This document shows positions 1 through 45,933 of a stretch of 45,933 nucleotides of DNA, piece after piece. Numbering within the stretch: position 1 is the first letter of the stretch; each line of letters opens with the position of its first letter. The notes beneath the pieces were generated by a model. The model was not told the origin of the DNA. It saw nothing but the letters and a program-made list of their open reading frames with translations, and did no database searches. A program made the translations under genes and the position numbers. The DNA lies in the NCBI GenBank assembly GCA_040900345.1, contig JBBDZE010000008.1:1-45933 (forward strand), read 5' to 3'. This DNA comes from Candidatus Spechtbacterales bacterium (lineage in GTDB: Bacteria; Patescibacteriota; Minisyncoccia; Spechtbacterales; 2-12-FULL-38-22).

Positions 1-2387
1 GCGTCGGTTGCGGCAGCAGCTCTACTCCCGCCACTGGGAGCTGGAGGCGGTGTGGGGCTACCAGAGGCGGGTGCTTCCGGAGCATTTTGACTACGATTTC
101 TGGAACCCTGGAGTCGTTGAGCTGCAGGAGAGGGAGGCGGCGTAGCGGGGCCGCGGGCTGGTGGCGGTGTCGGGCCGCCAGGCGGCGCTGCAGGTCCGCG
201 CGGAGGTCGAGCGGGCCCGGGAGGAGGGGTGCTGCCCCCACCGCTCGGTGGCGGCGTTCCACCCCCACCTCCAGGAGGCGTCCCACCGCTCGGCGGTGGC
301 GTACCGGGGCCGGGACGACCTCCTGCCCCAGCGGCGGCTCCCGCAGCGGCAGCTCCCGCGGCCGCCGCGCCAGCGGCTGCCCTTGCGGCGCTGCCTGTGC
401 CCGGCCCGCCTCCGGTGCCAGCGCTACCATTACCAAGGAAGCTTCCATTCGGCATGCGCGCGTTGAGGTGCGGGTCATTCTCAATGGCAGCGGCCATCTT
501 CTCGAGGCGTTCGATCTTAGTATTCTTGAGTGCTTGCAAGCGGGAAGGTTTGTCGTTGGTTTTGTAGAGATTGTCGATGGCTTGTTGCATGCTGGTGTCC
601 AACGCGAGCAAGTCTTCTTTACGCTGCGTCATGCGGCGCAGTTTGCTTTCAGAGAGATTATCGTTGCCCAAAATACCCTTGGCAACGTTGATGTCTCCTC
701 GCGCGGTGGTGGAAAGTTTATCAAGGGCCGCAGAGTCCATTTCGGCAACCCGCTCAATGATCCGGTTTTCGTCCTCGCCCAGGACAGCACGGTCATGAGG
801 GTTTGCGGCGAGCCAGTTGTCGCCTGAACCGGGACGGCCCTTTGAAGCGTTAAGGTAGCGCTCCACAACATCTTTGTTGATTGTGCCCTCCCGGCGCGCC
901 TCGTCGGCTTTGCGTGGGTTGCGTTGCGAGAGCACATCCATGGCCGCGGTAAGTCGGTCACCGTTGCGCTCGGCGCGTACATTGCGAACAAGCTGGTCGT
1001 CGGTGAGCTTTTCATACCCTGGCTGAAACTGGCGCCAGGAAGCTCGCTGCTGGTTCGCGTATCCTTGCATGCCGCGCCCAGCACCTTGCATGATAGAGCT
1101 TCCAGCGCCTAGGGTAGCAGCGTTAAGGAGCCTTCTGGTGTTCCAGCGATTTCGCATAACCGGGTTATCGACGAGGCGATTGCCCGCTCGCTCGGCAACG
1201 CCGCTGGTCGCTCGTCCCGCCTTGCGCTTCACAGCGCTGGCGGGCTCGCGCACAAATCGTCGGTTGGCCCACTTGGTCGTTCCTTGCTGTATTCTTTGGC
1301 CTTGCTTTACGATAAGACCGGAACCCATAGCGCTTATGGAAAAGGCCACGAACATGCCGGCGACCATGGTGCCCAAGCCCATGCCCATAAGGGTCACCTG
1401 GCAAAATTGGTTGTTACCCACGATGTCATTGGTTATATCGTTGTGCTCACCCTGGCTGCCGGTGCCCACGCCAGTAGGAGCGGGAGGGAGGGGACTGGTG
1501 CAAAGGCCCGAGTTGCCGGCAAACACAATGCCAAGGAATAAAAAGAGCCCGACGGGAATGGGCAGAAGGGCCCACTGGAAGAACTGGTGTGACCACTTGA
1601 AAAAGTACTCCCGCGTGGCGGGCAAGATGTAGGCGGCAAAGGCAAGGGGCGAAAAAATGACCAACAACTGCAAGGCGAGAACGCGCACGACCATAAGCGC
1701 ACTGATAAGCAGTAAGATAAGCGCGGTTACCAAGTTGAATATGATGGATACTAACAGGCGCACGGACTGCCCCGCGACCTCTTTGAGGTTTTGTTCAAGC
1801 GCGAAGTCCGAGCTGCTCATGAACGGGTTGACGCTCTCATTGCTAAAGAGCGCCGTCCCGCCGGCTGCTTCATCGAAGAATATTTTGGTGAGAATGTTGG
1901 AAATGTCAATGACCAGCGCTGTAAGGAATGGCGAGAAATTAATAAGGAGCGCGATGACCACGAACCACACGAGGAGTCTGGCGTTGAGAGCGGCTCCGCG
2001 CACCTTTAAGTTCAGCATGGTGCCAATGGCGATGGCGATAAGGATGATAATGAAGAGGCCATTGGTAATGTCGCGGATAATCTCCCACCCAACAGCAACG
2101 CCCGATGTCTCCGCGGCCGTTATGGGCGTGTAGCTGGCGCTCAAGACAAAGGACATGGTTATTTGCATGACGGTTGCGGCCAGGAAGACCACGGCGATGG
2201 ATATCCAGTTGATGATCCAAAGCGCGCCACCGAGGAATATTGAGAGCAAGCCCGCCCCCGCTGCCCTCGCAAAGTCATCGTGAAACCACGCGTCGGCCGG
2301 CACGGGCAGAAAGGCGACCACGATCACCAAAGTACCAAAAACGCCCAGCGCGAGCGGTTTAAAAAATGGTTTCGGCTGGGCCAGCAA
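1..2387 (-). CDS. Partial CDS running off the left window edge, absent from the supplied ORF track. Signal peptide plus polytopic membrane protein, TrbL/VirB6-like, with a coiled and Pro/Gly/Ala-rich low-complexity C-terminal tail.
   Basis: Manual translation of the minus frame is open from a TGA at 2454-2456 down to base 1. The likely start is TTG at 2387: (M)LAQPKPFFKPLALGVFGTLVIVVAFLPVPADA|W looks like a signal peptide. Several hydrophobic helices follow (LLVWFVVIALLINFSPFLTALVIDISNILTKIFFD; LLISALMVVRVLALQLLVIFSPLAFAAYILP). The tail reads ...GTPPPSGGTPPGGGGGTPPPSGG.... The family name is from memory of T4SS TrbL/VirB6 topology and motifs, not from a search. Confidence 0.6.
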   Translation of the reverse strand, partial: MLAQPKPFFKPLALGVFGTLVIVVAFLPVPADAWFHDDFARAAGAGLLSIFLGGALWIINWISIAVVFLAATVMQITMSFVLSASYTPITAAETSGVAVGWEIIRDITNGLFIIILIAIAIGTMLNLKVRGAALNARLLVWFVVIALLINFSPFLTALVIDISNILTKIFFDEAAGGTALFSNESVNPFMSSSDFALEQNLKEVAGQSVRLLVSIIFNLVTALILLLISALMVVRVLALQLLVIFSPLAFAAYILPATREYFFKWSHQFFQWALLPIPVGLFLFLGIVFAGNSGLCTSPLPPAPTGVGTGSQGEHNDITNDIVGNNQFCQVTLMGMGLGTMVAGMFVAFSISAMGSGLIVKQGQRIQQGTTKWANRRFVREPASAVKRKAGRATSGVAERAGNRLVDNPVMRNRWNTRRLLNAATLGAGSSIMQGAGRGMQGYANQQRASWRQFQPGYEKLTDDQLVRNVRAERNGDRLTAAMDVLSQRNPRKADEARREGTINKDVVERYLNASKGRPGSGDNWLAANPHDRAVLGEDENRIIERVAEMDSAALDKLSTTARGDINVAKGILGNDNLSESKLRRMTQRKEDLLALDTSMQQAIDNLYKTNDKPSRLQALKNTKIERLEKMAAAIENDPHLNARMPNGSFLGNGSAGTGGGPGTGSAARAAAGAAAAGAAAAGAAAGAGGRPGPGTPPPSGGTPPGGGGGTPPPSGGGSTPPPGPARPPRGPAAPPGGPTPPPARGPATPPPSPAAQRLQGSRNRSQNAPEAPASGSPTPPPAPSGGSRAAAATD

Positions 2388-2423
2388 AAGCAGCTTATGC
2401 GGAAGTTCTCGCATTAGCTGTAT

Positions 2424-2432
2424 TATAGCACC
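2424..2432 (-). promoter_or_regulatory. Extended -10 element (TGCTATAAT on the minus strand) upstream of the TrbL/VirB6-like CDS
   Basis: The reverse complement of attatagca is TGCTATAAT, about 37 nt upstream of the proposed TTG start. No good -35 at 17 nt. Confidence 0.3.
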
Positions 2433-2498
2433 TAACAGGAATGCGAAGCCGTCAATTGTTCCACAGTAAAAGCAAACAAGAAAGGACGTGTATACTTG

Positions 2499-2528
2499 CC
2501 ACATTTTCCACACGTGTGGGAAATGTGG
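2499..2528. terminator. 30-nt near-perfect palindrome between the rsmA stop and the next minus-strand gene (terminator or operator)
   Basis: CCACATTTTCCACAC|GTGTGGGAAATGTGG has one mismatch. It lies 39 nt downstream of rsmA on the minus strand. Confidence 0.35.
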
Positions 2529-2566
2529 TAGGGAGGGGGCTCGCAAGGTAGCCCAAAGGGCGGCTG

Positions 2567-3403
2567 TTAAGAGTGGTCGCGTTTAGGCAAGGCCGCCAGG
2601 AGAGCACGCCACTCCTCTACCGAGAGAGTCTCGGCCCGTCGGGAAGGGTCAATGTGGGCCGCCGCAAAAGCATCGGTGAGTTCTTGCTTGTCACCAAAGT
2701 GCGCGTTGGCAATGTTACCCAAAAGTTGTTTGCGGCGAGCGGAGAACCCGGCGCGGGCAAGCGCAAAAAAGCGCTTTTCGTCCAGCGCGGGCGTCGCGAT
2801 ATCACGCACGACGAGGAGGGATGAGTCCACCTCGGGTGCCGGCCAAAACGACGAGGCGGGAATAGTGCGCTCAATAGCCGGCGTGCCATAGAGCTGCACG
2901 GAAACAGAGAGCATCGTAGCGTGCGGCGGCTCGGCTATAATCTTTTGAGCGACCTCTTTTTGAATAATAACGGCAATGGCGCTTGGTTTTGCTTCGGTTG
3001 TCTCCAAAAAGGTGCGAAAAAGCCGTGCGGTCAGGTAGTACGGCGGGGCGCCTAGGAGCGCGTAACCGGTAACGGGTAACGCGTAACGGGAGGGATTAAA
3101 TTTGAGAATATCGTCTTGGACTATTTCAACGTTCTGGCTGGCGGCGAATTTTTTGCCTAGGAATTCTGCAAGAGCCGGATCTTTTTCCACCGCGATAACG
3201 TCCGCACCCGCTTCGGCCAGTGCGGCGGTAATCACGCCCGTGCCGGGTCCGACCTCAAGCACCGTGTCGCCTTGCTGAATGTCGGCGGCTTTAAGCAGCG
3301 CGGTAAGCGCGCCTTCATCAATAAGAAAATGTTGCCCGAGCACCTTGTTGGGACGAGCCCCTAAGGTTGCAAGGTCGCTTTGAATGGATACTTTCAGTGA
3401 CAT
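2567..3403 (-). CDS. rsmA: 16S rRNA (adenine1518/1519-N6)-dimethyltransferase RsmA/KsgA
   Basis: LGQHFLIDEGAL...GDTVLEVGPGTGVITAALAE (SAM-binding motif); the length and C-terminal domain are typical of KsgA. Confidence 0.92.
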   Translation of the reverse strand: MSLKVSIQSDLATLGARPNKVLGQHFLIDEGALTALLKAADIQQGDTVLEVGPGTGVITAALAEAGADVIAVEKDPALAEFLGKKFAASQNVEIVQDDILKFNPSRYALPVTGYALLGAPPYYLTARLFRTFLETTEAKPSAIAVIIQKEVAQKIIAEPPHATMLSVSVQLYGTPAIERTIPASSFWPAPEVDSSLLVVRDIATPALDEKRFFALARAGFSARRKQLLGNIANAHFGDKQELTDAFAAAHIDPSRRAETLSVEEWRALLAALPKRDHS

Positions 3404-3412
3404 AGGCGGCAG

Positions 3413-5335
3413 TTACCATTCAAGGACGTCTTCATCCCAGGCGGTGTCCGATTCGCGTATCTGTTGGAGCGGTTCAAATGATAGGTGCTCTTGGGGTAAC
3501 TCGAAAAGAAAGTTGGAGGGCGGGTTTGACTGTGTGGAGCCCCATAGCATCCGGTGGCGCGCAAACAACATATACAACTTCTCTTTGGCCCGGGTAATGC
3601 CTACATAGCAGAGGCGGCGTTCTTCCTCCAGCTCGCGCGCCGAGCTCATACTGCTGGCGTGAGGCAAAATACCCTCTTCGCAGCCGGCCATAAACACCAC
3701 CGGAAACTCAAGGCCTTTTGCCATGTGCAGGGTCATCAAGTGTACGAGGTCGTTCTCGTAGCGGATGTTGTCGGTCTCCTGCATGAGGGTGACGTCTTCC
3801 AGGAATTTCGCGAGAGCCTCATTCAGCGCGAGCGTGTCATATTCTTGCGTTACCGACTGCAACTCAAGAACGTTTTGCCAGCGCTCCTCACCCTTATCGG
3901 TGCCGTCGCGCAAGAGTTTTTCGGTGCTGGTCTTGTTGATGATGAAGGTAAGCAGTTCTAAGAGCGTGCCGGCCCCTTGCGCATAGCGGTCGGATATCTC
4001 ATTGACCATGGCGCGTACCACATCTTCCTTTTTGCGGGCCGGTTTGGCTATAAGGCGTTCGCGCAGCGTGCCGGCGCGGAGTTTGGCGAGGCGATCAAAC
4101 GCCGGAAAGTCGTGGGGGTTGTGCAAAAGGCGCAGCCACGCAATAGCATCTTTTACCTCCGCACGCTCATAGAACTTTGTGCCACCGACAATTTTATAGG
4201 GAACGCCCGCCCGTAAGAAGGTCTCTTCCAGAGCGCGCGATTGGGCGTTGGTACGATACAGCACCACCATATCGCGCAAGTGCAGTTTGCGCTCTTCAAC
4301 GAGGTGGTGCATGGTAGCCAGAATGAATTCCCCTTCCTCGCGCTCGTTGAGTACTTCCTGAATGGCGATTGGTTCGCCTTCGGTGTTGTGGGTCCAGAGG
4401 TTTTTGGGGTAACCCTCGTCGTTGTTGGCAATAAGCGCCGAGGCGGCCTCAACGATGCGCTTGCTTGAGCGGTAGTTTTGTTCCAGCTTGATGACCTTGG
4501 CGGCGGGCCAGTCGCGTTCAAAGTTGAGAATATTCTCAAAATTGGCATTACGCCACGAGTAAATGGCCTGGGCATCGTCCCCCACCACGCAAATGTTGCC
4601 CGATCCTTGGGCCAGCAGCATCACCAGCGTGTACTGGGCGGTGTTGGTGTCCTGGTACTCATCAACGAGAATATAGCGAAATCTTCGCTGTAGCTTCGTA
4701 CGGACCGCCTCGTTGGTCTTGAGCAGCAGCACGGTTTGCATAATGAGATCGTCAAAGTCAAAGGCGTTGGCCTCGGCGAGCGCCGTTTGGTAGCGTTCAT
4801 AGACGCGGGCGGCCTCGCGTTCCAGATAGGTACCAGCCTGAGCAACGAACATCTCGGGGAGGAGCAGCTCATCCTTGGCGCCAGAGATAATGGCGGCAAT
4901 TTTGTTGGGCGTAATCTGCTTGGGGTCAATTCCCAGCTCTTTCATGGCTTGTTTGAGCACCGTTTGCTGGTCGCTGGCGTCAAATATCGTAAATTGGGGC
5001 GAATAGCCTATGAGCGCGGCGTGCTCGCGTAATAGGCGCACGCATACCGAGTGGAACGTGCCCATGGTGGGCATCTGGCTGGGCGGACCTGTCGGTGAAG
5101 CGTCGGTTTGGGCGAGAAGCTGGGCCACGCGCTCCTTCATCTCCCCCGCCGCTTTGTTGGTGAACGTTACGGCAAGGATAGAGCGGGGCGAAATGCCCCG
5201 CGAAATAAGGTAGGCAATGCGGTGGGTGAGGGTGCGGGTTTTGCCCGAGCCCGGGCCGGCTAAAATCAAAAGCGGGCCGTCAATGGTTTGAGCGGCATCG
5301 CGCTGCTGTTGGTTGAGCGAAGCGAGAATATCCAC
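3413..5335 (-). CDS. pcrA: UvrD/PcrA/Rep-family ATP-dependent DNA helicase
   Basis: Walker A LILAGPGSGKTRTLTHRIAYLI; motifs FTNKAAGEMKERV, ILVDEYQDTN, VGDDAQAIYSWRNA, LEQNYRS, TLHMAKGLEFPVVF, RRLCYVGITRA. Confidence 0.9.
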   Translation of the reverse strand: MDILASLNQQQRDAAQTIDGPLLILAGPGSGKTRTLTHRIAYLISRGISPRSILAVTFTNKAAGEMKERVAQLLAQTDASPTGPPSQMPTMGTFHSVCVRLLREHAALIGYSPQFTIFDASDQQTVLKQAMKELGIDPKQITPNKIAAIISGAKDELLLPEMFVAQAGTYLEREAARVYERYQTALAEANAFDFDDLIMQTVLLLKTNEAVRTKLQRRFRYILVDEYQDTNTAQYTLVMLLAQGSGNICVVGDDAQAIYSWRNANFENILNFERDWPAAKVIKLEQNYRSSKRIVEAASALIANNDEGYPKNLWTHNTEGEPIAIQEVLNEREEGEFILATMHHLVEERKLHLRDMVVLYRTNAQSRALEETFLRAGVPYKIVGGTKFYERAEVKDAIAWLRLLHNPHDFPAFDRLAKLRAGTLRERLIAKPARKKEDVVRAMVNEISDRYAQGAGTLLELLTFIINKTSTEKLLRDGTDKGEERWQNVLELQSVTQEYDTLALNEALAKFLEDVTLMQETDNIRYENDLVHLMTLHMAKGLEFPVVFMAGCEEGILPHASSMSSARELEEERRLCYVGITRAKEKLYMLFARHRMLWGSTQSNPPSNFLFELPQEHLSFEPLQQIRESDTAWDEDVLEW

Positions 5336-5477
5336 AGATTAATGTAGGACTTATCAATAGGTAATCAACAATTCATACACAGGACCTTTCAAAATAACGC
5401 GTATACTGCCTTGTTGCGTAAGCTTCCCGTTAGAAGTCGCGAGGGCACGCAGCGTGCCTCTACTTCTAACCCTGGTG

Positions 5478-5608
5478 ACCCCGCGCCTCTTTGTGAACCC
5501 ATCTCGCCCTGCTTCTTTTGTGATACCTTAGGGGTCAAAAATACTTCCGCCCTCAGGAAACTATCGTACATGGCCGATGGCAACGTCAGTTCACAAAAGG
5601 CGCGGGGT
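5478..5608. repeat. Long-range inverted repeat (about 20 nt arms) enclosing about 90 nt in the pcrA / LysM-peptidase divergent intergenic region
   Basis: ACCCCGCGCCTCTTTGTGAAC (5478-5498) pairs with GTTCACAAAAGGCGCGGGGT (5589-5608), with one bulge. A separate 9-bp hairpin GTTAGAAGT...ACTTCTAAC lies at 5429-5470. Confidence 0.6.
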
Positions 5609-5636
5609 TGACACAGGGGGCGCGCGGTGATAAACT
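5608..5636 (+). promoter_or_regulatory. Sigma70-like promoter for the LysM/M23 peptidase gene, giving a leader of about 250 nt
   Basis: TTGACA (5608-5613), exact 17-nt spacer, TAAACT (5631-5636). The next + strand start codon is at 5891. Confidence 0.4.
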
Positions 5637-5890
5637 GCCCCTTGTATTGTAGAGCTGAATTCCTGCGAGCGCAGTATAGCGCATCTGCAGGAAACAGTGC
5701 AACGTAACGTGGATTGTCGCAGCGCAGATCTTAGATTCAGCGGGCACACAAGACAAGACTTATTCACGAGACCCCACAAGACCCTGCCTCGTTACCCGGT
5801 CCTTCCGGCGCGAAGGCAGGTGAAATAATTCAGCGAACCGGCAAGAGAATTTCTCGTATATTCCGCACACAACGCGGCAAAACTCCTGAT

Positions 5891-6901
5891 ATGCATGCAA
5901 TAAGCATAGGAGCTGCCGTTTTTATTTTGTCCGGTATCCTCATTGCCAACGCTGCCTATCCCCCGGTATTTGAACGAAATGCAGTCGCGGCGAGCGAAAC
6001 CGCGAGCTCGGTTGAGCATTCACAGCTCTTTGCCGATGCCCGTAGCGTTTTGGGAGAACCGGGACGCGGCGGAGTCGAAGAGGACGTTCCTGTCATTGCC
6101 CCGCAGGACACGGCACTGCTGAGCCCCGGGATGCTCCCTTCGGGCGGTTCCTACCCGACGGAAGATTCGGAGCGCAACGAAGTTACCACCTACACTGTAC
6201 AAGAAGGCGATACCCTGAGCGCTATTGCAGCGCGCCACAATCTCAGCACCAACACGCTGTTGTGGTCAAATGACCTGGGATCAGCCGACCTTATCCGACC
6301 CGGCGATGAGTTGACCATATTACCGGTAGACGGCTTGCTGCACGAGGTGCGCTCTGGCGATACGCTCAGCACTATTGCGAAGAGATATAAGGCCTCGGCA
6401 GACGATATTATTCGCTACAACCAAATTGAAGTTGACACCATAATCATCGGCCAGCACTTGATTATTGCCGGTGGCGTTGAGCCTCCTCCCGCGCCCAAGT
6501 CCCGCACGGTTGCCTCCTCGGGGCGAGCGGCAAGCAACTCCCTACCCAATATTTCGGGGTACTTTATCCGCCCCACTGCAGGCTATCGCAGCCAAGGTAT
6601 TCACAGTAACAATGCGGTGGACATTGCTAACGCTTGCGGCACGCCCGTTTACGCGGCGGCCTCCGGCACCGTACAGGCGGCCTCTAACGGCGGCCGCTGG
6701 AACGGTGGGTATGGCAATTTTGTAACCATTGTTCATCCCAACGGTGTTACCACACTTTACGCCCACATGACGCGCGGCGTTGTCTCTTCCGGCCAGCAAG
6801 TAAGCCAAGGGCACGCGATTGGATATATGGGGACGACGGGGCGCTCAACTGGCTGCCATCTGCACTGGGAGGTGCGCGGCGCGCGCAACCCGCTGGGGTA
6901 A
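5891..6901 (+). CDS. Secreted cell-wall hydrolase: two LysM domains plus an M23 (LytM-type) metallopeptidase domain
   Basis: LysM: YTVQEGDTLSAIAARHNLSTNTLLWSNDL and HEVRSGDTLSTIAKRYKASADDIIRYNQI. M23: HSNNAVDIA...GGYGNFVTIVHPNGVTTLYAHM...GYMGTTGRSTGCHLHWEV. Confidence 0.9.
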   Translation: MHAISIGAAVFILSGILIANAAYPPVFERNAVAASETASSVEHSQLFADARSVLGEPGRGGVEEDVPVIAPQDTALLSPGMLPSGGSYPTEDSERNEVTTYTVQEGDTLSAIAARHNLSTNTLLWSNDLGSADLIRPGDELTILPVDGLLHEVRSGDTLSTIAKRYKASADDIIRYNQIEVDTIIIGQHLIIAGGVEPPPAPKSRTVASSGRAASNSLPNISGYFIRPTAGYRSQGIHSNNAVDIANACGTPVYAAASGTVQAASNGGRWNGGYGNFVTIVHPNGVTTLYAHMTRGVVSSGQQVSQGHAIGYMGTTGRSTGCHLHWEVRGARNPLG

Positions 6902-6919
6902 ACAACTTCGAGCTTTGAG

Positions 6920-6953
6920 AACCAAAAGACGGCCCTCGGGCCGTCTTTTGGTT
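6920..6953. terminator. Hairpin terminator between convergent genes (AACCAAAAGACGGCCC / GGGCCGTCTTTTGGTT)
   Basis: Perfect 16-bp arms immediately downstream of the peptidase stop, with A/T-rich arm ends. Confidence 0.6.
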
Positions 6954-7050
6954 GCAGAAAAGAAAGGAATGCACGGCAGACAAGTCCTTCGCAAACGGGC
7001 CCTTCATGCGAAATGGGCGTTAAAAAGAACGTATGTAAGCCAAAATAAAT

Positions 7051-7088
7051 GGCCAAACGGCCACATGGTACCATGTGGCCGTTTGGCC
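7051..7088. terminator. 38-nt perfect palindrome downstream of comM (second hairpin in the convergent gap)
   Basis: GGCCAAACGGCCACATGGT|ACCATGTGGCCGTTTGGCC. Confidence 0.5.
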
Positions 7089-7198
7089 GTTCGGCAAGCT
7101 CAAAGCTAATAGCCACCGCTTCCAGCGGGGCCCCGTCACCGCTTTCTTCGGGACCCCGCCAGCGGCGGTGGCCAAAGGCGGTGGCTCACAGCTCGAAG

Positions 7199-8752
7199 TT
7201 ACGACAGCTCTCGTTCTCTGCGGGCAAACTGGAGGGCTGAGGCGATATGCTTCCAGGTAATGACCTCATCCCCCGCTAGGTCAGCGATAGTACGGGCTAC
7301 TTTCAGCGAAGAGTGATAGGCGCGGGCCGACAGGCGGTATTTTTCAACCGCCATCCCCAGCAAGGCGGACGTTTTTTCATCAATGGCACAGTAGCGCTTA
7401 ATCTGCGGGAGCGACATTTCGCTGTTCGCGACAATACCCGAGCGGGCAAAACGCTCTTCCTGGCGCTTGCGAGCGACGGTTACGCGCGCCTGCACTCGCG
7501 ATGAGGATTCGCCGCGGGTGGTGCCCGAAATCTTGGCGTAGGGCTGGCGTGGCACGGTAACGTGCAAATCAATGCGGTCGGCGATAGGCCCGGATAGCTT
7601 GCGTTGGTACTTCACGATACTGGTTGGCGAGCAGGAGCATTCTCGGGTCTCATCGCCAAAATAGCCGCAGGGACAAGGGTTGGCCGCGGCAATGAGGATG
7701 GACTGGGCCGGGTACTGGACGCTCCCGGCCGCGCGGGCCACGGTAATGGTTCCCTCTTCAAGCGGTTGGCGCAGGCTCTCAAGAACGTCGCGATGAAACT
7801 CGGGAAATTCGTCCAAGAACAGAACGCCGCGATGGGCGCGCGTGACCTCCCCGGGTTTGAGGCCGTTGCCCCCGCCCAAAAGAGCAGCCTCTGATGAGGC
7901 GTGATGGGGCGAGCGAAAAGGGCGCGTGCTCACGAGTGGGCTGCGCGCGGTGAGATCGCCGCATACGCTGGCGATTTTGGTGGCTTCAAGCGCCTCGGTA
8001 TAGGAGAGTGGGGGCAAAATGCCCGCAGCAGCCCGTGCTAAAAGGGTCTTACCCGAGCCCGGCGGGCCCTGCATGAGTACATTGTGGCCGCCCGCGGCGG
8101 CTATTTCTAAAGCATACTTTGCGTGTTCCTGGCCCTGGATATCGGCAAAATCAACCTTGGGCTTGGCAGTTGCGCCCTGGGCGGGTTTGGGGCGAGTGGG
8201 TATAAGTTTGTGGCGTCCCTCAAGATGGTCGAGCAGTTCACGCATGGTGCGCGGGGCAAAGACCGCAACACCACGCACCAGCGCGGCCTCATAGCGATTG
8301 GCGTAGGGAATGATTACGCTGGAAAAGCCAGCTTCGCGCGCGTGTAGCGCCAGCAAAAGAGCGCCCGTTATGGGGCGTAGCTCGCCGTTGAGGGCAAGTT
8401 CTCCGGCGCATAAGGTGGAGGAGAGGTCGGCGCGCAACTGGTCGGAGTCCGCTAAAAAACCAAGGGCCATCGGCAAGTCATACCAGCCGCCTTCTTTGCG
8501 CACGTCGGCGGGGGCCAGGTTGATGATGACGCGCTTAGAAAAGGTTCTGGGCGGCTTGCACGCACTGTTTTTGAGCGCTGACGAAACGCGTTCTTTGGCC
8601 TCGTCCACGGCTTTGTCGGGAAGGCCGACAATACGAAACGAGTGGAGGCCGACGCTCACGTCGGCCTCCACGGACACGGTTTGAGTTGTCATCCCCTGCC
8701 GAGCGGCAGAGTATACCAAGGAGGGCATTGCCATTCTTGCCCGGAAGGGCAA
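7199..8752 (-). CDS. comM: YifB/ComM-family Mg-chelatase-like AAA+ ATPase
   Basis: N-terminal Lon-protease-like domain (VEADVSVGLHSFRIVGLPDKAVDEAKERV), Walker A LMQGPPGSGKTLLA, VLFLDEFPEF, CPCGYFGD...CSC zinc motif and the C-terminal Mg-chelatase domain. Confidence 0.9.
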   Translation of the reverse strand: MPFRARMAMPSLVYSAARQGMTTQTVSVEADVSVGLHSFRIVGLPDKAVDEAKERVSSALKNSACKPPRTFSKRVIINLAPADVRKEGGWYDLPMALGFLADSDQLRADLSSTLCAGELALNGELRPITGALLLALHAREAGFSSVIIPYANRYEAALVRGVAVFAPRTMRELLDHLEGRHKLIPTRPKPAQGATAKPKVDFADIQGQEHAKYALEIAAAGGHNVLMQGPPGSGKTLLARAAAGILPPLSYTEALEATKIASVCGDLTARSPLVSTRPFRSPHHASSEAALLGGGNGLKPGEVTRAHRGVLFLDEFPEFHRDVLESLRQPLEEGTITVARAAGSVQYPAQSILIAAANPCPCGYFGDETRECSCSPTSIVKYQRKLSGPIADRIDLHVTVPRQPYAKISGTTRGESSSRVQARVTVARKRQEERFARSGIVANSEMSLPQIKRYCAIDEKTSALLGMAVEKYRLSARAYHSSLKVARTIADLAGDEVITWKHIASALQFARRERELS

Positions 8753-8781
8753 ATGAGTGATAACGAGTGCAGCCCGAGCGG

Positions 8782-8799
8782 CTGCCTACCGGTAGGCAG
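8782..8799. repeat. 18-nt palindrome CTGCCTACCGGTAGGCAG, with a near-identical copy at 19665-19682
   Basis: Direct comparison: 8782-8799 CTGCCTACCGGTAGGCAG versus 19665-19682 CTGCCTACCGGCAGGCAG. Both are intergenic and sit in GC-rich context. Confidence 0.55.
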
Positions 8800-8856
8800 G
8801 GCTGTCTCCCTTTGGGAGATCTCCCGTAGGGAAACAAGAATGAGCATCCTGAGCGA

Positions 8857-8881
8857 AGCGAAGGAGCTCCTTCGCTTTTTT
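8857..8881. terminator. 20-nt palindrome plus T-run between the DksA-like gene and comM
   Basis: AGCGAAGGAGCTCCTTCGCT is followed by a T-run (8876-8881). The T-run is on the + strand although both flanking genes are on the minus strand, so the function is uncertain. Confidence 0.4.
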
Positions 8882-8911
8882 CAAGCTTGATTCTATATGG
8901 TAAAGAGAGGA

Positions 8912-9301
8912 CTACGCAGTCTTGCGGCGTCCGGCGCTATTTGAGCAATCCATGCACAGCTGCGTTTCCGGCATAGCATCAAGGCGCTTGAGCGGGATGT
9001 CCTTGGCGCAGTTGCCACACGCACCGTAGGTGCCTTCGTTCATGCGAGTCAGAGCGGCGGTAATGGCCTTGAGGCTTACTTCAAGGGATTGCTCCACGGG
9101 GAGGCGGTTTACATATTCTTCCACCTCGTCAGAGGCCTCTTCAAGATTGAACACGGTATCAAAAATGGGGTAGGTGCTGTCCCAGTCCCCCTTGGGTTTG
9201 TCGTCCCGTTTCGCAATGCTAGAAAGTTCGGTCTCGATGCGCCCTTTGCGTTCTTCAAGCATGGCGCGCAGTTTATCAAGCTCTTGTTGAAGTAGTGTCA
9301 T
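8912..9301 (-). CDS. DksA/TraR-family C4 zinc-finger protein
   Basis: Coiled-coil N-terminus followed by CGNCAKDIPLKRLDAMPETQLCMDC (C-x2-C-x17-C-x2-C). Confidence 0.8.
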   Translation of the reverse strand: MTLLQQELDKLRAMLEERKGRIETELSSIAKRDDKPKGDWDSTYPIFDTVFNLEEASDEVEEYVNRLPVEQSLEVSLKAITAALTRMNEGTYGACGNCAKDIPLKRLDAMPETQLCMDCSNSAGRRKTA

Positions 9302-9756
9302 AGGTGTAGGTCTTGTTCTTTCATTGTCTGCCTATTGTACGTCATGTGGGAAGAAACCTCAACCCGACAGTAGCAGTTCAATCGTTTGGTGAGTCTGGCA
9401 CATCAAGCACTGCGCGCGGCTACCCCGAGAGCTTCTTTTTCGGTACGGCGGTTCAACCTCGCTTTGGGCACATGGGGCTCGCTAGAAAAGACAATGCCCC
9501 ACCAGGGCACAGGCGGGGCATGGTGCGGAAACGAGTAAAAAACGGCGTAACCAGTTCGCGACGGGCCTCTAGACCCAAGTGGCGTTGCCTGGTCGAGGTA
9601 ATCGTCGCGAACTGGTAGGATCCTCCCGTCCGCAAGGCGGTGGATACATAAGATCAGATCAGTATACGGGGTGGCTCCCTCGGCAGAACAATCGTGCGGG
9701 AACGTCAGCTACCTATAGACTGAAACGACCTGAAAGAACTCAAGTATAGTTTCGAA

Positions 9757-9826
9757 CATTCGGACATTCGTGTCAACAGGGGTACCTGTGGAAAAGTCCG
9801 AATGATGTCCGAATGATGTCCTAATG
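9757..9826. repeat. Short repeat cluster: GTCCGAATGAT x2 plus GTCCTAATG in tandem, with an inverted copy CATTCGGAC about 30 nt upstream
   Basis: Tandem copies are at 9796-9806, 9807-9817 and 9818-9826. The inverted copy is at 9757-9765. The cluster overlaps the stop codon of the 9821..10693 gene. Confidence 0.6.
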
Positions 9827-10693
9827 CGTATAGCGAGTTGAGAGTGCTTTAAACCGTTGCTCCGTAAGAAGTACGCGCGGATAGTAGAAAATAAGGTTGG
9901 ACGTGGTTAGGGTAAGCGGCCCGAGCTGCTCGGGGTAGCGCTCATGTCTGTTGGAGGTAATTTTGCGAACCTGGAGAGTATAGCAGAGCTGTTCAAGGAT
10001 GCGGTGGCCCCGGGTGAGGCCAAGCAGGGCTTCAAGCGCGCCGCGGGCAGCCAATAACAAGCGCCTGGGGCGCAGGGCGTAGCGATGGCCGGTTGGGTGC
10101 GAGGAGTTCCAAACGGGAATGGCGAGGCTTGAGACGACCCGATGAACACGGTTGGGACCAAGCGGCGCGTTGCTGATGGCGTAGTGGTTGAAACAAAGGC
10201 GATTTTGCACCGTGTTCCCATAGCGGCGGCGTCCAAGAAGATGTGAAACCACTGTGACAAGCATACGCACGGTCCACAAATGGCCGGGCCGTGCCTCAAT
10301 AAGGATGTCAATGTCGCTTTTGGGGTGCGCGTTGCCAATACTTACCGAACCGGTTACGTATACGGCCTGGAGAAACGGAATGTAGGCTAAAAAGCCGGCG
10401 ATTCTTGAAAAGCGTTTCCACTTGAGCGCGGCTTCCTTCGCCCCTTGTTCGCGCACAGCAAAAAGGCGCTCCCTCTCCTGGAGACACCAAAAACCGTTGT
10501 TGTGAGCCACAATACCCTGCTGTCTAAGGACACCGAGCGTTCCAGAAAGGTCTGCAAGCGTCGCGGATGCGCGGTGGTGTGTAAAAAGATAGCGCCGAAG
10601 CTCAACGAGCGTCAGAGGGCTCTTGCCGAAGGTATCGTAGTAGGCGAGCGTTTCGACGATTGCCTGCTCCTGGGGCGTAAGAGAACGTTCCAT
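9821..10693 (-). CDS. Pol-beta-superfamily nucleotidyltransferase-domain protein with a winged-helix-like N-terminus
   Basis: Classical NTase signature GSVSIGNAHPKSDIDILI (G[SG]-x9-13-D-h-D-h). The substrate is unknown. Confidence 0.65.
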   Translation of the reverse strand: MERSLTPQEQAIVETLAYYDTFGKSPLTLVELRRYLFTHHRASATLADLSGTLGVLRQQGIVAHNNGFWCLQERERLFAVREQGAKEAALKWKRFSRIAGFLAYIPFLQAVYVTGSVSIGNAHPKSDIDILIEARPGHLWTVRMLVTVVSHLLGRRRYGNTVQNRLCFNHYAISNAPLGPNRVHRVVSSLAIPVWNSSHPTGHRYALRPRRLLLAARGALEALLGLTRGHRILEQLCYTLQVRKITSNRHERYPEQLGPLTLTTSNLIFYYPRVLLTEQRFKALSTRYTH

Positions 10694-10697
10694 GCCT

Positions 10698-12290
10698 CTA
10701 TAATGCGATGGAAAGGGCTACTTTGTCGAGGAAGCTAAAGAGAGCTTCTCTGGATGTGGCGACCACGAGGTAGTTATCGAATGAGGAGAAATCAAGGGCC
10801 GCGAATGCTGTGGGATAGTTTTTGTAGGAGACCGGAATGCTTCGCACGCCATTTCCCGTATAGGTGGCAGACTGGAATGTAGCGGTTTCCAGTTCACCTG
10901 CACCGCTTAGAATAAGGGTTTTGAACTGTTCTTCAGCGCTTGCCTGCCATTGAGGAATAAATCCGGCCAGCTGGTTATCCTGGCCTGGTTTTGCCGTGAA
11001 GGCCATGCCAAAGCGGGCCGTGTCGCAGGAAGGAACGCTAAGAGTGTTGACGCAGGCTCCCCGTTCTTCGAGAGTTGGGGCATAAAGATACGGCATAAAG
11101 CGATCTTCCAGGGCCATTAATGAGGCCTCGGGTATCGCGATACTCATGGTTTGGAGAAATTCGCGGGCTCCCACATAGCGCGCGCTTCCTCCCGTAAGCG
11201 TGGGGTTGATGCGAATGGGCGTGTAGACTATGGCGCCCGGGCTGTAGGATTTTAGGGATTTGGTTCTGAGCGCATCAATAAGGTCCTCTTGAGTAAGATT
11301 GGCCAAAACAATCTCATCGGTTTGGTCGGGCGTACCAAGAGGAGCCGGTTGTTGGAGGGTCTGGTTACCAGGAGGGGTCGAGTCTTCCGGCCCGCTATCT
11401 CTGGCCACCAAGAAATAGTAGGCAGCGGCTCCGGAGACCACAGCAAAGAGTACCGCAATGGCCGCTACCAAGATAGTGGAGCGTCGGTCTTGGCTTTTGG
11501 GCTCTTCTCCCGGGATGCCGAGGTCTTCCATAGGTTCTGGATGAGGAAGCGGCTCGTCGGGCTTTGCCGTTGGTTTGACGGGCTCTTCGAGTGGTTCGTC
11601 GAATGTAATCCCAAGAATTTCTTCAGGGCTCTCTCCCGCTGGTTTTTGGGACGAGGAAGGTAGGTTGGGCATAGAGGTTGCGGAGAGCGCTTCGGGTTCG
11701 TCCTCGGTCAGGGGAAGGTTGGGCGGCGGCGCCCCTCGGCCGTTCGCTGATGCTGTCGGAGCGTCGTTGTCGTCGCGGACGGGGGGTTTGCTCGGCACAT
11801 CAGGGAGCGTTCGTACTACGCTCTCGGTGTGGCGTGGCTGAGGAGTGTCGAGGGGAGCTTTTTGCGTGGGCGCACGAGCCGGTTCTTCAAGCGGTAGAAG
11901 CTCATCGAGCTCTTGGTCGCTGAGAGGTGCTTTGGCGGGTAGTTTTTGGGAGCTTGGGGCGGGGGGAACGCTTTGGGGCATCGGTTTTTGTGGCGCGGGC
12001 GTTGAAAAGCGTAAGTTTGGTTCGCCAGAGGCGGGAGGGACCGGTTTTTGCGGCGTTTGGGCGGGGTTGGAGGCTGAAAGCTTGTCGTTAGACATGACGG
12101 ATTTCATCTCGGCCATCGGCTTGTTGGGCGCGGGTGGGAGGCCGGGCGCTTTTTTATCTTGCGGCCCAAAAGAGGCGCCGTTCATGCGGGCTGTCTCAAG
12201 GTCATCGGCCATCGTGCGAATCGTGCCCGCAATAGTAGTGTTTTCGTTTGCCATAATTTTGTTCGCAAGCGAACAAAAGGTATTAGTCAC
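10698..12290 (-). CDS. Membrane-anchored protein with a long Pro/Ser/Ala-rich cytoplasmic-side region, one TM segment and a globular C-terminal domain (uncharacterised)
   Basis: Low-complexity PxxP-rich N-terminal half, TM segment STILVAAIAVLFAVVSGAAAYYFLV, then an ordinary-composition domain of about 230 aa. The start could instead be the internal MANENTT. Confidence 0.6.
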   Translation of the reverse strand: MTNTFCSLANKIMANENTTIAGTIRTMADDLETARMNGASFGPQDKKAPGLPPAPNKPMAEMKSVMSNDKLSASNPAQTPQKPVPPASGEPNLRFSTPAPQKPMPQSVPPAPSSQKLPAKAPLSDQELDELLPLEEPARAPTQKAPLDTPQPRHTESVVRTLPDVPSKPPVRDDNDAPTASANGRGAPPPNLPLTEDEPEALSATSMPNLPSSSQKPAGESPEEILGITFDEPLEEPVKPTAKPDEPLPHPEPMEDLGIPGEEPKSQDRRSTILVAAIAVLFAVVSGAAAYYFLVARDSGPEDSTPPGNQTLQQPAPLGTPDQTDEIVLANLTQEDLIDALRTKSLKSYSPGAIVYTPIRINPTLTGGSARYVGAREFLQTMSIAIPEASLMALEDRFMPYLYAPTLEERGACVNTLSVPSCDTARFGMAFTAKPGQDNQLAGFIPQWQASAEEQFKTLILSGAGELETATFQSATYTGNGVRSIPVSYKNYPTAFAALDFSSFDNYLVVATSREALFSFLDKVALSIAL

Positions 12291-12438
12291 CGCATCTTGC
12301 GGGGGCCCACCAAAATCGGTGGGCTATGGGGGCTAGGTTTAGGGCACTTACAATCACCGGTACAACCTAAACACCTAGAACCTAACACTTGCGTGCTCGT
12401 ATTGTAGCATGTTCGCAGCATAAGTTTTTATCCACACA

Positions 12439-12474
12439 ACACAATAGCGCCTCCGTGAAGAGGCGCTATTGTGT
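12439..12474 (-). terminator. 15-bp hairpin downstream of pnp
   Basis: ACACAATAGCGCCTC-cgtgaa-GAGGCGCTATTGTGT begins 17 nt beyond the pnp stop. No clean U-tract. Confidence 0.5.
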
Positions 12475-12490
12475 GGGAATGAATACTTTC

Positions 12491-14611
12491 CTACGAACGT
12501 CCCTGGGAGGGTTCGCCCTTGGGCAGGGTGGAAGATGCCTGTTTGGCAGAAGCGGCGATCTTTCCTTGCTCGTCAATGCGAATGACTTTGACATCGAGCC
12601 AGTCGTCTACATTGACGATATCGTGGACATCCTTCACGAACGTATCGGATAACTCCGAAACGTGCACTAGGGCTTCCTGGCCGGGGACAAGCTCAACGAA
12701 TGCCCCAAATTCAGCGATTTTTGTAACTTTTGCGTGAAATTGCTCCCCCAGTTCAATCTCGCGGGTAAGGTTATAAGCCCATTCTGCGGCGCGCTCTACG
12801 TTAGCCGCGTTGGTGCCGGAGATAAAGACGCGGCCGTCATCCTCAACGTTAATCTCCGTTTCGGTCTCGGCCATAATCTCTTTGATGGTACTGCCGCCGC
12901 TGCCAATGAGGCGTCCAATACGCGCCGGCTTTATTTGAATCATCTTAATGAGGGGTGCGTAGGGAGAAAGGCCTTCTCGTGGCTGGGCAATGGCGCCTTC
13001 AAGCACCTGGAGAATTTCTTGGCGGGCCGTTTTTGCCTGCGCAAAGGCCTTTTCGAGCAGTTCCAAGCTAACCCCATTTATTTTAACGTCCATTTGCATG
13101 GCAGTAACACCTTGGCTGGTACCGGCTACCTTGAGGTCCATGTCGCCATGGTGGTCTTCTGGCCCCTGAATATCCGTTAAAATACGGTAGTCAGCGCCGT
13201 CAGAGGTCGACATCAGGCCCATGGCAATGCCAGCAATGTGGCGCTTTATCGGGACGCCGGCATCCATTAAGGCAAGCGATGAGGCGCATACCGAACCCAT
13301 AGAGGAGGAGCCGTTGGATGAAAGAACCTCGGAAACCAGGCGGGTCACGTAGGGAAAGTCGTTCTCATCAGGAAGGAGCGGGTGTAAGGCCTTTTCGGCC
13401 AACGCGCCATGTCCTAATTCGCGCCGTCCGGGACCGCGGAAGAATCCTGTCTCGCCCGTGGAAAAGGGCGGGAAGTTGTAGTGGTGCATGAAGCGCTTTC
13501 GATACTCCCCTTCCATATCGTCGTGAATCTCTTCGTCTCCGGGAACGCCGAGCGTGGTGGCGGTGAGTACGTGGGTCAATCCCCGCATAAATAGGCCCGA
13601 TCCGTGGGCTCTAGGCAACAGACTGACCTGCGCGGAAAGGGGTCGAATCTCGTCCATGGCGCGGCCGTCCACACGCTTGTTCTCCTTCAAAGCGCCTTCG
13701 TGAACAATCTCGTCGCCCAGTTCATCCAAGTATCCCCAGAGTGGGGAAATGTCCGAGTCGGAGTGCTGCTCTTGCAATTCGGACATTATGGTGTCCTTAA
13801 GTGCCGATACAATTTCCACGTGGTCGTGGCGAACGCTGAGCAGGGCCTCTTTCATCTCCGCGTACGCACGCTGGCGTACGTTGGCTTTAAGCTCGTCTGT
13901 CAAATCGTTTACCGCAACATTTTGCTTCTCCTTGCCAATCTCCTTGCGAATGGTCTCTTGCAATTTGGAAAGCTCTTCCACATAGCGGGCCCCAAAGGTA
14001 AGGGCCTCCATAATCTCTTGCTCGGGGCGCTCTTTGGCGTCCACCTCTATCATGTTGATATTGCCGTGCGCGCCGGCAAGGGTTACGTTCAAGGAAGCCT
14101 CTTCCTGCTGCGCGTTGGACGGGTTGAGAACCAGCTCGTCCCCTATCTTGGCGACGCGCACGGCACCGATGGGTCCACCCCATGGGATGTCCGAAATATG
14201 TAACGCGGTTGAGGCGGCAATGAACGAAATAATGTCCGGCGTGTTGTGCGGATCGTAGGAAAGTACGCTATTGACCACCTGCACCTCGCGGCGCATCTTT
14301 TGGTTAAAGAGCGGGCGCAGGGTTCGGTCTACCATGCGGGCTCTCAGGGTCGCGTCGGTGCTGGGTTTGGCTTCGCGCTTATAGAAGCGGCCGCCACCCA
14401 AAATGCCTGCGGCGTAGTATTTTTCGCTGTACTCGACGGTCAATGGGAAATAACCCAGAGAAACGTCTTTGTTCCCCATAGTAACAGCCGACAAAACGAC
14501 GGTATCGCCGTAACGGGCAATGACCGAGGCATTTGCTTGCTCGGCCCAGGGGAGGAATTCGAGCGTGAGCTTTCGCCCCCCAAGCTCAAACGAGTATTCT
14601 TTTTTCTCCAT
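12491..14611 (-). CDS. pnp: Polyribonucleotide nucleotidyltransferase (PNPase)
   Basis: Two RNase PH domains (e.g. GRRELGHGALAEKAL), a KH domain (IGRLIGSGGSTIKEI) and an S1 domain (FHAKVTKIAEFGAFVEL). Confidence 0.95.
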   Translation of the reverse strand: MEKKEYSFELGGRKLTLEFLPWAEQANASVIARYGDTVVLSAVTMGNKDVSLGYFPLTVEYSEKYYAAGILGGGRFYKREAKPSTDATLRARMVDRTLRPLFNQKMRREVQVVNSVLSYDPHNTPDIISFIAASTALHISDIPWGGPIGAVRVAKIGDELVLNPSNAQQEEASLNVTLAGAHGNINMIEVDAKERPEQEIMEALTFGARYVEELSKLQETIRKEIGKEKQNVAVNDLTDELKANVRQRAYAEMKEALLSVRHDHVEIVSALKDTIMSELQEQHSDSDISPLWGYLDELGDEIVHEGALKENKRVDGRAMDEIRPLSAQVSLLPRAHGSGLFMRGLTHVLTATTLGVPGDEEIHDDMEGEYRKRFMHHYNFPPFSTGETGFFRGPGRRELGHGALAEKALHPLLPDENDFPYVTRLVSEVLSSNGSSSMGSVCASSLALMDAGVPIKRHIAGIAMGLMSTSDGADYRILTDIQGPEDHHGDMDLKVAGTSQGVTAMQMDVKINGVSLELLEKAFAQAKTARQEILQVLEGAIAQPREGLSPYAPLIKMIQIKPARIGRLIGSGGSTIKEIMAETETEINVEDDGRVFISGTNAANVERAAEWAYNLTREIELGEQFHAKVTKIAEFGAFVELVPGQEALVHVSELSDTFVKDVHDIVNVDDWLDVKVIRIDEQGKIAASAKQASSTLPKGEPSQGRS

Positions 14612-14750
14612 AACGTATGACGAGAGGTCGCACCACCTTTAGGGCGGGGAGGGTGCTAAGACAAGAGAGAACATCGGCCAAACCGCTACTCTCTTTTGCC
14701 TTCTACCCTACCTTCCGTGCTATCCTCGCGTAGTGATTAAATAACGTATT

Positions 14751-15317
14751 TTACTTACTGGTTGCACTGGCGGCGTCGCCCGATGCCGGTTGTTTTCTGG
14801 GGCGGGAAACACGTCGCTGCAAAAGGAAGCGTTTTGGGTTGTCGGACAAATCCAGAAAGTCGTCCGCCGCCTCTTTCAAGCGGGAAGAAGCACTGGAACC
14901 AAATGCCATGACCTCGGTTTGTGTCCCCTGGTTCTTCAGGTATTCTACCAATGGAATGAAGTCCCCATCGCCGCTCATAAGGATGATGACGTCAACCCGA
15001 TTGGCAAGGCGGATGCCATCAACAGCAATACCTACGTCCCAATCCGCTTTTTTGAGACCTCCGTAAAAGATTTGAAGGTCCTTTACTCGAATTTCAATAC
15101 CCATGGTGTGAAGAATGTCGAAAAACTGCTTTTCTTCTTCACTTTCCGTGCGCACCACGTAGGCAAACGCTCGTACGAGTTGGCGATCCCCCACGGCGTA
15201 GTCGAGAATCTCTTTGAAATTTACCCGGCGCTGGTGCAGGTGTTTGGCCGAATGATAGAGATTTTGGACATCAATAAGGACGGCAACGCGTTGTGCTGGA
15301 TGTTTGATAACGGGCAT
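14751..15317 (-). CDS. NYN (LabA-like) domain protein
   Basis: VAVLIDVQNLYHSAK...RAFAYV...DVGIAVD...VIILMSGDGDFIPLVEYL is a typical NYN/LabA ribonuclease-fold pattern. Confidence 0.8.
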   Translation of the reverse strand: MPVIKHPAQRVAVLIDVQNLYHSAKHLHQRRVNFKEILDYAVGDRQLVRAFAYVVRTESEEEKQFFDILHTMGIEIRVKDLQIFYGGLKKADWDVGIAVDGIRLANRVDVIILMSGDGDFIPLVEYLKNQGTQTEVMAFGSSASSRLKEAADDFLDLSDNPKRFLLQRRVSRPRKQPASGDAASATSK

Positions 15318-15333
15318 GAAAAAAAGCCTAGGA

Positions 15334-15600
15334 TTAGGACTTAAGACCGACCTTCTTGATGAGAGAGTTATAGCGCTTTGAGCTCTCTCGAGAGAGAAAG
15401 GTGAGTAGCGTTTTGCGCTTGGAGACCATCTTAAGAAGTCCGCGACGAGAGTGATTGTCCTTGGGGTGGGATTTGAGGTGTCTTACGAGCTGTTTAATTT
15501 CCTCGGTGAGGACGGCTATCTGGACTTCCGCAGAACCGGTGTCGCTTTCGTGGAGCTTGTACTTTTCAATAATCTTTTGTTTGTCTTGCGTTTCCAACAT
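15334..15600 (-). CDS. rpsO: 30S ribosomal protein S15
   Basis: MLETQDKQKIIEKYKLHESDTGSAEVQIAVLTEEIKQLVRHLKSHPKDNHSRRGLLKMVSKRKTLLTFL... (88 aa). The track ORF 15334..15837 is an unsupported upstream extension. Confidence 0.95.
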   Translation of the reverse strand: MLETQDKQKIIEKYKLHESDTGSAEVQIAVLTEEIKQLVRHLKSHPKDNHSRRGLLKMVSKRKTLLTFLSRESSKRYNSLIKKVGLKS

Positions 15601-15790
15601 GATTGTAGAGCGAAAAAATAATACTCGTACGGTGTTCGGAGCGCATGCTGACGAAGCACCCACGCGCCGCCGAAAGAAGTACCTCAAGCGTAGCACACAT
15701 CGGAGAAGTTGGCAATCCCGTACATGTGTAGCGTGATAGGGTCCAGGGCCAAATAAAACTTCAATGTAAGGCGGCCTTAGAGTTCTTTTG

Positions 15791-15856
15791 AAGATACTAC
15801 CAATACAGACCCCGCAAAGGAGGTCTGCATTGAGCATTGTGCCCCCAGGAGGACTC
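15791..15856. repeat. 66-nt direct repeat, copy 1: a hairpin module plus the last about 17 nt of tRNA-Lys
   Basis: aagatactaccaatacagaccccgcaaaggaggtctgCattgagcattgtgcccccaggaggactc matches 16027-16092 with one mismatch. It contains the hairpin AATACAGACC/GGTCTGTATT. Confidence 0.8.
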
Positions 15857-16026
15857 CGCTTCGCTAGAACCTGTCGTCCGTCGGGCGACGGACTCGTTGA
15901 AATCTCCCGCCTGCCAGCGCCTGATGCCGCTAGGCAATGGCGGGCAGGTGCGGTTTCAACGCTTCGCTGCTTCCACCGCGGGGAACCGCGGTTCCCCGGC
16001 CCCCTCCGCAGGTTCGAATCCTCCTA

Positions 16027-16109
16027 AAGATACTACCAATACAGACCCCGCAAAGGAGGTCTGTATTGAGCATTGTGCCCCCAGGAGGACTCGAACCTCC
16101 AACCAATTG
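16027..16109. repeat. Direct repeat copy 2, extended to cover the 3' about 35 nt of tRNA-Lys (T-arm plus acceptor)
   Basis: tgcccccaggaggactcgaacctccaaccaatt (16076-16108) is identical to the corresponding part of the intact tRNA-Lys gene (16236-16268). Confidence 0.8.
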
Positions 16110-16234
16110 TCCCGCAGCCATTCGGCTTTGCCGAAGGTGCGGGATTGCGATTTGTAACCAAATCAAGATTTGGACAAATCGGGAACTTAAGAGGCAACTG
16201 CGGCATTTACCCCGCACTAAAATTGCCAAGAGTG

Positions 16235-16306
16235 TGCCCCCAGGAGGACTCGAACCTCCAACCAATTGCTTAAGAGGCAACTGCTCTACCGTTGAGCTAT
16301 AGGGGC
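16235..16306 (-). tRNA. tRNA-Lys (anticodon CUU); CCA not encoded
   Basis: GCCCCTA TA GCTC AACGGTA GAGC A GTTGC CTCTTAA GCAAT TGGTT GGAGG TTCGAGT CCTCC TGGGGGC A folds as a cloverleaf by hand. Confidence 0.85.
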
Positions 16307-16310
16307 CTGA

Positions 16311-16958
16311 TCAACTACCGCTGATCGTAATGCGCCACCAACTCCCAAACCCTACCCATTCGGCAACATCAAGGGCGGTGAGAAATGTATTGACGAGGAG
16401 CCAGGCGATGAGAACGATGCCGTAGCCGATGAAGGCGTTTACAAGGTACTGCCTCCCGCGGTTAAAGCGACTAGGGTTCCCCATCGAAACGATCATCATG
16501 AATCCACCAGCGGCCGTCATGAGGACGACCAAAATTGGCGCGAGGGTGAATATAGCAAAGTCCAATATGTTGTGCAAGAGCTGGAAAAAGTGAACGAACG
16601 TGCAGGGGTTTCCGCGATTTCCACAGTCCGGGACGAGGCCTTCCTCAGAGTAGTTGCGATCGTTCGGGCCCGGTACGGCCGCCTCGCACTTGTTTTGAGC
16701 GTTGCAGAACTCCCCTGCCCCACAGACGGTACTGGTGGTGTTGCCGGGCGGACATAGCGCCTTGCAGGTGTTTTCCCCATTTTGTACAACGCAGCGGTGG
16801 GTGGCATCGGGGCAGTCAATAGGGCCTGCCGTAGGGTCTAATGGGTCAATCTCGCAGGGTACAGCCCGGGCGGAAGGGGCTATGCCAAACCCAAAAAGGG
16901 CCACAGCCAGAAGGAGCATCAGAAAGCCGGGAACGATGAAGAGCGAGATGTACTTCAT
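16311..16958 (-). CDS. Exported T4SS-pilin-like (TrbC/VirB2-like) protein with a Cys-rich N-terminal module
   Basis: Start trimmed to MKYISLFIVPGFLMLLLAVALFGFGIAPSARA (signal peptide). A 12-Cys segment follows (CEIDPLDP...CPDATHRCVVQNGENTCKALCPPGNTTSTVCGAGEFCNAQNKC...DCGNRGNPC). Next comes F..FFQLLHNILDFAIFTLAPILVVLMTAAGGFMMIVSMGNP...LVNAFIGYGIVLIAWLLVNTFL, a two-TM pilin-type C-terminus common in CPR. Confidence 0.6.
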   Translation of the reverse strand: MKYISLFIVPGFLMLLLAVALFGFGIAPSARAVPCEIDPLDPTAGPIDCPDATHRCVVQNGENTCKALCPPGNTTSTVCGAGEFCNAQNKCEAAVPGPNDRNYSEEGLVPDCGNRGNPCTFVHFFQLLHNILDFAIFTLAPILVVLMTAAGGFMMIVSMGNPSRFNRGRQYLVNAFIGYGIVLIAWLLVNTFLTALDVAEWVGFGSWWRITISGS

Positions 16959-17242
16959 TGCTGGTATGATAGCACAGAATGGCTGAAAGATTCTTTCCCG
17001 TAGCCCGGAGGCCTGCTTGCCCTGTCTGCGTGCGATCACGCACAGGCAGGCGGTAGGCGGACAGGTTGCTCTTGGAAAAATTTGGTGTGCGCCCGGAGGC
17101 CCTAAAGGATTGCTGTTTGTTCCCAATCACTTCGTTCTTGGACAAACAGGGAAGATTCGCCTCTCGGCCTGCTGGCCTCGAAACCTTCGCCTCCTCTTCG
17201 GAGGCTGCGGCCCGCGGTTCGAACATTCATTTCGATTCACGC

Positions 17243-17283
17243 ATACAAACACGAGGACACGCAAGGCGCCCTCGTGTTTGTAT
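17243..17283 (-). terminator. 14-bp hairpin immediately 3' of tRNA-Arg(UCG)
   Basis: ATACAAACACGAGG ... CCTCGTGTTTGTAT begins 3 nt after the tRNA 3' end on the minus strand. Confidence 0.5.
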
Positions 17284-17286
17284 TTG

Positions 17287-17359
17287 TGCGCCCGGAGGGA
17301 CTCGAACCCCCAACCCCTTGGTCCGAAGCCAAGTACTCTATCCATTGAGCTACGGGCGC
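17287..17359 (-). tRNA. tRNA-Arg (anticodon UCG); CCA not encoded
   Basis: GCGCCCG TA GCTC AATGGATA GAGT A CTTGG CTTCGGA CCAAG GGGTT GGGGG TTCGAGT CCCTC CGGGCGC A. Confidence 0.85.
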
Positions 17360-17475
17360 TCTCCTTCGCTTTGATTATCATCAAAGCTACGGAAGAGCGA
17401 GCATTTCGAAAAATACGATGCTTGCCCTTCCGAAGCTCAAATGCCATTTGAGCGTAGGAGAGAGCTACGGGCGCA

Positions 17476-17550
17476 TGGTGCCCTCGACAGGAGTCGAACC
17501 CGTATTGCAAGCTCCGGAAGCTTGTGTTCTATCCATTGAACTACGAGGGC
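17476..17550 (-). tRNA. tRNA-Arg (anticodon CCG); CCA encoded
   Basis: GCCCTCG TA GTTC AATGGATA GAAC A CAAGC TTCCGGA GCTTG CAAT ACGGG TTCGACT CCTGT CGAGGGC A CCA. Confidence 0.85.
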
Positions 17551-17600
17551 GACGATTCCATTGGACAGACCAACTATACCACGGCCCGAAGGCATTTTCA

Positions 17601-19121
17601 ATGCTATACTCGTTGAAAATGGCCGCAAATTGGGCTATAATTGAGCCGTACCGTAAAGATTTCGTTGTGAAACTAGACATCCCAACTGAAGTACTCGAAA
17701 TTCTTAAAGCACTGCAAGGAGCCGGTTTTGACGCGTTCGTGGTGGGCGGGTCGGTGCGCGATTTACTTATGGGGAAAGAGCCCAAGGACTGGGACGTTGC
17801 CACTTCTGCCAAGCCGGAAGCGATTCAAGAACTGTTCCCCGACAGCTTCTACACAAATGAGTTTGGGACCGTGGGGGTCAAGACCGGGAGCGAGGACGAG
17901 CACCGTGCCATTGTGGAAATAACGACCTTCCGCACGGAAGAGAGCTATTCGGACAAACGCCATCCCGACAAGGTTTCCTTCACCACTTCGCTCGACGAGG
18001 ACCTCGCGCGCCGCGATTTCACGGTAAACGCCATGGCGCTGGCCGCCGATGGCAGTGTTCGCGACCCGTTTGAAGGACAGGCAGATCTTGAAAAGAAGGT
18101 GCTCCGGGCTGTCGGTACCGCCAACGAGCGTTTTAACGAAGACGCCTTGCGCCTCATGCGCGCCGTGCGATTTGCCACCGTGCTGGGGTTTGCTCTTGAA
18201 GAGCGCACGTACGAGGCGCTCAAGAAGAACGCCAGGCTCATTGATGCTATTGCCAACGAGCGCATCCGCGATGAGCTCATAAAGATTTTGGAAAGCGAGC
18301 GCGCCCATGAGGGAGTTGAGCTTCTGCGCGAGGCGGGGCTTTTAGAGCGCATTCTGCCCGAGGTGACCGCCGGGGTGGACGTGACCCAGAACAAGCATCA
18401 TATTTACTCGGTGTACGAGCATAACCTGCGCTCGCTGCAGTGGGCTGCTGAGAATGATTATGCGCTTGTCGTGCGCATTGCCGCCTTGTTACACGATGTG
18501 GGTAAGCCCCAAACCAAACGGGGAGAAGGACCCAGCGCGACGTTTTACGGGCACGATGTCGTGGGCGCGCGTATTGCCAGGAAGGCGTTGGAACGCCTGC
18601 ATTTTCCGCGTGAAACCGTGGAAAAGGTGGCGATGCTTATCCGCTACCACATGTTCTATTATGATATTGGCGAGGTAACCGAGCGCTCGGTGCGCCGGCT
18701 CTTGGCCAACGTGGGTAAGGAGAATATGGACGACCTTGTCAAAGTGCGCATTTGCGATAGAATGGGCTCCGGCGTTCCCAAGCCCGAGCCATACCGTTTG
18801 CGTCACTTCCAATATATGGTGGAGAAGGTGCAGAACGATCCCATTTCGGTCGGCATGCTCAAGGTGCGGGGCGATGACATTATGGCCGAATTGGACATTG
18901 AGCCAGGACCGAAGGTAGGGCAAGTTCTGGCCGTTCTGCTTGAAGACGTGTTGGACGAGCCTGAGCGCAACACGAAGGAATATTTGCTGAAGCGGGCAGA
19001 CGAGCTGGGCAAACTGTCCGACAAAGAGCTAGCCGCCATGCGTCAGGAGGCCAAAAAGAAACAGCAAGAGGTAGAGGAGCGTGAGCAAGGGAAAATCAAA
19101 AAGCGTTACTACGTAGAGTAA
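17601..19121 (+). CDS. cca: CCA-adding tRNA nucleotidyltransferase (class II PolyA-pol head plus HD domain)
   Basis: GGSVRDLLMGKEPKDWDVATSA, RDFTVNAMA, HDVGKP (HD domain). The start is trimmed from 17418 because that extension overlaps tRNA-Arg(CCG). ATG at 17601 or 17619. Confidence 0.85.
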   Translation: MLYSLKMAANWAIIEPYRKDFVVKLDIPTEVLEILKALQGAGFDAFVVGGSVRDLLMGKEPKDWDVATSAKPEAIQELFPDSFYTNEFGTVGVKTGSEDEHRAIVEITTFRTEESYSDKRHPDKVSFTTSLDEDLARRDFTVNAMALAADGSVRDPFEGQADLEKKVLRAVGTANERFNEDALRLMRAVRFATVLGFALEERTYEALKKNARLIDAIANERIRDELIKILESERAHEGVELLREAGLLERILPEVTAGVDVTQNKHHIYSVYEHNLRSLQWAAENDYALVVRIAALLHDVGKPQTKRGEGPSATFYGHDVVGARIARKALERLHFPRETVEKVAMLIRYHMFYYDIGEVTERSVRRLLANVGKENMDDLVKVRICDRMGSGVPKPEPYRLRHFQYMVEKVQNDPISVGMLKVRGDDIMAELDIEPGPKVGQVLAVLLEDVLDEPERNTKEYLLKRADELGKLSDKELAAMRQEAKKKQQEVEEREQGKIKKRYYVE

Positions 19122-19124
19122 GTT

Positions 19125-19198
19125 CGGGCTGTCGTATAGTGGTATTATGCACGATTCGGGTTCGTGCGATCCGGGTTCGATTCCCGGCAGCCCGACCA
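19125..19198 (+). tRNA. tRNA-Pro (anticodon CGG); CCA encoded
   Basis: Acceptor CGGGCTG/CAGCCCG, anticodon arm CACGA TTCGGGT TCGTG, T-arm CCGGG TTCGATT CCCGG, then A CCA. The D-arm is weak (one U-U) and the variable loop is 4 nt. Confidence 0.75.
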
Positions 19199-19303
19199 AG
19201 CGAAGGCGCGGGAGGTACTGAGCAGAGCGCTGCGAATGTGCCGACACTTCGACTCGCTTGTGCTCGTTTACCGTGAGCGTAGTCGAACGGCTCAGCGTGA
19301 ACC

Positions 19304-19612
19304 ATGAGAGGATTTCTAGATTTTATTCGAGAGCAAGGAGTTGTCGGCTTAGCCGTCGGGTTTGTGTTGGGCGGGTCGGTTTCCGGGGTGGTCAACTCGC
19401 TCGTGAGCAACATTATCAATCCGCTTGTGGGTATAGTTTTGCCCAATGCCGAAAGCCTGCAAGGAGCGTCGCTCCAGGTGAAGGGTTCAACGGTTGGCTG
19501 GGGCGCGTTCGTCAGTGTTTTAATCGACTTTCTAATCATTGCCCTGGTGGTGTATGCGGCAGTGAAGCTGCTGCGCGTAGAGAAATTAGACAAGAAGAAA
19601 GAGAAGAAGTAG
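19304..19612 (+). CDS. mscL: Large-conductance mechanosensitive channel
   Basis: MRGFLDFIREQGVVGLAVGFVLGGSVSGVVNSLVSNIINPLVG...GAFVSVLIDFLIIALVVY. Confidence 0.9.
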   Translation: MRGFLDFIREQGVVGLAVGFVLGGSVSGVVNSLVSNIINPLVGIVLPNAESLQGASLQVKGSTVGWGAFVSVLIDFLIIALVVYAAVKLLRVEKLDKKKEKK

Positions 19613-19664
19613 TTAAGGTACCCGGCTTCTCCTAGGGAGGGCGCCGGATGACGTTACTGCAGCC

Positions 19665-19682
19665 CTGCCTACCGGCAGGCAG
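19665..19682. repeat. Second copy of the CTGCCTACCGG(C/T)AGGCAG palindrome
   Basis: See the feature at 8782-8799. This copy lies between mscL and efp. Confidence 0.55.
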
Positions 19683-19735
19683 GCAATCGGGCTGCGTTCA
19701 TAAAATTCACTTGCCCTCTCGGGCAGTAAAGACAT

Positions 19736-20311
19736 ATGCCGGCAGCGAACGAAGTTTCAAAAGACGATATCGTGATGCTCAATGGCGCCCCGCATAAGGT
19801 GTTGGAGCTGCAGCATCGCAAAATGGCGCGCCAAGGGGCTACGGTGGCTATGAAGTTCAAGAATCTCACGAGCGGCTCTACCGTCACGCGCAGTTTTAAT
19901 GCATCGGAGCGTCTGGAAGATGCCGACGTAGAAAAGCGCCCGTTTCTGTTCTTGTATGAACATCGTGGCGAGTACTGTTTCGTGCCGTCGCACAATCGCA
20001 GCCAGCGGGTTTTGCTTTCGCGCGAGGATATCGGCGAAGAGAAGGCCAAGTTTCTCAAGCCAAACACCGAAGTTATCGCGGAGGTCTTTGATGAGAAAAT
20101 CCTCGCCATTGAGCTGCCTATTAAGGTAGAATACGAGGTGCGAGAAGCTCCGCCGAGCATTAAGGGCGATACGGCCGCCGGCGGCACCAAGCAAGTCAAG
20201 CTGGAGACGGGAGCGGTCATTGCTACCCCGTTGTTCATTAACGCCGGCGACGTGGTGCGCGTAAATACCGTTAAAGGCGAGTACGTAGAGCGGGTGGAGA
20301 AGGGGAAGTAG
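19736..20311 (+). CDS. efp: Translation elongation factor P
   Basis: KDDIVMLNGAPHKVLELQHRKMARQGATVAMKFKNLTSGS... and the three-domain length are typical of EF-P. Confidence 0.95.
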   Translation: MPAANEVSKDDIVMLNGAPHKVLELQHRKMARQGATVAMKFKNLTSGSTVTRSFNASERLEDADVEKRPFLFLYEHRGEYCFVPSHNRSQRVLLSREDIGEEKAKFLKPNTEVIAEVFDEKILAIELPIKVEYEVREAPPSIKGDTAAGGTKQVKLETGAVIATPLFINAGDVVRVNTVKGEYVERVEKGK

Positions 20312-20393
20312 TCCGCCCGCGGGCCGGGGTCCTGGCCGGGGGCCTCGGCGCGACTTCCGTTCTCCGCCAGCCGGCGGACCACACAATTTTCGC

Positions 20394-20467
20394 GGGCGCT
20401 TAGCTCAGTTGGTTAGAGCGCAGCATTCACATTGCTGAGGTCACAGGTTCGAATCCTGTAGCGCCCA
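20394..20467 (+). tRNA. tRNA-Val (anticodon CAC); CCA not encoded
   Basis: GGGCGCT TA GCTC AGTTGGTTA GAGC G CAGCA TTCACAT TGCTG AGGTC ACAGG TTCGAAT CCTGT AGCGCCC A. Confidence 0.85.
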
Positions 20468-20545
20468 CTACTTCGCTCCGCTTGTGCGGAGCTTCGAAGT
20501 GCGCAGCACAAGATGGCTGTGCCCTCCGTAGCCTTGGCGAAGGAG

Positions 20546-20621
20546 GGGCCTGTAGTTCACCTGGTAGAACACCGCATTCGCATTGCGGAGGTAGGCGGTT
20601 CGAGTCCGCCCAGGTCCACCA
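20546..20621 (+). tRNA. tRNA-Ala (anticodon CGC); CCA encoded
   Basis: GGGCCTG TA GTTC ACCTGGTA GAAC A CCGCA TTCGCAT TGCGG AGGTA GGCGG TTCGAGT CCGCC CAGGTCC A CCA. The G3:U70 Ala identity pair is present. Confidence 0.85.
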
Positions 20622-20675
20622 TTTTTCAAAACGAGCAAGATAACGCCCGTCACTATCGAAGCAATACGCGCCTTC

Positions 20676-21791
20676 ATGCTTATAACCGGCTGGCCCACCC
20701 TTTTTGTGGTGAGCGTTTTTCTTGTGGCAAAGTCGTTGCGGTTTTACCGAATGGCGGGCGGGAAAGTATGGGGCAAGCTGGTGCTCATCATGGTGCTGGG
20801 TTGGATGCTCAGCATGTACAGCCTGGGAATCCTCGCCACGATATACATGCTGGATGATGTACGCGCAATAGGGGTTGTTCTGCCGTTCTTTGTTATTTGG
20901 GTGGTCATGCTCGCGCTCATGTCCTGGACGATCCGTCGGTGGGGACGAGAGGCGCTCGTCCTGGCCGGGGCATACGGGGTGATGGAGAAAGCGGTCCGGG
21001 AGCGGACGCGCGAATTGAACAAAACAACCCAGGCACTCATAAAGCGCGACGAGGAACTGATCGCGGCCAACCAACGACTTCGTCAGCTGGATGAGCTCAA
21101 ATCGCAGTTCGTTGCGGTTGCAGCCCACCAGTTGCGCACCCCCCTTACGGAAATTCGATGGACCTTCAATGCGCTCGTTCATGAGGAGAAGGGTACGCTC
21201 AATGCCGAGCAAAAAAAGATAACGAGCCAAGCGCACCGTTCGACTCTTTACCTGATTGACCTGGTGAGCAACCTTCTAGATGTGTCGCGCATGGAGGAGG
21301 GGATGTTCGGGTTTGTGAAAAAAGAACAGCTGCTGGTACCGGTTGTTGAAAAAGTGTGTGCGTCCTTTGCGAGAGCTGCGGAGCGTAAAAAAATACATTT
21401 TGAAACGAATTTTTCCGCAGGGGTGGATGCTACATGTGCGTTTGACGCAGACAAGATGGCGATTGCAATTAGCAATGTAGTGGATAATGCTATTAAATAT
21501 ACTCCCGAAGGTGGGTCGGTAACGGTCTCGGTGGGTAAAGAGAATGATCGCGCGACTATTACCGTGGCCGATACGGGAATTGGCCTGCCAGCCCAGCAGG
21601 CTCCACAGCTTTTTTCTAAATTTTTTCGCGCAAAAAACGCGCAGCGCTATCAAACAAGTGGAACGGGCCTTGGCTTGTATTTAACGAAGAATATTATAGA
21701 ACATCACGGGGGAACCATAACGTTCACCTCTCAAGAAAACAAAGGAAGCACGTTCACTATTTCACTGCCGTTAGTCCACGTTAAGCAATAG
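20676..21791 (+). CDS. Membrane sensor histidine kinase (HisKA plus HATPase_c); no response regulator in the window
   Basis: N-terminal TM helices, H-box ELKSQFVAVAAHQLRTPLT, N-box VVDNAIKYTPEGG, G1 DTGIGL, G2 GTGLGLYL. Confidence 0.85.
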   Translation: MLITGWPTLFVVSVFLVAKSLRFYRMAGGKVWGKLVLIMVLGWMLSMYSLGILATIYMLDDVRAIGVVLPFFVIWVVMLALMSWTIRRWGREALVLAGAYGVMEKAVRERTRELNKTTQALIKRDEELIAANQRLRQLDELKSQFVAVAAHQLRTPLTEIRWTFNALVHEEKGTLNAEQKKITSQAHRSTLYLIDLVSNLLDVSRMEEGMFGFVKKEQLLVPVVEKVCASFARAAERKKIHFETNFSAGVDATCAFDADKMAIAISNVVDNAIKYTPEGGSVTVSVGKENDRATITVADTGIGLPAQQAPQLFSKFFRAKNAQRYQTSGTGLGLYLTKNIIEHHGGTITFTSQENKGSTFTISLPLVHVKQ

Positions 21792-21866
21792 GCGGCGCGA
21801 TATGCGCCCAAGCATCTTTTCAAGTCCTCACATATCGTCGCGAAGAGCAAAGGGGCTGTTCTCTAA

Positions 21867-22522
21867 TCAATACCTTTGCATCACTTCGAGGGGTGTGTGG
21901 TAGTTGAGCCCCATGTGCGGCCTCTCCTCGTTGTAGTAGGGCAGGTACTCCTTCAGTGCCTGCTGCAGTGCCCCCGGTGTTCGTGGCCGCACGCTCGCCA
22001 GGCACTCCTCCTGCACCGTCCGGATGAACCGCTCCACGTAGGCGTTGTCGGTGGGTGTGCGTACCCGGGGGTATGCCGATGCGTGATACCCCGTGCCGTA
22101 CACTGCGTGGTGAACCACTTGGAAAATTCACTCCCGTGGTCAGTCTGCAGCGTTGCAAACCCAAAGGGAGCATCTGCCTGCGCCCGCGCAACCACCTCGG
22201 CACTGGCCCGGCTGTTCACCCGCCGCACCGCCGAGGCGTACGCCCACCGGGAGTAGACGTCGATGAGCGCGTAGGCAGACAGACGGTCATCCCCGGGCGG
22301 GCCATCGAGCATGGCATCGAGCTCCACCAACGCTCCGGGCCGCTGTACCAAGGGCTTGGAAGGATACTGATGCCACTTCTTCCAGCGGGAATACTTGCTG
22401 CAGCCGGCACGCTTGAGGACCCTCTTCACACTCGACAAACTCACCACAACCCCTTCCTGATGAAGCCGCCAGTGGAGCTTCTGAGCTGCTTCCTCGTGTT
22501 CCAGACGAAAAGGAGTGTCTCA
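21867..22522 (-). pseudogene. Decayed IS481/IS3-type DDE (rve) transposase: N-terminally truncated and frameshifted
   Basis: The frame of 21953..22447 gives ...LVELDAM...LIDVYSRW...LQTDHGSEF...ARGITHRH. The C-terminus continues in another frame (21867..22118): RVRTPTDNAYVERFIRTVQEECL...YNEERPHMGLNYHTPLEV. The shift falls at a CCCCCGGG run near 22070-22080. An in-frame TGA at 22523-22525 removes the HTH region. Confidence 0.75.
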
Positions 22523-22629
22523 CAGCAATACCTTTTGTGAGCGCGTGCAAAAACGTGAGAGAGGGAGAGCAGGAAAGATCGAACGCGCGCATGTTTTGGG
22601 GCCTATTCCTGTGATATGATGGGCTTCAT

Positions 22630-24294
22630 ATGTCTCGGAAGACAGAAGTTGAAAGGAATGAGGGCGACGACACCATTGCGGAGGAGTGGGGTTGGAAGCT
22701 GGGCATTACGGAGAAGAAAGCATTTGCAGGGGTAGTATGGATGCTCCCGCTCGCCTCGGGTTTTTTGCTCGCCCTTCTCTACTACGCAGCAGCCCCTGCC
22801 ATACTGCTCTTTGTAGCACTCGTACCCCTCTTCCTTTTTTTGGATCGGTGCCGCACGTGGGAAAGTCCCCTTTGGGGAGGATTTTTAGCGGCCTGCCCCT
22901 TTTACCTTGCCAACCTTCTTTTTCTTCTTGAGGTGCGATGGTTTGGGTTTCTCAGCTCGGAAGCGCTTTTCATGCAGGCGCTGTACGGAGTTGCGGCGAT
23001 AGCAGGAGGACTACTGGGCGCCCTTTTTGCGCTCACAGCCTATTTCTTGTGGCGGCGGCATTGGACGATGCTATTTGTTATTCCTGCCTTGTGGATTCTT
23101 TTTCAAGAGGTCTTGGTGCGGTGGGTGCAGTTTGATTTGACCTGGAGCTATTTAGGGTATCTTACCGAAACGATTACTCCCGTGCGACAGCTTGCGGCGC
23201 TCTCGGGTGTTGTGGGACTCGACTTTTTAATTATATGGGGCAACATTGCCGTTGTACTGACAATCCTGGCTTTTCAATCTGATCGGCAAAGGGTAACGCA
23301 CTTCTTCACTAAAATTGCGCCAGTAATCGTGCTTACGCTCGCGGGTGCAGGACTGCTATTTTGGAGCTATTCGAGGAGCGCGGCAGGGCTACGAGAGGGA
23401 GAGGCGATCACCGTCACCGTGATGAATACCGAACACGGGGCGCCGGTAAAGAGCTTCTATGACGAACCTTATCAAGGGTTGTTGAAAGAGGCTCTCGGCG
23501 AGAGCCCTGACATTATTCTCTTTCCCGAAAGCATCTTTGAAGTGCAGCATGGTGATTCCGAAACCTCCCCGGAGGCCCTGAGCAGGCAGTTAAGCGATAT
23601 TGCAGGAAATGACTTTGACGGCGCCATCCTTTTTGGCGGCTACCGCTCGGAGCTTGACGGAACGCTCTATAACTCTTTCTTTTTGTGGGAGGGCGGGTCT
23701 ATAACGGATATATATGATAAGCGCTATCTCGTTCCTTTTGCGGAGTATCGGCCGCGCTACCTTGAGCGTTTTTCCCCCCAGACCATTACCATGTATACGC
23801 CGGGCTCAAATGAAAGAGTGCTGCAGGGCGCAAGCTCACCTCCCATGGGAGTGACCATCTGTCAGGAAGTCATTTACCCAGAATCAAGCAGGGAAGCCGT
23901 GCGGCAGGGTGCCGAACTGCTCGTAAGCGGCGCGAACGATGGCTTTGTGGACCAGGTTGCGCTTTTACAAAAAGTTGCTCCTACGGACGTTCCGTGGCTC
24001 TATCTTCTCGAACATAGAATTGCGCGGTTTCGTGCCATAGAAGGAGGAAGATATCTCGTGCGCTCTACCAAGATAGGAACGGCTAGCATCATCGCTCCCG
24101 ACGGGAGCGATGTAGTCCGACTTACCTCGGGGGAAAGCTCGTTGGAAACGAGGGATGTTATATTGCGGGAGGGGTTTACGCCTTTCGTACGCTTTGGGTC
24201 CGCTCCCCTTATGGTTTTTTCAACCGTGATTGTTGGCTTTGCATTATCACGAGAGGGCAAGAGCCGCATGCGGCTTTGGTCTCAAAAAAAATAA
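22630..24294 (+). CDS. lnt: Apolipoprotein N-acyltransferase
   Basis: Polytopic N-terminal half plus a CN-hydrolase domain with the Glu/Lys/Cys triad contexts ILFPES, YDKRYLVPFAEY and VTICQEVIYPE. Confidence 0.8.
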   Translation: MSRKTEVERNEGDDTIAEEWGWKLGITEKKAFAGVVWMLPLASGFLLALLYYAAAPAILLFVALVPLFLFLDRCRTWESPLWGGFLAACPFYLANLLFLLEVRWFGFLSSEALFMQALYGVAAIAGGLLGALFALTAYFLWRRHWTMLFVIPALWILFQEVLVRWVQFDLTWSYLGYLTETITPVRQLAALSGVVGLDFLIIWGNIAVVLTILAFQSDRQRVTHFFTKIAPVIVLTLAGAGLLFWSYSRSAAGLREGEAITVTVMNTEHGAPVKSFYDEPYQGLLKEALGESPDIILFPESIFEVQHGDSETSPEALSRQLSDIAGNDFDGAILFGGYRSELDGTLYNSFFLWEGGSITDIYDKRYLVPFAEYRPRYLERFSPQTITMYTPGSNERVLQGASSPPMGVTICQEVIYPESSREAVRQGAELLVSGANDGFVDQVALLQKVAPTDVPWLYLLEHRIARFRAIEGGRYLVRSTKIGTASIIAPDGSDVVRLTSGESSLETRDVILREGFTPFVRFGSAPLMVFSTVIVGFALSREGKSRMRLWSQKK

Positions 24295-24311
24295 GAAGAT
24301 TTCGGTAGCGT

Positions 24312-25379
24312 ATGCATACTCCTTTTGGGCGCATACAATTTAGTACCAAGAGTGCAGCTATTACGCTGTGTAGTGAGGTGTTGCTCGTAGGAGTGCTTTT
24401 GGGGGTGCTTATCGGGATGAATAATGCGGGCGGGGGTATGCATGAGGGTGATCAAAAAAGCGGACAGTACGGTACTATTCACGCGTCGAAAATGACGATC
24501 GAAGCGGAAAGAATACCCTTGCTGACTCCACACGAGCACGTAGTGGGGGACTCTCTGTATAACCCCTCGCATCACCAACTTGTTTCTTCCGACGTGATCG
24601 TGGTGCCAGAAGATATATGGGTTACGGGGGTATCATTTTCGCTTACCAATGCGGATGCTGCCACGTTGCATCATGCTATCCTGCATCGCCTGGATCGTTC
24701 TGATCCAGTATGCCCAAACTACGCAGCCGCAAGCGTTTTTGTATTCGGCGCTGATGGGGCCCTCCGTCAGATATCCTTCACCGATCCGTATGCGCTTTTT
24801 TTGCCCAAAGACACACCACTCCTTCTACAGGTAATGTTGCACAACCCCTTGCCGCCGTACGGGCCAGGAAAGGAGTATACCAATGTGCGTCCGATGATGA
24901 CGCTTGACGTCGAGCCGGCTACGGAAGCCAACAATAAGGTACCAGTTGAAAGCTATCGTCTGCACGTAAGTGATACGCCCTGTAACGTAACGTCTGCAAG
25001 CGGCGAGGTATTTTCGGTTCCGCCCCGCACGGAGCATTTTATAAAAAAGGGTGAAGAAGTGAACGGCATGAACTCTGCGAAGGTCGTTTTCCCCGCGGAC
25101 GGCACCATTATCGGAATGGGGGCGCACCTCCATGCATGGGAAGGCGGAGAGCAGGTGGACGTCTCTGTAAATGGTAACCTCCTCGAAACACTTGCATCGG
25201 AAAAAATGAGCGATGCTCCTTGGTCGTGGAAGACTGCTTATCGATACCCGGCAACGATACCGGTGAGGAAAGGGGATGTGCTATCACTCACGGCTACCTA
25301 TTCCAATCCGGGGCCACTATCTATTGAGGGGGCGATGGGCATGCTCAGCGTTTTCTTTGCAGCCCGCAGCACCCCCTAA
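24312..25379 (+). CDS. Signal-anchored protein with a PHM/DBH-type (copper type II ascorbate-dependent monooxygenase-like) ligand pattern, paralog 1
   Basis: TM anchor VLLVGVLLGVLIGM, then ordered motifs LHHAILH ... LQVMLHNP ... GAHLHAWEGGE ... EGAMGMLSVFF. My residue counts between them are 56, 95 and 68. This parallels PHM CuH His107/His108/His172 and CuM His242/His244/Met314. No profile search was run. Confidence 0.55.
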   Translation: MHTPFGRIQFSTKSAAITLCSEVLLVGVLLGVLIGMNNAGGGMHEGDQKSGQYGTIHASKMTIEAERIPLLTPHEHVVGDSLYNPSHHQLVSSDVIVVPEDIWVTGVSFSLTNADAATLHHAILHRLDRSDPVCPNYAAASVFVFGADGALRQISFTDPYALFLPKDTPLLLQVMLHNPLPPYGPGKEYTNVRPMMTLDVEPATEANNKVPVESYRLHVSDTPCNVTSASGEVFSVPPRTEHFIKKGEEVNGMNSAKVVFPADGTIIGMGAHLHAWEGGEQVDVSVNGNLLETLASEKMSDAPWSWKTAYRYPATIPVRKGDVLSLTATYSNPGPLSIEGAMGMLSVFFAARSTP

Positions 25380-25386
25380 CGCGACA

Positions 25387-26427
25387 ATGCACACCCTATC
25401 GAGAAAGACATGTATGCGCTATGCAGGGCTTATCGCCGTGCTGCTTTTTGTCGTTACCGGGGTTGCCGTGGTATTGGCGAAGGCGAATTTACAAGGGAGC
25501 GCTGATGACGAGGGTCTTGCAAGAGCGCTTCCCCAGCAGATCGTATTAGAGGCCGAAACGGTCCCTGCTCTCTACCCGCATGAACATTCGCTTGAAAACT
25601 CAGTATTCGATGAGGAGCACGGTATTTGGAAATTTTCTCCTACCGAGACGTTGGAGCAGGATGTTTGGGTTACAAAATTTGAGCTGGTGCTAGAAAACGC
25701 GCCCATGACGAGCCTGCATCATGCGGGCATTACGAACCTCAATGAGCCCAATCAAGTCTGCCCCAATTCGCCGCATGAAGTGTATCGGCATGAAATTTTC
25801 TCCACGACGCCCGATATGGCAGAGGCGCCCGTGGAATTTCCTGAAGGGTACGGTCTTTTTTTGCCAAAAGGGAGCCGCCTTGTGTTGGTAACCATGCTGC
25901 ACAATCCGCTTCCGCCCTACGGGCCCGGAGAGGTGTATACGGAGGTGGCCGCAAAGGTAGTGCTTAATGTAGAGCCGGCTTCAACGGCCAGCATGCGTCC
26001 CGTTGAGTACTATCGTTTGCACATTGACGACGTTGCTTGTCCGGGGGCTGTCTACCAGGAAGTCTTTACGGTGCCAGCGGGCGCACAAGGATTTGTGAAA
26101 AGGGGAACAGAGCGGGATGGTATGCATCCTGCGCGCGTGGAACTTTCAAGAAGCGGAGAGCTGATATATGCGACAGCCCATCTCCATCCTTGGGAGGGAG
26201 GAGAAAAACTTGACGTTTTGGTAAAGGATAAAAATGTTGCAACATTTAGGCCTCGGCAACTATCAAACGAGGCGTGGTCGTGGATAATTCCGCACCAAAA
26301 AAGCGGACTGCCGCGCGTAAGGGCGGGGGATACCCTGTCTATTGAGGCTACCTACAGCAATCCTTATGGGGGAGATATTTCTGGGGCAATGGGCATGTTC
26401 GTCTTTTACTTCGCCCCCGATCCTTAG
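25387..26427 (+). CDS. PHM/DBH-like copper monooxygenase-pattern protein, paralog 2
   Basis: Start trimmed to MHTLSRKTCMRYAGLIAVLLFVVTGVAVVLA. It carries the same motif series: SLHHAGITNL, LVTMLHNPLPPYGPG, ATAHLHPWEGGE, SGAMGMFVFYFA. It aligns collinearly by eye with 24312..25379. Confidence 0.55.
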   Translation: MHTLSRKTCMRYAGLIAVLLFVVTGVAVVLAKANLQGSADDEGLARALPQQIVLEAETVPALYPHEHSLENSVFDEEHGIWKFSPTETLEQDVWVTKFELVLENAPMTSLHHAGITNLNEPNQVCPNSPHEVYRHEIFSTTPDMAEAPVEFPEGYGLFLPKGSRLVLVTMLHNPLPPYGPGEVYTEVAAKVVLNVEPASTASMRPVEYYRLHIDDVACPGAVYQEVFTVPAGAQGFVKRGTERDGMHPARVELSRSGELIYATAHLHPWEGGEKLDVLVKDKNVATFRPRQLSNEAWSWIIPHQKSGLPRVRAGDTLSIEATYSNPYGGDISGAMGMFVFYFAPDP

Positions 26428-26688
26428 AGCGGTGAGCCAATTTTGGTAGAATAGTGTCGTAAGAATCCCGCTTCATGAGAACCGGTCGTTGACGCCACGG
26501 TTTTGACGGATGCGATACGTTCACAAACTGTTAGCACATCGGCTGCCTGTAACCTTTTTTAACTTCTGTAAACCATGATGTATACGCTATAGTTTAAGCA
26601 ATTCTAACCACTACATACCTCGGGTGCATTGTGGTCGTGACGGTAGGCTTTCTGGTCACTCCTCTAGCTCCTGTGGTTCCGCAAACAG

Positions 26689-28443
26689 ATGAGAGTAGGC
26701 ATCCTCATTACCGGCATTGCGCTTAGTTTGGTAGCATCCCTTACCTATTATGGTTCTGGTTTTCAACCAGGGGCGTTGCTGCTTTGGCTGAGCGCTCTTT
26801 TCCTATGCGCTGCTTTCTTTTACCTCCACGACGGGAGTACCTTCAGACTTAACATGAGAAAATCTGACGTGCTGGCACTCAGTTTGTTGGTGTTATTGTT
26901 TGCCCCTCTTTATTTTGTTCGCCTCTACACGATACCTTTTCAGATCAACACGGACGAAGTTACCATCATGTACTTCCAAAGACTAAACGTTGCCAACCCC
27001 GACATATTTGGCATCAGTAACTACCTCGATTTTCCGTCTCTTATTTTTATCGCAACCGGCTGGATGCAAGAGCTTCTCGGGGGAGTCGGTCTTTTCCATG
27101 CAAGAATAGTCCATGCCGGGTTTGGCATAACCATCATTGTTCTGGCGTATGTCTTTTTCAGACAATTCTTTCCTGTTTTTTGGGCCGCGTTTGCTGCGGT
27201 TGTTTTGGGTGCAAACCATGCCCTTCTCGCTATAAGTCGCATGGCCATGAGGGACAATTCGGGCTTGCTGGTTGGGCTGGCGTCCTTGGCCTTTCTGTAT
27301 TACGGGTATTTCCACAAGCGCACGTTGCATACATTTGTGGGAGGAGGTCTTGCGGGGCTGTGCTTTTATGTGTACTTCCCCGCACGGGCAGTTCTTTTTA
27401 TATGGCTTGCGTACTTAGTAAGCTTCGGGATGTTGCTTCTGTTGCGCCGGCGGAATATCCAATGGGTTTTCCAGGCAGGAGCGGTTGCGGTTTTAGGCTT
27501 TTTCATTGTTTCTGGGCTCCTCCATATAGCTGAATTAAAAAACACAACTGACTCCGGGGAAGATTTTTATCGCGAACGATTTCTTGTATTTGAAGAAGGA
27601 AGAATACAGCAGCAATACTGGGTCAACGCCCCGACCATTGCTGAGGGCGTAATGGTGAATATCAAAAATGGGCTAACAACGTTCAATAACAACGTGTCCG
27701 ATCAGAGCTTTATTTATCCTAATGCTAATCACGGCTTTGTTGACCCTCTCAGCGGAGTGTTGCTCTGGATTGGCATTGGAATAATTTTGGTAAAAGCGTA
27801 CCGTAACCGAGGATTTAAACAGGAAGATCTGTTTATGTTAATCGGATTTTTTTCGTTATATATATCGTATGCTTTCATCATCAATAAAAGCCCCAACTAT
27901 ACACGGCTCCTGATTATCCTCCCGTTTGTTAGTTTCTTTATTACGCAGGCGGCAAAAATTGTTTCTGAAAAAAGCAGCGAACTTTTGGGCACACTTTCGC
28001 TTTCCCGGCGCGTCAGTAGCATCAGCCTGGGCGTGCTTCTAGCCATAACAATTGTTTCTTTGAATGTACTGATTTTCGGTGATTTTGCCAGGAAAGGGTT
28101 GGCTGAAGGCAATGATGTCGGAGGTACGGCTCGATATATAGAAGCACGAAAAGATGCCCCAGGACATCAGTTTGTTTTGGTAGCCGACCAAACATATCCT
28201 TACTACTCCTGGGGAGAAAAATTCCAATGGGAAGATTGGCTGGGGTTTTTTGTCGGCGAAAACCAATCATACGCGGTGCTTGATTCTGAAAGTTTTATTG
28301 AGAAACTGCCGGATTCAAACGCCACCATTTTTATGAATGAGCTTGTATGGCTCAACTATAAACGCTCCTTAAAGGAAAAATATAAAGAAATGAAACTGCA
28401 TAATATAAAAACCGACGGAAGCCTGATAGCCATAGAGGTGTGA
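26689..28443 (+). CDS. GT-C superfamily glycosyltransferase (ArnT / PMT_2-like), polytopic
   Basis: More than 10 hydrophobic helices. The first external loop has an acidic motif (PFQINTDEVTIMYFQ) in the position of the ArnT/PMT catalytic Asp-Glu. A soluble C-terminal domain of about 130 aa follows. Confidence 0.6.
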   Translation: MRVGILITGIALSLVASLTYYGSGFQPGALLLWLSALFLCAAFFYLHDGSTFRLNMRKSDVLALSLLVLLFAPLYFVRLYTIPFQINTDEVTIMYFQRLNVANPDIFGISNYLDFPSLIFIATGWMQELLGGVGLFHARIVHAGFGITIIVLAYVFFRQFFPVFWAAFAAVVLGANHALLAISRMAMRDNSGLLVGLASLAFLYYGYFHKRTLHTFVGGGLAGLCFYVYFPARAVLFIWLAYLVSFGMLLLLRRRNIQWVFQAGAVAVLGFFIVSGLLHIAELKNTTDSGEDFYRERFLVFEEGRIQQQYWVNAPTIAEGVMVNIKNGLTTFNNNVSDQSFIYPNANHGFVDPLSGVLLWIGIGIILVKAYRNRGFKQEDLFMLIGFFSLYISYAFIINKSPNYTRLLIILPFVSFFITQAAKIVSEKSSELLGTLSLSRRVSSISLGVLLAITIVSLNVLIFGDFARKGLAEGNDVGGTARYIEARKDAPGHQFVLVADQTYPYYSWGEKFQWEDWLGFFVGENQSYAVLDSESFIEKLPDSNATIFMNELVWLNYKRSLKEKYKEMKLHNIKTDGSLIAIEV

Positions 28444-28641
28444 TGTGCTCTTGGCCGAAAGAGAGGATTGGGGCTTGCCAGGCAAAAAAGATAGAGCTCA
28501 GTTAGCGAGAGCCTTCCCTGAAACCTTTCGCCTTCGCCCCGCCTGCGCCGTGGCTTCGGCGGGCGGGCAAGGCTTCGATGGACGCGGTGCGGTCTCCCGC
28601 TGTGCCCGCCATAGCTTTAGCGACGGCGGGCCCCGCAGGCT

Positions 28642-29168
28642 GATGGTTTGCTGGACGTGTCCCGCATGGAAGACGGGACCTTTGGATTTGCAGCAAAAGA
28701 CCAGGCTCGCGTGCCGGTTGTTGAGAAAGTCTGTGCCTCATTCGAGCAGGCTGCCAAGCGCAAGAAGATATGGTTTTCCGTTGACACTCCTCCTGAAGAG
28801 GATATTGTTACGTTTGATGCCGATAAGAGACCGTTGCAATTGAAAACGTAGGGGACAATGCGGTTAAGTACACCCCAGAAGGCGGTTCGGTGACGGTCTC
28901 GGTAAAACAAGAGAACGACCGGGCGATTATCACGGTTGCCGACACGGGGATCGGCGTGTCGGCGCAGCAGCAGACCTACGTGTTCTCCAAATTTTTTCGA
29001 ACAGAAAACGCACAGCGGCTCGAACCAAATGGGACGGGCCTCGGGCTGTACCTTACCAAAAACATTGTCGAGCACCACGGAGGAGTCGTTTCGTTTTTGA
29101 GCAAAGAAAACAAAGGAAGCGTGTTTGTTATCGCGCTCCTTCTTACCACGTCTCAGCTGGTAGGCTGA
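28642..29168 (+). pseudogene. Frameshifted 3' fragment of a histidine-kinase paralog (HATPase_c only; no H-box or TM region)
   Basis: LLDVSRMEDGTFGFAAKDQARVPVVEKVCASFEQAAKRKKIWF... (28648..28851) then stops. In another frame IENVGDNAVKYTPEGGSVTVSVKQENDRAIITVADTGIGV...GTGLGLYLTKNIVEHHGG continues to 29168. It is collinear with residues about 200-371 of the intact kinase 20676..21791 but clearly diverged at the DNA level. Confidence 0.75.
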
Positions 29169-29203
29169 GGGCACAGATCGATTCCCCTTGGGTCCGTGCT
29201 ATT

Positions 29204-30328
29204 ATGCTTTATATGAAGCTGAGCGGATCCAGACGCATCCTTACTGCCGGGGTCATTCTTTTGTGTGTTCTTGACGGATTGTTGTTTGTCGTTTTGCAAC
29301 GTCTCGATAGCTCACAAGCTTCTGACGTTTCCGGTCCGCTCTACAAGACGCTTACCGTCGAACAGTTGAAGGTGTTGGCCCCCGACCCCTTTGTCTACCT
29401 GCACAACAATCTTGAAGAAATCGTACTGTATCAGGATGCGGACGGCGCTTTGCACTTAACGAGAGAAGCTTTCCGGCAAGGAATGATCGATCGATTTGGC
29501 TGCCACACGCTTGCTCACGAAATCGGCCATCACGCAGCTTCAGAGGGGCATTTTGAGCACATTGAGCTTCACATCTCTGATGCCAATATTAACTTTTGCG
29601 GAGGAGGTTTTATGCACGGGGTTGAAGGAGGACTTGCCGAATCGGGCCATCCGGGGTTTCGCGAAGATCTCTACTACTTCTGTACGCTTGCGCTTCCCGT
29701 GGCCACCACCTATGCTGCGTGCTATCACGGGGCGGGGCACGCATTTGTTGATCGTTCTCAAGACTTCCCTGAAGCGCTTCAGCTCTGTGATACCCTTATT
29801 ACGGACGAGCGCATTACCGCAACAGCTTGCTATCAGGGCGTTTTTAGTGAGCATATAGAAAGGATGCAAAGGGAAGGTGTCGAGAATAGCGAGTTGCTTG
29901 GATTCTGCGCTTCAATACGCCAAGCACTCCAAAATATCTGCGCACTAGAGCTGAATGGCCTGAACATTACCCCAGCATCGACGAATGCAGTAGTTGAAGA
30001 AACATTGAAGATTTGCGTGTACAACGACTACCCTGCAACGGTTAAGACGGGATGTTTGGAGAGCGTTTCTTGGGCTGCTGCAGATAGAGATGTATGGCAA
30101 CGAGGAAAGATTGTGCTCCTGCCTGTTATTTTCAATTTTCCTCAGGAGTTTCGGCGAGTATACATAGTGGCAACGACAAATAGGATGAAGGAGCACCTTA
30201 AGGACGGGACGGTAAATACGAATAGTTCGTTTTGTCAGGCATTTCCATCTCAGGACGATCAGCAGTTTTGCCGAGAGCGCATACTCACAAAAGACAACAG
30301 GGCTTTTACACACACCGCATTCCCATAA
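29204..30328 (+). CDS. Signal-anchored Cys-pair/His-motif helical-repeat protein (uncharacterised family, here called CHR), paralog 1
   Basis: TM anchor ILTAGVILLCVLDGLLFVVL; motifs GCHTLAHEIGHHA, CGGGFMHGVEG, ACYHGAGHAF, ACYQGVFSEH and further paired Cys. Confidence 0.8.
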   Translation: MLYMKLSGSRRILTAGVILLCVLDGLLFVVLQRLDSSQASDVSGPLYKTLTVEQLKVLAPDPFVYLHNNLEEIVLYQDADGALHLTREAFRQGMIDRFGCHTLAHEIGHHAASEGHFEHIELHISDANINFCGGGFMHGVEGGLAESGHPGFREDLYYFCTLALPVATTYAACYHGAGHAFVDRSQDFPEALQLCDTLITDERITATACYQGVFSEHIERMQREGVENSELLGFCASIRQALQNICALELNGLNITPASTNAVVEETLKICVYNDYPATVKTGCLESVSWAAADRDVWQRGKIVLLPVIFNFPQEFRRVYIVATTNRMKEHLKDGTVNTNSSFCQAFPSQDDQQFCRERILTKDNRAFTHTAFP

Positions 30329-30715
30329 TACGGCAGAGGAGGGTTCTTTGAGAAGTACGCACATTTCTTTGATTCGAGCATGGGGGCAGTAAGGAGGGTT
30401 GTTACAGAGAGGTGAAGCTTGTCGCAAGCAAGCAACGCAATACTTCTGTTGTAGCGTTCCGCGAGTAAGGAAACGCAGGAGCTTGTCTGTGGTAAGCTCC
30501 TGCGTGGGAGCCCCGTTCTTGTTGATCTAGCTTCCTTGATTACAGGAGGAGTTCTTACGAGAGATGCGGGTGTTTCGGGAGGGTTTTGGTATGATGGGGC
30601 CTGCATGAAGCGTATCTGGCCACGCAGGCATGCGTGATTGATGTGTCAGGAAGCATAGACGTGCACGGGCAGGCGCTTCTCAGCATGATAGCCATGCGAT
30701 ATCATAGGCATAGGT

Positions 30716-31987
30716 ATGATTCGCATGTTGACCACACCACTTTTCAGCAAAACATTTTTTTCTCGAAAGAAAATAGTGATCATTGGCCTTTTCGGTATAG
30801 CGAATGTGCTCCTTTTTGTTTTGTGGTTGGCGATGGGGGCTGTTCCTGGCGAGGTGCGCGATGCAAGAAGCAGCGAGGAGCTTCCTGAAATCCAGGAGTT
30901 GCAGGACACGAACCGCAACTTTGGAGAGCTGTCGGGCTATTTCAGTGCGCTTGCAGAGAACAAAGGGGGTGGGTATGCCTTTGCCGTCTTGCGCGCGGTA
31001 GAACTTCCACCCAACATCGACACGCACCTCTTGGGGCATGTCGTGGGGGACATTTTGTACAAGCAGAAAGGCCTGGAGGGCATCAACGTGTGCACCCACG
31101 ATTTTAGAAATGCCTGCTCCCATTCTATTGTCGTTGGGTTATTTAATGAGTTTGGCGAAGGTGCATTAGATGATATCGCGGCAGCCTGTCGCCAGGCGCC
31201 GGGAGGCAAGGGAGCCTATACCATGTGCTTTCATGGTTTGGGGCATGGCGTGTTGGCCTTTGTCGAGTACGAGATGCCCGACGCCATTGCGCTGTGCGAG
31301 AAAACGGGCACCGCTCTCTATCAGAACCGTGAATACATCGAATGCGTTGGCGGCACCGTTATGGAGATGATGGCGGGCGTCCACGACCCCGAGCTCTGGA
31401 GAGAAAAGTCGAAAAAGTATTTCCGTCAGGACGACCCGTTGTACCCCTGCACGAGTGATTTCATGCCTGATGAGGCGCGGGAGACGTGTTATATGTATCT
31501 CACGCCCCATCTGCTCGAATATGTGGGCGGCAATCCTGAACATTTTACGACGGCAAATTTTCGAGACGCATTTGCCTTATGCGACAAAGCCGATCAGAGG
31601 AGGCTACAGTTGGCGTGCAAGGCAAGTTTTGGGAAAGAGTTCATCGGGCTGATAAAGAACCGGGATATCCGCGACGTTGCAAACCTCAGCGAGGAAGAAG
31701 CGCGCACAATGTACGAGTGGTGTCTTTTGGCGGGGGATCGGGCTGGCAGTGCAGCGTGTATCGATAGCGCGATGGCGTCCCTGTACTGGGGCGGCGAAAA
31801 CGATCGGTCGGGCGCTGTTCGATTTTGCGGAGTCGTTGATGATGGGGAGTTCCAAACGATCTGTTTTAACAACCTGATAGGTGCGGTGCAGTATTATGTA
31901 CATGACCGCGCATACTACGAATCATTTTGTTCGGAGCTGCCATCTGCATATACCTCGGCATGCAAAGAGCGCCTCTTACAGAACTGA
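30716..31987 (+). CDS. CHR-family protein, paralog 2
   Basis: TM anchor IVIIGLFGIANVLLFVLWLAMG; HLLGHVVGDILY, CTHDFRNACSHS, MCFHGLGHGVLAF, ECVGGTVMEMM. Eight C-x8-16-C pairs in total. Confidence 0.8.
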   Translation: MIRMLTTPLFSKTFFSRKKIVIIGLFGIANVLLFVLWLAMGAVPGEVRDARSSEELPEIQELQDTNRNFGELSGYFSALAENKGGGYAFAVLRAVELPPNIDTHLLGHVVGDILYKQKGLEGINVCTHDFRNACSHSIVVGLFNEFGEGALDDIAAACRQAPGGKGAYTMCFHGLGHGVLAFVEYEMPDAIALCEKTGTALYQNREYIECVGGTVMEMMAGVHDPELWREKSKKYFRQDDPLYPCTSDFMPDEARETCYMYLTPHLLEYVGGNPEHFTTANFRDAFALCDKADQRRLQLACKASFGKEFIGLIKNRDIRDVANLSEEEARTMYEWCLLAGDRAGSAACIDSAMASLYWGGENDRSGAVRFCGVVDDGEFQTICFNNLIGAVQYYVHDRAYYESFCSELPSAYTSACKERLLQN

Positions 31988-32132
31988 CATGCCATCAATA
32001 CAACAACATAATCGATGGATGGGAAGCATTGCCAGAAATGCATAAAGAGAAGATTCGGCCATTGTTTGAAATTCTTGACCAAACGGCGAGAAACGGCAAC
32101 GCCAGTGGAGGATATCGCACGAGTAACTAACT

Positions 32133-33215
32133 ATGCGCTTTTTCGCCATCGTATCGGCTCATAAATTGAACAAGAACCGCTTGGTGCTTGTTGTTGGTAT
32201 AGGGCTTGTTGTAGTGTTAGTCGGAGTTGCATCCGCATTGTATTTCGGAGAGAGGGGTTCAGATGAACAAACCAGTATTGGTGCACAAGACAGGCCGGCA
32301 AACGATTATGCCTTGGAGGCAAAATGGTGGGCAGAAAGAATCGACACGATCGGCCCCGAAGATGCATACGAAGAGTTCAAGCACGCCTATCAACAGGAAA
32401 GCTATGCGAGGCAACACACCCTTGCGCATATCTTTGGAAGGGTACTCTATGAGAAGGCTGGCATCGAAGGTTTTGCAATATGTGATAGCGCTTTTGCATT
32501 TGGTTGTTATCATAGTTTTTTTGGCACCTCTATCAAGGCTGACGGAATGAGCATTGTGAAGGAACTCGATGGAGCATGTAGGCGCAGGTGGGGAGGCGCC
32601 TACATGCCCTGTCAGCATGGTATAGGCCACGGGATACTCAGTTCGTTAGGGGCAAATCACCTCCAAGACGCTCTCGATGTATGCTCAACAATCATGGAAC
32701 AGCCTACCGGGGGGTGTGCGAGCGGTATCTTTATGGAATATAATTTCAGGACGATGAGTGCTGTGTGGGGGGAAGGGGAGAGAACATTAGTACGTCCCTT
32801 ACGGGATGAGCGTGACGTGCATATGCCATGTGCGCTTTTACCGCAGCAATATACATCAGCATGTTATTATGAACAGCCACAGTGGTGGGAGTTTGTTCTT
32901 GGCGAAGATTACGAGCGGAGTAAAGCTCTCTGTGCGGAAATTACCGAGGAGGATGCTCGAGGAGCTTGCTTTCGTGGGGTTGGGCACTACAGAGCGAATA
33001 ATGGATACGACATAGAAAAAGTGCACGATGTATGCGGCACTATTGCCGCGGGGATGCCAGAGCAGCTTTTTTGCTATCAAGGCGCGGCATGGCTTTTTCT
33101 TGCAAGACAAAACGGGGGAGCGGATACAGCTCGTGCCCTATGCGAGGCCATCAAGAGAGAAGAAGACCGAGCGGTATGCTCGGCGAGTATAGAAGGTAAC
33201 ATATTTAGATTATGA
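32133..33215 (+). CDS. CHR-family protein, paralog 3
   Basis: TM anchor LVLVVGIGLVVVLVGVASALYF; HTLAHIFGRVLY, GCYHSFFG, PCQHGIGHGILS, GCASGIFMEY. Seven C-x7-12-C pairs (14 Cys). Confidence 0.8.
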   Translation: MRFFAIVSAHKLNKNRLVLVVGIGLVVVLVGVASALYFGERGSDEQTSIGAQDRPANDYALEAKWWAERIDTIGPEDAYEEFKHAYQQESYARQHTLAHIFGRVLYEKAGIEGFAICDSAFAFGCYHSFFGTSIKADGMSIVKELDGACRRRWGGAYMPCQHGIGHGILSSLGANHLQDALDVCSTIMEQPTGGCASGIFMEYNFRTMSAVWGEGERTLVRPLRDERDVHMPCALLPQQYTSACYYEQPQWWEFVLGEDYERSKALCAEITEEDARGACFRGVGHYRANNGYDIEKVHDVCGTIAAGMPEQLFCYQGAAWLFLARQNGGADTARALCEAIKREEDRAVCSASIEGNIFRL

Positions 33216-34363
33216 GCAAGACGATACGCACCATTGCTGTTGCGTTGCAAAAAAAAGTGATTTTTATGGCGAGGGGGGAAAAGAGTTTTGTGATAGCTGG
33301 TCTTTTTTTGGCAGGGTTGTTCGTGGCAGGAATAATCGTTATGGTTGACGGCTCGCAACCCCGCAGCCAAAGCGCGCCTTCGCAAGAAGAATTTCTCGAG
33401 ACAATGGAGGCGCAGTATCCTTCGGTTTTTGCCGGTATACGAGACAAGTTATCAGAGGTTGTTGAGGACTACGGTATAGGCGGGGCCCTTGCAATTTCGC
33501 TGAAGGCTTTTGGCGCGGGGGATATTTCTATGTACGAGTGCCATCTCCTTTTTCATACCATCGGACACAGTGCGGAGATTTATTACAACAGCGATGACAT
33601 GAAAATCGTGCAGCACGATAGCAACAACTGCGAGTTCGGCTATCGTCACGGCGTGGAAGCTCAAATCGTGGCACGAAATAGTGAACATTTTCAAGAAGAA
33701 TTACACCGTTTTTGTGACACCCTCATAGCCCATACCTCCTATCCAGATTGCTATCATGGCGCGGGACACGGCTTGGTGAAAGGAACACTCGATGTCCAAA
33801 AGACGCTCGAGCTCTGCGATTCGCTCCAAGAAGGGCGTTCCCGGTCAGTGTTTAGCTGTTATACCGGAGCTTTTAGCGAGGTCACGAATATCGTGGGAGG
33901 AGTGGACAGCGAGACGGGGTACCGGCTTACGGGAACTTCGCCGCTTACGCTCGGGGGACTAGAGGTGATGGAATACTGCGCTTCATTTACGGGAGAGGAG
34001 CATCAGCAGGCATGTGCTTACGAACTGAATGGATTAACGTTTTCTCTTAATACAACCGAGGAGCATCTTCGAAACGAATTATCGCGATGCGCGCAAGGAA
34101 GCTACGCCGAAGACCTCAAAGAAGCCTGTACGTACAGTGTTTCAGCCGTATTTGCCCAGCACATGCTGCCAAGAACGCAGTCGCTTTCGCCTTCGCATGA
34201 ACTGCTAGAAACCCTCACGCCGGGCCTGCGAGAAGCGTACATCATGGGTTCGGGTACGGAGATGAAGCAATTTATTATCAGCGGACAGAACCTAGACTGG
34301 AATGTCTTTTGCAATTTTTTTGAAGAGGATGAGCACGCAACGTGTGTCGCCATATTTGAGTAA
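33212..34363 (+). CDS. CHR-family protein, paralog 4
   Basis: ATGA start/stop overlap with the upstream gene. TM anchor FVIAGLFLAGLFVAGIIVMV; ECHLLFHTIGHSAEIYY, CEFGYRHGVEA, DCYHGAGHGLVKG, SCYTGAFSEV. Confidence 0.8.
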   Translation: MSKTIRTIAVALQKKVIFMARGEKSFVIAGLFLAGLFVAGIIVMVDGSQPRSQSAPSQEEFLETMEAQYPSVFAGIRDKLSEVVEDYGIGGALAISLKAFGAGDISMYECHLLFHTIGHSAEIYYNSDDMKIVQHDSNNCEFGYRHGVEAQIVARNSEHFQEELHRFCDTLIAHTSYPDCYHGAGHGLVKGTLDVQKTLELCDSLQEGRSRSVFSCYTGAFSEVTNIVGGVDSETGYRLTGTSPLTLGGLEVMEYCASFTGEEHQQACAYELNGLTFSLNTTEEHLRNELSRCAQGSYAEDLKEACTYSVSAVFAQHMLPRTQSLSPSHELLETLTPGLREAYIMGSGTEMKQFIISGQNLDWNVFCNFFEEDEHATCVAIFE

Positions 34364-34368
34364 GCGTT

Positions 34369-34776
34369 ATGCAGAAGAACAGTATACAGCACAGGGCAAC
34401 CAAAGGAGGCGTCGCAGGAATTGTTCTTGTGTGCATTCTTTTGGGCGGAACGTACGTTGTGATTGATCGACAAGAGGCGACGGTCGGGAAGGAGGACAAG
34501 CATGCCACTCATATCGTACGGGTTACGGATACAGCATTTGTGCCCGCAGAGCTGCATGTCCGTTGGGGAGATACGGTGCAGTTTATCACCGAGCGCGGTA
34601 CCGCGTTCTGGCCCGCCTCTGACCTTCACCCCATACACGAAGACTACCCCGATTTTGACGCACGAAGGCCGATTCCCCCAAATGAATCATGGACCTTTAC
34701 ATTTACCCAGAAGGGCAGTTGGAGCTACCACAATCACTTGCACCCTTTCTTTAGGGGCAGGATAGTTGTTGAATAG
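34369..34776 (+). CDS. Signal-anchored stand-alone cupredoxin-like domain protein with a His cluster and no ligand Cys (here called HCu), copy 1
   Basis: TM anchor VAGIVLVCILLGGTYVVI; FVPAELHVRWGDTVQFITERGTAFWPASDLHPIHEDYPDFD...PNESWTFTFTQKGSWSYHNHLHPFFRGRIVVE. Confidence 0.8.
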   Translation: MQKNSIQHRATKGGVAGIVLVCILLGGTYVVIDRQEATVGKEDKHATHIVRVTDTAFVPAELHVRWGDTVQFITERGTAFWPASDLHPIHEDYPDFDARRPIPPNESWTFTFTQKGSWSYHNHLHPFFRGRIVVE

Positions 34777-34783
34777 GCGAGGC

Positions 34784-36001
34784 ATGCGTTGGAAACACAT
34801 CTCGATAAAGAAAAAAGGGTTATGGTTTGTCCTTGGCGTTGAGGCCGTCTTTGTTTTGGCGCTTGTTCTCGTTGGGGTGTCTTTCCCTATAGATAAGGAA
34901 AAGACGGCAGCGGAAGAGGCATCCTTGGCAATATACGCAGAGGGAGTGATTGAGGCATGCAGCAGCGTTCGGTACCGGCCGGCCTGCTACGATGAAGAAA
35001 TTCCCAAGCTCATGGATGCTCTGTCCATGGAAGAAGCATTTGCTGTAACCAAGCTCGTGCAAGAACAGGATGAGTCGTACTGGTACTGCCATGTGTTGGC
35101 CCATGCATTAGGAGCGCGCGAAACGGCAAAAGATCCTTCCCGGTGGATAGACGTCATTGCGCGGGTGCCAAGTCACATGTGTTCAAATGGCGGCATCCAT
35201 GGAGCGTTTCAAGAACGGTTTCGATCAGAAACGCTTGCACCAGAAGAAGTAGAGCGGGTATTGCCGGATCTGCAAAAGGCATGCGAGCCGCGTCCCTCAT
35301 GGAGTCCCACCAGCATGGAGCAGGCAACCTGCTACCATGCGCTCGGTCATCTCGCCATGTATATTACCGGAGGAGATATTCACCGGGCGGTGGCAGTATG
35401 CGAGGATGTTGCACGGCAGACGAGTGCGGATTTTACCCCGTTGTGCTACGACGGGGCCTTTATGCAGATTTTTCAACCGCTTGAGCCGGAAGACTTTGCT
35501 CTTATTGAGGGCAAACAGCCCGCCAAAGAAGAACTTGCGTCATATTGCCATCAATTCTCAGGGGCGCAGTACGCGTCCTGTTGGAGCGAAGGGTGGCCGC
35601 TCTATTCGGCCGAAATACAGAATGCTGACGGCCTGACAGCATTCTGTTCGGCCGTTCCTGAAGGACCCGATCGAAACCTGTGCTTTACCGACATATTTTA
35701 CGTGCTGACGGCTCAGTTCGAGTTCGATCATGCCAGTATCGTGGGATTGTGTAGCAGCATGCCGGAAGCGCGTAAGGGGCAATGTTTTGCCAGCGCTGCA
35801 TCGCGCTTTATTGAGACGGATGCACAGCTTACCGATCGGGCAGTAGCGCTTTGTGCGGCAGCAACCCGAGAGACGGAGCAAAGAAAATGCTACGAAGAAC
35901 TCGTATTTTACGCCTCATATAATTTTAAAAAAGGGTCAAAGGAATTCGAGCATCTCTGTGGCAGCCTTCCGATGTCTTATCGAGAAGGGTGCTATCGTTA
36001 G
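34784..36001 (+). CDS. CHR-family protein, paralog 5
   Basis: ATG lies 8 nt after the upstream stop (a TTG at 34766 is also possible). TM anchor LWFVLGVEAVFVLALVLVGV; YCHVLAHALGARE, MCSNGGIHGAF, TCYHALGHLAMY, LCYDGAFMQIF, plus 5 further Cys pairs. Confidence 0.8.
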   Translation: MRWKHISIKKKGLWFVLGVEAVFVLALVLVGVSFPIDKEKTAAEEASLAIYAEGVIEACSSVRYRPACYDEEIPKLMDALSMEEAFAVTKLVQEQDESYWYCHVLAHALGARETAKDPSRWIDVIARVPSHMCSNGGIHGAFQERFRSETLAPEEVERVLPDLQKACEPRPSWSPTSMEQATCYHALGHLAMYITGGDIHRAVAVCEDVARQTSADFTPLCYDGAFMQIFQPLEPEDFALIEGKQPAKEELASYCHQFSGAQYASCWSEGWPLYSAEIQNADGLTAFCSAVPEGPDRNLCFTDIFYVLTAQFEFDHASIVGLCSSMPEARKGQCFASAASRFIETDAQLTDRAVALCAAATRETEQRKCYEELVFYASYNFKKGSKEFEHLCGSLPMSYREGCYR

Positions 36002-36004
36002 GCT

Positions 36005-37537
36005 ATGAATAACAGAAAGAAAAAAAACGAGTTAGGGAAGAAAATGGAGACGGCGCTGAAGCGCTATAAGCGTTGGGGCGTGGCTGTGAGCATTATTTTG
36101 GGAGTGGCTAGTGGTGCTGCGCTTATTTTTGCAGCACCATTCTGGGGGGCGCAGGAATATCACGTTGAGCTGCGCGAAGATGGGTTCTATCCCGAGGAGC
36201 TTTCGGTGCAGGTAGGCGATACCGTAACCTTTAGCACAAGCAGGGGGCAGCTCTTTTGGCCTGCTTCGGCTCTTCATCCAGATCATTCTATTTATCCTGA
36301 GTTTGATCCTCAGCAGCCGATTAACCCCGGAAACTCCTGGAGTTTTCGCTTTGAAAAAGAAGGGAGATGGAAGTATCATGATCATCTCCATCCCAATTAT
36401 TCAGGAGTCATCACCGTAGGCACCTCTGGCAGCAGTATCGTGGCGCTCGCCCAGAATTGTGTCGAGGTCTCTCGGGACCAAAAAATGGCCTGCTGGGACC
36501 AGCAGCTGGAGGCGACGCTTAAGGCAGAAGGATTGGACGCAGCATTTGATTTATTTGTTCATCTCTACCAAACAGAGCCTGATATTCCTAAGGCCTGCCA
36601 CGAATGGGGGCACGTTTTGGGGGAGGCCGCGTACGATTTATATATGAGCGACGAAGATTTTAAACTCGTTCCAGAAACGGCCTACTGCGGATACGGTTTT
36701 TATCATGGATTTTTGGAAGAATTTGTCCGGGATACGGGAGGAAATTTCGCTGAGATACAGCAGTTCTGCACCTCAGTGTCGGAAGAACTAGGCGAGCAGC
36801 TCTTCTCAGTATACCGAAACTGTGTGCACGGCGTAGGTCACGGGACGACCGCCTGGATTTTGGAGGACCCTTCGTATTGGGGTGACTTTCAAAAGGTGGC
36901 AGATGCAGGTCTTGGCGTTTGTGAAGATACCTTTGGAGGAACAAATGAGATCCGTGACTGCTATGACGGCGTATTCAATGAGCTCTATCTCGATGTACTG
37001 AATAGTCAGTACCGGTTCAACTTTACGCAGTTTAAAACGATGGGCGATCCGTTTTGGTATTGCAGAAGGGTAGCTGAGCGGCACAAAGAGTCGTGTTACT
37101 TTGAGTTTATTGGTCTTACCTATACTTTTTTCAACTATGACGTGAAGGCAGCAACGCGTTATTTTCTAGACACGGTGGATAATCTGGAAGAGTACGGAGA
37201 CACGACCATAGGAAAGCTTGCAGCTGATTATATGCAATTCGACATTGTCAAAGATAGTCATGAACCAAACGTTGAGGCATGCAGAATGGTCCCCGGATAT
37301 CTGTTCCAGGATTGTTTCTTTGGTATTACAAACGGTTTTATACAGCATGGGGAGCCGGAAAATATGCACGAGAAAGGGCTGCATTTTTGCGGGGAGGGCT
37401 ATTTAACAGCGAGAGAAAAAACACTGTGCTACCAGAATATGTTCGGGCTTCTACGGGCAAACTATAGCACAGAAAAGCTTAGGCAGGTTTGTTCAACGGT
37501 AGGCGCAGAAGTGTGGCGCTCATACTGTCCACTCTAA
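36005..37537 (+). CDS. Fusion protein: signal anchor plus HCu cupredoxin-like domain plus CHR module (paralog 6)
   Basis: GFYPEELSVQVGDTVTFSTSRGQLFWPASALHPDHSIYPEFDPQQPINPGNSWSFRFEKEGRWKYHDHLHPNYSGVITVG is followed by ACHEWGHVLGEAAYDLY, AYCGYGFYHGFLEEF, NCVHGVGHGTTAW, DCYDGVFNELY... Confidence 0.85.
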   Translation: MNNRKKKNELGKKMETALKRYKRWGVAVSIILGVASGAALIFAAPFWGAQEYHVELREDGFYPEELSVQVGDTVTFSTSRGQLFWPASALHPDHSIYPEFDPQQPINPGNSWSFRFEKEGRWKYHDHLHPNYSGVITVGTSGSSIVALAQNCVEVSRDQKMACWDQQLEATLKAEGLDAAFDLFVHLYQTEPDIPKACHEWGHVLGEAAYDLYMSDEDFKLVPETAYCGYGFYHGFLEEFVRDTGGNFAEIQQFCTSVSEELGEQLFSVYRNCVHGVGHGTTAWILEDPSYWGDFQKVADAGLGVCEDTFGGTNEIRDCYDGVFNELYLDVLNSQYRFNFTQFKTMGDPFWYCRRVAERHKESCYFEFIGLTYTFFNYDVKAATRYFLDTVDNLEEYGDTTIGKLAADYMQFDIVKDSHEPNVEACRMVPGYLFQDCFFGITNGFIQHGEPENMHEKGLHFCGEGYLTAREKTLCYQNMFGLLRANYSTEKLRQVCSTVGAEVWRSYCPL

Positions 37538-39060
37538 TGGGGAACCCTTGGATGCGAATGCGCTTATTCCCAACAGCATTGGCAAAAATACGTACACGAG
37601 GAAGGGGTACCGCTCTTGCTACGCTAGGGGTTTTTGTTCTTGCCCTTCTGGTAGTTGCTTTTGCGCTCATTGCTCGACACGCTACGCCTACGGTGTCCCT
37701 CTCTCCTGAGGGCTTTGTGCCTCGTGAACTGACTATTCAGCTTGGCGATACCGTGACGTTTGTCAATAAAAGCAATCGCCCCATCTGGCCCGCTTCCAAC
37801 ATCCATCCCGACCACTCCATCTACCCAGAGTTTGACCCCAAGCGTCCCTTAGAACCCGGCGAAGAATGGTCGTTTACCTTCACCAAAGAAGGAAGGTGGC
37901 GCTTCCATGACCATCTTAACTCGCTCCATGAAGGAGTAGTTACGGTGGGGGATGGCACGGCGACACGAGAGGGGGAGGATGGCCGGTGCGATGACGCCGC
38001 CAATAAAGTGGCGTGCTGGGGCGAGCGCGTTGAGTATGCTCTCGCCGGTAATAATGTAGAAGCAGCTTTCAATGTGGTAGCCGAGCTCTATGAAAAAGAG
38101 CCCCAGCTTGCCGGAGGCTGTCATGGCTATGCGCATCTCATTGGCGAAAAAGCATATGACCTTTTCTCTCAAGGGTATGACTTTGAGCTGACGCCAAAGA
38201 CGGCATACTGCGGGTACGGCTTTTTCCACGGCTTCATGGAAACGTTGTTGCATACGACGGGGGATCTTGCGGAGGCGCGTGCCTTTTGTGCCTACGTTAA
38301 TGAGAAGCTTCGCTACGTATCAAGCGGAGCGGCCAGCGCATGTAACCACGGCATCGGGCACGGGGCGGTAGATGGCAGCGATCCGCGGGCGTGGGGAGAT
38401 CCCTATGCCATGATGAAGCCGGGGATGGACTTGTGCCGTGCGCTCGCAAAAGAGGACAAGCCCTCGTATGGCAGCCCGCTGTATCTGTGCATCACGGGGG
38501 TCTATAACGCCCTTGAAATACTTTCAATGGATGATCGATACCGCCTTGAAGCTTTACGAGAAGACCCGTTTGCTTTTTGCGAGCGAGAACAGGTTGCGTA
38601 TCAAGAAGGATGCTACACCAACATGCTACCCGCGCTCTTGCGCCTAACGAATAACGACGTTATGCAAAGCGCCCGCCTCGTCGAGGCCATACCCGAGGAA
38701 GGCGACAGCTACGAAATCCGTAGCCTCGTTATACTTTCGCTTACCCATGAATATATTCGTCTGCACATGAACGACGCAAACTACACAGAAGAGGGGATCG
38801 CTCTGTGTCGGCAGCTTGCCGATCGCTCACACCTTCCGTGTATTCGCGGTCTCTCCGGCGGGCATATGAAATATGGAAAGCCGGGGGAAGAATACGTAAA
38901 GATGATTGCTTTTTGCACAACGCCAACCATGCGCCCCGACGAGCGCGATGCCTGTTTTGAATATGTCTTTCCGTTATTGCGTCTTTGGTACCCGCAAGGA
39001 AAAGTGGAAGAAATCTGCACCCGTGTCGAACTGCCCTATCGTTCGTACTGCCCCCGATAG
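37537..39060 (+). CDS. Fusion protein: signal anchor plus HCu domain plus CHR module (paralog 7)
   Basis: TAATG stop/start overlap at 37535-37539. GFVPRELTIQLGDTVTFVNKSNRPIWPASNIHPDHSIYPEFDPKRPLEPGEEWSFTFTKEGRWRFHDHLNSLHEGVVTVG is followed by GCHGYAHLIGEKAYDLF, AYCGYGFFHGFMETL, ACNHGIGHGAVDG, LCITGVYNALE... Confidence 0.85.
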   Translation: MGNPWMRMRLFPTALAKIRTRGRGTALATLGVFVLALLVVAFALIARHATPTVSLSPEGFVPRELTIQLGDTVTFVNKSNRPIWPASNIHPDHSIYPEFDPKRPLEPGEEWSFTFTKEGRWRFHDHLNSLHEGVVTVGDGTATREGEDGRCDDAANKVACWGERVEYALAGNNVEAAFNVVAELYEKEPQLAGGCHGYAHLIGEKAYDLFSQGYDFELTPKTAYCGYGFFHGFMETLLHTTGDLAEARAFCAYVNEKLRYVSSGAASACNHGIGHGAVDGSDPRAWGDPYAMMKPGMDLCRALAKEDKPSYGSPLYLCITGVYNALEILSMDDRYRLEALREDPFAFCEREQVAYQEGCYTNMLPALLRLTNNDVMQSARLVEAIPEEGDSYEIRSLVILSLTHEYIRLHMNDANYTEEGIALCRQLADRSHLPCIRGLSGGHMKYGKPGEEYVKMIAFCTTPTMRPDERDACFEYVFPLLRLWYPQGKVEEICTRVELPYRSYCPR

Positions 39061-39161
39061 CGTTGGCAGCACCCGTGGGTAGGGGTTTAAGAGAAAAAGG
39101 GCCTATGCTATGCTGAAAAAATAAATTCGCTTTTATAGACAAACACACTACTCATAAAGCT

Positions 39162-39707
39162 ATGCGAGAAGGAGCACTGTTTCTTATCACCGTTACCCTT
39201 ATGACCATTGGCACAGCGCTCATGGTGCTTCCTCAGGGGGTATTTGCTCACGGCACCGGCGCCTCCTTCGAAGCAGACGTCGATCAGTACCGGATTGATG
39301 TCGGCTATGAGCCGGAACAGATGAGCGTCGACATCGCTACGCTCTTTGATTTTTTACTGCAGGATCGGCAGACGGGCGAAGACGTAGCCTTTAGCGACGT
39401 GTGGGTGCGCATCTCCCAAGGCAACCAAACAGTGTTTGCGAGCGGGGTTGCACGTCCAAGGTTTGGGACCACCACGTTAACCTACCTCTTCCCACGAGCA
39501 GGGAGCTACGAGCTGTCGGTTCGGTTCCAAAATCAGGGAGAAGCGATTGTTGAAAGTACCTTCCCCCTTACCGTCAAGGAGGGTGTCAGCGATATCAAAA
39601 CACTATCAGAAAAGAAATCTACGATTCTCCCCGTGACACTTGCTTTTGCCGGTGGGGCAGTGATCGCAGGGGCAGCCACCCTGTTTATGCGACGCCCCAA
39701 GAAATAG
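39162..39707 (+). CDS. Exported beta-rich protein with a predicted N-terminal His after signal cleavage and a C-terminal TM anchor (uncharacterised)
   Basis: The signal peptide ...LMVLPQGVFA|HGTGASFEADVDQYRIDVGYEP would leave His as residue 1. The body has alternating beta-strand-like sequence. The C-terminus is ILPVTLAFAGGAVIAGAATLFMRRPKK. Confidence 0.7.
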   Translation: MREGALFLITVTLMTIGTALMVLPQGVFAHGTGASFEADVDQYRIDVGYEPEQMSVDIATLFDFLLQDRQTGEDVAFSDVWVRISQGNQTVFASGVARPRFGTTTLTYLFPRAGSYELSVRFQNQGEAIVESTFPLTVKEGVSDIKTLSEKKSTILPVTLAFAGGAVIAGAATLFMRRPKK

Positions 39708-39725
39708 CGTAATCAAGGGGGTACT

Positions 39726-40175
39726 ATGCATACAAAAAATCTTGCTATTATTGGTCTTCTCATTCTGATTGCAACGGCTATCGCTCTTGGGGTGGTTCTT
39801 ATGGTGCGTCCTGAGCAGAGCGGGGACCTCAGCGCAGGCAAGGATGCCGATCAGCAAACACGAGAGCGTCACCCAGGCTTTGCAATTGATGCCTCCGCCG
39901 CGCAGGAACGTATTCGCATTACCCAGGAGGGATTTTTTCCGGAGGAGATTACCGTACAGCGAGGAGATAGTGTTGTCTGGATAAATGAAGCGAGCGAGTA
40001 TCGCTGGCCCGCCTCGAACCTGCATCCTACCCATTCAATCTATGCCGAATTCGATCCACTTGAGCCGCTTGCTCCCGGAGAGAGTTGGAGCTTTCGGTTC
40101 GAACAAGAGGGAAGCTGGCAGTACCATGACCATTTGCGTCCCAGTAAGGAGGGGGTAATCATTGTGGAGGGGTAG
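39726..40175 (+). CDS. Stand-alone HCu cupredoxin-like protein, copy 2
   Basis: SD-like AAGGGGG upstream. TM anchor LAIIGLLILIATAIALGVVLMV; GFFPEEITVQRGDSVVWINEASEYRWPASNLHPTHSIYAEFDPLEPLAPGESWSFRFEQEGSWQYHDHLRPSKEGVIIVE. Confidence 0.8.
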   Translation: MHTKNLAIIGLLILIATAIALGVVLMVRPEQSGDLSAGKDADQQTRERHPGFAIDASAAQERIRITQEGFFPEEITVQRGDSVVWINEASEYRWPASNLHPTHSIYAEFDPLEPLAPGESWSFRFEQEGSWQYHDHLRPSKEGVIIVEG

Positions 40176-40278
40176 TGCGCGCACGTTTCTACACGTTTGT
40201 CGATGAACGTGGTAGTATATAAATAATTATTGTAGCGGGGCCAGTGACATTTTACGTGGCTTCCGCTATGGATATCGT

Positions 40279-40806
40279 ATGAAAAAGGAAAACTTATTTT
40301 TTGCCGTTGCTATACTTGTTTTGGCGGGGGTTGCCGTTGCGCTAGGATACGCGATTTATCAAACAAGCGTGGGAGGAAATAACGCCACGGATGAAGACGC
40401 TCCTTCCGGTAATGGCCAAACGAACGAAACGCTTACCGATGAAGAAATTGTTCTTCAGCCGCCCCAGGAAGACGCAAGTCCCGAAGAAAAAGATGCTCAT
40501 TTTTCCGCGGCTCAACGTATTGCGGTGGAAGGAAATTCGGTAACGCTTACTGAGTGCAAGGCCGATCCGCTCGTGTTAGCGCTGAGCATGGATGACCGCA
40601 TTACCCTGGTCAATGAAAGCGACGTTGCGATAGAAATAAGTCGTGATGCAGGCGTATTTCTGTACCGTGTGCCGGCAAACGACTCCCGAACAGTTGAGAC
40701 GGACTTCGCAGTACACGGGAATGGCCTGTATGGTTACCGTTGTGGGGCGGAGGAAAATGATGCGTTCGGTGATGGAGTGGGCGGTTTCTTCTTGATTGGA
40801 GGATAA
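40279..40806 (+). CDS. Signal-anchored protein with an acidic linker and a degenerate cupredoxin-like beta-sandwich (no HPxH/HxH motifs)
   Basis: TM anchor LFFAVAILVLAGVAVALGYAIY; EGNSVTLTECKADPLVLALSMDDRITLVNESDVAIEI...YRVPANDSRTVETDF...GLYGYRCG resembles the Cupredoxin_1-type strand pattern. Confidence 0.55.
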   Translation: MKKENLFFAVAILVLAGVAVALGYAIYQTSVGGNNATDEDAPSGNGQTNETLTDEEIVLQPPQEDASPEEKDAHFSAAQRIAVEGNSVTLTECKADPLVLALSMDDRITLVNESDVAIEISRDAGVFLYRVPANDSRTVETDFAVHGNGLYGYRCGAEENDAFGDGVGGFFLIGG

Positions 40807-40819
40807 TTTTAGCGATTGC

Positions 40820-40855
40820 AAACAACGCCTTTTTGGAAAAGGCGTTGTTTTTGTT
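40820..40855 (+). terminator. Rho-independent terminator
   Basis: AACAACGCCTTTT-tgg-AAAAGGCGTTGTT followed by TTTTG, 15 nt after the stop of 40279..40806. Confidence 0.75.
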
Positions 40856-41247
40856 GGGGAGGGCGAGCCAAAGGCATTGCCAGGACAGTGAGTTGATTTT
40901 TCTTACGGTAGGACTGACGCAGAGCTATGTCTGCACCTGAAATATGCTATACTCTCAGAAAACAGCCATGAGACAGCAGGTGCTTGATATATGCATGGGG
41001 CGGTTGCGGTAGGTTGTGGGGCTCAACCGGCCCTTGTGTATGCTTCTAAAATGCATCGCATCGGTATCAAGGAGGAGGGCTTTTGCCTTCCGACAGTACC
41101 GTCTTGCGAGGGGATTCAACTACCTTTGTCCACGAAGGGGCGCGTCTACTGGCCGGCTCCCATGTGCACCCTGTTCATCAAATTTTCCTGGAGCCTGACT
41201 CGCGCACGTCGTGCCGTGCGGGTGCGCATACCATCTCCTAAATCCTT

Positions 41248-42786
41248 ATGCGTCCTATCTTTTTTCTTGCCAGCCTGAGCCTGTTCCTGGGTATGCCCCT
41301 TGTTGCCGCAGCGCATACCGGCGACACCGAAGGGGCGGTTATCCATATGGACGAAAGCGGGTATCGTCCCGCAGACGTTACCATACCGCAAGGGGAAACG
41401 GTAACATTCGAAAACGTCGCCGGACACTCCTGGCCGGCTTCCAATATCCACCCCACGCACCGGGCGTATCCTGAGTCGGGACTCGACCAATGCGGTACCA
41501 GCGAAGAAGAAAAAGCATTTGACGCGTGCCGCGCGCTTGCGCCAGGAGAGTCCTATACCTTTCGGTTCGTGCATGCCGGCGAGTGGCGCTACCATGATCA
41601 CCTTGATCCGCGCCTCAAGGGCACGATAATCGTTACCGCCGTTGAAGGGTTCGCCGAGGCACAGAGCACCGAGGACGAAGCGAAGCACAGCATCTGGCGG
41701 GCAGTAGGGGACTTTTTGGGTGGCACGTGGAGCTGGCTTACGGGTCTTTTTACGGAAGAACCAGATACGCCTGAAGGCATCACCTATCGGGAAGATATTA
41801 CGAGGGATGCCGATATCTTAGCGGGGGGCGCGGGAAGTGAGAGTATACTGTACTCGTACGTTCGAAAGTTCGGACCAGCGGCGGCCACAAAGCGTGCCAA
41901 CGAGCTGCAGGCCCACTACGGGAGCTGCCATCAAGCGGCGCATGATATCGGTAAGTACGCCTATCTGCTGGAAGGAGCGAAGGCGTTTCAGTCCTGTAGC
42001 GCCGAGTGTCATTCGGGCTGCTATCACGGGGCCACCGAAAATTACTTCCGCGACCAGGGCACGGCGAACCTTATCCAGAATATAAGCGTCATATGCAGCA
42101 GCGACCTCAATCCCTTTTTCTCTCATCAGTGCGTGCATGGTATCGGGCATGGGCTGATGGCCTGGGCAGATTATGACATTTTCGAAGCACTCGAAAACTG
42201 TAGCAGGTTGCCCAACTTACGCGAGTCCTGCTACACGGGTGCCTATATGGAAAACATCGTTGGCGGCCTTGCTTTCGATCAGGGACACATTACCGAGTAT
42301 CTAAGCGACGATCCCCACATGCCATGTAATGTTGTTGATGAGCCGTATAAATCTTCGTGCTACTTTTATCAAACATCCCGGATGGTGCAGCTGTTTGCGG
42401 GGGACTTTGGCAAGGTTGCAGACGCGTGTCTTGAGGCGCCAAAACAGTACCACGCTGTGTGCTTTCAGAGTATGGGGCGCGATGCAAGCGGACGGCACCC
42501 CGATCCGTCCGACGCCATTGCCGCATGCCGAAATGCGCCGGCCGGGACGAGCCAAACACAGTGCTTCATTGGGATTGCGCAAAATGCGCTGTGGGATGAA
42601 AGCGGGCAGGACGACGCCCTCGCATTGTGCGGTGCATTTGCAAATACCGAAGAGGAGGCGGTTTGTTACGGGACGCTTTTTGCGCGCGCCCCCGATGTTT
42701 TTTCAAGCGCAAGCAAACAGCGTGCCTTTTGCGATAAAATGAAACAGCCCTACCGCGACCAGTGTTATGCGCAGGCAGAGATTTGA
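41248..42786 (+). CDS. Secreted fusion protein: signal peptide plus HCu domain (with a Cys-containing insert) plus CHR module (paralog 8)
   Basis: Signal MRPIFFLASLSLFLGMPLVAAA|HTGD. GYRPADVTIPQGETVTFENVAGHSWPASNIHPTHRAYPE...GESYTFRFVHAGEWRYHDHLDPRLKGTIIVT is followed by SCHQAAHDIGKYAYLLE, CSAECHSGCYHGATENY, QCVHGIGHGLMAW, SCYTGAYMENI... Confidence 0.85.
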   Translation: MRPIFFLASLSLFLGMPLVAAAHTGDTEGAVIHMDESGYRPADVTIPQGETVTFENVAGHSWPASNIHPTHRAYPESGLDQCGTSEEEKAFDACRALAPGESYTFRFVHAGEWRYHDHLDPRLKGTIIVTAVEGFAEAQSTEDEAKHSIWRAVGDFLGGTWSWLTGLFTEEPDTPEGITYREDITRDADILAGGAGSESILYSYVRKFGPAAATKRANELQAHYGSCHQAAHDIGKYAYLLEGAKAFQSCSAECHSGCYHGATENYFRDQGTANLIQNISVICSSDLNPFFSHQCVHGIGHGLMAWADYDIFEALENCSRLPNLRESCYTGAYMENIVGGLAFDQGHITEYLSDDPHMPCNVVDEPYKSSCYFYQTSRMVQLFAGDFGKVADACLEAPKQYHAVCFQSMGRDASGRHPDPSDAIAACRNAPAGTSQTQCFIGIAQNALWDESGQDDALALCGAFANTEEEAVCYGTLFARAPDVFSSASKQRAFCDKMKQPYRDQCYAQAEI

Positions 42787-42878
42787 TAATCTCCATGAGG
42801 TTATCCACCCTCTCTGGTTTGTGTAGCGAGAACTTCACGGTATAATAACGGTATACAAGAGGCACTATCTTTGTTCCT

Positions 42879-43301
42879 GTGATGTCTATCAAAACCATTA
42901 GTGTTGTCATTATTGTTGGCGTCGTAGCGTTGGTTTTGGCATGGGCGTTTTGGTTGAAGGGCGATACACCCGCCGAAGATGCTACCGACACCAACCAAGA
43001 GGAAACCATTGCCGGCGCCGAAAACAGCTCGATTATTATTCGCATGACGAGCAGGGGGTTTGAACCCAGCGAAGCCACCATCAAAAAGGGCGACTCGGTT
43101 GTCTGGATGAATGCCGACGACGAAGACCGCTGGCCGGCATCCGATACCCATCCTACTCACACGATCTATCCGGGCTTTGATCCGCAACAGCCCATTGCAG
43201 AGGGCGAAAGCTGGATTTTTGTTTTTGACCGTGTCGGCACGTGGGGCTTCCATGAGCATCTCAATCCAAGTTTGGGCGGCACAATAACGGTAACGGACTA
43301 A
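42879..43301 (+). CDS. Stand-alone HCu cupredoxin-like protein, copy 3
   Basis: TM anchor VVIIVGVVALVLAWAFWL; GFEPSEATIKKGDSVVWMNADDEDRWPASDTHPTHTIYPGFDPQQPIAEGESWIFVFDRVGTWGFHEHLNPSLGGTITVT. Confidence 0.8.
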   Translation: MMSIKTISVVIIVGVVALVLAWAFWLKGDTPAEDATDTNQEETIAGAENSSIIIRMTSRGFEPSEATIKKGDSVVWMNADDEDRWPASDTHPTHTIYPGFDPQQPIAEGESWIFVFDRVGTWGFHEHLNPSLGGTITVTD

Positions 43302-43303
43302 CA

Positions 43304-44218
43304 ATGGCAACACCCCCCCACCGGCCGATTGACAGCGCTACCATAGAAAATGCTTTGCGCAATCCTTTGCTCGTTGGTTTTGCCGCCGCGTTTCTTTTGG
43401 TGGTAGGAACACTGGGAGTTGTATGGGTGATGCTGGGCACCTCCCCCGAGCCAGAAGAACCCGAGCAGCAAAATGTCGGGCTGGGTAACCGCGTATTTAC
43501 ACCGGAAGATATTGAGGCGCAAAATCGCCGCCTTCTTGCCTATCAGCAGGAAGGTATTACCGACGAGCGTCTTGCAGAACTGCGTACCGAGCGCATCCGG
43601 TTGTTGTACTATGCCCACGAACACGATATCAGCATTTCAGACGAAGAATGGAATGAGCGTGTTGTAGCGCGCGCCGATCAGCGCCTTACCTTTGGCGCTG
43701 GATGGAGCGATGAGGAATGGCGCGATGTGCTATGGTGGCAGCTGCTACGGGAGAAACTGCAGGATGCCTCAAGCGGCGACCGTTTCGGCGAAGCAATGAG
43801 TATTCGCTGGGATGTCTATACCGAAGCACTGACACCAGCGGTTGTTGCCGCTAAGATGCCCGTCGGACGAGCGTATATCGAGAATGCCAGAGAGCAGCTG
43901 CAGGACGGAGAGATCGAGCGCCTCTACGACTTTTACCGCGACCACGCCAATCCTCAGAGGTTCAACCTGACCGATGGCAATGCGTATCAGCTGCAGTATA
44001 ACGGGTGGGACCCGACCACGCAGGAATATGCATACTTTGACCCTATGACCAGCAACGAGGCAGTTCTCAGCGCAGCCGCAGCGTCGTTTCCCCTTATCAG
44101 CTCGGTGCAGTGCACGGAAGGGGGCTGCAATCTCTATCACATAGTAGAAGGAGACGAGCAGCTCATTGCTGACGAAGAAGCCATTTCCGGTATTCGTTTT
44201 TCACCGATTCTTTTCTAG
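43304..44218 (+). CDS. Signal-anchored hypothetical protein, helical and Glu/Arg/Trp-rich, probably co-transcribed with 42879..43301
   Basis: The start is 2 nt after the upstream stop. TM anchor LLVGFAAAFLLVVGTLGVVWVML. I recognise no motif; there is a weak resemblance to SurA/PpiD N-terminal chaperone-type helices only. Confidence 0.65.
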   Translation: MATPPHRPIDSATIENALRNPLLVGFAAAFLLVVGTLGVVWVMLGTSPEPEEPEQQNVGLGNRVFTPEDIEAQNRRLLAYQQEGITDERLAELRTERIRLLYYAHEHDISISDEEWNERVVARADQRLTFGAGWSDEEWRDVLWWQLLREKLQDASSGDRFGEAMSIRWDVYTEALTPAVVAAKMPVGRAYIENAREQLQDGEIERLYDFYRDHANPQRFNLTDGNAYQLQYNGWDPTTQEYAYFDPMTSNEAVLSAAAASFPLISSVQCTEGGCNLYHIVEGDEQLIADEEAISGIRFSPILF

Positions 44219-44236
44219 TCTCGCTACACAACAGAA

Positions 44237-44265
44237 GCAAAACCGCGCCAAAGGCGCGGTTTTGC
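44237..44265 (+). terminator. Hairpin terminator after 43304..44218
   Basis: GCAAAACCGCGCC-aaa-GGCGCGGTTTTGC, with a 13-bp perfect stem and T-rich 3' arm. Confidence 0.65.
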
Positions 44266-44274
44266 TTCGAGATG

Positions 44275-44303
44275 TTGACAAAAGATATTATGCAACGTAT
44301 GGT
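44275..44303 (+). promoter_or_regulatory. Sigma70-like promoter for 44344..45324
   Basis: TTGACA (44275-44280), 17-nt spacer, TATGGT (44298-44303), directly after the terminator hairpin. Confidence 0.4.
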
Positions 44304-44343
44304 ATAAGTTGCAACGGAGGTTTGAACATGAAAGGGGGCAGCG

Positions 44344-45324
44344 ATGTTCTCAACGATCTGCCGAAGGGCAGCCCTAGCTGTCTTTCTGGCCATTATCGTG
44401 TCGGTGGCAGGTATTGCTCCGGCACACGCCGACCATGACGCGATGGTTCGCATCAGCCCCCTGCCGGCTGAAGGGCTGGGTGCCGGCATCTATACCGGCA
44501 TCATCGAGCAGCAGGCGTCGTTGGAGGCGCTCGAAGCAGCGCTCGCGCGCTACAACACCAATCTCGAACACCCCCTCGGACAGGGCGGCTGCGGTCTGCA
44601 GTCGGTCTGGAGCGTCCGCAACGGCCGCATCATCGGCGCCATTTTGGGGGCTCCCGTCTTTGTCAACCGGGAGTTCCTGGGGCACTTCCCAGGCGGCACG
44701 TTATCCGCAGGCGAAATCGTGATTGTCGTCTGCACATTCTTGCCGCCCGGCACGGGAGGCCCGGGGCAAGGTGGAGGAACGGTCGTGGTGCCGCAAGGAT
44801 GCGATCCCTGGCCGGAGGGCGTGGTGCCCGTATACCATGCACTGGAGCTTGCGGAGCTGGAAAGGGCTTGCCTGCGCTTGTTTGATGGGCCGGACGACGA
44901 AGACATCCCTGCTGGCTCGCGCGATGCGCTTGTCGTGCGGTCGCTCCTCATCGGCAACGATGGGAGCATTCTCGCACTGAGGTCGGCTATCGCGACCTAT
45001 TTGGGCAATCTGGTCCACGAGATGTGCCATTTGCGGGAAGACCTCGAAATAGCCCGCCTTGGCACGCAGGGGAACTGGTTGAGTACGCCAGCGGGCATTG
45101 ATTTCATCGTCCGCACCAAGTGGCATCGCGAAAACTATTTCTGGGTGGGTGACGAGGACTGGGCGCCCAACCCCGTCGAGGACGCGGCCAATGCCTGCGC
45201 CTCGTTCTACCTGGGGCACTTTGAGCAGCCCTATCCACCTGGGTTTGCTCGGTTCCCGGTTGAAGAGATTGAGGCCCGCGCCGTTTGGGCCCGTGAGTGG
45301 CGTCCGCCGCTTCGCGAACGCTAG
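44344..45324 (+). CDS. Secreted protein with an HExxH (zincin-like) motif (uncharacterised)
   Basis: Signal peptide AALAVFLAIIVSVAGIAPAHA|DHD; LVHEMCHLRED contains HEMCH; SD-like AAAGGGGG upstream. Confidence 0.7.
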   Translation: MFSTICRRAALAVFLAIIVSVAGIAPAHADHDAMVRISPLPAEGLGAGIYTGIIEQQASLEALEAALARYNTNLEHPLGQGGCGLQSVWSVRNGRIIGAILGAPVFVNREFLGHFPGGTLSAGEIVIVVCTFLPPGTGGPGQGGGTVVVPQGCDPWPEGVVPVYHALELAELERACLRLFDGPDDEDIPAGSRDALVVRSLLIGNDGSILALRSAIATYLGNLVHEMCHLREDLEIARLGTQGNWLSTPAGIDFIVRTKWHRENYFWVGDEDWAPNPVEDAANACASFYLGHFEQPYPPGFARFPVEEIEARAVWAREWRPPLRER

Positions 45325-45342
45325 AAAAGGAGACGAGATTCG

Positions 45343-45376
45343 AGGAGAGGAGGCCGCAGGGCCTCCTCTTTTTCTT
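45343..45376 (+). terminator. Rho-independent terminator
   Basis: AGAGGAGGCC-gcag-GGCCTCCTCT followed by TTTTTCTTT, 20 nt after the stop. Confidence 0.75.
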
Positions 45377-45721
45377 TGCGGATTTTGCGCAGGTGTGAAT
45401 AACTCGGAACCAAAAGTGTTGGCACTGTGCTATAGTGGTAGTGTTACACGCATAGAAAGGATGCGGTTTCTCTCTTTGTCTGCCCCTATCATATGAGTCC
45501 AGAAATCGAAAAAAAGATTACGAAATTTCTGTAGGGTGCGACAGGACTTCATTGTATTGCTACGATGATATTATCGTGTTGTTCGCAAAGGAATCCCGCT
45601 CGGATACTGTTTTTACATAGCGAAGGGAGACGCGCGCTGATTCAAAAAAGAGTTCTGCAAGACAAAGTCAGTAAAGCTTAGAAGCGCACGTAATAGTGGT
45701 GTACGAAGCAAAACAACGTTT

Positions 45722-45933
45722 ATGAGACTGATGGCAAATAGGAGGCGGGCGATAGTAATTCTTTTCTTTTGCATACTTCTTGGCGCAAGTTTTTTTTCTT
45801 GGGTGCAGGGCACTCAAGAGGCGCATGGTCAAAAATACGGCCAGTCTTCCTATTACAGCCAGTCTTCCTATTACAGACAGTCCTCTTATTACAGCCAGTC
45901 CGCCTACTATTGGCAATCCTCCTACTATTGGCA
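45722..45933 (+). CDS. Partial CDS running off the right edge, not in the ORF track: signal peptide plus tandem QSSYY(S/R/W) hexapeptide repeats
   Basis: Manual translation gives MRLMANRRRAIVILFFCILLGASFFSWVQGTQEAHGQKYGQSSYYSQSSYYRQSSYYSQSAYYWQSSYYW..., open to the window end. Confidence 0.6.
   Translation, partial: MRLMANRRRAIVILFFCILLGASFFSWVQGTQEAHGQKYGQSSYYSQSSYYRQSSYYSQSAYYWQSSYYW
45842..45933 (+). repeat. Tandem 18-nt coding repeat (at least 5 units)
   Basis: CAGTCTTCCTATTACAGC / CAGTCTTCCTATTACAGA / CAGTCCTCTTATTACAGC / CAGTCCGCCTACTATTGG / CAATCCTCCTACTATTGG. Confidence 0.85.

Follow-up and report, generated by a model that had tools for sequence, protein, structure and literature searches.

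A tandem pair of patescibacterial genes with the predicted fold and candidate copper ligands of PHM and DBH

The window, meaning the whole stretch of DNA analyzed here, comprises 45,933 nucleotides from a Candidatus Spechtbacterales bacterium (contig JBBDZE010000008.1, positions 1 to 45,933, of assembly GCA_040900345.1). The genes of primary interest form a pair located downstream of a gene for an apolipoprotein N-acyltransferase:

22630 to 24294, + strand, apolipoprotein N-acyltransferase (Lnt) with LNT_N and CN_hydrolase domains, scoring 164.8 bits for TIGR00546 (lnt), whose cutoff is 132.9
24312 to 25379, + strand, paralog 1, predicted PHM/DBH fold, 355 aa, with an identical database entry (NCBI WD850_00670)
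25387 to 26427, + strand, paralog 2, predicted PHM/DBH fold, 346 aa from the ATG at 25387

A preliminary description of this DNA had presented the pair as tandem paralogs carrying the copper motifs of peptidylglycine alpha-hydroxylating monooxygenase (PHM) and DBH, next to lnt. Both open reading frames (ORFs) are real, their products are 39% identical across 337 aa (E = 6e-75), and the score above the TIGR00546 cutoff supports the naming of the neighbor. The quoted motifs are likewise present in paralog 1 and paralog 2, respectively: LHHAILH and LHHAGIT, LQVMLHNP and LVTMLHNP, AHLHAWEGGE and AHLHPWEGGE, and GAMGMLSVFF and GAMGMFVFYF. The ORF containing paralog 2 extends from 25276 to 26427 on the + strand, and translation most likely starts at the ATG at 25387 or at position 25414. 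The latter is the NCBI annotation (WD850_00675, 337 aa), and the former yields an N terminus (MHTLSRK...) that parallels that of paralog 1 (MHTPFGR...). The following features were located within paralog 1:

24345 to 24428, + strand, N-terminal transmembrane anchor, residues 12 to 39, a helix in the AlphaFold2 model
24531 to 24572, + strand, family-specific His triad P-H74-x-H76...H87, without a PHM or DBH counterpart
24669 to 24674, + strand, CuH-like HH pair H120-H121, aligned to PHM H107/H108 and DBH H262/H263
24711 to 24983, + strand, C134 (24711 to 24713) and C224 (24981 to 24983), recognized by Cys co-occurrence
24840 to 24842, + strand, H177, candidate third CuH ligand in the motif HNPxPPxGPG, aligned to PHM H172
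25125 to 25133, + strand, CuM-like HxH, H272-x-H274, aligned to PHM H242/H244 and DBH H412/H414
25335 to 25337, + strand, M342, candidate CuM methionine, aligned to PHM M314

In the model, paralog 1 is predicted to consist of a signal-anchor helix followed by two beta-sandwich domains. The membrane anchoring proposed earlier is consistent with this helix and with the N-terminal hydrophobic segment present in 98 of the 105 family members compared. Because the positively charged residues R7 and K13 precede the anchor, the positive-inside rule predicts an outward orientation of the catalytic domains. The anchor and a co-varying pair of cysteines both back the predicted extracytoplasmic location. 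Both cysteines occur in 89 of the 105 members, neither in 15, and a single one in 1, and exactly two cysteines are found beyond residue 45 in 85 members; the pair in paralog 2 is C125 and C218. From this co-variation, C134 and C224 probably form an interdomain disulfide, whereas PHM has five disulfides. The preliminary description had likened C134 to the PHM cysteine that follows HH and a hydrophobic run, a comparison that fails: C134 is located 13 residues after H121 and co-varies with C224, and its placement is therefore unlike that of the PHM cysteine, which directly follows the run.

The AlphaFold2 model of paralog 1 (pLDDT 85.7, pTM 0.79) was compared to the PDB with Foldseek. PHM and DBH accounted for every one of the best 31 matches (E = 2e-11 to 6e-8, probability 1.00), with TM scores of 0.42 to 0.56 over 319 to 351 aligned columns; identity to PHM was 12 to 15%. 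For the group of DBH, tyramine beta-monooxygenase, and MOXD1, the fold match (PDB 4ZEL) had an E value of 1e-9 and a TMq of up to 0.56. The model thus provides strong and specific, if predicted, support for the double jelly-roll, two-domain catalytic-core fold of PHM/DBH in paralog 1. The next folds were PNGase F, GH172, and capsid double jelly rolls (E of ∼4e-5 to 3e-4), the PNGase F-type entries having E values of 5e-5 to 3e-4 and TM scores of 0.31 to 0.43, compared to 2e-11 for PHM. These matches, together with the missed Pfam thresholds of the copper families (see below), would fit a double jelly roll with a binding or hydrolase function, akin to PNGase F or to carbohydrate-binding modules, that resembles PHM in fold only and uses its histidines for another metal or in a structural role. 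Such a module is highly improbable, as PHM/DBH scored at least six orders of magnitude better than PNGase F in Foldseek, the sequence profiles align specifically to PHM/DBH with the ligand histidines in register, and HxH and the methionine are lost jointly in one subclade, as a single metal site predicts. A PNGase F-like module was accordingly rejected as a candidate, given its far weaker fold match and the conservation of the His/Met set.

Profile comparisons were performed with hhalign, in which a profile of 105 family members was aligned to a 23-sequence PHM profile and to human DBH. The probability was 82 to 90% for PHM (E = 1e-5 in local and 2e-7 in global alignment) and 80 to 89% for DBH, compared to ≤3% for the controls, which were the reversed template and unrelated families. 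The N-domain alone reached 91% against PHM. The C-domain alone was not significant against the PHM profile (3%) and was significant against DBH (82%; whole profile, 89%). On this profile evidence the family is homologous to the PHM/DBH superfamily, and the similarity to the PHM fold suggested earlier is upheld by the predicted structure and the profiles alike. The check proposed with Pfam turned out negative: among the 105 members scanned, none exceeded the thresholds of Cu2_monooxygen or Cu2_monoox_C, and weak matches were limited to Cu2_monoox_C in 4 and Cu2_monooxygen in 1. The window proteins scored 11.1 bits for Cu2_monoox_C (cutoff, 23) and had no Cu2_monooxygen match. No NCBIfam model matched the family, and a search of PDB sequences with the family profile returned nothing related.

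H120, H121, H177, H272, H274, and M342 are invariant among the 17 closest homologs, as are the three histidines of the triad, and paralog 2 keeps the same nine residues (H65, H67, H78, H111, H112, H172, H265, H267, and M335, numbered from 25387). Among the 105 diverse members, H120 is retained in 104, H121 in 99, and H177 in 100, and the full set of six ligand residues and three further histidines is found in 75. Since these residues are conserved across the family, the motif pattern does not reflect chance, an explanation that their invariance rules out. HxH is present in 94 members and replaced by NxW in the remaining 11; the methionine accompanies HxH in 92 of the 94 and is found in none of the 11. 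Their joint loss supports a single, shared CuM-like site.

The ligand correspondence drawn in the preliminary description holds in alignment for all six residues of PHM and for HH and HxH of DBH, which match exactly. The third histidine and the methionine are out of register in the DBH alignment, where H177 pairs with H335, two residues past the ligand H333, and M342 is placed ∼5 residues ahead of M487. Local motifs also resemble those of DBH, with VHYHNPL in DBH corresponding to MLHNPLPP and GDVLITSCTYNTED to GDVLSLTATYSNPG. The spacings reported for paralog 1 were counted correctly (56 for H121 to H177, 95 for H177 to H272, and 68 for H274 to M342), but the middle one is not close to its PHM equivalent; the PHM spacings are 64, 70, and 70, so that the interval between the third His and HxH is 25 residues longer in paralog 1, and an insertion of about this length distinguishes the family from PHM. 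The N-terminal PHxH...H triad is a second addition. H74, H76, and H87 align to G70, T72, and T78 of PHM and are kept in 90 to 92 of the 105 members, and 10 of the 11 members without HxH..M also miss at least one of them. The triad may serve as a third metal site or as a point of entry for electrons.

PHM (PF01082 plus PF03712; PDB 1PHM and 1SDW) and the family share a two-domain beta-sandwich core, the domain order with the (candidate) His3 site in domain 1 and the (candidate) His2Met site in domain 2, and a lumenal or (predicted) extracytoplasmic location. In the open form of PHM, the two copper sites are separated by solvent, face the interdomain cleft, and are ∼11 Å apart. The family differs in its N-terminal signal anchor, its patescibacterial hosts, and the lack of a PAL fusion. 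Moreover, the peptide-carboxylate anchors of PHM are not conserved: R240 is replaced by Gly (69/105), N316 by Met or Ile, and Y318 by a gap. The absence of these residues indicates a substrate other than a glycine-extended peptide, and the chemistry and substrate of PHM are thus not transferable to the family. Relative to DBH, the family is without a DOMON or dimerization domain, and the substrate pocket is not comparable.

The family defined by the two paralogs comprises 415 clusters at 50% identity, and all named members belong to the Patescibacteria. It is bacterial and was previously uncatalogued; searches of the literature for PHM/DBH-like enzymes of prokaryotes, for copper proteins of CPR bacteria, and for bacterial Cu2_monooxygen did not turn it up. 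Two-copper monooxygenases of this type had been called characteristically eukaryotic in the preliminary description, in agreement with the searchable literature, in which no characterized prokaryotic enzyme of the PHM/DBH fold was found, and with NCBIfam, whose prokaryotic models include none that matches the core of PHM or of DBH. The Pfam Cu2_monooxygen families do include some bacterial sequences. Within the family, gene duplication is recurrent and lineage specific. The 11-member NxW subclade has lost the CuM-like site and kept the His3 site, and one of its genes adjoins a CsoR-family repressor, DUF2202, ZnuABC, and a DtxR-like repressor. The loss of the CuM-like site and the metal-homeostasis neighbors of this member imply that at least some family members are not monooxygenases.

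Lnt is the most recurrent neighbor of the family. In the window the Lnt gene stops 17 bp ahead of paralog 1, and an Lnt homolog was found within ∼7 kb in eight loci (the window, L001, L005, L010, L013, L014, L015, and L019). Several other envelope proteins, PAP2/DAG kinase among them, are linked to the family by fusion, neighborhood, or both: a Sulfatase-family enzyme (fused in P0022, adjacent in L019), PAP2 (fused in P0060, adjacent in L017/L018), an HTTM-like membrane protein (fused in P0050, adjacent in L001), the peptidoglycan-binding domain PG_binding_1 (P0086 and P0093), and a Cys/His-rich domain (fused in P0056, adjacent in the window, L002, and L005). Together, the fusions and neighborhoods suggest that the substrate would be a lipid, a lipoprotein, or a wall-linked component at the outer face of the membrane. 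The following genes of the window are located downstream of the pair:

26689 to 28443, + strand, ORF for a polytopic membrane protein of 584 aa
29204 to 36001, + strand, five paralogous membrane-anchored Cys/His-rich all-alpha proteins (29204 to 30328, 30716 to 31987, 32133 to 33215, 33212 to 34363, and 34766 to 36001), with orthologs in L002 and L005
36005 to 42786, + strand, three proteins that begin with a His-rich cupredoxin-like domain and end with a Cys/His-rich domain (36005 to 37537, 37489 to 39060, and 41248 to 42786)
39162 to 39707, + strand, small conserved ORF among the cupredoxin-like genes

The polytopic protein had been labeled a GT-C glycosyltransferase, a label for which Pfam, NCBIfam, and the PDB sequences gave no support; Pfam returned nothing at E ≤ 0.01 and one spurious match at E ≤ 1, and no homologs were found near PHM-like genes in other loci. 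Over 1100 homologs of the Cys/His-rich proteins were found, and no Pfam domain was detected in any of them. The C-terminal domain of P0056 is related to two of them, with 36% identity over 298 aa to ORF 32133 (E = 3e-56) and E = 1e-20 to ORF 30716. The model of ORF 30716 is a confident all-alpha helical solenoid without a significant match in the PDB, the best (E = 0.05) being to generic HEAT/TPR repeats. A search for island boundaries around the cluster found two tRNAs and an integrase fragment and no direct repeats.

Orthologs of the His-rich cupredoxin-like array noted previously adjoin PHM-like genes in L002, L005, and L010, although co-occurrence is confined to four loci, the Cupredoxin_1 scores are below the threshold (21 to 24 bits against 27), and the type-1 ligand set is absent. 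The domains share an invariant WPASxxHPxH...FD...HDH pattern with four invariant histidines and no Cys or Met ligand and are therefore not classical blue-copper electron carriers. The speculation that these proteins are the electron donors was not confirmed. A second possible source of electrons is found in L022, where P0083 adjoins an NqrB/RnfD-NAD_binding fusion, an FMN_bind-like ORF, and ApbE. An ApbE/NQR-like module was sought in all loci (∼16) and found in L022 only; it is absent from the window. Meheust et al. 2021 (PMC8238504) describe NQR/RNF-like modules, mainly of Actinobacteria and CPR, that carry NAD(P)H electrons to acceptors outside the cytosol. P0083 adjoins the defining genes of these flavinylation systems, which would be a plausible route for cytosolic electrons to a surface copper enzyme; they represent an accessory electron supply and are not homologous to the PHM-like family.

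Taking the model, the profiles, and the gene linkages together, we think that the paralogs are probably, but by no means assuredly, surface-anchored two-copper monooxygenases with a PHM/DBH core and an envelope substrate. Each would be a type II membrane-anchored, extracytoplasmic protein with a two-domain noncoupled binuclear copper monooxygenase core. The His3 site of domain 1 (H120, H121, and H177) would correspond to CuH and accept electrons, and the His2Met site of domain 2 (H272, H274, and M342) would correspond to CuM and activate O2. The mechanism would most likely be that of PHM/DBH. An external one-electron donor would reduce the two Cu(II), the Met-ligated copper would take up O2, and the Cu-superoxo species would attack a C-H bond in a substrate located in the interdomain cleft and abstract the hydrogen atom, yielding a hydroxylated product. 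Candidate donors are the His-rich cupredoxin-like and Cys/His-rich proteins of the cluster and, in one relative, the NAD(P)H-driven flavinylated NQR/RNF-like module. Two aspects of CPR biology, one bearing on the supply of O2 and the other on the reductant, count against a monooxygenase: these bacteria are generally described as fermentative and often anaerobic, and they are not known to make ascorbate. A more far-reaching version, which we consider doubtful, is that Patescibacteria carry an O2-dependent surface monooxygenase with two or possibly, with PHxH...H, three coppers that hydroxylates a lipid, lipoprotein, or wall component of their own or of host origin. It would act with Lnt, PAP2/DAG kinase, and Sulfatase-family enzymes and be fed by dedicated extracytoplasmic partners (cupredoxin-like, Cys/His-rich, or, in some lineages, an NQR/RNF-like module).

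The redox-type ligand set would also suit an extracytoplasmic oxidase that reduces O2 to H2O2 or water without a specific substrate, thereby scavenging O2 to protect an O2-sensitive symbiont or shedding reductant. The NQR/RNF-like module that directs NAD(P)H electrons outward beside a family gene in L022 and the missing substrate-binding residues of PHM are compatible with this function, and PHM/DBH are known to reduce O2 in an uncoupled manner when given poor substrates. Nevertheless, the module is linked to the family in a single locus, the repeated fusion and clustering with lipid- and lipoprotein-modifying enzymes suggest a specific envelope substrate, and recurrent lineage-specific duplication suits substrate diversification better than a generic oxidase. 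An oxidase of this kind therefore appears to be a distinctly slim prospect.

Rather than catalyzing a reaction, the PHM-like scaffold could belong, together with its many His/Cys-rich and cupredoxin-like neighbors, to a copper-homeostasis island, in which it would bind copper at the cell surface, buffer it, or pass it on. The cluster is rich in extracytoplasmic His/Cys-rich proteins, the NxW subclade keeps the His3 site without the CuM-like site and includes the gene beside metal-homeostasis genes described above, and lnt was first described in Escherichia coli as the copper-sensitivity gene cutE. The commonest Pfam near-match of the family also bears on this function. SURNod19/MtN19-like (PF07712), found in plants, fungi, and bacteria, weakly matched the C-terminal half of 14 of the 105 members (best E = 2e-4), and the Nod19 of common bean is a miR398b target whose transcript level tracks the copper supply (PMC3882225). 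The SURNod19 threshold of 25 bits was never reached, however (16.3 and 13.1 bits for the window proteins), and the link is a tentative one, since the 23 true PHMs scanned at E ≤ 10 gave no SURNod19 match, even a weak one. In addition, the asymmetric arrangement of His3 and His2Met on separate domains, with the full set in 75/105 members, is a hallmark of catalytic enzymes rather than chaperones, an NAD(P)H-driven module for electron supply is linked to one relative, and the fusion partners are enzymes (Sulfatase and PAP2) instead of metal transporters. On balance, we judge a noncatalytic copper-handling role to be rather unlikely for the pair, and the two-copper monooxygenase remains the preferred reading.

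Noncoupled binuclear copper monooxygenases (PHM, DBH, and TBM) are known almost wholly from the eukaryotic secretory pathway, and the relatives in animals make amidated peptide hormones and noradrenaline. Here the PHM/DBH scaffold and candidate ligand set occur in a deep bacterial radiation, the ultra-small CPR bacteria or Patescibacteria, with another anchor, another pocket, an extra His cluster, and a gene context of envelope enzymes. If the monooxygenase is active, it would endow CPR bacteria with O2-dependent surface chemistry that is missing from current metabolic reconstructions. The assignment, if true, would be the first of PHM/DBH-type chemistry to bacterial envelope biogenesis and would place an unexpected O2-dependent step in supposedly minimal fermenters. 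An active enzyme would also be a small, simple, and probably disulfide-poor bacterial model in which to study the long-debated mechanism of PHM/DBH, from long-range electron transfer to the open and closed states, and the family could offer a new biocatalyst scaffold. Finally, the analysis draws attention to the Cys/His-rich and His-rich cupredoxin-like proteins as a large, conserved CPR cluster.

The PHM/DBH-like gene pair lies on a contig from a Candidatus Spechtbacterales (Patescibacteria/CPR) MAG. The genes are arranged head to tail, and an Lnt gene ends 17 bp upstream of them (residue numbers below are those of paralog 1).

24312-25379, plus strand: paralog 1, ORF of 355 aa
25276-26427, plus strand: ORF of paralog 2, likeliest start ATG 25387, NCBI start 25414

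The two products share 39% identity across 337 residues (E 6e-75), and the ligand motifs quoted in the preliminary description were all found in both ORFs. The spacings counted there for paralog 1 (56, 95, and 68 residues) are correct, but their stated closeness to the 64, 70, and 70 residues of PHM fails for the middle one, which is 25 residues longer. Residues H120, H121, H177, H272, H274, and M342 are invariant across the 17 closest homologs, as are three additional histidines, H74, H76, and H87, that had gone unmentioned. Because both sets are invariant in these homologs, the ligand pattern, judged by sequence conservation, is real and not a product of chance.

Pfam scans of the window proteins returned only sub-threshold matches to SURNod19 and Cu2_monoox_C, none of the 105 family members reached the threshold of any Pfam family, and a search of the family profile against PDB sequences found nothing related. 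With scores below threshold, membership in the curated Pfam copper families was rejected. The profile check suggested earlier thus yielded only sub-threshold matches to the Pfam copper families, but hhalign comparisons with PHM and DBH were significant. These used a 105-sequence family alignment and a 23-sequence PHM alignment; the references, rat PHM (1SDW_A) and the human DBH core (4ZEL_A), were verified sequences from a PDB sequence search.

Profile comparisons of the family with PHM and DBH (hhalign)
Family vs PHM, local: probability 81.7%, E 1e-5
Family vs PHM, global: probability 89.8%, E 2e-7
Family N-domain vs PHM: probability 91%, E 1e-6
Family C-domain vs PHM: probability 3%, E 0.015, not significant
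Family vs DBH, local: probability 89%, E 2.3e-6
Family C-domain vs DBH: probability 82%, E 1e-5
Family N-domain vs DBH: probability 4%, E 0.0098, not significant
Controls (reversed templates and an unrelated family): probability 0.0 to 1.5%, E 0.033 to 0.88

The alignment to PHM pairs H120/H121 with H107/H108, H177 with H172, H272/H274 with H242/H244, and M342 with M314. In the alignment to DBH, HH and HxH fall exactly on H262/H263 and H412/H414, whereas H177 aligns with the later His of VHYHNP, two residues past the ligand H333, and GAMGML lies opposite GGFGIL, so that M342 sits about five residues ahead of M487. Given this exact register for HH and HxH and the shifted one for H177 and M342, four of the six ligand correspondences are robust at the level of the alignments, and the other two, for the third His and the Met, are probable. 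Covariation independently supports the placement of M342 in one site with H272/H274: the Met is present in 92/94 members with HxH and is replaced by S, T, or A in all 11 members with NxW.

An AlphaFold2 model of paralog 1, built on the family alignment, was confident (mean pLDDT 85.7, pTM 0.79), with pLDDT of at least 91 in the 10-residue blocks containing the six candidate copper ligands. After an N-terminal helix (residues 12 to 39), the body of the modeled protein is all beta. A Foldseek comparison with the PDB placed only rat PHM entries and human DBH at ranks 1 to 31 (E 2e-11 to 6e-8, probability 1.00, 319 to 351 aligned columns, TM 0.42 to 0.56); TM scores this modest are to be expected when a protein has two hinged domains and carries an additional transmembrane helix. 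The next fold classes, including PNGase F, GH172, and viral double-jelly-roll capsid proteins, followed from E ∼4e-5, and a purely structural or PNGase F-like role is disfavored by this ranking and by the ligand conservation. On the basis of the model, the window proteins almost certainly have the PHM/DBH-superfamily fold, and the core interpretation of the preliminary description is supported by the fold ranking together with the hhalign comparisons. Two PHM/DBH-type copper sites are very probably present by prediction, and the proteins are likely to bind two coppers.

Searched exhaustively with the family profile, 1.84 billion representatives yielded 415 clusters at E ≤ 1e-3, 210 of them at E ≤ 1e-10. 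Most members are metagenomic sequences without a source name; those with one are all from Patescibacteria (Spechtbacterales, Kaiserbacteria, Parcubacteria, Paceibacteria, Minisyncoccia, and MAGs labeled Saccharibacteria), and the family is likely restricted to CPR. No description of it was found in the searchable literature, and no NCBIfam model covers the PHM/DBH fold in prokaryotes. It is an uncurated, membrane-anchored, apparently Patescibacteria-specific branch of the PHM/DBH superfamily, which differs from PHM and DBH in having its own extra His triad and an envelope-enzyme gene context. An N-terminal hydrophobic anchor is found in 98/105 members, and the P-H74-x-H76...H87 triad is retained in 90 to 92 of the 105. 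The near-perfect co-occurrence of C134 and C224 (both in 89 members, neither in 15, a single one in 1) points to a disulfide between the domains and to a position outside the cytoplasm. The residues with which PHM holds the peptide carboxylate are not kept (R240 is replaced by Gly, N316 by Met or Ile, and Y318 by a gap); the absence of these substrate anchors rules out identity as a peptidylglycine hydroxylase and led us to reject orthology to PHM.

The main alternative is that the family buffers copper. It draws on the His/Cys-rich neighborhood, on the SURNod19 near-hits in the Pfam scans, and on the CuM-less member P0091 (L021:6755-12681), which stands among CsoR-family, DUF2202, ZnuABC, and DtxR-like genes. 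The Nod19 of common bean is a miR398b target that tracks copper supply (PMC3882225). The CuM-less subclade, the 11 members with NxW in place of HxH, retains the CuH-like HH...H, and 10/11 have lost at least one triad His. The metal-homeostasis neighborhood of P0091 suggests a different function for this subclade, to which copper buffering may well apply. P0091 itself (HxH to NxW, Met to Ser) has the CsoR/RcnR-family repressor and DUF2202 genes on one flank and, on the opposite flank, an HD-domain gene, ZnuABC, and the DtxR-like repressor. For the window proteins, with their predicted pair of sites, we lean slightly toward a putative monooxygenase, whose mode of action would most likely resemble that of PHM and DBH; an uncoupled oxidase is possible.

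Gene context was sampled at ∼16 loci with PHM-like genes. Tandem copies recur, with two in the window, three in L001, and two each in L005 and L017/L018. In a neighbor-joining tree without bootstrap, the copies within L001, L005, and L017 group by genome, indicating repeated lineage-specific duplication in these loci, and the two window copies belong to different subclades. Eight loci have an Lnt homolog within ∼7 kb, and in three of them, the window, L001, and L014, it is the gene immediately upstream. The window gene, reported earlier as lnt, scores above the TIGR00546 equivalog cutoff; the GT-C glycosyltransferase assignment proposed for the neighboring ORF 26689-28443, downstream of the pair, was not supported. 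Several partners occur both fused and adjacent: the Sulfatase family (fused in P0022, neighboring in L019, E 1e-23), PAP2 (fused in P0060, with DAGK-PAP2 as the gene just upstream in L017/L018, E 4e-13), and a polytopic HTTM-like membrane protein (fused in P0050, neighboring in L001, E 3e-47). A further partner of this kind is the Cys/His-rich helical domain at the C terminus of P0056, which matches window ORF 32133 (36% over 298 aa, E 3e-56) and also ORF 30716 (E 1e-20). Two CuM-less members carry PG_binding_1. Because all of the fusion and neighbor partners work at the membrane's outer face or act on it, we propose from gene context that the substrate may be a lipid or lipoprotein of the envelope or a component of the wall; an envelope lipid or lipoprotein in particular is a tentative proposal.

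A conserved six-gene block (L013:4184-11878, L015:4119-11817, and L019:831-9982) encodes Lnt, an arylsulfotransferase-like beta-propeller, ∼255-aa and ∼740-aa proteins, the PHM-like protein, and a ∼320-aa protein. The L013 copy of the ∼740-aa protein has a weak, sub-threshold Gly_rich_2 match, and in L019 the Sulfatase-family gene lies ahead of the block. On a Kaiserbacteria contig, the PHM-like gene is followed 4 to 6 kb downstream by a YcaO gene and a nitroreductase-family gene (L002:11376-13507, minus strand). Such a pair is typical of RiPP clusters that form azolines.

Downstream in the window, ∼13 kb (29204-42786, plus strand) hold eight paralogous genes for membrane-anchored proteins with Cys/His-rich all-alpha (solenoid) domains. 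The ORF 30716 family has >1100 homologs at ∼50% identity, the named ones all from Patescibacteria, and 14 invariant Cys; searches for a Pfam domain and a significant PDB fold match found none. Three of the eight proteins have a His-rich cupredoxin-like domain in their N-terminal ∼100 aa, with the pattern WPASxxHPxH...FD...HDH.

36005-37537, plus strand: cupredoxin-like domain protein
37489-39060, plus strand: cupredoxin-like domain protein
41248-42786, plus strand: cupredoxin-like domain protein

These domains score under the Pfam threshold. They keep four invariant His and have no Cys or Met in the pattern, which rules out a type-1 blue copper site; by sequence, they appear to combine a cupredoxin-like scaffold with a metal site built of His alone, a combination not described before. 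As a stand-alone protein of 137 aa, the domain recurs in other CPR genomes (L005:12677-13090, minus strand; L002:8573-8986). In L005, PHM-like genes adjoin orthologs of the window Cys/His-rich and cupredoxin-like proteins and of ORF 39162; L002 has Cys/His-rich and cupredoxin-like genes, and L010 one ORF 41248-type gene, near PHM-like genes. The earlier suggestion that these proteins ('HCu') donate electrons was not supported and is still speculation, given the sub-threshold cupredoxin match, the lack of a Cys/Met ligand, and co-occurrence with PHM-like genes in four loci only. Directly beside the family member P0083, the stretch L022:3933-9089 contains an NqrB/RnfD-FAD-NAD_binding fusion, a 177-aa FMN_bind-like ORF (sub-threshold), and ApbE. 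By its gene content, this module is the NQR/RNF-like system for extracytosolic flavinylation, which is known chiefly from Actinobacteria and CPR and is inferred to take electrons from NAD(P)H in the cytosol to an FMN domain outside it (PMC8238504). P0083 is a candidate terminal acceptor, and the module, seen at one locus, fits a redox-active copper protein. A 249-aa acidic ORF also lies directly beside P0083.

The cluster is preceded by the following features, the tRNA genes just upstream of a histidine kinase gene (20676-21791, plus strand) and the integrase fragment after it.

20394-20468: tRNA-Val
20546-20621: tRNA-Ala
21953-22447, minus strand: rve integrase fragment

GC content falls from 0.54 to 0.60 upstream to 0.47 to 0.53 across the cluster, and no flanking direct repeats of ≥30 bp were found around it. 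The tRNAs, the integrase fragment, and the GC drop hint at a recombination-prone or acquired region. A 92-aa ORF (28890-29168, plus strand) shares 70.6% identity with the ATPase end, at the C terminus, of the kinase encoded 7 kb upstream; it resembles a kinase fragment that arose by duplication or truncation, the two bracketing the block of Lnt, PHM-like genes, and ORF 26689. Farther upstream, ARAGORN places a tRNA-Arg (ccg) at 17476-17550 (minus strand), within the 5′ end of ORF 17418-19121 (plus strand), annotated as CCA-adding enzyme/poly(A) polymerase, whose real start is probably further downstream.

Follow-up and report, generated by a model that had tools for sequence, protein, structure and literature searches.

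An array of eight exported, cysteine-paired helical-repeat proteins of an undescribed family, associated with cysteine-less cupredoxin-like domains

Results

Organization of the locus

The window, the whole 45,933-nucleotide stretch of DNA that was analyzed, had been predicted to encode an array of eight + strand genes between positions 29204 and 42786, each specifying a module of about 330 amino acids. The translations contain all eight open reading frames (ORFs) at the predicted starts, and in each protein the module (305–358 amino acids) follows an N-terminal anchor or signal peptide. The proteins are referred to here as CHR. Their genes and the associated ones are as follows:

26689..28443, + strand, GT39/PMT_2-type GT-C glycosyltransferase by homology and motif, 584 aa, polytopic, NTDEV 'DE' motif, conserved neighbor of the CHR family
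29204..30328, + strand, CHR paralog 1, 374 aa, transmembrane (TM) anchor and module
30716..31987, + strand, CHR paralog 2, 423 aa, TM anchor and module
32133..33215, + strand, CHR paralog 3, 360 aa, TM anchor and module
33212..34363, + strand, CHR paralog 4, 383 aa, TM anchor and module, ATGA overlap with paralog 3
34369..34776, + strand, stand-alone TM-anchored Cys-less cupredoxin-like protein, 135 aa, by alignment (amicyanin E 1.5e-8; sub-threshold Cupredoxin_1 match)
34784..36001, + strand, CHR paralog 5, 405 aa, alternative TTG start at 34766
36005..37537, + strand, CHR paralog 6, 510 aa, TM anchor, cupredoxin-like domain and module
37537..39060, + strand, CHR paralog 7, 507 aa, TM anchor, cupredoxin-like domain and module, TAATG junction
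39726..40175, + strand, stand-alone TM-anchored Cys-less cupredoxin-like protein, 149 aa, by alignment
41248..42786, + strand, CHR paralog 8, 512 aa, signal peptide, cupredoxin-like domain (aa 30–130) and module (aa 197–509)
42879..43301, + strand, stand-alone TM-anchored Cys-less cupredoxin-like protein, 140 aa, by alignment (Cupredoxin_1 E 1.7e-5)

The array is unusually large for the family. Its junctions between 33212 and 37537 are as tight as had been described (−4, +5, +7, +3 and −1 nt), and the remaining ones are loose (387, 145, 101, 103 and 441 nt). The original prediction did not mention the genes at 34369–34776, 39162–39707, 39726–40175 and 40279–40806 that break up the array. Co-transcription, which had been proposed from the tight junctions, is plausible for the tight 32133–39060 block only. 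Two PHM/Nod19-like ORFs upstream of the array give the locus a local copper theme. The window showed no thiol oxidase of the DsbA or VKOR kind.

Motifs and export signals

All of the His motifs quoted in the original prediction, and the seven Cys pairs quoted for 32133..33215, are present in the translations. An alignment of the eight proteins showed that H-x3-H-x2-G, the His of the 'HG' unit, C-x-H-x2-G-H and eight further Cys are invariant. HExxH occurs in 36005 alone (HEWGH), with T, L, T, L, V, G and Q at the second position in the other seven paralogs; the proteins were not classified as zincin metalloproteases, which are marked by HExxH with a catalytic Glu.

Analysis of Kyte-Doolittle hydropathy and of K/R residues located an N-terminal export or anchor segment in all eight proteins, as anticipated. 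Each has one N-terminal hydrophobic stretch preceded by K/R (19-residue mean 2.2–2.9) and no other comparable stretch. By the same analysis seven resemble type-II anchors and 41248 resembles a cleavable signal peptide, so that the label of exoprotein originally given to the family suits 41248 alone, and the other seven are better described as membrane-anchored ectoproteins. An RR resembling a Tat motif is present only in paralog 1. The window proteins have one N-terminal membrane helix (in one case a cleavable signal peptide), and the remainder lies outside the cell. The ectodomains contain an even number of Cys in all eight cases (12, 16, 14, 12, 18, 16, 16 and 20).

Family identity and distribution

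The module had been left without a family, and the profile and structure searches returned no match that explains the motifs. None of the three outcomes named beforehand as refuting the prediction (such a match, disappearance of the His and Cys columns in a wider alignment, missing export signals) was observed. Pfam and NCBIfam gave no match for the eight window proteins, and Pfam gave nothing consistent among 95 diverse members. A PDB profile search produced 0 matches at E<=10, and Foldseek against the PDB produced none at E<=1e-3, the module retrieving generic HEAT/ARM solenoids only (TM <=0.30, E >=0.06). Nonetheless, an exhaustive profile search collected 7,437 cluster representatives (50% identity clusters), with relatives in Patescibacteria, Chloroflexota, Nitrospirota, Binatia, Acidimicrobiia and other phyla, a spread beyond Patescibacteria that had been missed before. 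The best 80 relative loci are all from MAGs. These results indicated that CHR is an undescribed family of more than 7,000 clusters, for which neither Pfam nor NCBIfam has a model and no structural relative was found. One giant member combines ten modules with a GH3 glycosidase, an architecture that hints at glycans rather than metals; it is encoded on a CPR-sized circular contig of 831 kb.

Within the window the paralogs share 22–31% identity (43–197 bits), and by these scores they are homologous far beyond chance. The orthologs of each paralog found outside the window are closer (35–62% identity, 177–410 bits). Therefore, eight old subfamilies lie side by side, not the products of recent amplification, which agrees with the old expansion that the divergence of the paralogs had suggested. 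The most widespread subfamily is that of paralog 8 (41248), which was the source of the structure model.

Predicted fold, cysteine pairs and histidine ladder

The AlphaFold2 model of the module is an all-helical repeat solenoid of 17 helices (pLDDT 92.3, pTM 0.88), in agreement with the alpha-solenoid proposed from the sequence, and that of full-length 41248 consists of a beta domain and a helical domain (pLDDT 88.4, pTM 0.83). The module is predicted with high confidence to form a rod or arc of about nine repeats, each of a short and a long helix and roughly 33 amino acids. Repeat-versus-repeat hhalign comparisons gave E values of 2e-5 to 4e-3 for R3–R9 and recovered a register in which H260/E264, H297/H301 and M334/E335 are equivalent (41248 numbering). 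R1–R4 are the most conserved repeats (1.8–2.2 bits per column versus 1.1–1.4 in R6–R9), and the C-terminal repeats differ between subfamilies.

Conservation and Cys covariation were determined on 420 non-redundant modules, across which the His and Cys columns were retained. The pairing of the Cys, originally suggested by their spacing, was backed by their presence and absence: phi was 0.97 for 394/405, 0.83 for 461/473, 0.77 for 495/506, 0.89 for 250/258 and 0.96 for 227/254. In most repeats one Cys of the pair closes the short helix and its partner lies within the opening turns of the long helix that follows, and the two are gained or lost together. The Cys pairs are probably disulfide staples formed after Sec export. 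The 227–254 pair, separated in the model by a predicted 22-residue helix, fits a direct disulfide poorly, and over all 420 trimmed modules the number of Cys is even in 71% only.

Five His are 98–100% conserved in the same sample (H228 1.00, H232 0.98, H260 0.99, H297 0.99 and H301 1.00), and two Glu are nearly invariant as well (E264 0.86, E335 0.83). These residues occupy equivalent sites on the long helices of repeats 1–4, at positions +1/+5, +2/+6, +2/+6 and +6/+7 from the second Cys. The resulting H-x3-H, H-x3-E, H-x3-H, E pattern is reminiscent of di-metal helical sites. On the basis of the repeat register, not of measured distances, this His/Glu ladder is probably a metal site; in the model the helices of H228/H232 and of H260 run in opposite directions, and the distance between them may be too great for a shared site. 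The profile and Foldseek searches matched the module to no metal-binding family or fold.

A cysteine-less cupredoxin-like partner

The original prediction missed a cupredoxin-like domain (motifs WPASNIHPTH ... YH[D/N]HL), of which the window holds six copies, three fused to CHR modules (3/8 proteins) and three in stand-alone genes. Elsewhere, 80 of 101 CHR genes have such a domain, fused in 63 and within 3 kb in 17, and Cupredoxin was the sole Pfam partner among the longer CHR proteins checked. The partnership looks obligatory. Plastocyanin and amicyanin were Foldseek matches of the domain (probability 1.00, target TM 0.6–0.77), which has the Greek-key beta-sandwich fold of a cupredoxin. The ligand Cys92 of amicyanin is replaced by Asn in 34369..34776. 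The motif was located in 179 of 200 domains, and in these the residue at the place of the ligand Cys is D (125), N (53) or E (1). No column exceeded 24% Cys among the 200 domains, which have no conserved Cys. With D/N in place of the Cys of the His-Cys-His-Met ligand set, the domain was not assigned to the classical type-1 cupredoxins.

A GT39-type glycosyltransferase neighbor

The most widespread CHR subfamily adjoins a GT39-type GT-C glycosyltransferase, which had also gone unnoticed. The window copy, 26689..28443, has no Pfam match (all scores were below threshold). PF13231/PF02366 is present in its homologs at 35–47% identity, which are annotated as ArnT-like, Dol-P-Man protein mannosyltransferase or GT39. 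The DE motif lies in the first extracytoplasmic loop, and across 47 sequences its D89 and E90 do not vary. Judged by this homology and by the DE motif, 26689..28443 is a GT39/PMT_2-type GT-C glycosyltransferase. Fourteen other genome loci hold a GT39 homolog near a CHR gene; the distance is no more than about 0.8 kb in every case and 1–120 bp in 10 of them. The reciprocal test, on metagenome loci seeded with GT39, found an adjacent CHR gene in 36 of 51. The link is a minority one among genome loci (14/81), the other 67, among them about 30 Dehalococcoidia cupredoxin fusions, having no GT39 within 10 kb. A GT2 of the size of a polyprenyl-phosphate-sugar synthase follows GT39 in two loci (L017 and L022). 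One GT39 homolog, P0376, is fused to TPR repeats, and no fusion to the module was found among the GT39 homologs returned.

Discussion

Proposed function and alternatives

We hold with moderate confidence that the CHR module is an extracytoplasmic, probably disulfide-stapled solenoid whose His/Glu ladder is probably a metal site and which works with the cupredoxin-like domain. In the mechanism that we propose, the Cys pairs would become disulfide staples after Sec export, and the ladder would then bind one or two transition-metal ions acquired extracellularly. Our first guess for the metal is copper, and zinc or iron would also be possible. The metal-loaded solenoid and the cupredoxin-like domain might together relay metal or electrons at the cell surface, with the variable C-terminal repeats conferring specificity for a partner or ligand. 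In the GT39-linked cassettes, the pair may act on, or be modified by, the glycan that GT39 transfers. More tentatively, and with a probability well short of even, the module, the four-His cupredoxin-like domain and GT39 could constitute an undescribed three-part extracytoplasmic system of at least eight phyla, in which a metal-loaded (probably copper), disulfide-stapled solenoid carries out or controls a step, redox or metal-dependent, that is coupled to glycosylation of the cell surface. If true, this system would represent a new metalloprotein fold class and a new type of metal site.

The proximity of GT39 can be read in another way. The solenoid could be an extracytoplasmic acceptor-recognition or scaffold subunit of GT39, doing in trans what TPR domains do in TMTC/TMEM260 and in bacterial PMT_2-TPR fusions, or it and the cupredoxin-like protein could be dedicated glycoprotein substrates of GT39, with His that are structural or ligand-binding. 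Some eukaryotic GT-C enzymes with helical-repeat domains O-mannosylate beta-sandwich domains, and such a role would fit the 1–120 bp, same-strand spacing seen at most of the 14 genome loci, from several phyla, as well as the adjacent CHR genes of the reciprocal test, the two GT2 genes, the TPR fusion of P0376 and the ten-module GH3 protein. We nonetheless consider it rather unlikely, since the 67 loci that lack GT39, the Dehalococcoidia fusions among them, and the failure to find a GT39-module fusion among the GT39 homologs returned speak against it, and a pure scaffold would leave unexplained both the five invariant Gly-flanked His and the constant pairing with a four-His cupredoxin-like domain. 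The conservation of these His, set among small residues (HGxGHG), is like that of a catalytic site, and the ladder might instead be the active site of a surface metalloenzyme, a hydrolase or oxidase whose substrates are envelope or host glycans or peptides and whose redox or substrate-binding partner is the cupredoxin-like domain. The resemblance to di-metal sites, the GH3 fusion and the glycosyltransferase neighbors are consistent with an enzyme, and CslA-GlxA of Streptomyces is a precedent for the pairing of a copper oxidase with a glycosyltransferase. However, Foldseek and profile searches returned no enzyme fold or family, HExxH is confined to a single paralog and the predicted solenoid is probably open with no obvious pocket, so that we regard this as unlikely.

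A role in adhesion or host interaction is very unlikely. The eight paralogs would in that case be rigid, disulfide-hardened repeat proteins with which an episymbiotic CPR cell binds host or matrix, with eight binding specificities and structural His; the surface anchoring of all eight, their divergent C-terminal repeats, the size of the array and the giant protein on the CPR-sized contig point in this direction. Yet the family occurs just as commonly in Dehalococcoidia, Nitrospirota, Binatia and Acidimicrobiia with genomes of 3–5 Mb, a size that speaks against an episymbiotic lifestyle, its orthologs are kept at 35–62% identity across lineages and are not diversifying, and the cupredoxin and GT39 partnerships would have no explanation. 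The Cys could also be thiolate ligands, as in copper-storage Csp-like or Fe-S proteins, which would make the module a Cys/His metal store. Its 12–20 Cys per protein, some beside a His (C-H, C-x-H), and the 227/254 pair, which the model leaves poorly placed for a disulfide, fit this idea, which we find extremely improbable on several grounds. A Cys and the next His stand at i/i+1 or i/i+2 on a helix and by geometry should point in differing directions; the same Cys-pair geometry recurs in repeats 4–9, where it is not accompanied by His; the pairwise gain and loss of Cys is a disulfide signature; and export is of the Sec type, with no Tat motif besides the RR of paralog 1, which means that CHR proteins fold outside the cell.

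Comparison with known systems

The comparison originally drawn with Helicobacter Hcp/Sel1-like repeat (SLR) proteins stands for the general design and not for membership. The model, the Cys covariation and the anchors support exported alpha/alpha repeat solenoids with a Cys pair per repeat on both sides, a likeness of design only. Sel1 (PF08238) and TPR-clan profiles had no match at E<=1 in the eight window proteins and 95 diverse members, no SLR structure rose above Foldseek noise and there was no PDB sequence match; Sel1-like/Hcp membership was therefore rejected. The CHR repeat has about 33 amino acids and a Cys spacing of 9–13, compared with a spacing of 7 in Hcp, and SLR proteins are not known to have the His ladder or the cupredoxin and GT39 partners.

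The partner domain shares the fold of amicyanin and plastocyanin and detectable sequence similarity with them. It differs from type-1 blue copper proteins in having Asp/Asn in place of the Cys and Phe, Ser, Arg or similar at the axial Met position, and it keeps four other His (WPASNIHPTH, YHxH). With this altered ligand set it cannot be a classical blue electron carrier. FtrB, a Cys-less 'Cup-II' cupredoxin, is a precedent for such a domain, since it binds Cu2+ and oxidizes Fe2+ (PMC11966278). Both FtrB and EfeO, which joins a cupredoxin domain to an M75 helical metal-binding domain, belong to Fe2+ uptake systems. Three window proteins and 63 others follow the two-domain logic of EfeO, an N-terminal Cys-less cupredoxin-like domain and then a helical His/Glu domain. 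EfeO was Foldseek rank 2 for the full-length 41248 model (probability 0.97), with a TM of only 0.15, and was absent from the top 50 matches listed for the module alone. An EfeO-type M75/imelysin-like domain (HxxE) was rejected (hhalign probability of the module versus E. coli EfeO, 0.08%), and there was no EfeU/Ftr1 permease, P19 or EfeB among the recurrent CHR neighbors.

As in bacterial PMT_2-TPR fusions, there is a genetic coupling between a GT39/PMT-type membrane enzyme and an extracytoplasmic alpha-solenoid, here along with a beta-sandwich domain. TMTC1-4 and TMEM260 are eukaryotic GT-C glycosyltransferases with TPR domains. Compared with all of these, the CHR solenoid is a separate protein, Cys-stapled and His-bearing, and its coupling is missing from most loci. 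The family is conserved from ultra-small CPR bacteria to 4-Mb Dehalococcoidia. Its five near-invariant His, the repeated fusion to a Cys-less copper-protein fold and the GT-C link make it a concrete candidate, open to experiment, for a new system that handles metals or modifies glycans outside the cell, in organisms whose surface biology is little explored, and the window MAG, with eight CHR subfamilies in one locus, is a convenient source of constructs for comparing them.

CHR Genes in the Window

The eight genes of the Cys-pair/His-motif helical-repeat (CHR) family, named here by their start positions (29204, 30716, 32133, 33212, 34784, 36005, 37537, and 41248), are located on the + strand at the coordinates of the original prediction, and all the His and Cys motifs that it quoted were found in the translations. 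The window, a contig of 45,933 bp, carries the locus tags WD850_00670-00760, the MAG is labeled Candidatus Spechtbacterales (Parcubacteria/CPR), and the NCBI product name is "hypothetical protein" for all the window proteins returned by the look-up. An eight-way alignment showed a hydrophobic segment at the N-terminus and, after it, a module of 305-358 amino acids, in which H-x3-H-x2-G, a third His, C-x-H-x2-G-H, and eight more Cys are invariant. The claim that the proteins have an export signal or anchor agreed with the hydropathy profiles: each has exactly one strongly hydrophobic stretch, N-terminal and preceded by Lys/Arg (Kyte-Doolittle 19-mer mean 2.2-2.9). Seven of the proteins are predicted to have N-in/C-out anchors, and 41248 a cleavable signal peptide (cut between ..VAAA and HTG). 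The number of Cys residues in the ectodomain is even in all eight.

The tight gene junctions described before are present from 33212 to 37537 (-4 to +7 nt) but not at the remaining junctions, which measure 92-441 nt. In the same way, the eight-gene array exists but includes interleaved genes that had gone unseen. Scans of the window for consensus promoters and terminators gave results no better than those with shuffled sequence, and Rfam and tRNA scans produced no match inside the CHR region. The paralogs share 35-62% identity with orthologs outside the window versus only 22-31% with their neighbors. Therefore, the array consists of eight old subfamilies that were assembled, as expected from the old expansion originally proposed, and a recent tandem amplification was ruled out by these closer outside orthologs. 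The GC content is 0.47-0.52 over the region comprising the glycosyltransferase gene (GT39) and the CHR genes (26000-40000) versus 0.54-0.60 in the upstream housekeeping part (1-25000), which may reflect a different origin or merely a different amino acid composition.

Fold and Conserved Residues of the Module

The AlphaFold2 models, all-helical repeat structures of high pLDDT, support the alpha-solenoid that had been suggested. The model of the whole 41248 protein, obtained with a 123-sequence alignment (pLDDT 88.4, pTM 0.83), has a beta domain at residues 30-130 and an all-helical domain at residues 197-509, and that of the module alone (pLDDT 92.3, pTM 0.88) has 17 helices. From residue 273 onward, short (8-12 aa) and long (14-18 aa) helices alternate; the first Cys of a pair is placed at the end of the short helix and the second one near the start of the long helix after it, within its first two turns. 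Mutual similarity was detected among repeats R3-R9 (hhalign E 2e-5 to 4e-3). The information content is highest in R1-R4, 1.8-2.2 bits per column, and goes down to 1.1-1.4 in R6-R9.

Conservation of residues in 420 non-redundant modules (41248 numbering)
H228, H232, H260, H297, H301: 98-100%
E264: 86%
E335: 83%
C283, C295, C318, C328, C360, C371: ~100%

Position of conserved residues relative to the anchor (second) Cys of each repeat
R1: C227; H228 (+1), H232 (+5)
R2: C258; H260 (+2), E264 (+6)
R3: C295; H297 (+2), H301 (+6)
R4: C328; M334 (+6), E335 (+7)

In the 420 modules, the variable Cys columns covary with their predicted partners (phi 0.97, 394/405; 0.83, 461/473; 0.77, 495/506; 0.89, 250/258; 0.96, 227/254), and this joint variation is the signature expected of disulfide partners. 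The Cys count of the trimmed modules is even in only 71%. C227 and C254 are gained or lost jointly (phi 0.96; patterns C-C- 166, CCCC 138, -C-C 88), and a direct disulfide between them would be geometrically doubtful because a predicted 22-residue helix separates them in the model.

Comparison of repeat versus repeat with hhalign recovered exactly the register of the His ladder in R1-R4. In solenoids, equivalent positions on successive parallel helices adjoin, and residues i and i+4 are on one helical face. The equivalent positions and the i/i+4 spacing thus point to a contiguous His/Glu patch, which would extend over R2-R4 at least. The Gly residues that flank it (HGxGHG) would leave room for the close approach of a ligand. 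H228 and H232 may or may not share this site, the R1 helix being antiparallel to the R2 helix. Since export through a Sec-type anchor implies that folding and any cofactor loading take place outside the cell, simple metal ions are favored over complex cofactors.

Size and Distribution of the Family

With HMMER, 1.84 billion cluster representatives were searched exhaustively, and 7,437 match the CHR profile at E ≤ 1e-3, 2,607 of them at E ≤ 1e-30; some of the matching proteins have 2-10 modules in tandem. In species-representative genomes, the number of confirmed relatives is at least 379. The best 80 relatives all come from MAGs and none from a culture; the MAG labels are Patescibacteria, Chloroflexota, Nitrospirota, Binatia, Acidimicrobiia, Gemmatimonadota, Proteobacteria, and a few archaeal ones. 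Many of the Chloroflexota carriers among them are complete 3-5 Mb Dehalococcoidia chromosomes, and SAR202 is also represented. Loci elsewhere have one to three CHR copies, and the eight copies found at one locus are exceptional. Elsewhere, the 41248 type is usually partnered by a ninth subfamily, which is encoded by a neighboring gene or contained in a fused two-module protein.

The Cupredoxin-like Partner Domain

A domain of about 100 amino acids, with the consensus WPASNIHPTH..YPEFD...W.YH[D/N]HL, is common to the N-terminal parts of 36005, 37537, and 41248 and to three small proteins, as determined by alignment with the fused copies.

34369-34776, +, stand-alone TM-anchored cupredoxin-like protein
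39726-40175, +, stand-alone TM-anchored cupredoxin-like protein
42879-43301, +, stand-alone TM-anchored cupredoxin-like protein

The domain has a cupredoxin fold. Pfam Cupredoxin_1 matches it just under threshold, the comparison with amicyanin gave an E value of 1.5e-8, and Foldseek aligned it to plastocyanin and amicyanin with target TM values of 0.6-0.77. In the amicyanin alignment, Asn or Asp stands in place of the copper ligand Cys92, and the position of Met98 is not conserved. Among 200 non-redundant copies, no column has more than 24% Cys, and the Cys-ligand position is occupied by Asp in 125 and by Asn in 53. Therefore, the domain is not a blue copper electron carrier; its sequence places it with the Cys-less cupredoxins such as FtrB, which holds Cu2+ through Asp/His-type residues and oxidizes Fe2+ (PMC11966278).

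The association of this domain with the module was assessed in 101 CHR ORFs from 81 other loci. It is fused in 63 (60 N-terminal, 3 C-terminal), found as a separate copy within 3 kb in 17, and missing in 21, several of which are on truncated contigs. Cupredoxin was the sole Pfam partner among ten longer CHR proteins checked.

The gene at 34369-34776 is intact and was recorded only from Logan assemblies. It is absent from the NCBI protein set of the contig, the locus-tag numbering has no slot for it, and public annotation appears to have skipped it. Another gene, 40279-40806 (+), encodes 175 amino acids with a lipoprotein-like N-terminus; it aligns loosely to the cupredoxin-like domains, has none of their His motifs, and may be a degenerate copy.

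The GT39 Glycosyltransferase and Other Neighbors

26689-28443, +, GT39-type glycosyltransferase, 584 aa, polytopic, upstream of the CHR array

This protein has no Pfam match of its own. PMT_2/PMT domains occur in its homologs (35-47% identity), whose names are ArnT-like, protein mannosyltransferase, or GT39; D89/E90 (NTDEV) are invariant among them. Of the other genome loci, 14 from several phyla have a GT39 homolog beside a CHR gene; the gap is 1-120 bp in 10 of them, nearly all of these on the same strand, and up to ~0.8 kb in the remainder. Typical operons, with CUP standing for the cupredoxin-like domain, are CHR-GT39-CUP, CHR-CHR-CUP, (CUP+CHR)x2, and CUP+CHR-GT39, and in two loci GT39 is followed by a GT2 of the size of a polyprenyl-phosphate-sugar synthase. 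In the reciprocal test, done with 80 metagenome loci picked by the GT39 profile, a CHR gene was located within 1.5 kb in 50, or in 36 when only the 51 with sufficient sequence upstream are counted. No GT39 was present within 10 kb at 67 of 81 genome loci, Dehalococcoidia fusions included, and no direct fusion of GT39 to the module was found among the homologs recovered. The link is specific but not universal.

Other recurrent neighbors in Dehalococcoidia (ThrC, XdhC-like, MocA-like, FtsE-like) were discarded as partners because they are on mixed strands, and were judged to be lineage synteny. The 3,580-aa protein P0121 (8001-18743 of locus L085), encoded on a circular contig of 831 kb, begins with ten modules in tandem, after which come a GH3 glycosidase and LRV/HEAT repeats.

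The remaining features of the window are listed below.

16234-20621, six tRNA genes (Lys, Arg x2, Pro, Val, Ala) around a CCA-adding enzyme gene
16311-17126, T4SS-pilin-like ORF
22630-24294, +, apolipoprotein N-acyltransferase-like gene (LNT_N + CN_hydrolase), three genes upstream of GT39 in this CPR genome
24312-25379 and 25276-26427, +, two TM-anchored paralogs with HH, HxH, and Met motifs (LHHA, MLHNP, HLH(A/P)WEGG, AMGM), upstream
28648-28851 and 28890-29168, +, short ORFs between GT39 and the first CHR gene
39162-39707, +, 181-aa protein with a signal peptide (..VFA, followed by HGTG) and a C-terminal TM anchor
44234-44268, perfect 16-bp GC-rich hairpin
44344-45324, +, 326-aa secreted protein with an HEMCH (HExxH) motif and no Pfam match

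The mycobacterial polyprenol-phosphate-mannose synthase, which supplies Pmt, carries a fused Lnt-like domain. The paralogs 24312-25379 and 25276-26427 gave weak Pfam matches to SURNod19 and Cu2_monoox_C and may be ectoproteins of the PHM/DBH-like copper monooxygenase type; their relatives are few, only in Patescibacteria, and all named "hypothetical", and genes of this type were not found beside CHR genes in other loci. The two short ORFs, with DTGIGV, GTGLGL, and HGG, resemble a histidine kinase in its C-terminal half, as if a sensor kinase gene had been broken or truncated. The mature N-terminus of the 39162-39707 product would be His; weak PKD/filamin-like beta-sandwich matches were obtained, with no match in PDB or Pfam and no relatives in other CHR loci. 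The hairpin, just upstream of 44344-45324, closes the + strand gene run that ended at 44218.

Proposed Function

We propose that the CHR protein is a membrane-tethered, extracytoplasmic solenoid, probably disulfide-stapled, whose conserved N-terminal repeats would hold a His/Glu metal site and which would work jointly with the Cys-less four-His cupredoxin-like domain. A partner or ligand particular to each subfamily could be determined by the C-terminal repeats, which are variable. As suggested by the GT39 link, the CHR+CUP pair, in the 41248-type subfamily at least, might act on, recruit the substrate for, or be modified by a surface glycosylation step, although a role of GT39 in the system is proposed with low confidence. 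The structural claims and the gene associations very probably hold, and the odds lean slightly toward metal binding by the candidate His/Glu site. Copper would be a first guess, of low confidence, given the fold of the partner domain, FtrB as a precedent, and the PHM-like genes nearby; zinc or iron is possible.

Four rival explanations were considered. The heaviest is that CHR proteins are accessories or clients of glycosylation with no metal role; next in weight is a surface metalloenzyme, and then a plain adhesin. Thiolate-based metal storage was given the least weight; as to mixed Cys/His sites, the Cys before each His, being at i-1 or i-2, faces another direction, an argument against such sites. 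Compared with all four, the solenoid with a candidate His/Glu metal site is the preferred reading. CHR is a large nameless family with a testable metal hypothesis, and neither an artifact nor an already explained system.

Comparison with Known Families

The claim that the module belongs to no known family was sustained by Pfam, NCBIfam, PDB profile, and Foldseek searches, all of them without a specific match. The module of the eight window proteins had no match in Pfam or NCBIfam, and Pfam searches of 95 diverse members gave nothing consistent, only scattered single weak matches (SCRG1 in five, ZnuA in one with E 9e-4). The module profile had no matches at E ≤ 10 among all PDB sequences. Foldseek of the module retrieved only generic HEAT/ARM/TPR solenoids, in PDB (E ≥ 0.06, TM ≤ 0.30) and in BFVD (E ≥ 0.34). 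The family is undescribed in the literature searched, which covered cupredoxins together with Parcubacteria, Patescibacteria, GT39, or SAR202, and no description of the module, the His ladder, or the conserved cassette in which a Cys-less cupredoxin and a GT-C enzyme accompany the module was found in these databases or the searchable literature.

A zincin (HExxH) reading of the His motif was rejected on the paralog alignment. The LanC-like, tyrosinase, and hemerythrin-type folds suggested by motif resemblance were absent from the 50 best Foldseek matches listed, and Pfam gave no match to them; they are only analogies. The Helicobacter Hcp/SLR proteins are a precedent for the design, an exported Cys-stapled alpha/alpha solenoid, but membership of CHR in that family was tested and failed. 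Foldseek of the full-length 41248 model returned cupredoxins and also EfeO, with a probability of 0.97 but a TM of 0.15. Direct profile comparison with E. coli EfeO gave a probability of only 0.08%, and homology to its M75 domain was therefore rejected. Thus, the resemblance to EfeO, which the two-domain logic of the CUP+CHR proteins recalls, is one of architecture only.

Follow-up and report, generated by a model that had tools for sequence, protein, structure and literature searches.

In the window, that is, the whole stretch of 45,933 nucleotides analysed here from Candidatus Spechtbacterales, a bacterium of the candidate phyla radiation (CPR), six genes encode a cupredoxin domain that has lost the type-1 (T1) copper site. 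In its place the domain carries the set H41-P-x-H44 ... H75-D76-H77, whose histidines are retained nearly without exception across the family. The domain is membrane-anchored and extracytoplasmic. At the cell surface it would bind copper through N/O ligands, at one site or two of a non-blue, type-2-like kind, and would work with helical and N-terminal-His partners, a reading to which we give about an even chance.

Copies, fold and conserved residues

The first stand-alone copy (34369-34776, + strand, 135 aa) comprises an N-terminal membrane anchor and the cupredoxin-like domain (34507-34773), and matches the family profile with E=3.2e-38. Its two motifs, WPAS..HP.H and H-N-H, are encoded at nt 34609-34638 and 34729-34737. 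The second (39726-40175, + strand, 149 aa, E=3e-41) carries YHDHL and is entered at NCBI as the hypothetical protein WD850_00735 of Candidatus Spechtbacterales, and the third (42879-43301, + strand, 140 aa, E=7.9e-40) has a GTG start and carries FHEHL. In the other three genes, on the same strand, the domain precedes a Cys/His-rich helical domain. The fusion at 36005-37537 (510 aa) is formed by a membrane anchor, the cupredoxin-like domain (36155-36421) and the Cys/His-rich domain, which is all-helical (36425-37534). The ATG of the fusion at 37537-39060 (507 aa from this codon; cupredoxin-like domain 37687-37950, then the helical domain) shares one base with the stop codon of the preceding gene; the mechanical ORF begins earlier, with a TTG at 37489. 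The fusion at 41248-42786 (512 aa, E=1.7e-29) has a signal peptide, the cupredoxin-like domain (41332-41640) and the helical domain; a 14-residue insertion with two Cys in its cupredoxin-like domain is private to this copy.

A six-frame scan of the window with the family profile identified exactly these six ORFs (E=3e-41 to 1.7e-29) plus a relic. The three stand-alone and three N-terminal copies read earlier from the DNA were thus all recovered, each on the + strand. Identity to copy 1 across the six domains is 41-51%, and, judged from these sequences, their likeness is one of homology and not of chance. The relic, a seventh copy absent from the earlier six, is located at 41050-41238 on the + strand; it is startless and truncated (..GGLLPSDSTVLRGDSTTFVHEGARLLAGSHVHPVHQIFLEPD..) and covers profile positions 9-59 only (E=1.4e-5). 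The 175-aa ORF at 40279-40806 was considered as a further copy and rejected, since the family profile gives no match to it at E<=10.

The family profile matches amicyanin in the PDB with E=1.7e-10, and Foldseek against the PDB retrieved amicyanin and plastocyanin (E~5e-8, TM 0.78-0.84). The AF2 model of the fusion at 36005-37537 has a pLDDT of 93.3 and a pTM of 0.90. The domain is a cupredoxin, a Greek-key beta-sandwich of about eight strands, in agreement with the fold first proposed for it. The lowest-confidence part of both AF2 models is the His loop (pLDDT 55-67), which would fit a loop that becomes ordered upon metal binding. Scores of the six copies against Pfam PF13473 (Cupredoxin_1), 19.3-25.3 bits with E=1.6e-5 to 1.2e-3, stay under the 27-bit gathering threshold, and many family members elsewhere carry a precomputed match to this entry. 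Matches of the N-terminal half of the consensus to SH3 domains in the PDB (E~2e-4) were discarded as a chance 'ELTIKKGDxxTxxNK' resemblance. A hydrophobic N-terminal segment was identified in 318 of the 329 family proteins, which supports the extracytoplasmic location that had been suggested.

A single-sequence homologue search returned only 4 proteins, and profile searches were needed to reveal the family. Among genomes chosen to represent one species each it occupies at least 594 loci, in hundreds of species; most belong to Patescibacteria, and some to Actinobacteria, Chloroflexota or genomes labelled as archaeon. Tandem forms exist, either Cup-Cup (P0007) or [Cup-helical]x2 (P0005, P0006). 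Many members are called 'plastocyanin' by JGI and 'cupredoxin domain-containing protein' by NCBI; the family is uncharacterised and routinely mislabelled with the first of these names.

Residues are numbered throughout on the domain of copy 1 (window 34507-34773). Invariant in the six copies are W35, P36, A37, S38, H41, P42, H44, Y47, F50, D51, F64, F66, G70, W72, H75, H77, L78, G84 and V88, and the common motif described for them, WPAS-x2-HP-x-H ... [YF]-H-[DNE]-H-L, is present in all six domains. The invariance of the four His also extends lineage-wide: among 126 domains taken from clusters at <=50% identity, H41, H44, H75 and H77 are each retained in 122-126 (122 for H75 and for H77). Position 76 in this set is Asp in 112 domains, Asn in 10 and Glu in 2, and in the window it is Asn or Glu in two copies. 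The domain has no conserved Cys, the only one of copy 1 belonging to the membrane anchor and the two of the fusion at 41248-42786 to its private insertion, and it is position 76, with its Asp, Asn or Glu, that aligns with the strand-7 Cys ligand of type-1 blue copper proteins.

In the gapless alignment with amicyanin, D76 corresponds to Cys92, position 79 to His95 and position 82 to Met98. The closest T1-bearing relatives (the P0008 repeats, 'H..//..C..HP.M') align in the same register: H41 is matched by the T1 His of these repeats, D76 by the Cys, and positions 79 and 82 by the C-terminal His and Met. H75 and H77 are the Cys-1 and Cys+1 positions, and HPxH would be formed by the T1 N-terminal His and the His three residues on (H41 and H44). 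The T1 N-terminal His falls on H41 according to these relatives, whereas the amicyanin profile alignment puts His53 on S38; mutual information over 443 domains, mostly due to the split between stand-alone and fused subfamilies, gives a weak proximity signal between positions 40 and 83 that favours H41. The positions of the C-terminal T1 His and Met are variable across the family, being H, R, N, H, N and D at 79 and F, K, L, Y, H and L at 82 in the window copies.

The sequence-only reading had described a non-blue, His-only metal site in which a His cluster replaces the Cys. Its non-blue character is upheld by the lack of a conserved Cys and the variability of positions 79 and 82. The rest has to be amended: in the gapless alignments with amicyanin and the T1-bearing relatives the Cys position is occupied by Asp, Asn or Glu76, and the near-invariance of Asp76 contradicts a His-only site.

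Neighbouring genes

The helical domain of the fusions is also found in five stand-alone paralogues on the + strand (29204-30328, 30716-31987, 32133-33215, 33212-34363 and 34766-36001), matched with E=1e-120 to 1e-133 by a profile built from these same paralogues. The domain contains five His, invariant in all 8 paralogues of the window, and about 16 Cys. The paralogue at 34766-36001 overlaps the end of copy 1 (34369-34776), and the pair is therefore a split version of the fusion. Coupling of the two domains is general, the helical one being fused to the cupredoxin-like domain, or encoded at most 6 kb from it, in 67 of 78 loci. Its profile found no match in the PDB or Pfam, and Foldseek on the fusion model retrieved only cupredoxins and a poor EfeO match. 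In three actinobacterial loci, paralogues of it are fused to cytochrome c (PF13442, E=1.9e-8). This large new domain, to which the family draws attention and which in many bacteria is fused to the cupredoxin-like module, probably represents a new metalloprotein or redox protein outside the cytoplasm. It also accounts for a large share of the window's predicted secreted proteins.

A 181-aa protein (39162-39707, + strand), 19 nt upstream of copy 2, comprises a signal peptide, a mature N-terminal His and a C-terminal membrane anchor. The mature N-terminal His is invariant, as are a Glu at +7 and a Trp. Homologues were identified in 16 of the 78 loci, and in L067 the protein is fused to the cupredoxin-like domain. 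The layout is that of Bacillus subtilis YcnI (DUF1775), with a signal peptide, N-terminal His, Glu, Trp, a beta-rich domain and a C-terminal membrane helix, although the Glu of YcnI is at +23. The 181-aa protein matches neither Pfam DUF1775 nor any PDB entry, and the likeness is one of architecture only. YcnI binds Cu(II) (PMC8424229).

The 175-aa ORF at 40279-40806 (+ strand) encodes a secreted protein and is a recurrent neighbour, with homologues in 14 of the 78 loci. A 584-aa polytopic membrane protein (26689-28443, + strand) is related to PMT-type (GT-C) glycosyltransferases: it matches homologues in L022, L027 and L044 with E~1e-106 to 1e-119, the one in L022 carrying PF02366 (E=1.7e-7), and its homologues adjoin the same gene set in Actinobacteria. 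Upstream PHM/Nod19-like genes gave weak matches only (E=0.004-0.3) and were absent from the 78 related loci; the Nod19-like proteins have no match in the PDB.

Candidate metal sites

In the proposed copper module, H41 would be the retained T1 N-terminal His and D76 stands in place of the T1 Cys. H44 occupies the place of the T2-copper ligand of multicopper oxidases (MCOs; HPxH), and H75 and H77 those of the two T3-copper ligands (H-C-H); the motif parallels with MCOs given below, the Cys-less FtrB as a precedent and the coupling to the partners speak for this reading too. By analogy with the homologous positions in plastocyanin, MCOs and nitrite reductase, H41, H44, H75, D76 and H77 may converge, and copper would sit at the strand-4/strand-7 face and within the pocket of the lost T1 site. 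The domain is not a plastocyanin-type electron carrier, and at the cell surface it would serve as one part of a machinery for copper handling or copper redox chemistry. One partner would be the helical domain, fused or encoded adjacent, and the other, in many genomes, the mature N-terminal-His protein of YcnI-like layout. The metal, the site geometry and the direction of metal or electron flow belong to the inferred part of this proposal. Sites of three or four His and an Asp suit Zn, Ni or Fe too, which counts against the copper reading. Few copper enzymes are known in many Patescibacteria, and the need for a large family of copper-handling paralogues is thus unexplained.

A non-redox metal, or one besides copper (Zn, Ni, Fe, Mn), serving surface metal capture or sensing, is rather unlikely. 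A His from an adjacent segment combined with a strand HxH is also the classic Zn arrangement of carbonic anhydrase. The cupredoxin domains of FtrB and EfeO serve in the uptake of iron, and in FtrB crystals an acidic site contained Mn (PMC11966278); the metals bound by N-terminal-His proteins include Ni and others besides Cu (PMC12537917). However, both scaffold and motifs are of the copper-protein type. By inspection, the ExE Fe motif of FtrB type is not seen among the conserved positions of the family, and among the genes of the window none was noticed that resembles an Ftr1/EfeU permease, ZnuABC or the like.

In another reading, which we judge unlikely, each domain would contribute one half of a multicopper site between domains, of the MCO or nitrite-reductase kind; a pair would build a bi- or trinuclear His-ligated copper centre, giving an oxidase without T1 site. 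The pairing could take place in a homo- or hetero-oligomer of paralogues, in a tandem form, or between the domain and the helical partner with its five His. As in multicopper oxidases and Cu nitrite reductase, the His of the family flank the Cys position (H-x-H-L vs H-C-H-L) and an H-P-x-H is located on strand 4. LHPFHIHG and AHCHLLEH of CueO correspond to LHPTHxIY and YHDHLxP of the family, and 'WYHSHL', 'FYHGHL', 'FHCHI' and 'FIFHDHV' of laccase, ascorbate oxidase and two-domain laccase are in register with the family 'WKYHDHL' (PDB matches with E=0.02-3). H44 holds the T2-ligand position of HPxH, and H75 and H77 the T3-ligand positions of H-C-H, as seen in CotA, where the T3 coppers are coordinated by the His on either side of the T1 Cys (PMC2944330). 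In multicopper oxidases, His in these places serve as T2 and T3 ligands at the domain interface. Six paralogues are present in one locus besides the tandem Cup-Cup and [Cup-helical]x2 proteins known elsewhere, the pTM of 0.90 for the fusion model implies that its two domains pack against each other in a fixed way, and the helical paralogues with cytochrome c suggest an electron-transfer role for the helical domain.

Unlike multicopper oxidases, the family is single-domain, lacks the T1 Cys and retains only one strand-4 His of the HxH pair, position 46 being Ile, Leu or Val in 108 of the 126 domains. At the sequence level the family shows no significant relation to MCO domains: hmmsearch with the family profile gave no significant alignment to E. 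coli CueO, and the parallel therefore rests on motifs and weak PDB matches. Pfam Cu-oxidase_3 scores 17 bits vs a cut-off of 21. From the full MCO signature set (HxHG, HxH, HxxHxH and HCHxxxHxxxxM over at least 2 cupredoxin domains) only HPxH and H-D-H are present. The low pLDDT of the His loop also argues against its burial in the modelled fusion interface. A free-standing 'half' MCO centre, with ligands at T1-His+3, Cys-1 and Cys+1 and no T1 copper, joining a second copy or the five-His helical partner to give a new His-ligated multinuclear copper oxidase at the surface of ultra-small bacteria, is quite unlikely. If true, the single-domain ancestor postulated for multicopper oxidases and copper nitrite reductases would have a living analogue in this protein.

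It is very doubtful that no metal is bound and that the His and Asp form a ligand-binding, catalytic or interaction patch on a host-attachment surface protein. CPR genomes do expand surface-protein families, the paralogue expansion and the pseudogene relic suggest rapid turnover, and the adjacent PMT-like glycosyltransferase hints at surface-protein modification. Yet four His and an acidic residue invariant across phyla on a metal-binding scaffold are typical of metal sites and atypical of fast-evolving adhesins, and the partners carry invariant His sets too.

An ordinary plastocyanin- or amicyanin-type blue-copper electron carrier, such as the NirK donors for which CPR papers invoke annotated plastocyanin or cupredoxin proteins (PMC5581439, PMC12931201), is suggested by the JGI and NCBI names but is extremely improbable and refuted at the sequence level, because Asp stands at the T1 Cys position and the C-terminal His and Met are not conserved; moreover, neither nirK nor respiratory genes were identified in the window. 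In hundreds of species, genes named 'plastocyanin' or 'cupredoxin' cannot encode blue-copper electron carriers, and any NirK donors of those two reconstructions that belong to the family would need re-examination.

Comparison with known cupredoxins

The putative non-blue copper module shares with amicyanin and plastocyanin ('Cup-III') the Greek-key beta-sandwich, the framework G-D-T-V, P-G-x-S/T-[WY]-x-F and G-x-I-x-V, and, with amicyanin, an equally long loop between strands 7 and 8. Unlike these proteins it has Asp (in some members Asn or Glu) for Cys, no conserved C-terminal His and Met ligands, a 7-residue insertion (F-W-P-A-S-x-L) ahead of the N-terminal His, and three additional invariant His (H44, H75 and H77). 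The NCBIfam models for amicyanin and plastocyanin score 13-29 bits vs cut-offs of 88-110.

In the literature on Cys-less, His-cluster cupredoxins of this kind, only FtrB ('Cup-II') and engineered azurins were found. FtrB (PDB 8VUK) is a naturally Cys-less cupredoxin of the FtrABCD iron transport system, where D118 and H121 near the C-terminus are the proposed Cu(II) ligands; Asp118 is needed for Cu(II), as binding of Cu was lost in the D118A mutant (PMC11966278). The family is likewise Cys-less and has an Asp with a close-by His near the C-terminus. By inspection it differs from FtrB: FtrB has D-x2-H, an ExE/E iron site and ftrABCD operons, whereas the family has H-D-H plus HPxH and other partners. 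8VUK was absent among the best 50 Foldseek and the best 60 sequence matches.

The fusions are similar to EfeO, formed by an N-terminal 'Cup-I' and a C-terminal helical M75 (imelysin-like) domain that binds metal, in that an extracytoplasmic cupredoxin is followed by an all-helical domain. The conserved set of the latter is, however, five His and about 16 Cys and not the HxxE motif of the EfeO helical domain. Foldseek aligned the fusion model with EfeO (7wgu_B) over 433 columns at a TM of only 0.18-0.23 and an rmsd of 24 Å, and Pfam gave no Peptidase_M75 match for the C-terminal domain of the fusions even at E<=10.

Azurin C112D belongs to the engineered 'type 2' and 'type zero' copper sites, in which both T1 His are kept. 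It is described as a Cys-to-Asp cupredoxin still binding Cu(II) (PMC11966278). The family differs from this engineered protein by its lack of a conserved C-terminal T1 His and by its three further His. It would be a natural Cys-to-Asp cupredoxin with His at the inter-domain copper positions of multicopper oxidases, in which the origin of type-2 and type-3 sites on the cupredoxin fold could be tested directly.

Copies in the window, fold and spread of the family

The window contains all six open reading frames listed by the sequence-only reading: three stand-alone cupredoxin-like domains, copies 1 to 3 (34369-34776, 39726-40175 and 42879-43301), and three fusions with the domain at the N-terminus (36005-37537, 37537-39060 and 41248-42786). 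The shared pattern ascribed to them holds. The domains of about 89 residues align readily, with 41-51% identity to copy 1 (domain at 34507-34773, whose residue numbers are used here). The four His described as invariant, H41, H44, H75 and H77, all belong to the invariant set of this alignment: W35, P36, A37, S38, H41, P42, H44, Y47, F50, D51, F64, F66, G70, W72, H75, H77, L78, G84 and V88. At position 76, copy 1 has N and copy 3 has E, the remaining four copies having D. A six-frame scan with the profile of the family (the homologues of the six domains) recovered the copies at E=3e-41 to 1.7e-29. The count of six was a slight underestimate, a seventh, truncated and startless relic ('...SHVHPVHQIFLEPD'; 41050-41238, +; family profile E=1.4e-5) being located in the 'intergenic' gap immediately upstream of gene 41248, and suggesting recent turnover of paralogues.

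Copy 2 is the NCBI 'hypothetical protein WD850_00735'. In copy 6 (gene 41248) an insertion of 14 residues, two of them Cys, separates the HPxH loop from the FD motif (ESGLDQCGTSEEEKAFDAC, 41455-41520), and a shorter two-Cys insertion occupies the same place in a stand-alone homologue from a record labelled 'archaeon' (L051:5836-6288); the insertion is probably a disulfide-stapled loop beside the His cluster. A 175-aa secreted ORF (40279-40806, +) was rejected as a copy, having neither a family-profile match nor the His set; its strand pattern is loosely cupredoxin-like, and 14 of 78 related loci also contain it.

Ahead of every domain lies either a basic stretch plus a hydrophobic helix or a signal peptide, which makes the domains point outward, as had been proposed; such N-terminal segments are also present in 318 of 329 family proteins. 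The first 22 kb of the window comprise housekeeping genes and six tRNAs, the latter clustered at 16235-20618 around a CCA-adding enzyme/poly(A) polymerase-family gene (17418-19121), and from about 24 kb on almost all genes encode secreted or membrane-anchored proteins without a Pfam family.

The cupredoxin fold, correctly called from the sequence alone, is established. All six copies matched Pfam Cupredoxin_1 at 19.3-25.3 bits, under the gathering score of 27, and scored far under the cut-offs of the NCBIfam amicyanin and plastocyanin models. The six-copy profile identified amicyanin in the PDB (E=1.7e-10), and an AF2 model built from the six sequences alone (pLDDT 78.8) had amicyanin and plastocyanin as Foldseek matches (E about 5e-8, TM 0.78-0.84). 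The model of the mature 36005 fusion, from a 150-sequence alignment (pLDDT 93.3, pTM 0.90), shows this beta-sandwich again, with an all-helical domain after it. In both models confidence is lowest in the His loop (pLDDT 55-67), which would fit a loop ordered upon metal binding.

This is a real and very widespread family, uncharacterised so far and mis-annotated. Searching 1.84 billion representatives with a profile gave 269 clusters at E<=1e-30, weaker matches shading into ordinary cupredoxins, and a word-indexed search gave 919 proteins at E<=1e-10, named 'plastocyanin' by JGI and 'cupredoxin domain-containing protein' or 'hypothetical' by NCBI. Scanning one genome per species for the motif WPAS[ND]xHP[TIS]H identified at least 594 confirmed loci. 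Among the loci listed, the taxa as labelled are mostly Patescibacteria of many classes, the others being Actinomycetes, Gaiellaceae, Rubrobacteraceae, Dehalococcoidia, Chloroflexota and one 'archaeon'. A literature search found no paper on this cupredoxin-like family.

The helical partner domain and other neighbours

The C-terminal 370 residues or so of the fusions are modelled as an all-helical, extracytoplasmic domain, roughly 350-400 residues long across its paralogues, with no Pfam family and no PDB sequence match. Foldseek gave no convincing match to it; EfeO (7wgu_B) was aligned over 433 columns but with a TM of only 0.18-0.23. Eight paralogues, five stand-alone and three fused, are located at 29204-39060 and 41641-42786. 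Common to all of them are about 12-16 conserved Cys and five invariant His, arranged as H-x3-H, one isolated H and C-x-H-G-x-G-H. The ORF at 34766-36001 overlaps the end of copy 1, the pair being a split form of the fusion. The 78 related loci hold 205 helical-domain ORFs: the fusion is present in 48, a separate helical-domain gene in 53, and just 11 lack both within 6 kb. The cupredoxin-like domain very probably works with this partner, which may be the more novel object of the two.

In three loci from Actinomycetes and Gaiellaceae genomes (L022:9980-11407, L027:5984-7453 and L044:5534-6991, all on the reverse strand) a mono-haem cytochrome c (CxxCH; PF13442, E=1.9e-8) is fused N-terminally to a helical-domain paralogue, which suggests that the helical domain is redox-active, exchanging electrons. 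These genes adjoin a gene pair formed by a helical domain and a cupredoxin-like domain, and two PMT-type membrane glycosyltransferases flank the sets. Their counterpart in the window is a polytopic membrane protein of 584 aa related to PMT/GT-C glycosyltransferases (26689-28443, +), so similar to the actinobacterial proteins (L022:6265-9980, L027:2295-5984 and L044:3712-5523; E about 1e-106 to 1e-119) as to suggest that the entire cluster passed from one phylum to another.

Duplicated forms were identified in three proteins encoded by other genomes, P0007 (227 aa) with two cupredoxin-like domains in tandem, and P0005 and P0006 (959 and 936 aa) with the cupredoxin-helical unit twice. Every His is kept in both copies, and these forms are compatible with domains working in pairs.

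A 181-aa protein (39162-39707, +) has a signal peptide ending ..VFA before the mature N-terminal His, and a C-terminal membrane anchor; this His is invariant, along with a Glu at +7 and a Trp. Homologues occur in 16 of the 78 loci, mostly beside a stand-alone copy and in one case fused to it (L067:5230-6261). The layout is shared with YcnI, a Cu(II)-binding mono-histidine-brace protein (PMC8424229), with sequence homology to it undetectable. Two secreted paralogues about 9 kb upstream (24312-25379 and 25384-26427, both +; LHHA ... MLHNP ... AHLHxWEGG ... GAMGM) have HH, H, HxH and M motifs in this order. Both match Pfam SURNod19 weakly (E=0.004 and 0.034), and 24312-25379 weakly matches Cu2_monoox_C as well (E=0.28). 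They may be PHM-like type-2 copper monooxygenases; none of the 78 related loci contains them, and they lie outside the conserved neighbourhood.

Residues of the predicted metal site

In the C-terminal half of the domain, the alignment with amicyanin is gapless from Y74 to G84. The amicyanin ligands Cys92, His95 and Met98 pair with D76 and with the variable positions 79 and 82, respectively, while His91, Thr93 and Pro96 pair with H75, H77 and P80. Among relatives that keep a type-1 (T1) site, the closest are proteins of several repeats such as P0008, every repeat having 'H-T-V ... C-x2-H-P-x-M'. Their C-terminal mapping agrees with that of amicyanin, and they set the N-terminal ligand His on H41, gapless as far as the common F-D motif, whereas the amicyanin alignment sets it on S38; a weak co-variation of positions 40 and 83 favours H41. 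The T1 N-terminal His is thus probably retained as H41, with an additional invariant His, H44, three residues beyond, and both the C-terminal His and the Met of the T1 site are, by alignment, lost. Since both alignments map the Cys to an Asp with an invariant His on either side, the earlier description of a Cys replaced by a His cluster was inaccurate; over 126 domains position 76 is D in 112, N in 10 and E in 2.

By its motifs the site, an Asp at the Cys position between His, resembles those of multicopper oxidases (MCOs). MCO signatures L3 and L4 are H-P-x-H in strand 4 and H-[C]-H-L in strand 7, and the family has counterparts of both: LHPTHxIY and YHDHLxP in the consensus, LHPFHIHG and AHCHLLEH in Escherichia coli CueO. 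The consensus segment matched only MCO and nitrite-reductase chains in the PDB, all weakly (E=0.02-3), with H-x-H in register in 'WYHSHL' (laccase domain 1), 'FYHGHL' and 'FHCHI' (ascorbate oxidase) and 'FIFHDHV' (two-domain laccase); the family profile gave no significant alignment with CueO. In CueO the second His of HPxH binds the type-2 (T2) copper. In CotA the two His beside the T1 Cys ligate the two type-3 (T3) coppers (PMC2944330). From these homologous positions, H44, H75 and H77 would lie on the face used by MCOs and nitrite reductases for inter-domain copper, and H41 and D76 would be directed to the former T1 pocket.

Proposed role and nearest described case

The His/Asp set is likely a metal site, and the chances that its metal is copper are about even. 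The domain would be an outward-facing, membrane-tethered, non-blue copper module, with copper held by His/Asp ligands in one type-2-like site or in two, namely a remnant of the T1 pocket (H41/D76) and a three-His site (H44/H75/H77). Its partners would be the five-His helical domain and often also the N-terminal-His protein, and its role would be to capture or transfer copper, or to take part in copper-dependent redox reactions, at the cell surface. As a whole, this composite is about as likely as not.

A metal other than copper at the same ligands is unlikely, set beside the cupredoxin fold and the MCO-like motifs. Somewhat less likely still is a multicopper centre formed between domains, for which the positions of H44, H75 and H77 and the tandem proteins would be suitable. 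That the domain binds no metal is improbable given the invariant His. A true blue-copper electron carrier is excluded by sequence.

Among proteins already described, FtrB comes nearest to the family. This 'Cup-II' cupredoxin also lacks the Cys; its proposed Cu(II) ligands are Asp118 and His121, and mutation D118A abolishes binding (PMC11966278).

Follow-up and report, generated by a model that had tools for sequence, protein, structure and literature searches.

Two protein modules, HCu and CHR, occur in one gene cluster both as adjacent separate genes and as single polypeptides. This raises the question of whether they belong to one system or share only their location. The window analysed here is the whole 45,933-nucleotide stretch of contig JBBDZE010000008.1 from a Candidatus Spechtbacterales bacterium. 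Judged from their sequences, HCu and CHR are read here, with moderate confidence, as coupled extracytoplasmic, membrane-tethered modules for a metal, probably copper, which may form a single Patescibacteria-specific system.

HCu and CHR genes in the window

All-against-all BLASTP and custom HMMs identified six HCu and eight CHR modules. Three HCu modules form the N-terminal part of fusions with CHR; the other three HCu and five CHR modules stand alone. The HCu modules share 36-56% pairwise identity, with E-values (BLASTP E 1e-20 to 1e-35) well beyond what chance would give. All HCu and CHR genes are co-directional, each product has a membrane anchor or a signal peptide at its N-terminus, and the number of cysteines is even in every protein of the array. 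The open reading frames listed in the original prediction were all recovered at the same positions on the + strand, on which all genes described below lie, and its observation that the same two modules are found side by side and fused is confirmed. Four upstream CHR genes, all stand-alone, were absent from its list. The first (29204..30328; CHR HMM 364 bits, 93% model coverage; anchor at residues 10-36) belongs to the minor orthogroup g7 and is a paralog of 33212 (28% identity, E 3e-37). It is followed by a member of orthogroup B (30716..31987) with 16 cysteines arranged as eight C-x(7-15)-C pairs, by one assigned to orthogroup C through the CHR HMM and orthogroup clustering (32133..33215), and by the second g7 gene (33212..34363), which overlaps its predecessor by 4 nt.

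The stand-alone HCu gene 34369..34776 (HCu HMM 118 bits) encodes an anchor at residues 10-34 and a cupredoxin at approximately 47-135 with the motifs WPASDLHPIH and YHNHLHP. Next to it lies the stand-alone CHR gene 34784..36001 of orthogroup A, whose product has a separate N-terminal anchor, basic and hydrophobic (residues 10-39), followed by an all-alpha solenoid with 18 cysteines. Two HCu-CHR fusions follow. The product of 36005..37537 (orthogroup F) consists of an anchor (23-49), HCu (~51-138), a linker (~139-150) and CHR (~150-510). The second, 37537..39060 (orthogroup D), has an uncertain start, either ATG at 37537 or TTG at 37489; P0080, a 447-aa product encoded on a contig of 45,933 bases, probably represents the same gene in shortened form. 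The third fusion (41248..42786, identified by BLASTP and HMM) represents a separate lineage, g11, with a cleavable-looking signal peptide and a 14-residue, two-cysteine insertion in HCu; its CHR is nearer to the unfused groups B, C, g8 and g10. Intergenic gaps range from -4 to +7 nt between 33212 and 39060 and from 100 to 440 nt elsewhere, and promoter and terminator scans of the window gave no signal above shuffled background. These data do not establish the proposal that all these genes form one operon.

Stand-alone HCu genes had also been said to sit beside other cluster members. One of them, 42879..43301, recognised by BLASTP, HCu HMM and motifs, follows the fusion 41248. The upstream neighbour of 39726..40175 (HMM and BLASTP; motifs WPASNLHPTH and YHDHL) is 39162..39707, which was rejected as a CHR gene and assigned to a third family, Y, with a signal peptide, an Ig-like beta-sandwich and a C-terminal membrane helix. 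Y recurs in 28 of 78 loci and often adjoins stand-alone HCu genes, lying directly upstream in 11 cases and downstream in 8; in L057 and L076, a single ORF encodes both Y and HCu. Besides Met1 and Gly114, the only residue of Y that never varies is His30, the predicted mature N-terminus (VFA|HGTG), and the database matches of Y, to filamin, PKD and YtkA, are weak. A further family, Z (40279..40806), comprises an anchor, a low-complexity linker and a small two-cysteine C-terminal domain. It is present in 27 loci and in other genomes often opens the array; one relative has a weak Cupredoxin_1 match (E 0.018).

With only 7 nt between them, ORFs 34369 and 34784 might be suspected to be the halves of a single fusion, interrupted by a frameshift that arose in sequencing or assembly. 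This artefact is already refuted. The stop codon of 34369 (TAG, 34774-34776) lies exactly where other stand-alone HCu proteins end, and 34784 has a start of its own behind the SD-like sequence GGCGAGG. It also has an anchor at a place where no fused protein has one. Among the listed homologues of 34784, at least 119 at ~50% identity, 118 are 388-433 aa long; the other, P0152 (585 aa), carries an extra PF00535 match. The separate SD-like start, the separate anchors and the stand-alone-sized homologues thus establish the split as genuine. Of the CHR orthogroups, that of 34784 is the most divergent, with 15-19% identity to all others; it is fused in 0 of 113 cases and has HCu upstream in 2 of 111. 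The suggestion that 34369/34784 arose by fission of the kind of fusion found next to it is therefore rejected; the two genes are not conserved as a pair and constitute the weakest example of the HCu-CHR link.

Folds and conserved histidines

HCu is an amicyanin-like cupredoxin without the type-1 cysteine ligand. Its profile matches amicyanin with E 1.8e-9, and 34369 alone matches amicyanin 1sfd with E 1.5e-8, an Asn being aligned with the ligand Cys92; its match to Pfam PF13473 (25.3 bits) falls under the 27-bit cut-off. In a Foldseek search, HCu reached TM 0.81 to the Nitrosopumilus maritimus cupredoxin 5fc9, the range for plastocyanin, amicyanin and 5fc9 being 0.64-0.81. In the AF2 model of 36005 (pLDDT 91.8, pTM 0.86), a helix (4-43) precedes the beta-sandwich (51-138) and a series of helices (144-507).

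Two motifs, WPAS-x2-H-P-x-H and aromatic-H-[D/N]-H, hold four invariant histidines (H91, H94, H125 and H127 in 36005, from 99 homologues) and are present in 95-98% of 244 HCu domains. Together, these histidines would create an exposed site for a metal, type-2-like in character, on the pole that normally holds blue copper. The ligand cysteine is replaced by Asp in 206 and Asn in 26 of the 238 motif-bearing domains (232/238), and cysteine was never found at this position among the 244 domains surveyed. The positions of the His and Met ligands that follow the Cys site show no conservation in the alignment, and the ligand loop is predicted to be cut to a 2-residue turn between strands 120-126 and 129-138. 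HCu further differs from amicyanin and plastocyanin in being membrane-anchored or fused rather than soluble.

These features bear on the redox relay that had been envisaged for the two modules, in which HCu would act as a blue-copper carrier to or from a redox centre in CHR. Homology to amicyanin and plastocyanin speaks for such a relay, as does an earlier proposal that cupredoxins carry electrons in CPR bacteria (PMC5581439). Since HCu lacks the cysteine ligand and has Asp or Asn there, classical electron transfer of this kind is very unlikely, and the shortened loop and the unconserved His and Met positions also speak against it.

CHR is predicted to be an α-solenoid whose helical hairpins are held by one disulfide each. 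The AF2 model of 34784 is all-helical (pLDDT 92.4, pTM 0.85) and shows a right-handed stack resembling HEAT/ARM repeats. Its best PDB matches are importin-4, PP2A-A and SF3b155, none beyond E 0.013 and TM 0.30, and sequence searches with CHR returned no match in Pfam (including HEAT, ARM, TPR and Sel1), NCBIfam or PDB. The one disulfide per hairpin presumably recalls the disulfide-bridged Sel1-like repeats of Helicobacter Hcp proteins.

Besides approximately eight cysteine pairs, CHR contains five near-invariant histidines in the pattern H-x3-H / H / H-x3-H, located on three successive helices of repeats 2-4; such a cluster occurs in none of the HEAT, ARM, TPR or Sel1 families. In 34784 these are His103, His107, His139, His185 and His189 (homologue alignment), and in 36005 H199, H203, H234, H275 and H279 (99 homologues). 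They are 95-98.5% conserved over 389 modules that otherwise share ~17-29% identity; of the six largest orthogroups, five show no exception and the sixth shows 99-100% conservation. Cysteine and glycine aside, they are the only universally conserved residues of CHR. The cluster may constitute a mono- or binuclear metal centre, with copper as the most likely metal.

Linkage of HCu and CHR across genomes

Outside the window, HCu and CHR co-occur in 157 loci, namely 77 CHR-seeded genome loci and 80 HCu-seeded metagenome loci. The genome loci contain 312 CHR-alone, 97 HCu-CHR and 42 HCu-alone genes. In the metagenome loci, 84 HCu genes are informative: 46 are fused to CHR, 29 lie within 300 bp of a CHR gene and 7 within 3 kb, which makes 82 in all; the two counted as CHR-free have flanks of at least 3 kb on both sides. 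Fusion has arisen in both orders, the H-C form in at least two CHR lineages; the representative proteins include 29 H-C and 4 C-H fusions, and the metagenome loci contain 2 C-H. Its frequency differs between orthogroups: B is unfused in 48 of 48 cases, C has 59 unfused and 4 fused members, D 32 and 37, and F is fused in 13 of 13.

Orthogroup E includes both states, with 14 fused and 6 unfused members, and five of the six unfused genes have an HCu-bearing ORF immediately upstream. These ORFs are stand-alone HCu genes in L043, L048 and L073 and the Y-HCu fusions in L057 and L076. The split genes each have their own membrane anchor and keep both adjacency and the HCu-first order. The argument that HCu and CHR are functionally linked and not chance neighbours is thus supported at the family level.

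Linkers between the fused modules have a median length of 14 residues, and 75 of 93 are no longer than 30; when fewer than 30 residues separate two domains, an interface between them is nearly always present (PMC529437). Because the linkers are short and the pTM of the fused model (0.86) is no lower than that of CHR alone (0.85), the modules are likely to be in physical contact within fusions; the separate proteins may make contact as well.

The association has limits. HCu is moderately promiscuous: domains with the full histidine motif have further fusion partners, namely fn3, the peptidoglycan-binding PG_binding_1, DUF5667, Kazal and family Y. As HCu joins such unrelated extracellular modules and Y, a generic "surface toolbox" could explain part of the association. 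In its strongest form, this means independent building blocks shuffled within one expanding island, with no direct coupling. Gene order inside the arrays varies between loci, and 67 of the top 150 representative HCu matches are stand-alone. CHR is, however, by far the commonest partner (33 of the 150, against a handful for any other), and the near-complete proximity of informative HCu genes to CHR, the recurrent fusion in both orders and separate CHR lineages with short linkers, and the preserved arrangement of split orthogroup E genes make mere co-residence unlikely.

Approximately 75% of CHR genes have no HCu in cis, the long loci L055 and L058 contain CHR arrays without HCu within 10 kb, and some fusion-prone orthogroups hold HCu-less members without upstream HCu; no HCu gene was found upstream of unfused group D members. 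HCu is therefore not an obligate partner, and CHR works without a dedicated HCu. Taken together, functional linkage is supported at the family level, and the fission origin of 34369/34784 and the blue-copper relay are not.

Relation to known systems and a possible role

The arrays might also be non-enzymatic surface equipment of an episymbiont, with CHR proteins as adhesins for proteins or glycans or as host-interaction factors, their histidines and cysteines being structural (e.g., zinc or disulfide staples) and HCu a spacer or stalk. α-Solenoids such as the HEAT/ARM repeats matched by CHR are usually binding scaffolds, and large tandem arrays of membrane-tethered paralogs would suit such a function. 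Metabolic partners are not conserved nearby: the annotated families conserved beside the arrays include no transporter, no reductase and no other gene from a known copper or iron pathway; a DsbA-like gene lies near arrays in 7 loci. Nevertheless, the orthogroups are stable across genera at ~50% identity rather than hypervariable, the five CHR histidines are conserved throughout, and four invariant histidines would be needless in a stalk. A purely structural array is accordingly considered quite unlikely.

Under the preferred reading of coupled metal modules, the closest parallel is EfeO of the EfeUOB(M) systems for iron uptake, a cupredoxin-M75 protein that is fused in E. coli and occurs as split EfeO/EfeM or M75-only forms in P. 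syringae (PMC9174327). As in HCu/CHR, an extracytoplasmic, Cys-less cupredoxin-like domain stands N-terminal to an all-helical metal-binding domain, and the pair occurs fused and split. E. coli EfeO (7wgu) is the top Foldseek match of the fused model (E 2e-5), but TM is only 0.15-0.22 with an rmsd of 22-23 Å, the match being driven by the cupredoxin part. EfeO, EfeM and imelysin are absent from the 50 best PDB matches of the CHR-alone model. The metal motif of M75 is HxxE, whereas CHR conserves five histidines and cysteine pairs and has no Pfam match. Neither an EfeU/FTR1 permease nor an EfeB peroxidase is among the annotated conserved neighbour families.

FtrB (Cup-II of FtrABCD) is a Cys-less cupredoxin that binds Cu2+ via Asp and His and is a proposed ferroxidase, with the conserved acidic Fe-binding residues E84, E86 and E93 (PMC11966278). 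By its description it resembles HCu in lacking a His-His-Cys site, but HCu has four invariant histidines, and the conserved neighbour families with an annotation do not include FtrA, FtrC or FtrD.

N-terminal domains of multicopper oxidases (laccase, Fet3p, ascorbate oxidase) are matched by the HCu profile as well, across the W-Y-H-x-H region containing their H-x-H copper motif, with E 5e-4 to 0.09 (Fet3p 1zpu 6.7e-4; 2zwn 5.5e-4). A Pfam search gave Cu-oxidase_3 with E 0.007, and all scores lie below family thresholds. In these oxidases, the histidines of the HPxHLH and HCH motifs bind copper at a domain interface, and we take H-P-x-H and H-[D]-H of HCu to resemble them. In contrast to the oxidases, HCu is a single cupredoxin without type-1 Cys or a complete L1-L4 motif set, and its partner is a helical solenoid, not a second cupredoxin.

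In the proposed arrangement, CHR would be the core module and HCu an accessory one, supplied either by fusion or from a neighbouring gene. HCu would most likely dock on CHR to pass or share a metal ion, in whichever direction; it may be a chaperone, or "caddie", or it may provide a second redox-active site. The cell-surface cluster of this ultra-small Patescibacteria bacterium would thus represent a new two-part protein system, probably one that handles metal.

Modular layout of the gene block

Between 29.2 and 43.3 kb, all genes of the block run in the same direction on the (+) strand, and each encoded protein opens with one hydrophobic anchor or a signal peptide; the computed topology is extracytoplasmic. 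Two modules were resolved by all-against-all BLASTP and by HMMs built from the window paralogs, namely the small cupredoxin module HCu (~90 aa) and the Cys/His-rich helical module CHR (~330-360 aa). HCu stands alone in 34369-34776, 39726-40175, and 42879-43301, while CHR stands alone in 29204-30328, 30716-31987, 32133-33215, 33212-34363, and 34784-36001. In 36005-37537, 37537-39060, and 41248-42786, HCu forms the N-terminal and CHR the C-terminal domain of a fusion. This layout agrees with the coordinates and module description of the original prediction, which are therefore correct. The genes elsewhere in the window (UvrD, PNPase, a CCA-adding enzyme, a T4SS-pilin-like gene, and Lnt) and the taxonomy of all homologues, with named ones from Yanofsky-, Kaiser-, Sung-, Doudna-, and Giovannonibacteria, indicate a member of the Patescibacteria of the Paceibacteria/Parcubacteria type.

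The start of the 37537 gene is ambiguous: TTG at 37489 and ATG at 37537 each retain the membrane anchor. Homologues of ~500 aa favour the longer form of 37489/37537-39060. The database protein P0080 (447 aa) is probably a shorter version of the same gene, in which case it starts at ~Val61 and the anchor is lost. The 41248-42786 product (+) differs from the other fusions in having a cleavable-looking signal peptide (residues 1-35, with the junction between PLVAAA and HTGD), and its HCu domain carries a 14-residue insertion (within residues 78-95) with two additional cysteines, C82 and C94. Promoter and terminator scans for operon signals did not rise above shuffled background. The strongest terminator-like structure of the region is a hairpin on the (-) strand at 44234-44268, between 43304-44218 and 44344-45324, with a perfect 16-bp GC-rich stem and a 3-nt loop. 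It is likely the end of the transcription unit containing 42879-44218.

A cysteine-less cupredoxin and a probable disulfide-pinned solenoid

Members of the cupredoxin superfamily are Greek-key beta-sandwiches homologous to plastocyanin, azurin, and amicyanin. HCu is a cupredoxin, matching amicyanin with E-values of 1.5e-8 (single sequence) and 1.8e-9 (profile). In the AF2 model, HCu comprises eight strands within residues 51-138, and this part superposes on the cupredoxin 5fc9 of N. maritimus with a target-normalised Foldseek TM-score of 0.81, compared with 0.64-0.80 for amicyanins and plastocyanins. Against Pfam PF13473 (Cupredoxin_1), with a gathering threshold of 27 bits, the window's six copies reach 19.3-25.3 bits; a precomputed match to this family is present in some database homologues, which places HCu on the edge of the model.

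The ligands of type-1 blue copper are a Cys thiolate, two His, and an axial Met, arranged in a C-x(2-4)-H-x(2-4)-M loop. An Asn or Asp of HCu is aligned with the amicyanin ligand Cys92; of 244 HCu domains from 158 loci, 206 have Asp at this position and 26 have Asn, while none has Cys. The downstream positions matching the type-1 His and Met are variable, and in the model the ligand loop is shortened to a two-residue turn joining strands 120-126 and 129-138. Against the amicyanin family TIGR02657, HCu reaches 28.8 bits, compared with a cut-off of 110.2 bits. By these alignments, HCu is not a type-1 blue copper protein. Four other histidines are invariant in HCu, in the motifs WPAS-x2-H-P-x-H and aromatic-H-[D/N]-H, corresponding to H91, H94, H125, and H127 in the 36005 product. 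The first of these was considered as the equivalent of the amicyanin ligand His53 and rejected, as the HMMER alignment pairs His53 with the Ser of WPAS, and His56 with that first His. None of the type-1 ligands is claimed to be kept in HCu. A redox relay between the modules, as originally proposed, is unlikely in its classical blue-copper form, because the thiolate ligand of an electron shuttle of this kind is missing. Such a shuttle has been assumed for the CPR cupredoxins that partner NirK (PMC5581439).

HCu also bears a likeness to multicopper oxidases. The HCu profile reaches their N-terminal domains, including those of Fet3p, the two-domain laccase 2zwn, and fungal laccases, over the stretch containing the W-Y-H-x-H copper motif. 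These matches are sub-threshold, and the scores are weak and partial, with 17 bits for Cu-oxidase_3 (cut-off 21 bits) and E-values of 5e-4 or weaker for multicopper oxidases in the PDB. Multicopper oxidases possess at least two cupredoxin domains and four His-rich motifs, L1-L4, including H-C-H, whereas HCu provides a single cupredoxin domain per protein and no Cys, and so falls outside this class.

CHR has no sequence match in Pfam, NCBIfam, or the PDB when searched as a single sequence, nor in the PDB with a 44-sequence profile. The AF2 models of 34784 (pLDDT 92.4, pTM 0.85) and 36005 (pLDDT 91.8, pTM 0.86) are both all-helical in the CHR part. Foldseek relates the CHR model to generic HEAT/ARM solenoids only, with E-values of 0.013 or weaker and TM-scores of at most 0.30, and no HEAT, ARM, TPR, or Sel1 repeat of Pfam is matched. 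The cysteines, 12-20 per protein and even in number in the ectodomain, form C-x(7-18)-C pairs, with each helical hairpin containing one such pair. Among 389 CHR modules, with ~17-29% identity between orthogroups, about ten Cys, three Gly, and five His are universally conserved. The histidines lie on three successive helices in the pattern H-x3-H, H, and H-x3-H, and the conservation of each is 95-98.5% over all modules. Within the six largest orthogroups, they never vary in five and reach 99-100% in the other, in fused and unfused modules alike. CHR may thus be described as a disulfide-pinned α-solenoid with a putative histidine-lined metal centre.

The M75/imelysin-like domain consists of two four-helix bundles and has the metal motif HxxE. 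A relationship of CHR to M75 or EfeM was considered, as EfeO is the top Foldseek match of the fused model, and it was rejected with TM-scores of only 0.15-0.22. EfeO, EfeM, and imelysin are not among the 50 best PDB fold matches of the CHR-alone model. Pfam Peptidase_M75 is not matched, and the conserved CHR residues are His and Cys rather than HxxE.

Fusion and fission of the two modules

Two proteins that are separate in some genomes and fused in others constitute a Rosetta-stone link. A CHR-seeded census, in which the CHR-alone alignment was scanned against one genome per species, yielded 77 loci, essentially all from Patescibacteria MAGs; their tandem arrays reach 13 or more genes. The HMM-annotated ORFs of these loci comprise 97 HCu-CHR fusions against 42 HCu-alone and 312 CHR-alone genes, in addition to 26 partial CHR, so that both the separate and the fused states are represented. 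An HCu-seeded census, based on a metagenome scan with the HCu motif, gave 80 loci with 105 HCu genes, of which 46 are fused to CHR and 59 encode HCu alone. Adjacency is tight among the latter: 29 have CHR within 300 bp and another 7 within 3 kb, 21 are uninformative owing to short flanks, and only 2 are CHR-free with at least 3 kb on both sides.

A word-indexed search with stand-alone HCu returned only four proteins, which is a limit of the index, while exhaustive profile searching with HCu across 1.84 billion representatives yielded 15,246 clusters of the cupredoxin type at E ≤ 1e-3, including 321 at E ≤ 1e-30. The architecture census covered the best 150 of the 15,246 clusters, with 152 sequences classified. 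In this set, 67 are stand-alone HCu and 33 carry CHR, 29 in the order HCu-CHR and 4 in the reverse order. The CHR-bearing representatives include the HCu-CHR-HCu-CHR double fusions P0245 (959 aa) and P0247 (936 aa) and the CHR-CHR-HCu-HCu protein P0249 (1082 aa); an HCu-HCu tandem was also seen in P0248 (227 aa). A further 31 candidate 'HCu arrays' of 5-10 cupredoxin domains proved to be ordinary repeats without the WPAS..HP.H motif and were left out of the architecture census. The other 21 are two-HCu proteins or combine HCu with other or unidentified regions, and scanning ten of them against Pfam revealed fn3, PG_binding_1, DUF5667, or Kazal domains in some. As regards promiscuity, CHR was seen only alone or with HCu. 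The partners of HCu additionally include these four domains, a third cluster family termed Y, and HCu duplicates, with CHR being dominant.

The linker between HCu and CHR has 30 residues or fewer in 75 of 93 cases. Short linkers empirically imply a shared domain interface (PMC529437), and such an interface is suggested here on the same grounds. The fused model has a pTM of 0.86, which does not fall below the 0.85 of CHR alone and gives a faint hint of a fixed domain arrangement.

Clustering of the 389 CHR modules into orthogroups shows where fusion has occurred. Groups A (113 members, including 34784) and B (48 members, including 30716) contain no fusions, and only 4 of the 63 members of group C, to which 32133 belongs, are fused. 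Fusions account for 37 of the 69 members of group D (37537 in the window), 14 of the 20 in group E, which has no window member, and all 13 in group F (36005 in the window). A fusion-prone super-clade is made up of groups D, E, F, g6, and g9, which share 23-29% identity with one another, and the CHR of 41248 (g11) groups with the mostly unfused B, C, g8, and g10; therefore, at least two HCu-CHR fusion lineages exist besides the proteins of reverse order.

True fission or fusion is visible in group E: HCu directly precedes five of its six unfused members, and the separate and fused forms are orthologous, as a Rosetta-stone link demands. The split genes of this group in loci L043, L048, and L073 encode their own anchors and overlap or abut, which suggests translational coupling. 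In L057 and L076, the ORF upstream of the unfused group-E CHR is a fusion of Y and HCu. Unfused group-D members consist of an anchor directly followed by CHR, and all but one have no upstream HCu gene; HCu is therefore accessory rather than obligatory.

The adjacent separate genes 34369-34776 and 34784-36001 were at the centre of the original prediction. The stop codon of the former is TAG at 34774-34776, and the latter starts 7 nt further, behind an SD-like GGCGAGG run. The N-terminus of 34784 encodes its own basic and hydrophobic anchor, MRWKHISIKKKGLWFVLGVEAVFVLALVLVGV, and no such segment occurs between HCu and CHR in the fused proteins, whose linkers have a median of 14 residues. Of 119 listed database homologues with ~50% identity to 34784, 118 have 388-433 aa, consistent with stand-alone proteins, and one has 585 aa with an extra PF00535 match. 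A sequencing or assembly frameshift within a single fused gene, which would make the split an artefact, is ruled out since each gene is anchored, the homologues are of stand-alone length, and none of the 113 members of orthogroup A is fused. The split is thus real, yet this never-fused group also speaks against the pair being a fission product: it is the most divergent one, with 15-19% identity to all others, including the fused groups. HCu lies upstream of a group-A CHR in only 2 of 111 cases, namely in the window and in L056, and directly downstream in 12. By these comparisons, the pair is the weakest instance of the link. The proposed functional linkage is supported by the censuses and by repeated fusion and fission, even though a fission origin of this particular pair is not.

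Neighbouring families and cluster surroundings

A recurrent gene order in the arrays is Z, CHR of groups B, C, and A, a variable number of HCu and HCu-CHR genes, Y, and HCu. Conserved neighbours comprise the families Y and Z, a DsbA-like thioredoxin, a PMT_2-type glycosyltransferase, a TPR protein, and housekeeping genes. The annotated families of the neighbourhood contained neither a transporter nor a gene of any known copper or iron pathway.

Family Y, represented by 39162-39707 (+), occurs in 28 loci, for instance at L010 9143-9658 and L017 11972-12457. Its members have a signal peptide with an invariant His directly behind it as predicted mature N-terminus (FA before the junction, HGTG after it); an Ig-like beta-sandwich comes next, and a membrane helix lies at the C-terminus. 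Histidine-brace copper proteins combine a mature N-terminal His, exposed by signal-peptide cleavage, with a second Cu-binding His. The layout of Y, given the predicted cleavage, recalls N-terminal-His proteins of this type, such as YcnI and CopC. The His follows the signal peptide in all 26 aligned members, but no second invariant His was found among them, and Y has no sequence match to the LPMO, CopC, and YcnI families. Cleavage of the 41248 product at its signal peptide junction would also give an N-terminal His. Stand-alone HCu is located directly downstream of Y in 11 cases and upstream in 8. In L057 6184-7239 (+) and L076 11141-12172 (+), a single ORF encodes the Y domain, two membrane helices, and HCu, and its counterpart in the window is the pair of adjacent separate genes 39162 and 39726. 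As read from these ORFs, Y-HCu is a second Rosetta-stone-type fusion link involving HCu.

Family Z (40279-40806, +) has relatives in 27 loci and is often the first array gene in other genomes. Its members contain an anchor, a low-complexity Thr/Ser/Asn-rich linker, and a small C-terminal domain of ~90 aa with two conserved Cys (..C..P.V....YGY.C..); one relative has a weak Cupredoxin_1 match (E 0.018). The DsbA-like thioredoxin gene is found within 10 kb of CHR arrays in seven loci, such as L017 15983-16708 (-), which fits oxidative folding of the Cys-rich ectodomains.

Upstream of the array, 24312-25379 and 25276-26427 (+) encode two anchored paralogs with 39% identity (E 1e-73). Their only matches are weak and fall below threshold, with E-values of 0.004 and 0.04 for Pfam SURNod19; PDB sequences gave none. 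The two ORFs overlap by ~100 nt, so one start is uncertain. Just upstream of the array, 22630-24294 (+) encodes an Lnt-like apolipoprotein N-acyltransferase (CN_hydrolase and LNT_N), and 26689-28443 (+) a protein with ~10 membrane helices and no Pfam match. A PMT_2-type glycosyltransferase of similar size is encoded near the arrays in seven other loci. These neighbours hint at lipidation or glycosylation of the surface proteins. In nine loci, including L004, L005, L016, and L023, arrays are interspersed with a gene pair, sometimes in several copies, encoding a single-anchor protein of ~160 aa and a polytopic protein of ~320 aa, neither with a Pfam match (e.g., L005 2503-2994 and 2966-3940). 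This pair is absent from the window.

Possible metal chemistry at the cell surface

In the proposed mechanism, CHR would bear a mono- or binuclear metal centre, and HCu an exposed type-2-like site at the pole that normally holds type-1 copper. HCu may dock on CHR for metal delivery or sharing, or to provide a second redox site. Cupredoxin-plus-helical-domain proteins and domain-fusion links are already known in kind. EfeO is a fusion of a cupredoxin (Cup) with an M75 domain, and a split EfeO/EfeM pair also exists (PMC9174327), while FtrB is a Cys-less cupredoxin that binds Cu2+ via Asp and His (PMC11966278). A literature search found no description of CHR, of the four-His cysteine-less cupredoxin subtype, or of their Patescibacteria-wide arrays.

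A bolder and rather improbable reading sees HCu-CHR as a new class of copper enzyme that is extracytoplasmic, uses multiple histidines, and is restricted to Patescibacteria. The exposed His3-4 site of HCu and the H-x3-H / H / H-x3-H cluster of CHR would then join nine invariant histidines in one copper centre of composite or relay type, and the arrays would supply metal-capture proteins or oxidases at the surface. A functional analogue would be the copper cluster between the domains of multicopper oxidases, although the HCu-CHR scaffold is helical and unrelated; tyrosinase with its caddie protein is an alternative analogue.

Much of bacterial diversity belongs to the Patescibacteria (Candidate Phyla Radiation), yet no function has been assigned to most of the surface proteins conserved in them. 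CHR, with no relative in Pfam, NCBIfam, or the PDB, is present in at least 77 genomes at species level, where its arrays comprise from 2 up to 13 or more genes. Its link to a Cys-less four-His cupredoxin is a first functional handle on this family and points to metal chemistry, probably of copper, at the cell surface. Should CHR bind no metal, it would still be a widespread and well-defined family. If metal binding holds true, HCu-CHR would offer a new copper-site scaffold and, beside EfeO/EfeM, another cupredoxin re-purposed from electron carrier to partner domain. Patescibacteria are thought to be minimal in redox metabolism. If the copper-enzyme reading is true, the surface battery would allow these bacteria, which depend on a host, to process substrates derived from it or to scavenge metals.
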